Source: a virus (taxonomy: Duplodnaviria > Caudoviricetes). Taken from it: a stretch of 33,704 nucleotides of DNA. Shown in pieces: positions 1-33,704 of the stretch (within the stretch, counting starts at the first letter, position 1; each line of letters opens with the position of its first letter). The notes beneath the pieces were generated by a model. That model made no database searches. It was not told where the DNA came from and saw nothing but the letters and a program-made list of their open reading frames with translations. The translations under genes were made by a program, and so were the position numbers. The DNA lies in the IMG/VR virus record IMGVR_UViG_3300010273_000169, positions 1-33,704 of that record, one strand, 5' to 3'.

Positions 1-1209
1 TCACCCCTTAAGTGGGTGAATTAACTGGTCGTCGACAGTGTTGTTTCTATAGGCCACGCAATAAGCGCCCATGGAATCCCAACGACTTATATCGCTAACC
101 TCGCTCGACGCTGTAATACGAGCAACTTCTAAAAGCGTATCTCCCATTCTCTTAAACAAAACAATTCCATTAACGCTATTGCTATCATACACTCCTGCTA
201 GGAGATAGTTCTCGTCAGGCGTCCAAGAACCGCTCCTGATAAGATATTCATTTGACGTGAAGACTTTCGACCAAGTATCGTTAGGATTCCGCTTATACAT
301 ATCTACAACGAATCCATTACTGCCCAGCACGCAATAATTACCTTGAGGACTCATGAATATAGCGTTACCGCTGTAATTTACTCCGTCAAAGAGAGAGCTC
401 CCTGGATACGTATAGCGTGAGTATTTGATCAGATTACTGGTTATAGCCGAACCTTCCACTCCAAAGATGTTCTTTCCTCGAACAATATTCTCCGCAATAA
501 GATCAGAATCGCCTGCTACTTTACTCCCCGCAGCGTAGAAACCAGAAAGGGCTTGGTCTGAGGTACCAGGGGTAATTGTTTTGACGCCTTGATTAGTCAT
601 TGAGCCAGTGATCTTGTTTCCGTTAACGTAGGCCGTCTTGTTTTCGAGTATATCAGCAGCGCCAGCATTAGCATCGGCAGTGAAGTTGCCTGCTACGCCA
701 AAAAGGTCTTTACCTGCTCGGATATTTGCGGCAACAAGATCAGCGTCTCCTACCACATACCCAGACCCATTATGATATCCACTCGGAATAGCTTTGTTAG
801 AGGTACCAGGAGTAATCACTACGGCCCCCCGATTGGGCATCGTTCCTGTCTTTTTGGAACCTCCGGCGTAGAACGTCTTGCTACTCAATACCTCGCCTAC
901 GGCAGCAGTAGCGTCCTTGGAGATGTTTTGGATTTTGGCGGCCAACTCAGCAAAGGTCATGCTACCATCAGCCTGCTGCCCCATAGCGTAGATCGCCGAG
1001 GCAACTGCGGTCTTACCCGTGGTTACGTTACCAGCAAGCTCCTGCAAGACGCCTTCAACGTCAGTGGCAGTGAAGTTGCCGGCGGCGTCCTCTACATCGA
1101 TGGTCGCTGCCTTTTTGAGTTCGAGGATATTACCCTCAATCCGGTTCAGGGCACTTGGAGTAGGACTATCTGAGGCTGTCCAGTCGGTTTTGGGGGTCTG
1201 CCATGCCAT
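1..1209 (-). CDS. Tail fibre / receptor-binding protein (N-terminal anchor, two ~78-aa repeats, beta-propeller-like C-terminus)
   Basis: 402-aa ORF downstream of the baseplate hub. Repeats DATA..KTFY..TGTMPN..ITPGTS..GDADL..NI..GK..FGV.G at aa ~99-178 and ~179-254. The C-terminus has blade-like motifs (FMSPQGNY, SWTPDENYLLAG). Confidence 0.75.
   Translation of the reverse strand: MAWQTPKTDWTASDSPTPSALNRIEGNILELKKAATIDVEDAAGNFTATDVEGVLQELAGNVTTGKTAVASAIYAMGQQADGSMTFAELAAKIQNISKDATAAVGEVLSSKTFYAGGSKKTGTMPNRGAVVITPGTSNKAIPSGYHNGSGYVVGDADLVAANIRAGKDLFGVAGNFTADANAGAADILENKTAYVNGNKITGSMTNQGVKTITPGTSDQALSGFYAAGSKVAGDSDLIAENIVRGKNIFGVEGSAITSNLIKYSRYTYPGSSLFDGVNYSGNAIFMSPQGNYCVLGSNGFVVDMYKRNPNDTWSKVFTSNEYLIRSGSWTPDENYLLAGVYDSNSVNGIVLFKRMGDTLLEVARITASSEVSDISRWDSMGAYCVAYRNNTVDDQLIHPLKG
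448..915 (-). repeat. Tandem ~78-80 aa coding repeat within the tail fibre
   Basis: DATAAVGEVLSSKTFYAGGSKKTGTMPNRGAVVITPGTS...GDADLVAANIRAGKDLFGVAG vs DANAGAADILENKTAYVNGNKITGSMTNQGVKTITPGTS...GDSDLIAENIVRGKNIFGVEG. Confidence 0.9.
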
Positions 1210-1215
1210 GGGATA

Positions 1216-1407
1216 TCACCTGCACAGTTGATAGAGTTCGGCGAGCGCGGCCTCAAGGTTCATGAGTGTGAAATATCTACCTGCGTCCGCGATGTCGATG
1301 GTTACGGCTTTCTTAAGGTCAAGGATGTTGCCTTCCATGCGGTTGTAGTCTCGCCAGTCAGGATAGGCAGGAGAGCGCCAGTTGATTTTAGGTGTTTGCC
1401 AGGCCAT
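1216..1407 (-). CDS. Small baseplate/tail protein, paralogue of the tail-fibre N-terminal domain (63 aa)
   Basis: ATG at 1407 with AGGAG upstream; ungapped 31/58 aa identity to the first 58 aa of the tail fibre (both start MAWQTPK). Confidence 0.75.
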   Translation of the reverse strand: MAWQTPKINWRSPAYPDWRDYNRMEGNILDLKKAVTIDIADAGRYFTLMNLEAALAELYQLCR

Positions 1408-3277
1408 TCGGGACAACTCTCCTTCCGTTCAACCGGGCTCTCAACGCGCCCGTCCAGTTGATCTCTTGGCGCGTCACGAAGTAATCGTTCTGCTCGTTGC
1501 GATCGACAACCGTGACCCGATCGGCAAGAAGCACCGCAGGATTCCCGCGCCACTCCATCTCAACATCTCGACGAGGATTCTTAAATGATGCGAGGAGAGT
1601 GTTCGCTATAGTCTGAGCCGTAGCAAAGGTTTGGATAAGAGGATTGCCGGTCAACTTGTATGCCAGCCTACCGTTTTCAGTGATGGATGCTGGATCTTGG
1701 GCCATCGCTATCTCCCTATTGAGCACCCTAAGGGGTTTAGCCTGGATGATCAGCGTGAACGTACCCGCAGCCAGACTTTGCACAATGATGGTAGCACTCG
1801 TAGCATAATAGGTTGCGCTTTGGATGACACACCCTGAGGGCGCTTCTTCGAGAGTCGCAAAAGCTTCGATGCACGGCATTTGGTTGTAATAGACTGTGAG
1901 AGCCTTTGTCTCATCGGCCGCGATAACCACCGGCTCGTTCGATCTGTAGACCTCTTGCGTCACGTCAGGTCTCAGCGGAGTTGTTTCCACCTCAATGTAG
2001 TTGGCAACCTCGTCTGACCTTGCCGGGCTGTCCTTTCGGAAGTAATCAGCGGGTGTGATAACCAAATCGGATGTCGATTTGGACGCTAGGAAGGACGGTC
2101 CTTCAACGCGCAGTACTCCGTCGCGGTCGCAGTAGACCTGGCCCAAACATGCCTCTGCGATCTTGCGCAGGGCCTCACGCGGAGACTGAGGCTCAAACCA
2201 CGCATAAGGTATGATGTAGTTGTCTAGCTCAGGATCCACCCAGTATTCTTCGGGCTTCAGCCCCGCGGCCTCAAGCACCAAGACGGCAAGTTGTCTGAGT
2301 GACTTGTTGACCTGAACCTCGGCCGAGATATCCTGTTCTTTGCCAAGCAGGCCCAGGCGGTCTCTGCCGATAGTTGACGCCTCAACTCCGTCTTCAGGCG
2401 CTTTCCAGTCCCCTGACCAAAACACACCGAGGGGGACATACTCCCTGCCGGCGGGGGTATCTGTCCCAATCCAAGCCTTGATTCTTCGGTTGACCTTGAC
2501 CACGCCGTACAGAGGACTTGCGGTATTACCGGCATCGAACTTCCTGGTGGAGTTGTTGAGCCTGATGTCAATCTCGTTCGCGGATATGTTCCCAATAGGC
2601 AGACTGCCTTGACTAACCTCACGCTCCTCCAAGAGCCTGATAGAGATCAGGTCTTCGCCTTCGTACACTTCCTGAATGCTGGTGAAGAACTCTATTATCT
2701 TCACCTGCCGCCCTTCATGGCTCCATCTTGTGACGGTCAAGACCTGCTTGACCACATTCAAGATTGGAGCCGGCAGCGTCATCGACCAAGCTGCTTGTGT
2801 GTTGCCCGTCACGGTTTCGGTATGGAGTACAGCATCCGAAGCGTCGTATAGCGTAACTACGAAATCAACGGGATACTCGCCTCGGAGGGAGTCACCTGTT
2901 ACCTTGAGGCCGTGGACCGGTCTTGGTTGGTGGGTCACAGTGAGGGCCGGGTACGGCTCGACGAAGGCCCCATTCGCGCTAGATAGCTGCAAACCCCACC
3001 AGCCCATCTGATGCGTATCTGCTTCATCAGGATCAGGGGCAAGAGCGTATGTGCCGTCCAGGGTACAGGAGCCGTCCAATGAACCAATCTTGGCGAACGG
3101 CACGACTATCGAATCCGCTGTCTGAGCAGGGTAGGAGACATTCGCCCTCTCATTTACGGCCACAGATATACTTTGATCAAGGAAAGGGTCAGTGTAGTCC
3201 ACAGTTACCCTACCGAAAGTCCTACGCTCTATGGCCTTGAGCTCATCCATGAAGTCCTGCGTTACCGGATAGGGCAC
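1388..3277 (-). CDS. Baseplate hub / Tal-like tail protein
   Basis: 629 aa, directly after the Dit-like gene. Motifs EALRKIAEACLGQVYCDRDGVL and C-terminal EWRGNPAVLLADRV are typical of Firmicutes siphophage hub proteins. Confidence 0.75.
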   Translation of the reverse strand: MPYPVTQDFMDELKAIERRTFGRVTVDYTDPFLDQSISVAVNERANVSYPAQTADSIVVPFAKIGSLDGSCTLDGTYALAPDPDEADTHQMGWWGLQLSSANGAFVEPYPALTVTHQPRPVHGLKVTGDSLRGEYPVDFVVTLYDASDAVLHTETVTGNTQAAWSMTLPAPILNVVKQVLTVTRWSHEGRQVKIIEFFTSIQEVYEGEDLISIRLLEEREVSQGSLPIGNISANEIDIRLNNSTRKFDAGNTASPLYGVVKVNRRIKAWIGTDTPAGREYVPLGVFWSGDWKAPEDGVEASTIGRDRLGLLGKEQDISAEVQVNKSLRQLAVLVLEAAGLKPEEYWVDPELDNYIIPYAWFEPQSPREALRKIAEACLGQVYCDRDGVLRVEGPSFLASKSTSDLVITPADYFRKDSPARSDEVANYIEVETTPLRPDVTQEVYRSNEPVVIAADETKALTVYYNQMPCIEAFATLEEAPSGCVIQSATYYATSATIIVQSLAAGTFTLIIQAKPLRVLNREIAMAQDPASITENGRLAYKLTGNPLIQTFATAQTIANTLLASFKNPRRDVEMEWRGNPAVLLADRVTVVDRNEQNDYFVTRQEINWTGALRARLNGRRVVPNGLANT

Positions 3278-3299
3278 AGCGTCTCACCTCGGAAACCAG

Positions 3300-3644
3300 T
3301 CATCGTTCTATCAGGTTGAACTTGATATCCTTCCAGCGTACGACTCCGTTTCGGTAATCCAGAGCTCCTACCGTACGGTCTCCGCAGTAGAACGTTCCCG
3401 AGCGGGTTGCGCCGTCCTGCGGGTCGGGGAACTCCACTGTGAACAGTACAGGAGAAACGCGCTGGAGTAGAACTGACAGTTGCTCAGCACTCAGGTGGTC
3501 CCAGGCCAACTCCAATTTGCGCTTTGTGGCGATACGGTCAATGACCATATCGCCTTGCGCATTGCGACTGGCGTTGGAGATATCCATGATGCCTACCTGG
3601 AAACTACTGGGTATGGGTAGAGGTTGACCGTCTATGCTGATCAT
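3300..3644 (-). CDS. Distal tail protein (Dit-like, DUF6711-type)
   Basis: 114 aa immediately after the tape measure; RNAQGDMVIDRIATKRKLELAW ... FYCGDR ... FNLIER pattern. Confidence 0.75.
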   Translation of the reverse strand: MISIDGQPLPIPSSFQVGIMDISNASRNAQGDMVIDRIATKRKLELAWDHLSAEQLSVLLQRVSPVLFTVEFPDPQDGATRSGTFYCGDRTVGALDYRNGVVRWKDIKFNLIER

Positions 3645-3647
3645 TGT

Positions 3648-6095
3648 CTACCCTCCTGTCGGACTAAGGCGCAGCAGGGGTTTCCTACCTAGCCGTGTCA
3701 ACTCTTGGTCTATCTTGGGCAGCAACAACCTGGCCACTTCTCGTCCATCCATCTCGATAACCGTGTCTCCGGAATCACCGCTGCGACTGCTGCCGGAAGA
3801 CACTTGTATTGCGGACAGGACGGCCGTACCGACCGCGCTGGCAATAGCGTCCACGAAAGATGTGTTTTCCAGAGGTACAACGGCTTCCTTACCCTGTTCC
3901 CCGAGCATAGCGATTGTAGGGCGTTCGATAATGCCGCCAGTCGCAAGCTCAGGTATCTTAGGAATGGACAGCGTAATCATCGGTATCTGGCCCGTGACCT
4001 TACCAATAGTCGCGTTCCAGCCCTTTATGAGGGCGTTTATGGGAGCGAGGATGCCCTTTATCATGGTGTTGATGCCGTCAATAATGAAGTTGACGAACTT
4101 AACAAACGCACCTTTGGCAAAGTCCCAGACCGATCCGAATATGGTCTTTATGCCGTTCCAAGCCCGGCTCCAGTCCCCAGTAAACACCCCGGCGATGAAG
4201 TCGATGATCCCACCCAAGACCTGAAACACCATTTTCCCGACATCGACTATCACAGCGATAATAGAGCCCACCGTATCAATCACTGCGCCAAACACTTCTC
4301 GAAACGTAGGCCCGAAGAGGGTGGTGAGCCACTGGACAACCGGAGAGATGAACTTGTTGAAGATGTCCAGCGCCGCCGTGTACATCTTACCGACGAACTC
4401 ACGCACCGCCTCCAGCATTCCTCGGATGTGGTTGTCCCATAGGTTGGTGAGCATTTCGAGGGCCTTGCCGATGATGGGCTGGAATATCTCCGTCCACAGT
4501 TTGTGGCAGATATCACGGATATTGTTGAATGCCTCAATCAGGCCTGAGATTATCCTGCTGCCCCACGTGTCCCACCAAGCCTTCATGTCGTTCAAGGTGT
4601 CAAGCACTATCCTGGACACGAGCTTCATGGCCGGCTCAACGACGCCGGACCAGATGTCGTCAAACACCGACTTGACGGCACCAAGTAGAGACACCGCTGC
4701 GTCCATGAAACCTGAGCAATAGTCAGTGAACCATGACAGTCCGTCGGTGACGAACCACTCAAATATAGGGAACAAAGCGGCGTTCGCTGTATCCCATATT
4801 TGGAGAAAGGCATCGCCTGCACTGGACGCCAGCAGGCCCCACCACGTGGTCAGATTTGACAGCAGCATTGGTAAGCCTGCGCTCAACCAATCGCTGAAGG
4901 GCTGTGCCAGCGTCAGTAGGTCAGCCCACAGCGTGCCGAAACGCTGCCGGAACCCGTCGACTATCGGCGATATGAAGCCCCAGGCCGTGGTGAGCGCGCC
5001 CTGAATAGCCGTGAATGGCTCACTTGCTCGGAGTTCATCGAACTTGGTTTTTAGCGTATCCACCCAAGTTGTATCTGGCACTGATTCCACAAACTCCGGC
5101 ATGGCGATTCCCGCGAAAGGCGAGTTGTCCGTTGCCGCTTCTGCTGTCGCTTCCTCGCCTGAACCCTGGGCCAATACGTTGACCTCATCGAAGCCGGCGG
5201 TTGTCTGCTTAACAGCTTTATTGGTTGCTTCTACCTCGTTTGTAAGGGCTTCCTGAGCCGCTGTTGCGGCGTCAGTACCGCTGGTGTCGCCCATGGTCAT
5301 CTTGAGCCCCATGAGAGAGGCCAGAGCCTTCAACCCTGCCGTGGCCCACTGTACCAACTGGGTGAGACCTTTGATGATAGGCTGCAGCCCTGCGTTCAGG
5401 AACTGCCCCATGGTCGACATGAGGCCCTTGAAGGCTCCGGACAGAACCGCCAGTGAGAACGCGCTGCCCTGCTGCACTTCGGTACCGAAGTTCTTATTGG
5501 CCTGTTCGAGAATCGCAAGGGTCCTTACTTGCTGCTGCTCGTAGAAGGTGAGCTTTTCCCAGCTGCGCCCGTCAGCCATACGCTTGAAGGCGTCAGTACT
5601 TTCCAGCATGGCCACGTTGACGTTGATCCCGAGGTCCTCGATAGCCTCCGTGTTGCCCAGGAGACCGGAGCGGATGCGGTCCATGACGTCTTCCATTGTC
5701 CTGCCGGTCTTGGACGCTACTACTGCAGAGGCTTTCAGCATCGCGATAGTGACTTTGCTGTTCTCCGCTGTACCCGAGGTGATGTTCTTGAAGAGGTTCC
5801 CGTATATGGCCGCGTACTGGTAGGCGCTGGACTCGGCCATTCCGAAGCCCTTAGCCGTGTTCTCAGCGAAGTATCTGATGTACTTGGCCGAATCACCGAA
5901 GAGGCTATTAACCCTGAGAACGGAACTCTCCAAGCCGAGATACGCGCCCTCAAGAGCCTTTAGCCCAAACGCCGCGCCCGCTACTGCCAGTCCGGACTTG
6001 ACCAAGGAGGACAGCCCGTACCTGACCCTCTTCAGACCGCGGTCGAAACCAGTTGTGTCTGCGCCTATCCGTACACTAAGATCCTTTAGAGCCAT
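3648..6095 (-). CDS. Tail tape measure protein
   Basis: 815 aa, helical and Ala/Trp-periodic. Starts LSVRIGADTTGF, contains IRSGLLGNTEAIEDLGINV, ends with IPELATGGII...GEQGKEAVVPL; follows the tail chaperones. Confidence 0.92.
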   Translation of the reverse strand: MALKDLSVRIGADTTGFDRGLKRVRYGLSSLVKSGLAVAGAAFGLKALEGAYLGLESSVLRVNSLFGDSAKYIRYFAENTAKGFGMAESSAYQYAAIYGNLFKNITSGTAENSKVTIAMLKASAVVASKTGRTMEDVMDRIRSGLLGNTEAIEDLGINVNVAMLESTDAFKRMADGRSWEKLTFYEQQQVRTLAILEQANKNFGTEVQQGSAFSLAVLSGAFKGLMSTMGQFLNAGLQPIIKGLTQLVQWATAGLKALASLMGLKMTMGDTSGTDAATAAQEALTNEVEATNKAVKQTTAGFDEVNVLAQGSGEEATAEAATDNSPFAGIAMPEFVESVPDTTWVDTLKTKFDELRASEPFTAIQGALTTAWGFISPIVDGFRQRFGTLWADLLTLAQPFSDWLSAGLPMLLSNLTTWWGLLASSAGDAFLQIWDTANAALFPIFEWFVTDGLSWFTDYCSGFMDAAVSLLGAVKSVFDDIWSGVVEPAMKLVSRIVLDTLNDMKAWWDTWGSRIISGLIEAFNNIRDICHKLWTEIFQPIIGKALEMLTNLWDNHIRGMLEAVREFVGKMYTAALDIFNKFISPVVQWLTTLFGPTFREVFGAVIDTVGSIIAVIVDVGKMVFQVLGGIIDFIAGVFTGDWSRAWNGIKTIFGSVWDFAKGAFVKFVNFIIDGINTMIKGILAPINALIKGWNATIGKVTGQIPMITLSIPKIPELATGGIIERPTIAMLGEQGKEAVVPLENTSFVDAIASAVGTAVLSAIQVSSGSSRSGDSGDTVIEMDGREVARLLLPKIDQELTRLGRKPLLRLSPTGG

Positions 6096-6465
6096 TGGCT
6101 GTCCTCCTTTCCTTCAACGCTTTAAGCCGCGCCTCGAACTCTTCTTTGCTGATTTTGGGCGCGGGCTTCTTGCCGGAGTCCTTCACGTAGTGGGAGAATC
6201 TCCGGAGCTTGCCCGCGAATGACTCACCCACCCAAGCGGCCGTACGCCACGCGACGAATAGGCGTTCTTTACTCTCGTCTTGGCGCTTTTCGTTGTAGGC
6301 CCTTACACAGGCATTGAATTCCCACAGTTCCATATCCCACAGCTGAGGAGGTGGGACACCTACCCGGTACGCGGTTTCTACGAGTCGATCCCAGTCGAGG
6401 GTTCGGGGCTGGCCAGATGTTGGGGGGCCTCCGGAATCGGCATTCCCAGCAGCCCCCTGATCACG
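6076..6465 (-). CDS. Tail assembly chaperone, -1 frame part (gpGT-like; fused to the upstream chaperone, ~238-aa product)
   Basis: The frame of ORF 6076..6333 stays open back to the slippery site at 6471-6465 and reads ...TLDWDRLVETAYRVGVPPPQLWDMELWEF. There is no strong RBS before the ATG at 6333. Confidence 0.8.
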   Translation of the reverse strand, partial: RDQGAAGNADSGGPPTSGQPRTLDWDRLVETAYRVGVPPPQLWDMELWEFNACVRAYNEKRQDESKERLFVAWRTAAWVGESFAGKLRRFSHYVKDSGKKPAPKISKEEFEARLKALKERRTANGSKGS

Positions 6466-6791
6466 TTTTTTTGCTCATCCGATGCAGGGTACTTGGCCAA
6501 CTTGGCCTCGTTCTCTTCTACAGTCCCGCTAAACATGAGACGGACGACAATTCCCTGTACCGTGTGAAACAGGTCCAGGTAATCGTAATGCTCGAGCATT
6601 TCCGTACGAAAGGTCTTGTCGTCAGTCTTCTTCGCCGCAATCTCCACGATAGTTACCAGTTCGTCTATAGTAGCCTCATTAAGCTTTTCGAAGAGTTGAA
6701 TCACGGGGATCTTGAACCGGCGCTCAATGGCCATTGCGGTCCCGAGTTTCGTGGAGAGCTCATATTCCTTCTCGCCTATCTGGATGAACAT
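6378..6791 (-). CDS. Tail assembly chaperone (gpG-like)
   Basis: 137 aa between tail tube and tape measure; GGAGG RBS; starts MFIQIGEKEYEL. Confidence 0.85.
   Translation of the reverse strand: MFIQIGEKEYELSTKLGTAMAIERRFKIPVIQLFEKLNEATIDELVTIVEIAAKKTDDKTFRTEMLEHYDYLDLFHTVQGIVVRLMFSGTVEENEAKLAKYPASDEQKNVIRGLLGMPIPEAPQHLASPEPSTGIDS
6423..6471 (-). promoter_or_regulatory. Programmed -1 ribosomal frameshift signal: A-AAA-AAC heptamer plus 3' hairpin
   Basis: In-frame CAA AAA AAC (heptamer 6471-6465). Seven nt downstream is the hairpin GGGGGCT..GGAAT-GCCG-ATTCC..GGCCCCC (6457-6423). The -1 frame is open to 6076. Confidence 0.85.
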
Positions 6792-6801
6792 AGCTGCCTC
6801 C

Positions 6802-7212
6802 TTACGTTTCTGGCGTAGTCAGATCAGGCTTACCGTTGCCGGCGACGCTGATGCTGATGTCCGCTTTGCCGTCCGCAGCGTGAGAGATGGAAAGACTTTC
6901 GATAATACACGGTCCCGACAGGAACGTGTCGTCATCTAGGTAGAAGCTGGCCTCCAACTCCGAACCATCGTCATATGCGTCCATCAGATCCTTCTGACCG
7001 CTGGTTGTGGCAAAGTCCGCAGTTCCGTCGAAGGATGCAGTCCAATCCTTGATGCCGGCAATCTTCTCCTTTGCATCGGAGCCCAAGGAAACGACCTCGA
7101 TGATCTCTCGAGAGAGATCCACCGTCCAGCCCGACATGTGAGCGATATCGACTGCAGCTGCAGTGCCCTTCTTGACGGCTATCTTGCCTGTAACGCCTGT
7201 ATAAAGTGCCAT
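6802..7212 (-). CDS. Major tail tube protein
   Basis: ATG at 7212 with AGGAGG; MALYTGVTGKI...WTVDLSREIIEV...GIKDWTASFDG, lambda gpV/TP901-like tube pattern. Confidence 0.85.
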   Translation of the reverse strand: MALYTGVTGKIAVKKGTAAAVDIAHMSGWTVDLSREIIEVVSLGSDAKEKIAGIKDWTASFDGTADFATTSGQKDLMDAYDDGSELEASFYLDDDTFLSGPCIIESLSISHAADGKADISISVAGNGKPDLTTPET

Positions 7213-7214
7213 TC

Positions 7215-7562
7215 TCAATACCTCCTAACCTGGAAATTCACCGTGTACTCATAGCGGGGTGGGTTATGGTTATCCACACCGATATCCACAATGGGTGTGG
7301 ATTGTATGCTGCTGATTACCCCGTCCGAATAACGCCCCAAAATGCCGGCAACGGCCTCCGCTCTCGCGTACGCCGCTGCCGCAGTCGTGTCCCTCGCCCT
7401 GGCTTGTACACCATGAACGACGTCCATACCGCCAAAGTGATGTTCCGGAGGTGTTACCGGGTACTCGTAGAGCGTCACGCACCCGTCCGGCTTGTGCGGC
7501 TGCTGACTGAGAAACGCATCTTCGAGCCCAGGAATTGTGGCGAGGATATCGAGTATGTTCAT
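7215..7562 (-). CDS. Tail terminator / minor capsid-3-like protein
   Basis: 115 aa before the tail tube; VQARAR and DIGVDNHN..RYEYTVNF motifs. Confidence 0.75.
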   Translation of the reverse strand: MNILDILATIPGLEDAFLSQQPHKPDGCVTLYEYPVTPPEHHFGGMDVVHGVQARARDTTAAAAYARAEAVAGILGRYSDGVISSIQSTPIVDIGVDNHNPPRYEYTVNFQVRRY

Positions 7563-8044
7563 TACCGGATGCTCCTCTCCACGATTTGATGAATACGCTT
7601 GATGTAGCGGTCCTTGCGTTCCTCGAATGGTCTCTCCAGGTACTTCGCTTCGCCGCCGGCAACCATGTTGATTGTCTGGCCGGCGTTCTTTCCGGACATG
7701 ATCTTGCGTCCATCAGTTCGGTCATGCCGGAGTGAAAGGTCTTCGTGCTGTCTGAGGGCGTAGGGGAGAGAGTAGCCCACGGTAGCGGTTGCTTTCGTGG
7801 TCGAAGAAGGTGTGGCCCCCGTTGACTTCTTGTTGGCGAAGATACCTACGCCGTTCAAGTCCGCGTGGCAGTTGTTCCGGAGGTCACCCGACTCAATAGG
7901 CGCGCGCTTCGCGCTCTCCGCAGAGAGGTCTAGCGCGCATTCTCGTACGGCCTTCACCGTCTCCTGGGGATTTCTCAGTAGAGCGCGCTTGATTTGCCGG
8001 TTCAGCGCCTTGTCGTCGATTTGGATAGCCGTCCTCTTGGCCAC
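7562..8044 (-). CDS. HK97 gp10-like neck protein
   Basis: APIESGDLRN, VGYSLPYALRQHE and AKYLERPF motifs. Confidence 0.85.
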   Translation of the reverse strand: MAKRTAIQIDDKALNRQIKRALLRNPQETVKAVRECALDLSAESAKRAPIESGDLRNNCHADLNGVGIFANKKSTGATPSSTTKATATVGYSLPYALRQHEDLSLRHDRTDGRKIMSGKNAGQTINMVAGGEAKYLERPFEERKDRYIKRIHQIVERSIR

Positions 8045-8329
8045 CTACGTCACCGCCTTGTAACCCAGAACAGTCCCGCCGAGCCCCCTCATCTCGCTTA
8101 CCAACTGCACTCTGCGCCCGTCCAGACTGTCTCCTTCCTTAACGACCTGCGATAGGTAGTAGACGTACTCAGCCCTCACGGTTCGTTTGTCAGGCATGAT
8201 GATCTCCTGTGTTTGGGCCTGACGCCTACAGGATACGGAAACCTCGTCACCATATACCGGCTGCCCTCGGTTGTCCGATCCCACGAGAGGCGCATAGAAC
8301 GCCGTCTGGTTGAGGTAGGTATCGAACAT
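8045..8329 (-). CDS. Head closure / head-tail joining protein
   Basis: 94 aa, beta-rich, DNRGQPVY motif, position between adaptor and neck. Confidence 0.7.
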   Translation of the reverse strand: MFDTYLNQTAFYAPLVGSDNRGQPVYGDEVSVSCRRQAQTQEIIMPDKRTVRAEYVYYLSQVVKEGDSLDGRRVQLVSEMRGLGGTVLGYKAVT

Positions 8330-8338
8330 CGTTTCGTA

Positions 8339-8818
8339 TCACCTCACTGCGTAGGCGCCCGTCAGGTAAGGCGACAGAAGCAGTTTTGCCTTGGGGCACA
8401 GAAGGCTTCTAGCGCCGGTTGAAGTGCCGTTGTACGTCTCAGAGAGATCACCCACCGAGAAGGACTTGACGCCCTGGCCCTGCAACGCTCTGCGCTGTTC
8501 GGCCTCAGACTGTTTTACGTCATCCGAAAGCCATACTGCCAGCTCAACTTGAGCGGATTTGACCGCTTCCGGAACTTCGGACGTGTAGTCTTGCCAGGGT
8601 AAACGCCGGGGAAAGGCGAGCAGTTGCCCGTCCTCAGCCTTTCGACCGTGGAAGGGCAACTGCTCCATCTCGGAACAGGCGTCCACGAGGAGGATTGCCT
8701 TGTCGATCTCAGAAAGCGCTGCCCAACGAGTCCTAGCGGCGCTGGTGCTTCGATAGTGGGTGCTGACGTAGGTGTCAGCTTCGGCTACAGTGACGTAAGT
8801 GTCAGTTCCTACCTGCAT
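8339..8818 (-). CDS. Head-tail adaptor (DnaT-like/Ad1 family)
   Basis: DTYVTVAEADTY, QLLAFPR, VKSAQVELA and KSFSVGDLSETY motifs; ATG overlaps the upstream TGA. Confidence 0.85.
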   Translation of the reverse strand: MQVGTDTYVTVAEADTYVSTHYRSTSAARTRWAALSEIDKAILLVDACSEMEQLPFHGRKAEDGQLLAFPRRLPWQDYTSEVPEAVKSAQVELAVWLSDDVKQSEAEQRRALQGQGVKSFSVGDLSETYNGTSTGARSLLCPKAKLLLSPYLTGAYAVR

Positions 8819-8973
8819 CACTTAGCCTCCTCAGTCTTGCTGCGTTCATCCTTCAGCTTCGAGGTTTTCTCGGTCACTTTCTCCCAGTCCGGAGAACGCT
8901 CAAAAGTCTGAGCCGCCACCTCAGATGACGGCTCAACGACTGTTCCCGTTAGCTTATTCTTGTACTTCGCCAT
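8818..8973 (-). CDS. Small post-capsid protein (51 aa, missing from the ORF track): MAKYKNKLTGTVVEPSSEVAAQTFERSPDWEKVTEKTSKLKDERSKTEEAK
   Basis: Translated by hand; GGGAGGTG RBS; TGATG coupling to the adaptor gene. Confidence 0.8.
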   Translation of the reverse strand: MAKYKNKLTGTVVEPSSEVAAQTFERSPDWEKVTEKTSKLKDERSKTEEAK

Positions 8974-9017
8974 GTTTCCACCTCCCTTGCCACGCACACC
9001 CTAGCCGAGAGAAAGCA

Positions 9018-9854
9018 CTAAGAGGCGATCTTGAAAATCAGGTCTGGAGTGAGAGCCTTCACGCCGTAGTTGTAGAACAGCGAGATGGCACTGTCGTTGG
9101 AGAGTGGAATGCGCTCGGGTTCGGTGTACGGATAAGTGACTACAGGCTGAGCGACGGAGCCGATAGCCATAGCAAGCACTTTGATACCCGCCGGCAGGTT
9201 CAACCCGCTGTAGACCCTCACGCCGTGGAACATAGCGAACTCTTCAGCCGCGGTATCCACGTTTGACGCAGGCAGGCTGTCAAGATGCAGACGGATCTTG
9301 CCGTAGAATGCCGGGGTGACGACTGCCACGATCATGTTACGGGGCACGCCCTGAACGTAGTCGTTCTTGACGGTTTCCAGCGTCTGAATGATCTCTTCAA
9401 GCTGCTCAGCCTCAGTCGTACCTACCGGCACAACAGCAGTCGCGGCTGCACCCGCGGCAGCGAAGAACGCGATATCCAGGTCAGTAGCCATGGTGTCGAT
9501 GTGGTTAGCCGCGCGCCGCTTCATGACGTTGGTCACGCCGAAGGTATCCAGGTCGAAGTTTGCGACCTCTTCCACGATCTCTTTCTTCTGGTCCAGGTTC
9601 ACCGTGGTTGGGGGCGCGGTGACAACATCGCCCTTGGCAGCGGTTCTAGCCGTGCCATACGGCTTGGCGACGCTGTTAACGAAACGCTTGAACTCGACTG
9701 AACCTGTTGCGGGGTTGCCCGTATACAGAGTGCTCTTGAGAAAGTCAGACAGAGTTGCCTTGCGAACGTTGTCGATGACTATCCCGTAGATTTCCTGCAG
9801 GTCAGCGTTAACGCCTACGGCCTGCAGAAGTGAAATGGCTTTGGTTCTCGCCAC
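9018..9854 (-). CDS. Major capsid protein
   Basis: 278 aa after the scaffold; GTG start with AAAGGA RBS; HK97-fold-like VAVVTPAFYGKI and GVRVYS, ending YNYGVKALTPDLIF. Confidence 0.88.
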   Translation of the reverse strand: MARTKAISLLQAVGVNADLQEIYGIVIDNVRKATLSDFLKSTLYTGNPATGSVEFKRFVNSVAKPYGTARTAAKGDVVTAPPTTVNLDQKKEIVEEVANFDLDTFGVTNVMKRRAANHIDTMATDLDIAFFAAAGAAATAVVPVGTTEAEQLEEIIQTLETVKNDYVQGVPRNMIVAVVTPAFYGKIRLHLDSLPASNVDTAAEEFAMFHGVRVYSGLNLPAGIKVLAMAIGSVAQPVVTYPYTEPERIPLSNDSAISLFYNYGVKALTPDLIFKIAS

Positions 9855-9870
9855 TTTGGATCATCCTTTC

Positions 9871-10440
9871 CTAGAACGTGATTACCCCCTTAGGTAAGGG
9901 GTTTTTCTTCTGCTGGTCACCTGGGGCTGGATTGCCTCCCTGGCCCGCCACGCCTGCGGCCGCTACCGGGAAATCCTTGAGCGCGAGGTCAAGTGCTGCG
10001 GCGAAGTCTACTTTGTCGGTGACGTAGGCCTCAGCAAGCTTGATGTACTTCGCGGCCTTGTCGGCGGGAATACCCTTGCTGATGGCGGCAAATTGCCGTT
10101 CGAGGGCTGTGACCTTGGCCAATGCTTCGTCTCGCTCTTTTACAAGAGCAGCGTTTGCGCTTGTGGCTTTCTCCAAGTCGGTCTTCTGTTTGTCCTGCCA
10201 TTCCTTAAAGGACTTCAGGGCAGCCTTGTAGTCGCCTTCGCTGGCGATACCGACCTCTTTCAGTAGTCTCTCGACAGCCGCCTTGCTCTCGCGGGCAACC
10301 AGGTTGTTAACGTCCTCCTGCGTGAAGGTTTTGGGCGAAGACGTCTGGTCTCCAGTCTTGCCCTGCTCTCCGGCCGCAGGTTTGCCGGCTCCTTCTCCCT
10401 CTCCAAAGAGCTGGAGATCGATGTGCGAGAACTCTTTCAT
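9871..10440 (-). CDS. Capsid scaffolding protein
   Basis: IDLQLFGE (the LQLF motif cleaved by the Prp protease in Firmicutes phages), KTFTQEDVNNLV, coiled coil. Confidence 0.9.
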   Translation of the reverse strand: MKEFSHIDLQLFGEGEGAGKPAAGEQGKTGDQTSSPKTFTQEDVNNLVARESKAAVERLLKEVGIASEGDYKAALKSFKEWQDKQKTDLEKATSANAALVKERDEALAKVTALERQFAAISKGIPADKAAKYIKLAEAYVTDKVDFAAALDLALKDFPVAAAGVAGQGGNPAPGDQQKKNPLPKGVITF

Positions 10441-10446
10441 TCTGTT

Positions 10447-10505
10447 ACCTCCTGTTTAAGGTCTAGGTGACCGTCTCCGGCTAGTTAACTGCCCGCCGGT
10501 TAGGC
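10447..10505 (-). promoter_or_regulatory. Two tandem predicted H-type pseudoknots in the scaffold 5' leader; the second pairs with the RBS
   Basis: PK1: GCCT/GGGC stem, loop CCGGC pairs with downstream GCCGG. PK2: GGTC/GACC stem, loop CCT pairs with AGG of AGGAGGT after a TTAAAC linker. Confidence 0.55.
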
Positions 10506-10537
10506 ATAACAAAAGCGCCCTGGATAACCAGAGCGCT
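10505..10537 (-). terminator. Intrinsic terminator after the toxin-immunity pair
   Basis: AGCGCTCTGG-TTAT-CCAGGGCGCT followed by TTTGTTAT on the minus strand. Confidence 0.75.
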
Positions 10538-10565
10538 GATGTTCGGTTGTTAGGAGTAGGAGTGA

Positions 10566-10742
10566 CTACTTGACCACTCTAGCTATGTCTTGTCGCTGTA
10601 CTTCGATAGTCTCCCAGTCTACAGGAGATGAGCCGATGTCGACAATGAACACTTCCTGATCGCCAAGAATCTCAACAACGCATCCTTCCCGTCCGTCTTT
10701 CAAAATAACGTGGGCGTATGGCTTGATCGTCTCCACCCTCAT
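10566..10742 (-). CDS. Putative immunity protein, DUF4926-like (58 aa, missing from the ORF track): MRVETIKPYAHVILKDGREGCVVEILGDQEVFIVDIGSSPVDWETIEVQRQDIARVVK
   Basis: ATGA overlap with the MuF stop; AAGGAGGTG upstream; SH3-like VxLKDGREGxVVE pattern. Confidence 0.8.
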   Translation of the reverse strand: MRVETIKPYAHVILKDGREGCVVEILGDQEVFIVDIGSSPVDWETIEVQRQDIARVVK

Positions 10743-12175
10743 CTCACCTCCTTGATGTAGAGAGTAGTCATCCTAGTCCCGACGTCATCGGTAATCCATC
10801 CGACGACGACGTTAGCAGGATTGCCCTTCTTACCGTATAGCACCATTTTCTGTTCCCACCGCGTGCCGTGTTGATCAGTCTTTACATGCGATACTGGATA
10901 CAGAGGCGCTCGTTTCAAGGCCTCGGCTTGCAGTTCCTGCCAGTTGTCCTTATCGTATCCAAGACGACTACTCAAAGCAACACCCTTAGCCCAGCCGTCA
11001 GCGTTTTCAGGATTAAACAGGTAACGAGTGAACTTTGCTTCAGCGGCTATGGCCTTATCCGCATTAGGCAACGCTTTCTCTGGGTGCTGCGCCAGATCAG
11101 TCCTGCGCCTGTAGTCAAGCTGCATGAGCGCCCATTTCTCGCCGCCGGCTTTCTTTATCTTGCGGAAGCCGTGGAATCTCTTGGGGGCATCCGGGCCCAA
11201 CCTGGCTTTGTACCGCTCATACTGGTAGAGGTCTTCGCGCATTCGCCGGTTCTGGGCCTGCTGCTTGTTGTACAGGTCGACCTCACGCTTAGCGCGACTA
11301 TCCTTGAAAGGCCTGTTGCTGCGCTCAATAGCTTGCTGCATCTCCTCCGGCGTTTGCATGCTCTCAACGAACGGTACGAGTACATGCCTGCAGTTCGGAT
11401 GGATGTTGTGATACCCGCTGCTGAACGCCCTGGAGAGCGGCGGAAACCGCTTGTCGTTGCCGCTGATGCTATACACCCGTCCCTGGTACTGGGCGCATAC
11501 CTCGCAGGTAGGGTAGTGCGTGCTTATCTCCACCAGGTCGTAACCGTTGGCAGTCAGCTGGTTCTCCCGCGCCAGGTTACCGGCTTCTCGCGTCGTGGAC
11601 CGGGCGCACAGCATCGCGTAGACGTCAAGAGGAACTTGAAACGCCCGGGCTCCACTGCTGTACTGGACGGTCATGAAGCCCTCGTTCTTTAGCTTCTCGA
11701 TCATGAGGTTCTTCATCTGCACTACCGTAGAGCCACTGGCGATCTTTTCACCGGAGGATGCCAGGCCTACCGCACGCAGAGCTTCATCCCTTGAGCTATC
11801 CACGTACCGCAGGATCTGTCTGCCCACCGAGGCCAGGCCCTGTCGAATCTGATACTGCATCTCACGGGCCACTGTATGGACAGCCTCAGCGTGCAGGTCA
11901 GCGAATAGGGAGGGGTGCTTCATGAGCAGGTTGTTCTTCTTGAAATAGTCGTATGTCTCCCGAAGCCCCTTCTCATATTCCGCCGGTATGGCCGTGTCAA
12001 TAAACTCATCCGCAGCCTTAGCCAGCGCCTCCAGTTCACGGTTGAGGCACTGGAGGACGCTGTTGGCGTAGACTTTCGTGCCAACGCCTCTGAAGTTGAC
12101 GATGGTATTAAGGAGCCGGTTGCGGGCCGCTAGATACAGTTTCGCCAAGTTGGCTAGTTCCTGCTGCGTAGCCAT
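10739..12175 (-). CDS. Minor head protein (Phage_min_cap2/MuF-type) with C-terminal DUF6883-like putative toxin domain
   Basis: After portal; CEVCAQYQGRVYS and HPNCRH motifs. An extra ~110 aa (10739-11071), LPNADKA..KFTRYLFNPEN..G..K..LGY..GTRW..GWI..RMTTLYI, matches the DUF6883 pattern from memory. Confidence 0.85.
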   Translation of the reverse strand: MATQQELANLAKLYLAARNRLLNTIVNFRGVGTKVYANSVLQCLNRELEALAKAADEFIDTAIPAEYEKGLRETYDYFKKNNLLMKHPSLFADLHAEAVHTVAREMQYQIRQGLASVGRQILRYVDSSRDEALRAVGLASSGEKIASGSTVVQMKNLMIEKLKNEGFMTVQYSSGARAFQVPLDVYAMLCARSTTREAGNLARENQLTANGYDLVEISTHYPTCEVCAQYQGRVYSISGNDKRFPPLSRAFSSGYHNIHPNCRHVLVPFVESMQTPEEMQQAIERSNRPFKDSRAKREVDLYNKQQAQNRRMREDLYQYERYKARLGPDAPKRFHGFRKIKKAGGEKWALMQLDYRRRTDLAQHPEKALPNADKAIAAEAKFTRYLFNPENADGWAKGVALSSRLGYDKDNWQELQAEALKRAPLYPVSHVKTDQHGTRWEQKMVLYGKKGNPANVVVGWITDDVGTRMTTLYIKEVR

Positions 12176-13572
12176 TATTCAAGGACCTCTGCATCCTCGG
12201 CCTCAGGCTCTTTGTCGCCGTTCACGTCTATGACCCCCAGCGGAAACGGAGTAGACGTGGCCTGTTCCTCCCGCAACTGCTCCATCTCTTCTTCAACTTC
12301 CTTGTCGGTCAAACCACGCTGTTTAAGAGCGCTGTACTGCGACATGATGGGTTTACCGCCCGTGGCAGTGGTGAGCATGTTGACCTGTTCCACTGGGTCA
12401 TCAGGTAGGCCGTCATGCCACGTGATGGTGAGCGTGTCGTAATCCAAGGTGATCCCGTTCACTTGGGCCAACAAAGACACGATGGTCTTTACCGTGCCGG
12501 CGTTCATGCCGGCAATTCGGGCCGCTTTGACCCGAGGGCTGACCATCTTCAGTTTCAGCGCGGTACCGCTCTGAGCCGAACCTCCCCCGCCGCCTTCGAT
12601 GAAGGCCTGGCCCATTTCTGTGAGGATATAAAGCTGGTTAAGGAGCAGCTCAATCTCCTTCCAGTTGTCACCAAGGTTACCGTCCCACGTGACGTACGAG
12701 ATGTCAGGATCGTCTTTCGTCTCGCGCTTGAAGTAGTTGCCGAGGTTTACATACCAAAGGCCGCTGCGCTCATCGTAGGAGAGGGCTGAGGCCGGTCCGC
12801 TCATCGATGGGTCGGAGTGTTTATCAAGAATAGCGTCAGCACGATGCAAACGCCACATGATCTTCGCCACGATGGAATTGATGATCTCATAGTCGTCCAG
12901 ACCGTAGATGCTGCCGCTGTGCGTGACGTTCGTCAGCACCTGGACTGCGAAGTCCTGCAGGCCCGTCTGATTGGTCTTGGTCTCCTTGAGAGCGCCGATT
13001 TCCTGCCGCTTCTCATCGTATGCGTATGTCCGCTGCTCGATCTGACCAATACTGTGGATCTCGACGTACAGTTCAGTCATAGCGCCTTGAGCGTCCGGTG
13101 TTATGGGGTACGCGATCACGTGTTGGGTGACGGTTTTCAAGTCGTTAGGAGCGACAATCGGGAACCAGTACATAGGCGAAGCTATCGTGAGGCCTTTCCC
13201 CACAATCTTGAGCACGGCGTCACCATACCGGGATACGTCGATAATCGCTTCGTAAAGCTTCGCCGCGAACCTTTGGCGGTTAAGAATCTTCAGCAGTTCA
13301 TCCGTCTGGCCTCCGGTCTCAAACGTTGGAGGTTCCGCGCACACGAAATCGGCGATCTTCTTGCTGAGCAGCTGGTGGTAGTTGAAGACTGTGTTGACGT
13401 CCCATGTTGACAACCGGTAACGACGAGACAACTCCGCGAACGCGGTCTGCCATGCTTCGGTGTGCTTCGTCAGGAACAGCTTCTCATGCAGTTTGTAGCG
13501 TTCAATGCGCCCCTTCTCGGAGGCGGGAGGGTAGGGAGAACCAGACTGTAGCCAATTCAGATTCGTGAGCAT
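12175..13572 (-). CDS. Portal protein (SPP1/A118-like)
   Basis: Start placed at ATG 13572 (AGGAGG 9 nt upstream); NYHQLLSKKIADF, SGTALK and ITWHDGLPDD motifs. Confidence 0.9.
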   Translation of the reverse strand: MLTNLNWLQSGSPYPPASEKGRIERYKLHEKLFLTKHTEAWQTAFAELSRRYRLSTWDVNTVFNYHQLLSKKIADFVCAEPPTFETGGQTDELLKILNRQRFAAKLYEAIIDVSRYGDAVLKIVGKGLTIASPMYWFPIVAPNDLKTVTQHVIAYPITPDAQGAMTELYVEIHSIGQIEQRTYAYDEKRQEIGALKETKTNQTGLQDFAVQVLTNVTHSGSIYGLDDYEIINSIVAKIMWRLHRADAILDKHSDPSMSGPASALSYDERSGLWYVNLGNYFKRETKDDPDISYVTWDGNLGDNWKEIELLLNQLYILTEMGQAFIEGGGGGSAQSGTALKLKMVSPRVKAARIAGMNAGTVKTIVSLLAQVNGITLDYDTLTITWHDGLPDDPVEQVNMLTTATGGKPIMSQYSALKQRGLTDKEVEEEMEQLREEQATSTPFPLGVIDVNGDKEPEAEDAEVLE

Positions 13573-13587
13573 CGTCGTAACCCTCCT

Positions 13588-13650
13588 CGCCATAACGAAG
13601 CGCCGCCATCGCGTCATCTATGTTTCAATCCACGCCTCAAAAGAGGCGAC
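13588..13650 (-). CRISPR. Solitary type I-C-like CRISPR repeat (13650-13622) plus one 34-nt spacer (13621-13588) homologous to terL
   Basis: Repeat GTCGCCTCTTTTGAGGCGTGGATTGAAAC has a 6-bp hairpin and the 11-nt TGGATTGAAAC tail. The spacer ATAGATGACGCGATGGCGGCGCTTCGTTATGGCG is 27/34 identical to terL 13745-13712. No second repeat and no cas operon in the window. Confidence 0.8.
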
Positions 13651-14939
13651 TATCGGATCTGCACCTGAACAAACTCGCCACCACCACCGCGACGTGGCCG
13701 CCAGCGCTCAACGCCGTAACGGAGCGCGGCCATGGCATCATCGAAATACTCTACCGGCTCATCGATGTAGAGCCCTGTCTGCGGGTCCTTCTTCCATTTC
13801 CACTGCTGGATCTCTTTGATGGTGTTCACGCAGGAAGGATGGATGTGGATCTTCCTGCCTTTCAGGAAGTCAATCTGGGCCTTGACACTACCAGGTTCCT
13901 TCTTCACCGGCCTGGCGCGATAACCGGCTTTGCGCCACGTCGCTATGCGGTCAGGCTCAGCGGAGTCACACCACATCTCTTCTTGCTTGCTGACGCCGGC
14001 CTTGTTGGCCAGCTCGATGATCTCGTTGGTGTCTTTCTCGAAGACGTATATCTCTGACCGGACATAAACCTCGCCGTCTTTCCAACCGAGAAGAAGGATA
14101 GCGTTGGCGTGGTTAAAACCGAAGTCCTGACCGATGGCAACTGCGTCGAAGTAGTCCCTGTCCTGACGGAATTCGTGTATCTCGAAGTTGGTCAAGATCT
14201 GGCCGCCCAGTTCGCCCCACTCACCGAGGCCGTATACGCGGTAACCATCCGGATCTTCGATGCGGCGCCGCTCCATACGGGCGTAGTAGCCCTCGTCGAT
14301 GAAGCGGTTGTCCCGGTAAGTCGAATGGTGGGTGAAGACCTCTGGGTCTTGCCTGTCAAAGTACCGCGCTTTTATCCAGTGAGTGGCGCTCACCGGGTTG
14401 AAAGTCATCGTGATCTGGTAGTACAGATTCGGATTGATGCCGGCCAAGTCCCCACGGAGGCGGTCGTCAAGGATATCCACGTCCTCCTGCAAGAGTTCTG
14501 TGGCTTCCTCAATCCATATCCAGCAGAGCTTGCCCTTGCGAAAGGTGATGGACTTGACCTTTTCACGCTGACCTTGGTCCTTCATACCGCGGAAGATGAT
14601 CCGGTTGCCCGTTGCCCGGCACTCCATCATGAGAGGGTTCAGGTTGATCTTCCAAAACCTCTCGGAGTACTCACCGAAAAGCCTGTATATGGCAGCCTGG
14701 AGCTCAGCAAAGGTGCTGTCGCGATTCGTTTCCTCGATCTTACGGACCACAAGTAAGTTGGCGCCAGTGAAACGCGGGTCCGAGAGTTTCTTGATGTAGT
14801 CCTGGGCGATGTTAACTGACTTGCCGGAACCGGCGGACCCTTTCAGAATGCGATATCGCGTCCTGCATGCGTTGACTGGCCGGAATATTGGGTTCCACCG
14901 GGCAACAGCCTTGTGGACGACAGCGCTATTCAGGTTCAT
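13650..14939 (-). CDS. terL: Terminase large subunit (PBSX family)
   Basis: Walker A GSAGSGKS, WIEEATE, TFNP..HWIK, GQDFGF, DSAEPDRI, DDAMAALRY; start taken at ATG 14939. Confidence 0.96.
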   Translation of the reverse strand: MNLNSAVVHKAVARWNPIFRPVNACRTRYRILKGSAGSGKSVNIAQDYIKKLSDPRFTGANLLVVRKIEETNRDSTFAELQAAIYRLFGEYSERFWKINLNPLMMECRATGNRIIFRGMKDQGQREKVKSITFRKGKLCWIWIEEATELLQEDVDILDDRLRGDLAGINPNLYYQITMTFNPVSATHWIKARYFDRQDPEVFTHHSTYRDNRFIDEGYYARMERRRIEDPDGYRVYGLGEWGELGGQILTNFEIHEFRQDRDYFDAVAIGQDFGFNHANAILLLGWKDGEVYVRSEIYVFEKDTNEIIELANKAGVSKQEEMWCDSAEPDRIATWRKAGYRARPVKKEPGSVKAQIDFLKGRKIHIHPSCVNTIKEIQQWKWKKDPQTGLYIDEPVEYFDDAMAALRYGVERWRPRRGGGGEFVQVQIR

Positions 14940-15363
14940 CGCCGTAGTCATCGGCGATCACCACTGTGATAGGCAGATTGACGTCCAGTTTGTCCGTGAA
15001 CATGCCGAGACGTTTCCCAATGAGCTCGGCGGCCTTATTCCGATCCCGGACGCTAACCTTTTTCCGAACAATACGAGCGCCAGAGCAGCCGTCGCCCTCA
15101 CCTTCGATAACGACGACATCTTCAGATACTTCCTCTCGCATAACTGACGTCAGATACTGGAGGACTTCCACTGCTCCGGCTATCCGCTTTTCCTCTAACT
15201 CCTTGAGCCGAGCGTCAATCCTGTCTCTAAGTTTTGCTACGTTCTGCGCGCCCTGAACATGTGGCTGTTTGTACCCAGCGCGTCTTGCCGCTTCCGTCTG
15301 ATTCCCCGTTTCGACGTAGTAGTCTATGAAACGCTTTTGCTTTTCGGTCAGTCTCTTGTTCAT
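14926..15363 (-). CDS. terS: Terminase small subunit
   Basis: LTEKQKRFIDYY..GNQTEAARRAGY; KAAELIGKRLGMFTDK. Confidence 0.95.
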   Translation of the reverse strand: MNKRLTEKQKRFIDYYVETGNQTEAARRAGYKQPHVQGAQNVAKLRDRIDARLKELEEKRIAGAVEVLQYLTSVMREEVSEDVVVIEGEGDGCSGARIVRKKVSVRDRNKAAELIGKRLGMFTDKLDVNLPITVVIADDYGDEPE

Positions 15364-15770
15364 GTCTTACCAAACCTATTCAGTATGAGTTGCTCCTCGT
15401 TGACATGCATCTTGGCATGACAGCCGTTGCACAGCGTCATGCCGTTATTGACGTCGATTCGGCCTCCGGGGTAATCAGACCAAGGGATAACGTGATGGGC
15501 CTCTACATTCTCTGTTGAACCGCAGCAAACACACTTGTGACCGTCGCGCGCCATAACATCATTCTTCCACTTCATGACCCTCTCATCATGCCTACTAAGC
15601 GGCGCGATGGCGCTATCAACCACAATCTCGCGCCAATTCGGAAGGTAGTGCCGGAGGATCAAGATGGCGGCCTTCTTACGCACGTAATCAGTAACAGATT
15701 CACTTATCAACACAGCCAGGGCGTTTACCACCAGCGAAAACTCTCTACGAGTCAACCCTCTGGCCACCAT
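15360..15770 (-). CDS. HNH endonuclease
   Basis: RDGHKCVCCG..EAHHV..NGMTLCNGCH; ATG 15770 with GGAGGTG. Confidence 0.9.
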   Translation of the reverse strand: MVARGLTRREFSLVVNALAVLISESVTDYVRKKAAILILRHYLPNWREIVVDSAIAPLSRHDERVMKWKNDVMARDGHKCVCCGSTENVEAHHVIPWSDYPGGRIDVNNGMTLCNGCHAKMHVNEEQLILNRFGKT

Positions 15771-16089
15771 TGTCACCTCCGGCCTCTTCATTAGCCGCAA
15801 CAACTCTAAAGCCGTTGTCGGTGATAACCATCATTAACCCCGCTGCAAGACAAGCGACTTGTCGCTCTTTCAGATTCAGGTCAAACAACTCACTTAAGCC
15901 ATGCAGTACTTCATGAAGAAGAGTGGTCACAACTCGTTCGGTCGTGAACTTGGTGGTGATCTGAATCACATCTTGACCAAACGAAATATGCCCGTACAAC
16001 TCTTGACTGTCTTCGACAATACCTTCCGGTACTGACTCAACTCGATACGTATACGGTCCTATCTTGATCTCCTTCGGCAAAATCGCCAT
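15745..16089 (-). CDS. Small zincin-type (HExxH) metallopeptidase-like phage protein
   Basis: TLLHEVLHG motif plus downstream E (LKERQV); first gene of the late operon. Confidence 0.75.
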   Translation of the reverse strand: MAILPKEIKIGPYTYRVESVPEGIVEDSQELYGHISFGQDVIQITTKFTTERVVTTLLHEVLHGLSELFDLNLKERQVACLAAGLMMVITDNGFRVVAANEEAGGDNGGQRVDS

Positions 16090-16145
16090 TATTGCACCGA
16101 CTTTCCTCCGGAAACTTTTATACTATTGACGGAGGTGAGAACAAA

Positions 16146-16379
16146 ATGGCAAACAAAAAGATTCACATTGTACCCCGAGACGATCAATGGGCTGTAAGGC
16201 GTGAAGGCGCTGAAAGACCATCCAGAGTCGTAAGCACGCAAAAAGAAGCAATAGAAATCGGGCGCCAACAAGCCCAACGAGCTAAGACAGAATTAGTAAT
16301 CCACGGCCACGACGGTAAGATTCGAGATAGCGACAGCTATGGCCGTGACCCGTGCCCGCCCAAAGACCGAAAGCACTAA
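16146..16379 (+). CDS. DUF2188-family protein (antisense moron)
   Basis: HIVPRDDQWAVRREGAERPS..TQKEAI..ELVIHGHDGKIRDSDSYGRDPCPPKD; GGAGGTG RBS before ATG 16146. Confidence 0.88.
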   Translation: MANKKIHIVPRDDQWAVRREGAERPSRVVSTQKEAIEIGRQQAQRAKTELVIHGHDGKIRDSDSYGRDPCPPKDRKH

Positions 16380-16393
16380 GCCTGAAACACTGA

Positions 16394-16417
16394 AGCCGCC
16401 CGACCCCGTGGGCGGCT
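16394..16417. terminator. GC-rich hairpin after the DUF2188 gene (weak or bidirectional terminator)
   Basis: AGCCGCCC-N8-GGGCGGCT; only partial U tracts on either strand. Confidence 0.5.
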
Positions 16418-16435
16418 CCACTTTCTGCTGTTAAC

Positions 16436-16480
16436 ACGATACCATGTTTCATAACGCCAAAAGTGCAAATCTAGTGCAAA
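16436..16480 (-). promoter_or_regulatory. Putative late promoter with activator-binding direct repeat
   Basis: TTTGCACT twice (16480-16473, 16469-16462; 11-bp period) right after the RinA-like stop, then an extended -10-like TGGTATCGT. Confidence 0.65.
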
Positions 16481-16482
16481 CC

Positions 16483-16890
16483 TCACAGCAGGCCCATTTC
16501 CCTTGCGATAGCCAAGAGTATCTGTCCTCGCCAGTAAAAATACGTCCGTCTAGAGACGTGCAACCGTCGGTATATACCTAAATCGGTGAGTTCTCGCTGC
16601 CAGTAACGCATTTCAACCAGACGCTTCTTCTCCGGTTCCAACCGTTCATAGACCCTCGTGATAGCCTCGTAATGCTCTACCAGGCGTTCCAAGCGTTTGG
16701 AGGTTAAGAGCCGCATAACCCGGGAGAGAGTGGGGTCCCCGACGCCTTCAGCGCCCACAGCGGCCAGCCGCTCAGGAGTGGCGTCGATAATGTCCGCCCT
16801 TAACCTCTCAATCTCTTGCTTGCGCCACGGATAGGCGTACAGCTCGGCTTCTACGTACCGGAAGACGTCGCGTTCGTAACGCGTAGTCAC
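16483..16890 (-). CDS. RinA/ArpU-family late transcriptional activator
   Basis: FRYVEAELYAYP, GDPT, KKRLVEMRYW and LHVSRRTYFYWR motifs; GTG start overlapping the SNF2 stop. Confidence 0.85.
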   Translation of the reverse strand: MTTRYERDVFRYVEAELYAYPWRKQEIERLRADIIDATPERLAAVGAEGVGDPTLSRVMRLLTSKRLERLVEHYEAITRVYERLEPEKKRLVEMRYWQRELTDLGIYRRLHVSRRTYFYWRGQILLAIAREMGLL

Positions 16891-18266
16891 GCCACACCCC
16901 TCCTTGCCTCTTCGATCCTGACTTTCAGGGCATTCAGCAACCGGTCTTGCGTATCGCATTTCTCGTCCAGGGCCGCCATCACGTCCTCATCCATGCCGCC
17001 TTCAACAACAAGGTGATGGATGATGACCTTCTCCTTCTGACCCTGGCGGTGAAGCCGTTTGTTAGCCTGTTGGTACAGCTCAAGTGACCAGGGAAGACCG
17101 AACCAGATAACCTGGTTTCCGCCTTCCTGCAAATTTAACCCGAAGGCGCAGCTGGCCGGATGGGCCAACAGGATGTCGATCTTCCTGGCATTCCAGTCAT
17201 CCTCATCCTGGGGTCCCCTCAAAACCCGCACACCCAGGCCTGTGCCGGCAAGCGCCCTCTGCAGCCGCGCGAGGTCATGCTGGTAACTGTAGAACACTAA
17301 TGCCGGCTGGCCGTTCAACGCTTCCACCAATTCCATGAATGCCTCGATCTTGCACTGGTGAACCTCGACCACGTTCTTAGCCTCGTCGTAGACGGCACCG
17401 TTACAGAGTTGCAGGAGTTTCCCGGTAAGGACGGCGGCCGTCCCCGCGTCGATCATTTCCCCGTCCACTTCAAGGAGCATCTCCCGCTCCATCCGGTCAT
17501 AGGCAGCCTGCGCTTTACCGTCCAGAGTAACCGGCACATTCACTGGTGTAACATCCGGAAGGTCCAGATAATCCTCCGCCCTCATACTGATGCAGATGTC
17601 GCTTATCCGTTCGTGAATTGCTTCCGAGGCCCCAGGCTTCGGCCGATAACTGAAGACGTGGTCCCGGTTCCGCTGATCAGGCTCGAAGTACCTTTCCCGG
17701 TAATGAGTGATACGTTTGCCCAGTCTTTCACCTTGGTCCAAGAGGTACATCTGGGCCCACAGGTCGATGAGGCCGTTGGGCGCCGGCGTGCCGGTCAATT
17801 CCACAATACGCTTCACGTGTGGCCGGACCCAAGATAGCGCTTTGAACCGTTTCGCCTGGTGATTCTTGAAGCTGCTCGATTCGTCAACAACAACCATGTC
17901 AAAAGGCCAATCATTCCGGTAATAATCCACCAGCCAAGGTACATTCTCGCGGTTAATCACATACACGTCTGCCGGGGTGTTAAGTGCGCGTATACGCTGT
18001 GTCGCGGTTCCCAATACGCCAATTACTCGCAGATGTTTCAGGTGGTCCCATTTTAACGCTTCGCGACTCCAAGTTTTCTCTGCTACACGTTTCGGCGCTA
18101 TGACCAAAGTACGACTGATTGCAAATCGGTTGTATCGCAGGTCATTGATGGCGGTCAAGGTGATTACAGTCTTGCCAAGTCCCATGTCCAATAGCAGCGC
18201 GACCGCCTCGTCTGAAATCAGCCGGTTAATGCAGTATCGCTGGTATGGGTGTGGCTGGAATTTCAC
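16887..18266 (-). CDS. SNF2-family helicase
   Basis: LDMGLGKT, VVDESS, LTGTPAPNGL, GLNLQ, QANKRLHRQGQ. Confidence 0.95.
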   Translation of the reverse strand: MKFQPHPYQRYCINRLISDEAVALLLDMGLGKTVITLTAINDLRYNRFAISRTLVIAPKRVAEKTWSREALKWDHLKHLRVIGVLGTATQRIRALNTPADVYVINRENVPWLVDYYRNDWPFDMVVVDESSSFKNHQAKRFKALSWVRPHVKRIVELTGTPAPNGLIDLWAQMYLLDQGERLGKRITHYRERYFEPDQRNRDHVFSYRPKPGASEAIHERISDICISMRAEDYLDLPDVTPVNVPVTLDGKAQAAYDRMEREMLLEVDGEMIDAGTAAVLTGKLLQLCNGAVYDEAKNVVEVHQCKIEAFMELVEALNGQPALVFYSYQHDLARLQRALAGTGLGVRVLRGPQDEDDWNARKIDILLAHPASCAFGLNLQEGGNQVIWFGLPWSLELYQQANKRLHRQGQKEKVIIHHLVVEGGMDEDVMAALDEKCDTQDRLLNALKVRIEEARRGVA

Positions 18267-18547
18267 TTGCTGATGACCTCCCTCAGCAAGGCGTCAACCA
18301 GGTTTCGGCTATCGACATCCGCGAAGACATCGAAGCCTAGGCTCCTTATGCGTCTCTGCTGCGCGGCCTGAAGTGCCGTTGACTTCTTGCCCGGCGCCTT
18401 CAACTCTACAAATGCGATCTTGCCGCCTGGTAACAGTACCAAGCGGTCAGGCACCCCTGCGTTTCCAGGGGAAACGAACTTGTACGCCCGGCCTCCCATG
18501 GCATTAACCCTTTCACGGAGATACGCTTCAATACTTGACTCCCTCAC
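18263..18547 (-). CDS. VRR-NUC domain nuclease
   Basis: KFVSPGNAGVPDRLV..FVELKAPG; GTG start with GGGAGGTG. Confidence 0.93.
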   Translation of the reverse strand: MRESSIEAYLRERVNAMGGRAYKFVSPGNAGVPDRLVLLPGGKIAFVELKAPGKKSTALQAAQQRRIRSLGFDVFADVDSRNLVDALLREVISK

Positions 18548-18567
18548 GAGGCGCACCTCCCTGTGCC

Positions 18568-18823
18568 GTCTACATTGTCTACAAAACTACATACGCGCGT
18601 ATATGTACGTGCGATCAGGCGCGTTAGGCGCGCGTGGGTGTGTGTATTCTCCCTATTACCTCTCTTTTTTACTTTAATAGAGAAAGAATGTAGACAATGT
18701 AGACAGGAAGGTATTTGACCTGCTACGGCATGTGTTTTTGCGTCTACATTCAATGTAGACGAAGTAGACAATGTAGACAGTCCAGTGGGGGAGAATGTAG
18801 ACAATGTAGACGAGAATGTAGAC
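18568..18823. repeat. Iteron array (AATGTAGAC), probable replication origin
   Basis: Exact 9-mer at 18687, 18696, 18752, 18770, 18794, 18803 and 18815; inverted copies at 18568 and 18742; degenerate copies at 18577 and 18761; AT-rich tract ~18660-18686. Confidence 0.85.
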
Positions 18824-18830
18824 GGGTTTC

Positions 18831-21230
18831 TCATTTCCGTACGAACCCCCTTTGACTACCGTAGCAGCCGGCGCGGAACGGGCTCGCGTTTGGCTTCCAT
18901 CCTGGAATTGAGGCCAGGATGCTGTTGATTTCCACTGCATCTGCTCGTCGCATGTGCTTTAGGTCGCCTCCTAGGCACTCACACCAAATCTCGGCCGCGC
19001 ATATCCGGTCCCGCTCGACGGTCTCCGTCTCAAGCCCTCGCCCGAACTCTGCACTCCAATACATCCTGCGTTCGGCCAAAGACCGCTTGTCCCAGTTAAG
19101 CGGTACCCGCCGCTCCACGAACTCGCGGATGATCCCCTCTTTGGCGTTGCTCTCTTCATGGGATTTCTGTTCCTGACGCGCTATCCGTTCGGCCTCGCCA
19201 GTGAGATACAGCCGTTCTCCCATTTGCCAGCGGAAGAACGCCTCAGCCCATATCTGGTCCACTTCGTTTTCCAGGTCGGTGAAGACGTTCTTTGTAGGAG
19301 TCTGGACGTACACATCTACTGGCCAGAAACGGCGGTTGCCGGTCCGGTCCCGGAGGAACTCCGTGTCGTTGGTGGTCCCAAAGAACACGCATCGGCGTGG
19401 ATAAAGGTTCGTCCTGCGGCCGTATGGTTCTCGATAGATGTCCTCTGACCTACTGAGGAACTGCTTTACAGCGCTCGTCTCAGCGCGCGTAAGGCCGTTT
19501 AGTTCGCCGATCTCATTGATCCACGTGCCCTGAATCATCTCAGCGGCTTCTTTACCCTCGAAGACCGCGAGGCTGTCCGAATACCACTTACGACCGAGAA
19601 GCCGGAGCATGGTGCTTTTTCCAACACCCTGGGGCCCTGAGATAATGGGCATGTAGTCGTACTTGGTCCCGGGCACCATGGCTCTGGCCACAGCGGCCGT
19701 GAGACTCTTGCGGGCTACAGCACGGGTGTAGACGTTATCTTCGGCGCCCAGGTAGTCAATAAAGAGAGTATCTAGACGCGGTACTCCGTCCCACTCAAGC
19801 CCTTTCAGGTAATCCTGGACATCGTTGATAGTGTGCTTGTGCGCCGCCAGAGCCGCGGCGTCGTATACCCGCTCCTTACCCGTGATGCCGTAAGTGTGTT
19901 CCAGGTAATGTCGGAGTCCGGCGTCATCGACGTCCGTCCATTGCCGGCGCCCTGTGCGGGGGTCCCATGGGAGAGCACCTAGGGCCAAACCCCGGTTCGC
20001 GAACTCGTCAAAGGCCAATTTGTCCTTGAGAAGGGGATCATTCTCCAGAATAATGAGGATGTTGTCGACGGTCTTCTCGGGTTTCCCGGTAAGTGAAGAG
20101 AGTTTCAACTTGGCTATCCAGTTGGCGTCTTCACCAGTACTTACCGATGCCCGAAAATCTGCTGTAGCCTGCTCATACCGTTCCTGATTCAAGAGTGTCG
20201 CAACAGCAGTATCGGCTACCGCGAGCTCGCACATGGCCGTATACGAGGGCAGTCTGTTAGTCGGCGTTTCCGGCTTCATGTCATCGTCGCGGTCACCGAA
20301 CTTGTGTAGTCGAACAAGGTCGAAGGCATTGACCAGACGCCCACTGCACGGGTCTGTGGCGTGATGGGAGTACAAGAAGGCCCCATTGTCGTAGACAATC
20401 GCCCCACCTGTGGTGCTGCCTCCCGTGTATGTGAAGCGTCCCGGGTTATCGACGCAGGGCTCATAGACGCCCGGGAGGAACGTTTCCATGGCCTTGTAGA
20501 CATCGTAGACGCGGCAGAAGGCCCCTACTATCCCGGGCTTGGCTGTCGGGTCACCTTGCTTGTCTGCGAGGCGCTTGTGTTCCTTTTGAGCGCCCGGGAC
20601 CTGTGGCCACTCGTTCACATCTCTCCAGTCGCGGTACATCGCCAGGAGTCCGTCCACGTCTAGGATGGGCTTATCGCCATATTGATAGACGAACTGGCTG
20701 TCAGCGCAGCAGGACGGCCAATACATGAGACGTGAGGCCTCGAACGTCGATGGGTCGCACAATTCAATGCCTATGATGCTTGCAAGTTTTCGCGCCAGGG
20801 GTTCATACTCGTCTGCTGTGGCCGTGCGGTTGAGAAGAACCAGGACCCGTAAGCGGGGTTTGGCCTCTTCGTGCTTGCGGGTGCTGTACACGCAGTAGGC
20901 GCACCCGAGGGCCTCGATACGGCGTAAGGCGTCCTGCGTGCCGCCGGCAGGGATGTTATCGAGGTCCAGGGTTAACACATCACGTCCGAGGACGCTGTTT
21001 GCCTTGCGGCGGCCGTCCTTGAGGATGCCGCCCACGAAGCCTCCCACGTCTTTGAGGTCATCCTGCTTGGATTTCGGCAAACGGAGGTACTCCGCTAGGC
21101 TCTCGGTGCCTCGGGCGGGGGTCCTGACCTTCTCAACAAGCTCCGACCACCAGAGTGTTTGTGAGGGCCACCGGGTAGCCCTGCGGCTCCCGGCGGCACT
21201 GATAGTGATTTGTCTGTCGTAGTTGAGCAT
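18831..21230 (-). CDS. Primase-helicase (VapE / virulence-associated E family)
   Basis: N-terminal LTLDLD/YSTRKH primase motifs; GPQGVGKST Walker A; EIGEL; FFGTTN..FLRDRTGNRRFWP. Confidence 0.93.
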   Translation of the reverse strand: MLNYDRQITISAAGSRRATRWPSQTLWWSELVEKVRTPARGTESLAEYLRLPKSKQDDLKDVGGFVGGILKDGRRKANSVLGRDVLTLDLDNIPAGGTQDALRRIEALGCAYCVYSTRKHEEAKPRLRVLVLLNRTATADEYEPLARKLASIIGIELCDPSTFEASRLMYWPSCCADSQFVYQYGDKPILDVDGLLAMYRDWRDVNEWPQVPGAQKEHKRLADKQGDPTAKPGIVGAFCRVYDVYKAMETFLPGVYEPCVDNPGRFTYTGGSTTGGAIVYDNGAFLYSHHATDPCSGRLVNAFDLVRLHKFGDRDDDMKPETPTNRLPSYTAMCELAVADTAVATLLNQERYEQATADFRASVSTGEDANWIAKLKLSSLTGKPEKTVDNILIILENDPLLKDKLAFDEFANRGLALGALPWDPRTGRRQWTDVDDAGLRHYLEHTYGITGKERVYDAAALAAHKHTINDVQDYLKGLEWDGVPRLDTLFIDYLGAEDNVYTRAVARKSLTAAVARAMVPGTKYDYMPIISGPQGVGKSTMLRLLGRKWYSDSLAVFEGKEAAEMIQGTWINEIGELNGLTRAETSAVKQFLSRSEDIYREPYGRRTNLYPRRCVFFGTTNDTEFLRDRTGNRRFWPVDVYVQTPTKNVFTDLENEVDQIWAEAFFRWQMGERLYLTGEAERIARQEQKSHEESNAKEGIIREFVERRVPLNWDKRSLAERRMYWSAEFGRGLETETVERDRICAAEIWCECLGGDLKHMRRADAVEINSILASIPGWKPNASPFRAGCYGSQRGFVRK

Positions 21231-21235
21231 GGATG

Positions 21236-21727
21236 TCACTCCTGCGTGGGCGCTTCGATGTCTCTATACGCCTTTATGAACACAATCCAGTGCTTGCGCC
21301 TGCCGTACCTCTCGGCCACGATGGGCTTCTCTGGCGTCAAGGCGAGCACTTCGCCTAGCGGTATGTCGCTGTCACTCCACTTGAACACCAGCGTCCCTCC
21401 GGGCTTCAGCACCCGGAAACACTCCTCGAAACCCCGCCGCAGGTCGTCCCGCCACGAGTCCGAGAGTTTGCCGTAAGCCTGCGTTAGCCAGGCGTTGGGG
21501 CCGCTGCGCAGAAGATGCGGCGGGTCAAAGATCACGAGTGAGAAGGCTCTGTCCGCGAACGGCAGGGCGCGGAAGTCCATGAGCATATCGGGCGCGATAG
21601 ACAGTACCCGGCCGTCGCACTGCTTGATGTCCTCCTGCCTGATGTCGCCGAACAGCACGCGCTCATCGCGCTTGTCGAGGTAGAACTTCTTAGCCCCACA
21701 GCAGGGGTCAAGAACGGGATGGCTCAA
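21236..21727 (-). CDS. SAM-dependent DNA amino-methyltransferase (N6-A/N4-C type)
   Basis: VLDPCCG (motif I), IFDPPH (motif IV), ECFRVLKPGGTLVFKW; TTG start after GAGAGGAGG. Confidence 0.85.
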   Translation of the reverse strand: MSHPVLDPCCGAKKFYLDKRDERVLFGDIRQEDIKQCDGRVLSIAPDMLMDFRALPFADRAFSLVIFDPPHLLRSGPNAWLTQAYGKLSDSWRDDLRRGFEECFRVLKPGGTLVFKWSDSDIPLGEVLALTPEKPIVAERYGRRKHWIVFIKAYRDIEAPTQE

Positions 21728-21741
21728 GATACAGCCTCCTC

Positions 21742-22035
21742 TCATCCGAACATGACCTTCAGCGCGACCATGACACCCGCCAGCATCAGGGAAAGGGTGT
21801 TGGTTACAAAGAAGGCATAGGCAGATTTCCGCGATATGAGGTAAATGGCATAGACCTCCATAAAGACTACGCCCACAAAGATGGAGACCAGGTAGACAAG
21901 GTTCAGGTCCCTGGTGAGGCCCGTCCGGACGATCTGCGCTATCTGCGGGATGTAGCCTGCGGAGAGTATTATTCCGCCCAGCAGTTGCAGGCCGCTGAAG
22001 AACCAGGCTTTCCTTTTCTCATCGGTCTTGCTCAT
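21742..22035 (-). CDS. PQ-loop / SemiSWEET-like small membrane transporter
   Basis: 97 aa with three hydrophobic helices; GYIPQIAQIVRT..TRDLN motif; late Asn (VTN). Confidence 0.8.
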   Translation of the reverse strand: MSKTDEKRKAWFFSGLQLLGGIILSAGYIPQIAQIVRTGLTRDLNLVYLVSIFVGVVFMEVYAIYLISRKSAYAFFVTNTLSLMLAGVMVALKVMFG

Positions 22036-22107
22036 TCTGCAAGCCTCCTCTCATGCGATGGAGCGGGCGGGGCATTATGCTCAGCCGGAGCGCCCCGCCC
22101 ACAAGTG

Positions 22108-22455
22108 TCAGGCCCTGAACGGGCTAGATAGGTCAAACAAGGTGTCCAGGAGGTCGTCGATGACCTTCTGCACGGTCTCAGCCGAGAGCCGGCTGTTCTT
22201 GGCGGCCACCATGTTGATGACTAGGGTGTACAGGACGGTGTTGCTCTTGATGACGTCCCTCAGGCGCTGGGCGCTGGCCCTGGAGCCAACCATGGTAGCC
22301 AAGAGGTCATACTTGGTGCCGAGCGCCGAGATCATCTTCAGGCCTTCATCTATCTGGTTGAGGCCGGTGACAAGGGCCTCGCCTTTGGTCATGACGGGCT
22401 CTTCGGGGGCCGCTGGGGTCTCGGTACCAATCACGGTTTCTTCGATATCCAACAT
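22108..22455 (-). CDS. Hypothetical helical protein
   Basis: ATG 22455 with AAGAGGAG; co-oriented in the operon. Confidence 0.7.
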   Translation of the reverse strand: MLDIEETVIGTETPAAPEEPVMTKGEALVTGLNQIDEGLKMISALGTKYDLLATMVGSRASAQRLRDVIKSNTVLYTLVINMVAAKNSRLSAETVQKVIDDLLDTLFDLSSPFRA

Positions 22456-22477
22456 TCGAGTCACTCCTCTTAATGGG

Positions 22478-23500
22478 TTATGAAGCAAACGCACCAGAAG
22501 GGAGATCCCACTTCTCAGTGATTAGGTCTTTGGCGTGTATCTCACCGAGTAAGGCAATGCGTACCCATTTCTCGGCGTCGAGGTTCCGGGGGAGACGGGA
22601 CTCCCCGAGGTCTGCTAGTTGGGTCAAGGTCAGTTTGTTGTCGATGGTATGACCGAGGTCTTTCTCCATCTCCACGAGCTGACGGAACCGTTCAGGGGAT
22701 ATCTCCCTCATCGTTGCCCACTGGTCAGCCGTGCTGAAGATACAACCGAAGCATGACGTCCTGTTGAAGCCCAGCCAGTAGGCAGGATGAGGGAGGATAC
22801 GAAACTGCTCAAGTATGTCCCAAATCGCCCTTTCGGGCCATTCGATGACCGTACGCCACCAGGTCACTTCTCTGCGCCGGCTATTGCAGGGATGCTCTTC
22901 TACGTTCAAGTAGCGGGCACGATTCGCCGATTCTTCTCTGCGCTCCCCGGTTATCACGAGAAACCTACCCTCTTGATAGTCGGGGTGATTGTTGAGTACG
23001 CGCCGCATGACGTCGATTTTGAGGTAGGCAGTGCACCATCTGGTCCTCAAGTCAACGGCCTTTGCCGGGAACTTCTTGCGAGTTGCTGCTTTGCCGTTTC
23101 TCGTGGGCAGCGTAATGATCTCACTGCCGCGCTCATACTGGACGTCATTGGTTCGACGGTTCTCTCTCATCAATTCACCGTAGAAGCCTTGCTTGCGCCA
23201 CTGGAATTCAGTCTGAATCCCCATAGCCTCGCCGAACGCTCGAACATAAGGTTCTGTCACAGGCCAGTCAGCGAACTGAATCTCTCCAGGGGCGCCATCT
23301 ACAGATTGATGCCAGAGGACTATTCTATCCTTGGGAATACCGATTTTGAGCAGGTACAGAACGCACGCCGTGCTGTCCTTACCGCCACTGGTGGAGACAA
23401 TGATCCTATCGTATGTAGTCAGGTCAGCTAGTTTAGCGGCCTTTGGGTCTTCAGCCACTTCCAGCTCTTCATATTCCACTGGGCAAGCAAGGGCAGTCAC
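22478..23500 (-). CDS. PAPS-reductase-family (PP-loop) protein
   Basis: VSTSGGKDS PP-loop, RWCTAYLK, TGERREESANRA, HPAYWLGFNRTSCFGCIF. Confidence 0.88.
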   Translation of the reverse strand: MTALACPVEYEELEVAEDPKAAKLADLTTYDRIIVSTSGGKDSTACVLYLLKIGIPKDRIVLWHQSVDGAPGEIQFADWPVTEPYVRAFGEAMGIQTEFQWRKQGFYGELMRENRRTNDVQYERGSEIITLPTRNGKAATRKKFPAKAVDLRTRWCTAYLKIDVMRRVLNNHPDYQEGRFLVITGERREESANRARYLNVEEHPCNSRRREVTWWRTVIEWPERAIWDILEQFRILPHPAYWLGFNRTSCFGCIFSTADQWATMREISPERFRQLVEMEKDLGHTIDNKLTLTQLADLGESRLPRNLDAEKWVRIALLGEIHAKDLITEKWDLPSGAFAS

Positions 23501-23506
23501 GGATTA

Positions 23507-25483
23507 TCACTCCTTCCTGTAGTACTGGGTAGCGAAGGCCTCAGCCTTGAGGATGAGCCCCGGTGCCCAGGGAATGGGCTGCCCCATCACTCCGGTGATG
23601 GCGGTAAGGTGAGCCTCAACTTCATCAGGTGTGGTTGCATCGACCTCAAGGACGATTTCATCGTGGACGTGAAAGACAATGCGGTATTGAGGCGCCAATC
23701 GCATGAGGCTTTCCGCCAGGCAATCTCGGGCTATCGCTTGCACCACGTTCTCAGTGAGTTTCCCGCCATAGGTAGGGATGACTTCCCACTGCCGGGTCTT
23801 CTGATTCACACCTTGGTAATGCAGAGAGGCCCGATTCTTTTCGTTAACCTCTACAAAAGGCCTGGCGTAGAAGAGCTTACGGCCGGAGGGAAGTTGGATG
23901 GTGAGGAAGTCCTGCCCGTTCTCGTAGTCGCCTTCTCGGGCCAGGAGAAGTCCACGGACGCCTACGGGCGCTCCAGTATGCATGACCTCAAGCGCGGCGT
24001 TCTCCAGGCTATACCAGAAATCGACTATACGCTTGTTGGCACTACGCCAGCGGTGGACGATTTCCGGAAGTTCCTCTTCGGTAAGCCCCATGTCGAGGGC
24101 GCCCATTGCGATGAGAGCGCCGGGACCGCCTTGATAACCGAGAGCCAGTTCAGCGATCTTGCCTTTTTGTCGGAGCGGCGACTGTTTTGTAATCTCCTCA
24201 ATAGGTACTCCGAACATGGCTGAAGCAGAGGCCTCATATATCTTGCCATGCGTAGCAAACACTTCTTGTCGCCACTGTTCACCGGCAAGCCACGCAATGA
24301 TACGGGCCTCAATGGCGCTGAAGTCCGCAGCGATAAGCACCTTGCCGGTTTCAGCGACGAAAGCTGTCCGGACGAGTTGTGAGAGAACGTCAGGCACGTT
24401 TCCGTAGATGATCCGGAGGGCGTTAAGTTTCCGGCGTTTCACGCACTCTCTGGCATGGTCCAGACTCTCTAGGTAGTTGCGGGGGAGGTTCTGGACCTGC
24501 ACGAGCCTTCCGGCCCATCGACCGGTTCGGTTCGCGCCGTAAAACTGGAGGAGGCCACGGACCCGTTTATCCTCACAGACGGCGTCTTGTATGGCGAGGT
24601 ACTTCTTGATGCTAGCCTTGGCCAACTCTTGACGTATCTCCAGCATCCGGCGGGCCTTGTCGCTGTCCACGCTCTTGATGAGGTCTTGGACCGTGCCCTT
24701 GCGAAGGTCAGGGACATCAATCTCCTCTTCTTCCTCAAGCCACTGGCTCAGTTGCTTTACAGACTTCGGATTGTCGAGTCCTGACAGGGCTATGGCTTCC
24801 TGCATCAGTTCGCTGGTGACCGTTTCATCGATATGCAGGGCCGCAGACACCAGGTCCATGTCCACGGCTACACCAGTGGCGTTGATGATCTGGTCCAGTA
24901 CCCACAAGCTCTGTTCGTTCTCTGGAACGGGGAAGGAGGATAGGCGCCGCTCAATCTCCATCTCGGTTACGACATCCTGTTTGCAGTACTCTTTGAACAG
25001 CTGCCACTTCTCGGGCTCGTGGCGGGGGAGGGTCCTGGTCCTCATGCCGTTGGCTTTGCTGGGCTTGCATGGCACGCAGAACGTCCGGATGAGGGACGCG
25101 CCTACACTCATTTTGCGCTTGTCATCGGGCAAGCCTAGCGCGACGGCTGTCGCTGCCAGACCGGCGGTATATCCGCAATAGAGACCGTGGAGCATCGTGC
25201 AGCGCCACTGTTCCAGGGGAGACCGGTAGAACTTGTTCAGGCAGTACCATTCGAAAGCAGCGTTATAAGCATGTTTGATGACGGACGGGTCTTGCAGCGC
25301 GTCTATGACCGTCTGTGGCAGACTCTCGCCTTGGGCTAGGTCCACAACCTGTACGGGTCCTCCGTCTACGGCGTAACCGAATAGCAGTATCTCGAAGTCA
25401 GGGGACTGGACGTACTTGTACGTCGCGGCCCGCTTGATGTCTACGCTGGAGAACGTTTCTATGTCTATGTTGAGGGTTCGCAT
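23507..25483 (-). CDS. Phage family-A DNA polymerase with 3'-5' exonuclease
   Basis: Exo DIETFS/YNAAFE/YCKQDV; motif A ADFSAIEAR; motif B RQKGKIAELALGY; motif C HVHDE. Confidence 0.96.
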   Translation of the reverse strand: MRTLNIDIETFSSVDIKRAATYKYVQSPDFEILLFGYAVDGGPVQVVDLAQGESLPQTVIDALQDPSVIKHAYNAAFEWYCLNKFYRSPLEQWRCTMLHGLYCGYTAGLAATAVALGLPDDKRKMSVGASLIRTFCVPCKPSKANGMRTRTLPRHEPEKWQLFKEYCKQDVVTEMEIERRLSSFPVPENEQSLWVLDQIINATGVAVDMDLVSAALHIDETVTSELMQEAIALSGLDNPKSVKQLSQWLEEEEEIDVPDLRKGTVQDLIKSVDSDKARRMLEIRQELAKASIKKYLAIQDAVCEDKRVRGLLQFYGANRTGRWAGRLVQVQNLPRNYLESLDHARECVKRRKLNALRIIYGNVPDVLSQLVRTAFVAETGKVLIAADFSAIEARIIAWLAGEQWRQEVFATHGKIYEASASAMFGVPIEEITKQSPLRQKGKIAELALGYQGGPGALIAMGALDMGLTEEELPEIVHRWRSANKRIVDFWYSLENAALEVMHTGAPVGVRGLLLAREGDYENGQDFLTIQLPSGRKLFYARPFVEVNEKNRASLHYQGVNQKTRQWEVIPTYGGKLTENVVQAIARDCLAESLMRLAPQYRIVFHVHDEIVLEVDATTPDEVEAHLTAITGVMGQPIPWAPGLILKAEAFATQYYRKE

Positions 25484-25553
25484 GGTGCATTCTCCTGACG
25501 CTGATTTCCGCGTGTTTTGCCGGATGCGCGGCCCCCGGATGCGCCGTCAGGTG

Positions 25554-26276
25554 TTACGAGATACCCATGACCCCGCCGTTGACGGGCTTGCCCGTAATTG
25601 GGTCAATCTGAGCAGCCGGTTGTGTGTAGTTCGGTTGCTGCGGTGACTGCCCATAGGCCGGCTGGTACTGTGGCTGGTAACCCGGTTGCGTGTACCCTTG
25701 CCCCTGGCCCGGGGAAGGCTGCTGGGCCCACTGTGGAGGCTGGCCAAAGTCATCTTCCGGAGTTGTCCGGTTGCCGAGCGGCTCACCATCGCGCAGTTTC
25801 TGCACGTTGCCGAGGCCACACCCGATTCCCTTCTTACCGCTGTTAGCGTACGGGAAGAAGTCCACGCTCACCCGGCCGTAGCATCCGCTATAAACCTCAG
25901 TCTGATTGATGATGGGGTTGAGCTGAGCATCAACAATCTGCGGCGGGTTCTTTGACGAAGCCGTGAAGACCCAGTGACCCTTGCACTCGGGGCCGAAGGG
26001 CATCCCGTCAGAGGGCCTCGTGCCGTCCCCGTCGTACACCGGAATTCCGAGTACTGGGGGACGAACGCCGTTCCATGTCTTCTTGATCCCGAGTTCGATG
26101 GCGGCATTGATGGCGGCGTCAATCCGTTGTTTTGTCGCCACATCCGACTTTGGGACGAGGACTGTGACCGAGTACTTGGCTTCTGTCTGTCCCGGCCTTG
26201 CGTAAGGCGTGAACAGATGTACGAATGAAAGTCTCACTTCACCTGTGACTACATGTTGCGGGTTCTCTCTTGCCAT
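25554..26276 (-). CDS. DUF2815-family single-stranded DNA-binding protein with Q/P/Y-rich tail
   Basis: VRLSFVHLF, YDGDG, VYSGCYGRVS and GLGNVQKLRDGEPL motifs. Confidence 0.9.
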   Translation of the reverse strand: MARENPQHVVTGEVRLSFVHLFTPYARPGQTEAKYSVTVLVPKSDVATKQRIDAAINAAIELGIKKTWNGVRPPVLGIPVYDGDGTRPSDGMPFGPECKGHWVFTASSKNPPQIVDAQLNPIINQTEVYSGCYGRVSVDFFPYANSGKKGIGCGLGNVQKLRDGEPLGNRTTPEDDFGQPPQWAQQPSPGQGQGYTQPGYQPQYQPAYGQSPQQPNYTQPAAQIDPITGKPVNGGVMGIS

Positions 26277-26294
26277 CTCTCCAATTTCTCCTTT

Positions 26295-27476
26295 CTACTC
26301 TGTTGCCTGGGTGCCAAAATCGCTAACGGCGCCAGGCCTCGTGATAGCCGGACGCTTGTCCGACGCCTGAACGAGCGCGGGTTTACCAGGAGGCGTGGTG
26401 ACGTAGGTCGACACCAGTTCGTTGAATCGAGGCTTGCCAAGCAGTTTCTCTGTGGCGGCCAGGGTTAGGGGTTTGCGTTCGTAAAGCATGGCCTCGTCGA
26501 TGCCGGCGGCTTTGAGCGCCTCGAATGCTGCTTCCATGTCTGTCCACTGCCGGACAGCCCTGCCTTCGACCGCCTTCCATCCCGGTATCTCGTTGCCCTT
26601 GAGGCATTCCGCGAGCGCGTACTGCTTGAGGTCGTCCAGCCAAGCCGCCAGGCCTTCAGCACGCTTGAGGACTTCGCCCACCTCCTGGTTGGAGATGAGG
26701 GGAGGCTTTATCTGGCCGAAGTCTTCCAGGGCCATGTAGAAGTCAGTACGAGCGCGGCAGGTCGATTTGGCGCGGCAGAACCTGCAGTGGTCACCTGCAA
26801 CGTACTCGCCTTCGCCATTCCAGGCCAACTGAGCGCGGGGTTTGACGTATGTCTTGCCCCAGTCACGTAGGTCGAACGCGGAAATCCCCCACTCAGAGAT
26901 AGTATCCAGGCGCGGCTGCACGATTGCCATTTTGACTGCCGTGATATCGTACAGCATGGAGTACTTGGCCAAGGCCCCGAGCGCGTAGAGCATCATCTGT
27001 GGATTTTGCTCGGCTGATACCGGTACGCCCTTGCCGTACTTGTAGTCGATGACGTGTAGGGTTGTCCCGCCGATGATGATGCAGTCAGCGGTGCCGAAAC
27101 CTTCGGGCACATACTCTGCCAGGTCTAGCCGGACCTCGATTGCCGTGTACGGTGAAGTGTCGTAGGCCATGTATATCTGCTTGGCGTAATCCAGGTACGT
27201 TTCAGCATGTCGGAGCACTTCATCTTGGTACAGTTCGTGCCCCCGCAGCTTCTTGAGACGGTTGTTGAAACTGCGCTGACTCATCGGTTCAACGAAGTAC
27301 TTCCGCATTACTAGAGCGGCTACTTCATGGGCCAGAGTGCCCTCTTCGGCGTAAGTACTCGGGGTCTCGGGCAGCGTAGCCTCAAGACGCGCAGACGGCG
27401 TACAGACCAACCACCTGTGCGCGGCGCTGGCCGCTAGAATGGCGTGGGTCGCCCGGTCGGCGGTGGGAACACTCAT
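26295..27476 (-). CDS. DUF2800 / Cas4-like PD-(D/E)xK nuclease
   Basis: HAILAASAAHRWLVC, GFGTADC..VIDYKYGKG, NPQMMLYALG, HCRFCRAKSTC. Confidence 0.92.
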   Translation of the reverse strand: MSVPTADRATHAILAASAAHRWLVCTPSARLEATLPETPSTYAEEGTLAHEVAALVMRKYFVEPMSQRSFNNRLKKLRGHELYQDEVLRHAETYLDYAKQIYMAYDTSPYTAIEVRLDLAEYVPEGFGTADCIIIGGTTLHVIDYKYGKGVPVSAEQNPQMMLYALGALAKYSMLYDITAVKMAIVQPRLDTISEWGISAFDLRDWGKTYVKPRAQLAWNGEGEYVAGDHCRFCRAKSTCRARTDFYMALEDFGQIKPPLISNQEVGEVLKRAEGLAAWLDDLKQYALAECLKGNEIPGWKAVEGRAVRQWTDMEAAFEALKAAGIDEAMLYERKPLTLAATEKLLGKPRFNELVSTYVTTPPGKPALVQASDKRPAITRPGAVSDFGTQATE

Positions 27477-28531
27477 GCCAGCTCACCTCCGCACAGGGGC
27501 TCGGGAGAGAACACTGTCGCCAGCACATCACTGAGAGAACCCTGTAGCCCCATGTAAAGGTGTGGGCCGGATACTGAGTCGACTACCTGTTTCAGATAGC
27601 GGTACTGGAGAAGGCGACTTCCGTTCGGCTGGTTATTTGAGGGCGACAGAGGCATGACTAACATGAGGTTGCCTGTCGTGATCACGCCGCCAGGACGCCT
27701 CTTGCTATCGACAAACAGGGTTTTCTCCAGGTTCTCGTACGCGTTCTTCGCACTCAGTTCCAGTGATCCGGAACCGGTGATCACGTTTATGGCATCCTCA
27801 GCATCGCGTATCCGGACGGACTTGGTTTCAGGGTCAAGGTAAGGAGCCAGAGTCTTGACTGCCTTGCGTAGTTCCTTGGTGCCGAGAACGTAAACAGATT
27901 CCAGGCGTTTGGGCATCACATTGTCTGTCGCGTAGTACTTGCCGTCAGTCAGTCTAACGATGACCGAGAGATGACCGGTTTCTAAGGACATGTGGTTTCC
28001 GCTTACGGACATGGTTATTCCTTCGGCATTCTTGTCCAGGAGGAGCGTTCTTATGGCCTTAGCCGGCACGATATACTCGCCTTCCGGTAGCCCGGCAGGC
28101 GCGTGTACTACGTGACGGCAGAGGGCGCATTGATCGGTGGCGATTAACTCCATTGTCCGATCGGGTCCTATCCGAAAACATATGGCGCCCCATAGGGGCC
28201 TTGCGGGATTGTCAACTACAAAGTTGAGGAGCGCCTTGAACTCCTCTCTCGGGAACACGATGGGGTCACCGACAGCGGCGCTTTCCAGTATCGGGACTGA
28301 AGGCATGTCGTCCAGCGACCGTCCAGCCTCATCGGGATAGCGCTCCAAATTCGGGCCTACCTGTCTGTATACGCCATCCGGAAGATCGGTCGGCACGACT
28401 GCGTAGACATCCAGGTCTGTCACCATGGCCTGTCCGTTCTTGACAGCCATATCTTTCAGGGTGTGTGGCGATGGCCTCCGGGGCCGAACCGTCTTGTACA
28501 CGGACAGGAGATTCACAGGTCTGCTGCTCAT
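27473..28531 (-). CDS. Divergent DNA polymerase III beta-clamp-like protein
   Basis: 352 aa; LIATDQCAL resembles DnaN VATDGHRL, IVPAKAI resembles IVPxKxL, VRLTDGKYYATDNVMP resembles SRLIDGKFPDYRRVIP. Confidence 0.6.
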   Translation of the reverse strand: MSSRPVNLLSVYKTVRPRRPSPHTLKDMAVKNGQAMVTDLDVYAVVPTDLPDGVYRQVGPNLERYPDEAGRSLDDMPSVPILESAAVGDPIVFPREEFKALLNFVVDNPARPLWGAICFRIGPDRTMELIATDQCALCRHVVHAPAGLPEGEYIVPAKAIRTLLLDKNAEGITMSVSGNHMSLETGHLSVIVRLTDGKYYATDNVMPKRLESVYVLGTKELRKAVKTLAPYLDPETKSVRIRDAEDAINVITGSGSLELSAKNAYENLEKTLFVDSKRRPGGVITTGNLMLVMPLSPSNNQPNGSRLLQYRYLKQVVDSVSGPHLYMGLQGSLSDVLATVFSPEPLCGGELA

Positions 28532-28923
28532 ATCTTCGCCCCCAATTGGCGAAGAGCTGTGGCAAACTCGCCGTAACGCTCTTTAGGCAGCTGGGTAAGC
28601 GCCTGCACTCCGAAGGAGTTCAACAGGTTGACAATTTCTTGTCTCTTCCCACCGTCGATGAGCGGTGTGGCTGCGACGGCTAACCGCTCCAGGGTGTATG
28701 TAGGAGCAGATGTTGGAACGGTAGCCGGAGGCTGCTTGGTAGGCTGCTGTACGGGGGTCTGTCCGACTGGCATGGCAGCTGTGGTCGGCTGTGCCACAGG
28801 GGTAGTAGTCGGTGAACTTGCTTGTTGAGACATAGGAGCGGCGCTGTTAAGCGCGGCTATAAGGTCCCTGATGGCCGCGAGAAGGTCGCCGGCGTCAAGT
28901 TTGACGGTAATCTCGGTACTCAC
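28528..28923 (-). CDS. Conserved phage protein of the DUF2800/DUF2815 module (Pro/Thr linker, C-terminal helical domain)
   Basis: GTG start after GAGGAGG; YTLERL..LLNSFGVQALTQLPKERY motif. Confidence 0.75.
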   Translation of the reverse strand: MSTEITVKLDAGDLLAAIRDLIAALNSAAPMSQQASSPTTTPVAQPTTAAMPVGQTPVQQPTKQPPATVPTSAPTYTLERLAVAATPLIDGGKRQEIVNLLNSFGVQALTQLPKERYGEFATALRQLGAKI

Positions 28924-28954
28924 GTTTTCATCCTCCTCTGGTCTCTCTGTGGCC

Positions 28955-29194
28955 TTACTCAGACTCTTTGTCTGGGAGCACGTAGGGAGTGGGCAGGTCG
29001 TCTCTCCTTGCCCGTACCCAACACACAGGTCCCATACCACGCTCCATGCTTTTGTGGTCTTTGAGTGCCCTACCACATCGGCAACACTTGTTGGTTTGGT
29101 TCCCGCTTGATACACTGTCCTCGGATGTTGTTTCTGTGCGCTGTTCCTGACGCCGCATACGCAGGGGCAGCGCGTTTTGTTCGAGTCTGCTCAA
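28955..29194 (-). CDS. DUF6011-like zinc-finger protein
   Basis: CCRCGRALKDHKSMERGMGPVC; TTG start after AAAGGAGGTG. Confidence 0.75.
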   Translation of the reverse strand: MSRLEQNALPLRMRRQEQRTETTSEDSVSSGNQTNKCCRCGRALKDHKSMERGMGPVCWVRARRDDLPTPYVLPDKESE

Positions 29195-29211
29195 CTTGGT
29201 CTCACCTCCTT

Positions 29212-29553
29212 TCACCGCAAGTGCCTGATTGCCCGGTAGACGAAGTATGCAACAGCGCCCCACCAGGTGAGGGCAAGAGATGCCACAGCCACAGTGAGCC
29301 AGGTGTCCATCTCCTGGCTTATCCGGCGCATGGCACGAAGGTGCTTCAACACCGGTTCCTGATCCCTTGCGGTCTTGTACGCAGCCTTCGAGGCGGCAAT
29401 GGAAGCATTCAGGTAGTCTTCAGCCGCGCTGAGGTTGAATACCGTGTCGTCGACCTGTGGCCCCGTTGCCTCATTGAACTGGTTATTGGCAATCTCCGCC
29501 CAGCGCTTCGCGAAAGACAGTCTATCCGTAGCATTAAGGTTTGCCTGAGTCAT
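29212..29553 (-). CDS. Hypothetical protein with C-terminal transmembrane helix
   Basis: TAATG-coupled to the upstream ORF; WLTVAVASLALTWWGAVAYFVY segment. Confidence 0.7.
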   Translation of the reverse strand: MTQANLNATDRLSFAKRWAEIANNQFNEATGPQVDDTVFNLSAAEDYLNASIAASKAAYKTARDQEPVLKHLRAMRRISQEMDTWLTVAVASLALTWWGAVAYFVYRAIRHLR

Positions 29554-29759
29554 TATGCTGTCGCCTCCGTTGCTGCGGCCTCAGCCCTGGCGGCTTCTTC
29601 CTGCTGCCAGCGCTCGAAGTCTGCCTGTACCGCCGGGTCTTCGAAGTACTTCCGGACACCTTTGATCGCCAGGCGAGTGAGCCTGTCCAGCTGGTAACCG
29701 GGAATCGACTGCGGGTTTATCGGGGCATTGGTGACGATGGTCGCCCGATGAGATTTCAT
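29553..29759 (-). CDS. Hypothetical early phage protein (68 aa)
   Basis: ATG 29759 after GGAGAGGAG; VRKYFEDPAVQADFERWQ motif seen in Firmicutes prophage early genes. Confidence 0.7.
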   Translation of the reverse strand: MKSHRATIVTNAPINPQSIPGYQLDRLTRLAIKGVRKYFEDPAVQADFERWQQEEAARAEAAATEATA

Positions 29760-29851
29760 CCGGATTCTCCTCTCCAAAATCACGTCTGGCTTTGTGTCTA
29801 GGGATCTCTCCACTTCCCGTCGAAACCCGTGAGTGGGCGTCGACTGAGGGG

Positions 29852-30103
29852 ATGGTTGTCTTGGGTGATCTGAACCTTCGTTCGCTGTTCGGTGATGATG
29901 TCACTGAGTATAAGTGTCCGAATTGTGGTCATCAGGTCCGCTTCAAGACTCTGGATGCTCTTGAACACGGCGTGAAAGTTGATTGTCCGGGTTGCGGCCA
30001 GACCATCAACATTGAGCCGGAAGCAGAGGCGGGCCAGAGTCTGAGGCAAGCCAATAAGGCTTTGAGGGACTTCGAGAAGACTGTCAAGCGTTTCGGTAAG
30101 TAG
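29852..30103 (+). CDS. Small zinc-ribbon protein, antisense to the early operon
   Basis: CPNC...CPGC pairs plus basic C-terminal helix; GAGGGG RBS-like sequence (start ATG 29852 or TTG 29861); stop converges with the 30107 ORF. Confidence 0.7.
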   Translation: MVVLGDLNLRSLFGDDVTEYKCPNCGHQVRFKTLDALEHGVKVDCPGCGQTINIEPEAEAGQSLRQANKALRDFEKTVKRFGK

Positions 30104-30106
30104 TCG

Positions 30107-30508
30107 TTAGTGAGAACATGTCGACGCCCGTTTCTCCAGATGTTCAGCCTCCCGCGCTATCTCCTTTACACGAGCGCTGAGACGGTCCAGCTTGGTTTCG
30201 AACTCGGAGGTATCGGCGTCAATCTTGACGGTGATGGCAGAGCCTTGCTTGGGCGGCTGAGGCTGTGCCTTGCGCCGCTCTAGCATCCCGTCTAGGTACA
30301 TTACTTTGTCCTTGTACGCTACCGTCTTGTCATCTGCACCGGAGGTAAGCGAGAACGTTGTTATCTCGGGAAACTCCTTGATGATCATCAGCTGGGCTTC
30401 AACGGCCAGTTTCGCTTCAGCCGGAGCAAGGTGTAATGCTTGCCTACCCAGTTTGATGACTTCGCTCGCCAGCAGTTCATAGACAGTCGTGTCAGTCTGG
30501 AACTTCAC
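30107..30508 (-). CDS. Hypothetical early protein
   Basis: GTG start after AGAAAGGAAGG; 133 aa with C-terminal ITVKIDADTSEF plus coiled coil. Confidence 0.65.
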   Translation of the reverse strand: MKFQTDTTVYELLASEVIKLGRQALHLAPAEAKLAVEAQLMIIKEFPEITTFSLTSGADDKTVAYKDKVMYLDGMLERRKAQPQPPKQGSAITVKIDADTSEFETKLDRLSARVKEIAREAEHLEKRASTCSH

Positions 30509-30549
30509 TTACAACCCTTCCTTTCTTGGTTGGCAGTCAGTTCTGTCGC

Positions 30550-30568
30550 TATGCGGTTGTCAAAGACC
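30550..30568 (-). promoter_or_regulatory. boxA-like antitermination element downstream of cro
   Basis: GGTCTTTGACAACCGCATA resembles the Firmicutes rrn boxA pattern TCTTTGAAAAC. Confidence 0.45.
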
Positions 30569-30581
30569 AAGAGAGCGCCTG

Positions 30582-30797
30582 TTACTGGGATTGCGCGTCG
30601 GATACTGATTCGGGATTCAGTAGGTCGTCAATGGTGCAGTTCAGAATCCTTGCGAGTTCGGGCAGTTTGTCAGCGCGCGGAAGCCGTTCGCCGGTCTCCC
30701 ACATACCCACGGTTGACTGCCCAACACCTAGTTTTTGTCCTAACTGCTCCTGGGTCAGTCCGGCCTTTTCTCTTAACCGCTTCAACTGAGCCTTCAC
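30582..30797 (-). CDS. cro: Cro-like XRE HTH regulator
   Basis: GTG after GGGAGGTG; LKRLREKAGLTQEQLGQKLGVGQSTVGMWETG; divergent from the repressor. Confidence 0.9.
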   Translation of the reverse strand: MKAQLKRLREKAGLTQEQLGQKLGVGQSTVGMWETGERLPRADKLPELARILNCTIDDLLNPESVSDAQSQ

Positions 30798-30814
30798 AAC
30801 TTCACCTCCCGTAA

Positions 30815-30912
30815 TCACTAACTGTGTTCATAATAGCGACCGATATAGGTCTTGTCAACACTAAATGTGAGTATTTTGTATTGAGATCTTGTCTGTTATC
30901 ACAGGAGGTGAT
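30815..30912. promoter_or_regulatory. Genetic switch: lytic promoter plus three WCAC-N5-GTGW operators
   Basis: Minus-strand TTGACA (30858-30853)-N17-TATTAT (30835-30830). Operators TCACtaactGTGT 30815-27, ACACtaaatGTGA 30858-70 and ATCACaggagGTGAT 30898-912. Confidence 0.75.
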
Positions 30913-30915
30913 TCA

Positions 30916-31533
30916 ATGAGCGCAGGTGGTGATTGGTTGTTCAGCCTCGTTCTGAAACAGCTAAGAGAAGAAAAAGGGTTGTCCCAGTACAAATTAGCTG
31001 AACTTCTTGGCGTGGCTCAGTCCACAGTAGGTATGTGGGAGAGCGGTAAGCGAGAACCGGATTTCGCCATGGTCAAGAGGCTCGCGGACTTCTTTTCAGT
31101 TTCTACGGACTACCTCCTAGACCGCCCCGCCAAATCAAAAGGTGTCCCGATCCCTGTTCTTGGTAGAGTCCCGGCCGGCATTCCCATTGAGGCTGTGCAA
31201 GAAATCCTCGATTACGAAGAGATCACTCCGGAAATGGCCTCCCAGGGTGAGTTTTTCGCTCTTCAGATTAGAGGAGACAGTATGGCTCCTCGCATCCGCG
31301 AAGGTGACGTTGTCATTGTTCGTAAGCAGAATTGGGTTGATAACGGCGACGTTGCGGTTGTGCTGGTAAACGGGGAAGATGCCACAGTGAAGCGGTTCTA
31401 CCAGTCCGAACAAGGAGTCAAATTGGTATCGGCGAATCCTGCGTATGAGCCTTTGTTCTACACTGCCTCCGAAGTAAAGAGTCTTCCTGTGGTCATTATC
31501 GGCAAAGTCGTGGAGTTGAGAGGGAAGTTGTGA
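30916..31533 (+). CDS. cI: CI/LexA-like repressor (HTH plus S24 autopeptidase)
   Basis: XRE HTH; cleavage site VPAG; catalytic GDSM Ser and ATVKR Lys; start ATG 30916 or TTG 30937. Confidence 0.95.
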   Translation: MSAGGDWLFSLVLKQLREEKGLSQYKLAELLGVAQSTVGMWESGKREPDFAMVKRLADFFSVSTDYLLDRPAKSKGVPIPVLGRVPAGIPIEAVQEILDYEEITPEMASQGEFFALQIRGDSMAPRIREGDVVIVRKQNWVDNGDVAVVLVNGEDATVKRFYQSEQGVKLVSANPAYEPLFYTASEVKSLPVVIIGKVVELRGKL

Positions 31534-31557
31534 TGCGCTCAGCAGGGAGGTAATGAA

Positions 31558-32148
31558 ATGTACTGCCCCAATTGTGGAAAGGAAGTCACCGGCAAATTTT
31601 GTTCGGAATGCGGCACGCCCGTTGGTTCATCGCCCCAAGTCACTGCACAGTCACCTAGCATAACGGAAGATACTTCTATCGTCATTAATGACCAGCGCAT
31701 AGATCTACAGGCTCTTGTAAACATGCACGGGAAAAACCGAATAGCTGCTGTCAAAGAGGTTCGCGCTCTCACGGGATTGGGGCTGGGCGAAGCCAAAGAT
31801 GTTGTCGATAGCGCTTACGCGATGTTCGCCCCGGCCGAGAAGTCATCCGGTGGTTTTTGGGCAAAAGTCAAAGAGAACGCCGAGGCCAAGCGGGTAGCGG
31901 AACAGGCTGAAGCTTTGCGGGAGGCCCAGCGCCTTCAACAACTCGAACGAGACGGTATTCCTTACTGTCCTAAGTGCCACTCCACGAGTCTATCAGCGCA
32001 TAAGAAAGGTTTCGGATTCGGAAAGGCCGTAGTAGGTGTATTAGTGGCGGGCCCCATCGGTCTTGCCGCCGGGGGCTTGGGCTCTGGTAAGGTTAAAGTA
32101 ACCTGCCTTAAGTGCGGACATCAGTTCATGGCCGGCAAAGGTAAATGA
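31558..32148 (+). CDS. Zn-ribbon + ribosomal L7/L12-CTD-like + membrane-hairpin Zn-finger protein
   Basis: MYCPNCG..FCSECG; RIAAVKEVRALTGLGLGEAKDVVD; CPKCHS..GFGFGKAVVGVLVAGPIGLAAGGLG..CLKCG. Confidence 0.8.
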   Translation: MYCPNCGKEVTGKFCSECGTPVGSSPQVTAQSPSITEDTSIVINDQRIDLQALVNMHGKNRIAAVKEVRALTGLGLGEAKDVVDSAYAMFAPAEKSSGGFWAKVKENAEAKRVAEQAEALREAQRLQQLERDGIPYCPKCHSTSLSAHKKGFGFGKAVVGVLVAGPIGLAAGGLGSGKVKVTCLKCGHQFMAGKGK

Positions 32149-33704
32149 AAGCCGTTATCTACGCCCGATACTCACCTGGTCCTGATCAACGCGAGGAATC
32201 CATTGAAGGCCAGATTCGGGAATGCACGGAGTATGCGGAACATCACGGCATAACCGTTGTAGGCCATTACGCTGACCGCGGTATCAGTGGCCGCACCGAC
32301 AACCGGGCAGAGTTTCAGCGGATGCTTAAGGACTGTGAGAAGCGCCTCTTTGACGCGATCATTGTATGGAAGATCAATCGGTTTGGCCGTAACCGTGAAG
32401 AGATCGCGATCAACAAGGTCCGATGCAGAAAACACGGTGTAAAGGTCCTCTATGCCAAGGAGCACATCCCTGACGGTCCCGAGGGGATTATCCTGGAGTC
32501 AGTACTTGAGGGCATGGCTGAGTACTACTCTGCGAACCTGGCACAAGATGTTAAGCGCGGGATGAAGGAAAATGCTCTGAAGTGCATGTCCGCAGGTGGG
32601 ACAACGCTGTTCGGCTATCGGATCGGCGCCGACCGTAAGTACGAAATCCATCCGACCAATGGTCCTATCATGCAATGGGCCTTTGAGCAGTATGACAGCG
32701 GCAGAAGCTTAACCGATATCGTGAATGAGATGAACGCGAGAGGCGTAAAGTCCGCTACTGGCAAGCGGTTCACAACGAACAGCCTTCGGACCGCGTTCCG
32801 AAATCGGAAGTACACTGGCGTCTACATCTTTGATGATGTGGAGATCGAGGGCGGCATGCCGGCCCTCGTCGAAAAGGACCGCTTTGAGAGGGTGCAGAGG
32901 AGGTTGGATATGAACAGACGCGCCCCGGCCCGTAACAAGGCCAAGGTAGACTATCTCCTGACTGGTAAAGTGTTTTGCGGTCACTGCAATGCGCCTATGG
33001 TAGGGGAGAGCGGAACCGGACGCGGCGGCAAGACCTACAACTACTATAAGTGCGGCAAGGCCAAAAAAGACCATACGTGCAATAAGAGATCCGAACGCAA
33101 GGAGTGGCTAGAGGACCTGGTTGTCCGGGAGACCGTGGAGAAGGTTCTCGTCGATGACGTCATTGACATGATCGCGGAGAACGTTGAGAGGATTCAGGAA
33201 GCGGAGCGCAAGGACAGCGACCTCCAGTACCACGAAGAACGGCTGGCCGGCACCGAGAAGGCCATACGTAACCTGCTGAAGGCCATTGAGCAAGGCATCT
33301 TCACGCCCTCCACCAAGGACCGGTTGGATGAGCTGGAGCAAGAGAAAGCGGAGATAGAGAATGCTATTCTTCAGGCCAAGTCAACTGCTAGAGTGACGGT
33401 CACCAAAGATCAAGTCAAGTATTGGCTCAAGAGGTTTCAGGCGGGCGACATCAACGATCCTGAATACCGTCAACGTCTCGTGGAAACATTCGTGAACGCG
33501 GTTTTCGTGTATGATGAGGACTCTGACCAGGGCAATGGTGACAAGAAGATTGTTATCACCTATAATTACACAGGTGGGCAAACCACGGCTATTGGTTCGG
33601 ATTTGGCACAGGAATACCCACCACGTCTTATTAGTTTCCTCAGCGTTAAATGCGAGGGTGTCGGAACTGGCAGACGAGCTGGACTTAGGATCCAGTGCCC
33701 ATAA
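32145..33704 (+). CDS. Large serine recombinase (integrase)
   Basis: YARYS catalytic Ser, ADRGISG, RFGRN, recombinase domain, CGHC..YYKC..C zinc ribbon, coiled coil. Confidence 0.96.
   Translation: MKAVIYARYSPGPDQREESIEGQIRECTEYAEHHGITVVGHYADRGISGRTDNRAEFQRMLKDCEKRLFDAIIVWKINRFGRNREEIAINKVRCRKHGVKVLYAKEHIPDGPEGIILESVLEGMAEYYSANLAQDVKRGMKENALKCMSAGGTTLFGYRIGADRKYEIHPTNGPIMQWAFEQYDSGRSLTDIVNEMNARGVKSATGKRFTTNSLRTAFRNRKYTGVYIFDDVEIEGGMPALVEKDRFERVQRRLDMNRRAPARNKAKVDYLLTGKVFCGHCNAPMVGESGTGRGGKTYNYYKCGKAKKDHTCNKRSERKEWLEDLVVRETVEKVLVDDVIDMIAENVERIQEAERKDSDLQYHEERLAGTEKAIRNLLKAIEQGIFTPSTKDRLDELEQEKAEIENAILQAKSTARVTVTKDQVKYWLKRFQAGDINDPEYRQRLVETFVNAVFVYDEDSDQGNGDKKIVITYNYTGGQTTAIGSDLAQEYPPRLISFLSVKCEGVGTGRRAGLRIQCP
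33594..33623 (+). other. Candidate prophage attachment junction within the integrase 3' end
   Basis: GGTTCGGATTTGGCACAGGAATACCCACCA has a tRNA-3'-end-like GGTTCG...CCACCA layout; the protein loses integrase-like character after SDLAQEYPP. Confidence 0.45.

Follow-up and report, generated by a model that had tools for sequence, protein, structure and literature searches.

A solitary type I-C-like CRISPR repeat with a terminase-matching spacer in the terL stop codon of a temperate siphophage

What does a single CRISPR repeat, followed by a short piece of terminase-like sequence, do between the large terminase (terL) and portal genes of a phage? An earlier note on this DNA had proposed that the pair encodes a guide RNA which borrows host type I-C proteins against related phages. 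The window, meaning the whole stretch of DNA that was analysed, is a complete virus record of 33,704 bases with a G+C content of 55%. Comparison with PHROGs and Pfam revealed a siphophage gene set comprising tail genes, SPP1-like head and packaging genes, a replication module, a CI-like repressor and a serine integrase (Table 1). Phage proteins sit on contigs of 69-72 kb, and the element is therefore probably a prophage. The named homologues point to Bacillota as the host phylum, this being the sole name given among homologues of the integrase; a close integrase was absent from the order holding the nearest repeat, and a cas5 match was absent in genome G001. None of 222 host spacers matched the window phage or two related records (G403 and G407) at more than 70%, and an Rfam scan of the window gave no matches. 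In agreement with the earlier statement that the phage lacks a cas operon, no cas gene was found among the 41 larger ORFs compared with PHROGs.

The phage was detected in bioreactor, manure, sludge, biofilm and digester metagenomes. Five bioreactor runs, which may be where the record came from, were left out of the occurrence evidence, and the RNA runs X15-X20, with 0.06-0.20 of words present, carry no weight as evidence. Regarding gene content, the ORF in the major-capsid position (278 aa, 9018-9854, minus strand), 3′ of the scaffold gene, had no PHROGs or Pfam match, and a similar gene occupies the equivalent place in G403. In the replication module (21236-23500, minus strand) a DNA methyltransferase is accompanied by a PAPS-reductase-like gene, and the two may form a DNA modification pair.

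Table 1. Coordinates of the repeat-spacer unit and of the features discussed with it.
Feature	Position in window	Strand	Remark
CI-like repressor, gene of unlabelled function, serine integrase	30889..33704	+	marks the phage as temperate
Terminase large subunit (terL), PBSX/SPP1-like, Terminase_3 and Terminase_3C	13650..14951	-
Counterpart of the spacer in the carrier's own terL	13712..13748	-	13745-13712, 27/34; TAT at the PAM position (13748-13746)
Solitary type I-C-like CRISPR repeat, 29 nt	13622..13650	-	fold and likeness to the G033 I-C repeat
34-nt spacer with its origin in a related terL	13588..13621	-	in frame IDDAMAALRYG; 3′ end set by the empty-site allele
Ribosome-binding site (RBS) AGGAGG of the portal gene	13582..13587	-	directly after the spacer; also in the empty-site allele
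Portal protein, SPP1 Gp6-like, 465 aa	12175..13572	-

The repeat and its insertion site

The repeat folds into a 2-nt 5′ overhang, a 6-bp stem (13648-13643 paired with 13638-13633), a 4-nt loop and an 11-nt tail, the handle (13632-13622, minus strand), at -10.8 kcal/mol, and the stem pair probabilities were 0.97-1.0 in three mRNA contexts. The hallmark of I-C repeats described in PMC8524198, a 2-nt 5′ overhang, a stem-loop and an 11-nt 3′ tail starting with UGG, is present. The repeat falls short of the canonical I-C length (31-33 nt with a 7-bp stem); the shortening is confined to the loop side, and the bases read by Cas5c (the stem base, the UGG after the cut and the 11-nt tail; PMC8524198) are unaltered. 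Its next-best ungapped match in the window is 18/29, indicating that the repeat is solitary. Sequence, coordinates, hairpin, handle and solitary state were all as the earlier note had described them. A candidate degenerate second repeat in the portal gene at 13527 (17/29) was rejected, being one of eight background sites scoring at least 17 and lacking the UGG.

Host repeats were surveyed in 401 genomes from the phylum of G001. Two of these genomes carry a repeat that agrees with the window 29-mer in its first 8 and its last 16-17 bases. In G033 this repeat is 32 nt long (first 8 and last 17 nt in common), and its array comes after cas5, cas8c, cas7, cas4, cas1 and cas2, a complete I-C locus; cas8c was found in one of the two genomes bearing a G033-type repeat. 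The nearest host repeat and the fold together bear out the assignment to type I-C. The wider I-C repeat class was present in 85/401 genomes (>2,500 matches), with a single match of 28-30 nt, and the 222 host array repeats measured were 31-33 nt long, with 34 nt as the commonest spacer length (92/222). The 29-mer is therefore a derived form. The single short match among the 401 genomes (G157:C11:27911-27940, L202) likewise stands alone between genes and has a shortened loop. An identical repeat was absent from the 401 genomes, an exact search of IMG/VR returned nothing beyond another copy of the window phage, and comparison of the repeat with 50,697 cultured-phage records gave merely three short chance matches. 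The handle joined to a DDAMAA-coding stretch had that other copy as its sole match in IMG/VR; a family of units of this kind at the terL motif was thus not found.

Alleles of the site were read from contigs of four of the 20 runs holding the phage (X6, X7, X13 and X14), all of them DNA. An empty site was present in one 167-bp contig from X13 (depth 4.2; 27 differences over 13654-13800), in which the end of terL is followed by 20 loose bases, 17 of them equal to window positions 13571-13587, a stretch unique in the window. The terL stop of this relative is TAA, with the RBS next. From this junction it follows that the window differs by exactly 13588-13650 (63 bases), inside the stop codon and with no duplication. 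The unit is thus a clean 63-bp insertion into the terL stop codon, as read from one short contig, and the first G of the repeat (13650) serves as the final base of that codon. Two loci with the same portal type (L067 and L085) also lack the insert, making gain likelier than loss.

The filled allele was identical in X6 (411 bp, no differences) and was found in X14 with one difference, outside the unit, over 220 bp. Two other studies, with manure and digester metagenomes, contained the unit in identical form. In X7 the spacer and part of the repeat were covered, with three differences, two of them displayed and both outside. A contig of a 93%-identical sibling in X13 carries the unit ungapped, with 41 differences over 567 bp. 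Of these, 23 were displayed and none lies within the unit; the remaining 18, some of which might lie inside it, are too few to make up a different spacer. The same contig has two portal residues in common with P0133. Conservation outside the original sample, in line with the earlier note's condition that relatives keep the repeat, was thereby observed; the identical copies come from near-identical strains and hence hold little information on selection. No repeat was detected in the terL-portal gap of portal homologues (three other viral loci and one genome locus), and the expectation of relatives with the same repeat and varying spacers was not borne out.

The position of the unit raises the possibility of host-dependent mRNA processing, in which a Cas5c cut and Cascade binding upstream of the portal RBS would tune terL and portal expression in hosts equipped with type I-C. 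The end of the spacer adjoins the RBS, the cut site would lie 18 nt past the terL stop, and the hairpin forms in the mRNA context. However, relatives package their DNA without the unit, and a terL spacer defined by a PAM would be left unexplained; we consider this function very unlikely.

Origin of the spacer and search for targets

Mismatches between the spacer and the carrier's own terL fall at positions 1, 3, 9, 12, 18, 24 and 30, and the five internal ones, all at third codon positions, are synonymous, as had been claimed along with the coordinates and the 27/34 match. The next-best match in the window was 20/34, and 200 shuffled spacers reached at most 23/34. Homology to terL stops at 34 nt with unmatched flanks; extension past this point, which the earlier note had named as contrary evidence, was not seen. 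The spacer length, fixed by the empty site, is within the 33-36 nt criterion for I-C.

Since the own terL site lies 62 bp upstream of the unit, a 27/34 match could also be read as terL self-repression (CreA/crlRNA-like), as an integration site into host arrays, given that repeat-mediated prophage integration into arrays is reported (bioRxiv 10.1101/2020.10.09.333658), or as chance. Against self-repression, the own site has no PAM and is mismatched at positions 1, 3 and 9, the RNA has the same sense as the terL mRNA and so cannot be antisense, and the target is coding sequence rather than a promoter. Integration at this point would cut the late operon in two, and a 69-kb contig carries the unit intact. 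Chance is excluded by the shuffled spacers and by the enrichment of TTC described next. As a group these readings are scarcely credible.

The set of related terL genes consisted of 79 loci, the best 80 of 598 with the own copy removed. Within this set, the homologous site is preceded by TTC at 51/79 loci and by TTT at 21/79, both Phe codons, where the window phage has the Tyr codon TAT. At the protein level, 114/120 TerL sequences contain the motif, with Phe at the PAM codon in 90 and Tyr in 7. TTC is reported as the preferred I-C PAM, with TTT second in one system and poor in another (PMC5602111, PMC10579709). After dereplication at 95% (34/78 genes), TTC was as frequent at 13/1164 sense starts and at 43/2328 starts on both strands, and after dereplication at 90% at 17/1140 and 50/2280, respectively, such that ~1-2% of terL positions do equally well. 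The spacer matches relatives better on average (26.2/34) than the own site does (23.8/34). A random terL duplication would seldom start at a TTC-flanked site. On these sequence comparisons the spacer behaves like a true CRISPR acquisition from a related terL with a TTC PAM, the origin that had been suggested for it.

The target site encodes the active-site helix of the nuclease, as the earlier note had placed it: the family profile aligns to SPP1 G2P (2WBN, E 3.5e-5) and, in our reading of the alignment, invariant TerL D405 falls at His400 and an alanine at Asp403. Activity of SPP1 G2P is reported to require both residues (PMC2685612). With Ala at TerL residue 408 in place of the catalytic Asp403, and Asp in place of His400, the metal site must be built differently. 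The notion that the site is hard to mutate held for the protein but not for the DNA, where conservation is moderate (rank 159 of 1170 windows), relatives are mismatched, and every PAM-bearing relative has at least three mismatches outside the tolerated positions.

Near-perfect terL matches flanked by TTC had been predicted in other phages, but with the patterns used no perfect or near-perfect PAM-bearing target was found in IMG/VR, JGI metagenomes or cultured phages. Searching 50,697 cultured-phage records with the spacer gave merely three short chance matches. Ile-codon patterns recovered own copies alone from IMG/VR and JGI metagenomes (ATG targets being excluded by the pattern design), and Ile at spacer codon 1 was absent from all 114 TerL proteins that contain the motif. 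A pattern in which positions 9-21 were held constant retrieved three other loci, at 27, 27 and 30/34, none with TTC. One type I-C Cascade is reported to tolerate single mismatches at positions 6, 12, 18, 24 and 30 and nowhere else (PMC10579709). A relaxed pattern, permitting mismatches at these 6n positions and at position 3, identified eight IMG/VR loci with TTC at 28-29/34, whose mismatches outside the 6n positions are 3, 31 and 32 (four loci) or 3, 31, 32 and 34 (four loci). Targets better than the carrier's own 27/34 site therefore exist, as anticipated. Seed position 3 is mismatched in 77/78 relatives. Seed mismatches are reported to lower I-C interference (PMC10579709, PMC5602111), and in one I-C system a single one weakened interference while priming was good (PMC5602111).

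Loose contig ends in X6 and X7 contain TTC-flanked terL sites that co-occur with the window phage, mismatched at 3, 12 and 18 of 23 visible nt and at 3 and 9 of 19, the 3′ parts lying outside the view. Five related records have mainly terL DNA in common with the phage (68-73%), and G402, the one complete PAM-bearing target record tested, has terL DNA alone in common with window 14000-33704. G407, the one record sharing the integrase, had no match to the window terL; it is a mosaic sibling, whose replication and integration genes are 84-91% identical to those of the window phage but whose head-tail module is another one.

These results bear on whether the unit could be a tolerated scar, captured from a host array during repair of a CRISPR break near the terL protospacer and now drifting without function, the short loop and the altered seed position 3 being signs of that drift. 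Proximity to the homologous site is expected from recombination capture, and spacer-protospacer recombination is cited in PMC10434264. The repeat is shorter than host repeats, no matching target was found in the databases searched, the empty allele occurs in the same metagenome, and the promoter scan described below was negative. However, a crossover within the spacer would leave a tail of donor terL, and instead the portal RBS directly follows a clean insertion. The change in the repeat also leaves every base read by Cas5c intact, and the unit is ungapped in a sibling with 41 differences over 567 bp (18 not displayed). A functionless scar is rather unlikely in our assessment.

A candidate guide RNA from the late transcript

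A scan of 13300-16600 detected no promoter-like sites (shuffle mean 2.1; a weak scan). With no promoter-like site and the unit abutting the terL stop, its RNA should come from the late transcript, which argues against exclusion of superinfecting phages by a silent prophage and favours a role when the phage is induced or co-infects. The superinfection-exclusion role proposed in the earlier note is thus unlikely, and expression should track the late operon.

A mechanism consistent with these observations can be outlined. The single repeat-spacer unit that interrupts the terL stop codon would be a copy from a host I-C array, the presumed donor, and would be transcribed within the terS-terL-portal late mRNA. 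Host Cas5c, judging from its biochemistry, would cut at the hairpin base, releasing an RNA composed of the 11-nt handle, the spacer and portal mRNA. Host Cascade would load the freed RNA and recognise terL of related phages through the TTC or TTT of the Phe codon as PAM. The carrier would be spared by its Tyr codon TAT and its mismatches at seed positions 1, 3 and 9. As the PAM codon is in frame, 5 of 11 wobble bases fall on the tolerated positions 6, 12, 18, 24 and 30, a geometry that may widen the target range. The outcome would be Cas3 attack on competitors, or primed spacer acquisition against them, when the phage is induced or co-infects; the lysogen would gain no standing immunity.

The shakiest step is assembly of Cascade on an RNA without a 3′ hairpin. 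The single repeat, and hence the absence of that hairpin, was counted against a guide function, as were the lack of a perfect target in the databases searched, the mismatch at seed position 3, a repeat 3 nt shorter than host repeats, the negative promoter scan and the uniform spacer among relatives. Counted in its favour were the empty site, the TTC PAM, the intact bases read by Cas5c and the ungapped persistence of the unit in the sibling. On balance, we regard it as an even call that the unit is a one-repeat version of the virus-borne mini-arrays, expressed from late mRNA and acting at induction or co-infection. A more specific proposal is tentative and somewhat on the unlikely side: that a lone repeat-spacer arms a phage in one step, with Cas5c freeing the guide from late mRNA without a 3′ repeat, so that a phage, on induction or infection, directs Cascade-Cas3 and priming against co-resident relatives just as they compete for packaging, the Phe-codon PAM making the guide clade-wide.

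Related records were inspected for further I-C repeats, which were found in one of 49 related viral records (from 50 of ~100 loci). This record, G403, is syntenic with the window phage over head and tail (65-75%), has TAT at the PAM position, and carries two solitary I-C repeats elsewhere. The first (G403:C1:33435-33467, plus strand, L164/L170) is 33 nt long, is closely preceded by a sigma-70-like promoter (TTGAAA, 17 nt, TATGCT, by eye), and is followed by a spacer of ~20 nt and a degenerate second hairpin; by its layout it looks like a viral crlRNA/Cracr or Racr. The second (G403:C1:2978-3010, minus strand, L163/L169) is followed by ~35 nt, an RBS and a start codon, the repeat-spacer-RBS arrangement of the window unit. 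Neither unit had a target among the loci compared. A close terL was present in 1/401 genomes, which has 10 I-C-type repeats and a terL site without the PAM. The I-C repeats in G403 and in this genome are suggestive only as support for a guide.

A further reading of the window unit is an RNA anti-CRISPR decoy (Racr-like), in which the repeat in abundant late mRNA would bind Cas5c, nucleate Cas7 on an uncapped RNA and drain Cascade subunits, the spacer being incidental. In its favour, other solitary I-C repeats occur in the phage group, as in G403. Solitary repeats act as Racrs, one of them type I-C, and non-targeting crRNA also lowers interference, according to PMC10651486; moreover, the window unit has no 3′ repeat to cap a complex. 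However, the Racr candidates of that study were selected for a promoter no more than 250 bp away and lie clustered with acr genes (PMC10651486), whereas the window unit has no promoter-like site and its neighbours are late-expressed packaging genes. Nor would a decoy require its spacer to be of full length, defined by a PAM and directed at related phages. A decoy role for the window unit is distinctly improbable.

Relation to known viral CRISPR elements

Most knowledge of virus-borne mini-arrays, reportedly described by Faure et al. in 2019, comes from sequence surveys, and one archaeal system has been tested. Solitary repeats are commonly read as anti-CRISPR decoys. Some phage mini-array spacers are reported to be leaderless and aimed at adjacent genes of close relatives, with recombination with host arrays suggested as the route of capture (Medvedeva et al. 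2019, PMC6858448). Mini-arrays without cas genes or leader that spare their carrier are described there, in PMC7099407 (Iranzo et al. 2020) and in the review PMC11656645. The idea of a virus-borne spacer against an adjacent gene of related viruses is therefore already published.

Like these mini-arrays, the window unit has no cas genes, carries a related-virus spacer and faces a carrier whose orthologous site differs; the carrier would be spared by its sequence, and related targets match at 28-29/34 with the PAM and 30/34 without. In contrast to them, it has one repeat rather than two, of 29 nt rather than 31-33, with no identical host repeat found in the genomes surveyed. It also sits in a stop codon within the late packaging operon, with neither leader nor promoter, and has an empty-site allele but no exact target in the databases searched. 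Racrs, including RacrIC1 (Camara-Wilpert et al. 2023, PMC10651486), are likewise single prophage repeats with an I-C example and can be polycistronic; the window unit differs by its full-length spacer with a PAM-defined phage target, its late-operon position and the absence of a promoter or recognised acr gene beside it. CreA/CreR and viral Cracr RNAs similarly combine a degenerate repeat with a partly matching guide that borrows host Cascade (bioRxiv 10.1101/2023.03.03.530964; 10.1101/2024.10.29.618823), and I-C viral crlRNA examples are reported in the latter. Those RNAs silence host cas or toxin promoters, whereas the window spacer matches phage terL coding sequence.

The literature searches listed no paper on an I-C unit that has one repeat, carries a terminase spacer and lies within a late operon, and the survey supplements (Faure et al. 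2019, bioRxiv) may contain similar ones. Judged by its sequence, the unit would work like a mini-array while lacking the two-repeat feature, and is described here as a solitary repeat with a real spacer and a proposed function. As a solitary repeat with a PAM-defined anti-phage spacer, it blurs the division between mini-arrays and decoys. The filled and empty alleles of one site bear on how viruses acquire such units, and the unit, at 63 bp, offers a simple means of asking whether type I-C systems need a 3′ hairpin. If the proposed function is true, guides can hide as one-repeat inserts in structural operons, where array finders would miss them.

Follow-up and report, generated by a model that had tools for sequence, protein, structure and literature searches.

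The stretch analysed here (the window, 33.7 kb) is the whole virus record IMGVR_UViG_3300010273_000169 and encodes a siphovirus-type head/tail module, a DNA polymerase, a repressor and a serine integrase. The same sequence lies inside a 69-kb metagenome contig (L089), with 0 differences over the common stretch; this suggests that the phage is integrated there as a prophage. Read along the minus strand, the packaging region runs from terS to terL, a 29-nt hairpin repeat, a 34-nt terL-like guide, an AGGAGG and the portal start at position 13572. The features concerned are:

14926..15363, minus strand: terminase small subunit, upstream within the same gene run (profile match)
13650..14951, minus strand: terL, encoding a terminase large subunit of PBSX type (433 aa); the self site lies towards the 3′ end of the gene (PHROGs match to terminase large subunit, E = 1e-85; tblastn match to annotated PBSX terL)
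13746..13748, minus strand: TAT (Tyr codon), the PAM position of the self site, Phe TTC/TTT in most relatives (sequence and homologue comparison)
13712..13745, minus strand: self site inside terL, encoding F-D-D-A-M-A-A-L-R-Y-G, 27/34 against the guide (alignment)
13622..13650, minus strand: solitary type I-C-like repeat, 29 nt, its first base being the G of the terL stop codon (fold z = −3.2; ends as in 31–33-nt array repeats)
13588..13621, minus strand: guide (spacer), 34 nt, a variant of the terL site that begins right after the Phe/PAM codon, with no second repeat downstream (empty-site contig; modal array spacer length)
13582..13587, minus strand: portal RBS AGGAGG, immediately 3′ of the guide (sequence)
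12175..13572, minus strand: portal protein, 465 aa (PHROGs portal; the 465-aa form is the form on record)
30889..33704, plus strand: repressor and serine integrase, a temperate phage context (profile match)

The repeat stands alone, the next best match to it in the window reaching 18/29, and the phage carries neither an array nor cas genes (none among the 33 + 14 window ORFs scanned). An Rfam search gave no match, and no acr gene was recognised next to the unit with libraries that do not amount to an acr search. Between positions 13300 and 16600, no sigma-70-like promoter was found against 2.1 expected; because this region holds no promoter-like site, it is doubtful that the guide protects a lysogen. 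An in-frame ATG inside the guide could lengthen the portal protein by 15 residues (window 13617–13572), and guide positions 2–4 form a stop codon just ahead of it. Elsewhere in the window, the primase-helicase gene ends in short repeats, both direct and inverted (GTAGACAAT-like; 18556–18820), that perhaps mark a replication origin, and the replication module (21236–23500) includes DNA methyltransferase-like and PAPS-reductase-like genes.

The limits of the insert are given by a 167-nt contig from run X9 (depth 4.2), which aligns to the end of terL with 27 differences in 147 and then passes straight into the portal RBS. It lacks exactly positions 13588–13650, i.e. 29 + 34 = 63 nt, and has the 17 letters 13571–13587 in common with the window. 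Because this empty-site contig bounds the insert, the guide is 34 nt long and there is no target duplication; around the unit, not one spare base separates the terL stop codon from the portal RBS. Among carriers, the unit is identical in X6 record 5 and shows 3 differences in 220 in X7 record 11, and both X9 record 16 (41 differences in 567) and X13 record 1 (108 in 1397) run across it without gap or joint. The unit stretch thus keeps its length in strains diverged by ~8%, from several studies, and the region is kept in strains whose portal differs at 44/465 residues. In the X13 strain, the 156 codons flanking the unit show 0 amino-acid changes. The apparent conversion tract around the unit failed its control on the terL side, as 46 of 111 unit-less terL pairs are likewise free of C-terminal differences. 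Pattern scans for homologous units matched only the same phage (a second match, L088, proved unrelated), and neither portal-anchored searches nor GenBank phages yielded any.

The repeat is predicted to fold (z = −3.2) with a 2-nt 5′ overhang, a 6-bp stem, a 4-nt loop and an 11-nt tail; all 11 bases of this handle (13632–13622) are intact and the repeat ends in GAAAC. According to the accessible text of PMC8524198, Cas5c cleaves at the stem base and recognises the UGG that follows it, not the loop. Compared with the substrate described there, the 2-nt 5′ overhang and the 11-nt 3′ handle starting with UGG are present, whereas the stem and loop measure 6 bp and 4 nt here as against 7 and 5. As Cas5c reads the stem base and UGG rather than the loop, the shortened repeat would be a plausible Cas5c substrate. 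A genome scan for the ends of the repeat, using a pattern that could not match the 29-nt form itself, returned at least 121 stretches, 80 of them with DNA. Among the matches listed, the 56 stretches with at least three copies have repeats of 31–33 nt, and array spacer length peaks at 34 nt (677 of 1657 spacers). When 31 of 106 ORFs, hand-picked from 10 array loci, were checked, cas5c, cas8c and cas7c scored above curated cut-offs in seven loci and cas1c in one, two loci giving none. The type I-C assignment of the initial annotation therefore holds, in that the repeat family adjoins cas5c/cas8c/cas7c in 7/10 loci sampled. Searches that included BLAST of array spacers returned neither the host nor its Cas system.

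Realignment of the guide (13621–13588) with the terL site (13745–13712) reproduced exactly the 27/34 match and the features noted at first sight, namely mismatches at positions 1, 3, 9, 12, 18, 24 and 30 and a TAT 5′ of the self site. The match is beyond chance, the best of 1000 shuffled guides reaching 24/34 across the window. A non-PAM codon and seed mismatches (positions 1 and 3) do set the self site apart, as had been claimed. The self site also has TTC at its positions 1–3, and a shifted register based on it had been entertained as a route to self-binding or priming; moving by +3, however, gives only 13/34, with seed mismatches, and looping out three bases would leave just 1 of 5 mismatches at 6n, i.e. 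at every sixth position. Escape through the PAM as an adaptation to the guide is not supported: TAT or TAC also occupies this position in L066, L093, L095 and L244, all unit-less, the first three of which have the same portal type as the window phage. Given these relatives, the Tyr codon may predate the insert, and with it the escape. Guide positions 9–34 (window 13588–13613) can form a hairpin of −11.3 kcal/mol in which the guide-specific bases 9, 18 and 30 take part and the seed stays open; as a selected feature it was rejected, since 37/504 array spacers and 4/29 relative sites fold as well.

Candidate targets were sought among relatives at two levels. For the protein comparison, 102 terL homologues (the X13 carrier included) were parsed of 120 listed from 4900 found. 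Phe occupies the PAM codon in 85/102 of these matches, and guide positions 1–3 correspond to Met in 71/102, Phe in 29/102 and Ile in 0/102. At the DNA level, 41 distinct non-self sites came from 131 loci, a spurious match outside terL being one of the 41; the PAM position reads TTC in 18 and TTT in 11 (29/41 together). In the accessible text of PMC5602111, these are the two best I-C PAMs of a plasmid screen and TAT is not among the seven named, but the I-C PAM is described as permissive, with 11 further PAMs, unnamed in that text, giving >50% protection. Together with an insert of exactly 29 + 34 nt, these counts bear out the I-C register proposed initially. Because relatives read Phe-Met, position 3 of the guide is mismatched in almost every one (40/41 non-self sites). 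The best TTC/TTT-bearing sites reach 29/34, and the best site overall, 30/34 in L251, has GTC at the PAM position. No perfect guide target was found among the non-self sites compared, and an IMG/VR scan for sequence coding for Ile-Asp-Asp-Ala-Met-Ala-Ala-Leu-Arg-Tyr found only the unit itself. Of the proposal that a competitor encoding Phe-Ile-Asp-Asp would be fully targeted, one part stands: PAM-bearing relatives are likely targets, 22/29 relative sites being nearer to the guide than to self. The Phe-Ile-Asp-Asp motif itself was absent (Ile 0/102 among the matches listed). Run X6 contains a carrier together with a TTC-ATG relative, whose mismatches, read by eye over the 23 positions visible, fall at 3, 12 and 18. 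For type I-E, the accessible part of PMC12871591 names positions 1, 2 and 4 as the most mismatch-sensitive and reports that stable single mismatches promoted priming.

How common such an arrangement is was judged from two surveys. At least 119 viral loci carry 27–30-nt I-C repeats, with flanks available for 80; among the matches listed, 60 distinct repeat-plus-34-mers include one with a self-like site (≥26/34), the window unit, and 59/60 shortened solitary repeats have no cognate guide. Solitary I-C repeats of 27–30 nt with an intact handle (L253–L371) are common in phage contigs, and one 27-nt repeat family makes up about half of the at least 119 loci. Two solitary I-C repeats (L500, L503), each followed by AAAT, occur in G007, the record of L066; because of them, this portal group can be taken to meet I-C hosts, and neither has a cognate site within the G007 record. 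A second copy of the own site (≥23/34) was found at 0/94 other loci.

The second survey, of 124 loci with 31–33-nt repeats and 272 guides, gave 14 scoring at least 23/33, of which only two, L395 and L449, are convincing and codon-aligned. Rejected were three duplicated array spacers, L440 and L403 (repeat or hairpin artefacts with weak matches), L424 and L425 (matched by 7 and 2 of 300 shuffles), L408 and L442 (spacers matching nearby DNA of their own contig, 26–27/33 and 32/33, with no codon-aligned site) and L434, the remnant of a local duplication that at first looked analogous. In L395 (745–960), an independent phage, a 48-aa gene and its stop codon are followed by a single 31-nt I-C repeat and a guide running into the next start codon. 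Its self site, 76 nt upstream, retains TTC and differs from the guide at 3, 6, 7, 9, 10 and 11; the guide is identical to the end of this gene in two relatives (P0125, P0126), which end in the guide's peptide and not the carrier's. L449 (6001–6170) is a mini-array, preceded by a promoter-like motif, in which two repeats match and a third is degenerate; its second spacer aligns with a 157-aa gene of the same phage (L449:1228–1701), 4.8 kb off, at 25/33 with TTC and positions 1–8 intact, a possible case of self-priming.

Three intergenic chromosomal 29-nt repeats (L129, L134 and L147, each at 8001–8028; 27/29 against the window repeat) have ~90 nt upstream in common and variable DNA starting with AT downstream, and possibly represent a small mobile element ending in an I-C repeat. 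At L140 (4364–4430), the 34 nt after a solitary repeat match a site 2.7 kb off at 28/34, within promoter-like DNA, a possible regulatory guide or duplication.

The initial annotation had read four of five internal mismatches at 6n as a sign that the guide is under selection. The flipping of every sixth base, with a seed of positions 1–5 and 7–8, is established mainly from type I-E (PMC11127173, accessible text). In this guide, every 6n position is also a third codon position, and mismatches to self occupy 4/5 of the 6n positions against 2/6 of the other third positions (Fisher p = 0.175); weighted by the codon usage of this phage, the chance of at least 4/5 is 0.30. Among unit-less relatives, 10/55 pairs with five third-position mismatches have at least four at 6n. 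The comparison that had been proposed, 6n versus other third-codon positions, applied to relative sites and to two analogous units, gave no enrichment: against 29 unbiased relative sites the mismatches number 76/145 at 6n and 63/116 at the other third positions, and in L395 and L449 taken together 4/10 at 6n and 6/12 elsewhere (6/15 and 8/18 if the dropped L434 is included). Loci from one pattern search were excluded from the relative tests because its pattern fixed non-6n positions. The base that most sites show at positions 18, 24 and 30 (22, 23 and 34 of 41) is also that of the guide, self having a minority C there. Selection against competitors would shape the mismatches between guide and competitor, not those between guide and self, which should gather at 6n only if Cascade bound the own site. 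The 6n mismatches are best taken as incidental third-codon differences, and the rhythm is no more than expected by chance.

The reading we favour, with a probability of about 52%, is that the phage carries, in this unit, a CRISPR guide with a single repeat that is directed at related phages and predicted to act through host I-C machinery. A host I-C Cas1-Cas2 would first have acquired the spacer from a related phage, and recombination with the host array would have brought it to the window phage. Host Cas5c would cleave the transcript of terminase and portal at the foot of the hairpin (13633/13632), releasing an 11-nt handle and guide with the portal message as 3′ tail, and host Cascade-Cas3 would attack, or prime against, co-infecting or resident relatives with TTC-ATG. 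Such activity would be timed to lytic growth or induction, and self would be spared through PAM and seed, possibly since before the insert arrived. In favour of a guide against kin are the empty site without exactly the 63 nt, the prevalence of Phe (85/102 matches listed) and of TTC/TTT (29/41) with 22/29 sites nearer the guide, the cas genes beside 7/10 sampled arrays, and a handle and stem base with the features that Cas5c recognises (PMC8524198, accessible text). It also draws on the unchanged unit beside a TTC-ATG relative in X6, the gap-free unit stretch in the ~8% diverged X9 and X13 records, the independent recurrence of the anatomy in L395 and the viral mini-arrays said to act likewise in the accessible text of PMC6858448. 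Against it stand the lack of a perfect target among the sites compared (40/41 mismatch position 3; best PAM-bearing sites 29/34), the missing second repeat that would set the 3′ end, a repeat of 29 nt instead of 31–33, and a promoter search without a hit in 13300–16600 (0 vs 2.1 expected), so that a lysogen may not make the guide. Further points against are the self-folding of the guide (−11.3 kcal/mol), the failure of the searches to name a host or its Cas system, the single 167-nt contig (depth 4.2) behind the empty site, and the 59/60 listed short solitary repeats without a cognate guide, which fit a decoy.

An RNA anti-CRISPR of this decoy kind, in which the repeat soaks up host Cas5c/Cas7 in lytic growth and the 34 nt are a passenger of its capture, is unlikely but comes first among the alternatives. 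A single shortened repeat within an operon recalls RacrIC1 on its bicistronic RNA (PMC10651486, accessible text), and the at least 119 viral loci with short I-C repeats, the two repeats of G007 without cognate sites and the mismatch of guide position 3 to nearly all targets point the same way. Against a decoy, the insert comprises exactly a repeat and a spacer of modal length in PAM register, and only 1/60 listed short-repeat units has a cognate guide of this kind; nor was an acr gene recognised beside the unit (libraries that are not an acr search), and late expression would be a poor moment for counter-defence.

More doubtful is homing, by which the unit would be a protein-free, intronless element: in a mixed infection, Cascade-Cas3 would cut PAM-bearing terL 61–124 nt from the insertion point, and repair with the carrier as template would copy the resistant end and the 63-nt unit. 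A target within a conserved motif, adjoined by a cassette that has no promoter of its own and sits in a pre-existing operon, recalls the T4 free-standing endonucleases (PMC2988022, accessible text). An empty allele exists, the unit region is kept where the portal differs at 44/465 residues, and in L395 the guide and downstream bases equal the relatives' native gene end while the carrier copy is recoded. Yet the conversion tract failed its control (46/111 unit-less pairs), the unit is rare, with 0/94 other loci holding a second copy of their site, capture by recombination explains the proximity without homing, and a search (a weak test) for proteins that read through the guide frame gave none. 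Cas3, moreover, degrades long stretches of DNA.

Ranking just below homing, and improbable, is an inert or decaying relic of phage-host array recombination, tolerated because self lacks a PAM. The shortened and unaccompanied repeat, the promoter and perfect target that the searches did not find, and the non-PAM Tyr of unit-less relatives are what a relic would show; the intact stem, stem base and 11-base handle, the constant length across diverged strains of several studies and the zero spare bases between stop codon and RBS are not. That Cascade binds the own terL site without cutting, as a regulator or primer, is very improbable, for although 4/5 internal mismatches lie at 6n, the I-C PAM is permissive (PMC5602111) and self-priming is discussed as a mini-array cost (PMC7099407; accessible text of both), the 6n pattern is not significant, TAT and mismatches 1, 3 and 9 oppose binding, the shifted register gives only 13/34 and the guide is nearer to relatives than to self.

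If the favoured guide against kin is active, a lone repeat with its spacer, embedded in an mRNA, is sufficient for a phage to borrow host I-C immunity against its relatives. With an empty site, natural targets and a resistant self, the unit is a well-bounded test case that bears on why viral guides adjoin their targets, a proximity called unexplained in the accessible text of PMC6858448, and on the priming cost of imperfect self-matches (PMC7099407, accessible text). The 6-nt mismatch rhythm contributes nothing to this significance. Were homing true, L395, with a guide identical to the gene end native to its relatives, would provide a second case, and a crRNA that carries the next gene's mRNA as 3′ tail would count as a new form of guide.

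The literature covered, with most subscription papers and supplements outside its scope, gave no one-repeat guide in a terminase operon and no CRISPR-guided homing by such a unit; supplementary tables of the mini-array papers may list such units. The nearest known systems are viral mini-arrays, which target neighbouring genes of relatives and have their own locus mutated (PMC6858448, PMC7099407, PMC11656645, accessible texts; these also cite the phage mini-arrays of Faure 2019). Like those of SPV1 and SPV2 (Medvedeva 2019, PMC6858448, accessible text), the unit has a host-type repeat, no cas genes and a mutated own locus, its spacer would be directed against a nearby gene of related viruses, and it is leaderless and probably captured by recombination. 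Unlike them, it has one repeat, of 29 nt, so that the spacer is not flanked by two; it is wedged into a packaging operon, with a stop codon on one side and the following RBS on the other, and the searches found neither a perfect target nor a promoter. Solitary repeats have been published as anti-CRISPRs (PMC10651486, accessible text): RacrIC1 and RacrIF1 likewise have a single repeat with intact handle on a polycistronic RNA of a temperate phage, whereas the window repeat is followed by a guide of spacer length that stands in PAM register to a phage gene, and has no known acr neighbour. With the T4 seg/mob free-standing homing endonucleases (PMC2988022, accessible text), the unit has in common an intergenic promoter-less cassette, a conserved target gene and a resistant carrier, but it encodes no protein and would borrow host Cascade-Cas3. 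Regulatory crRNA-like mini-arrays, some of them phage-borne, also combine a stand-alone repeat with a partly matched guide (bioRxiv 10.1101/2023.03.03.530964, accessible text); they target cas promoters with PAM and seed intact, while the window guide corresponds to a coding motif and the self site has neither. By these comparisons, the unit is a sharply bounded single-repeat guide that probably works like a mini-array yet falls outside the two-repeat definition.
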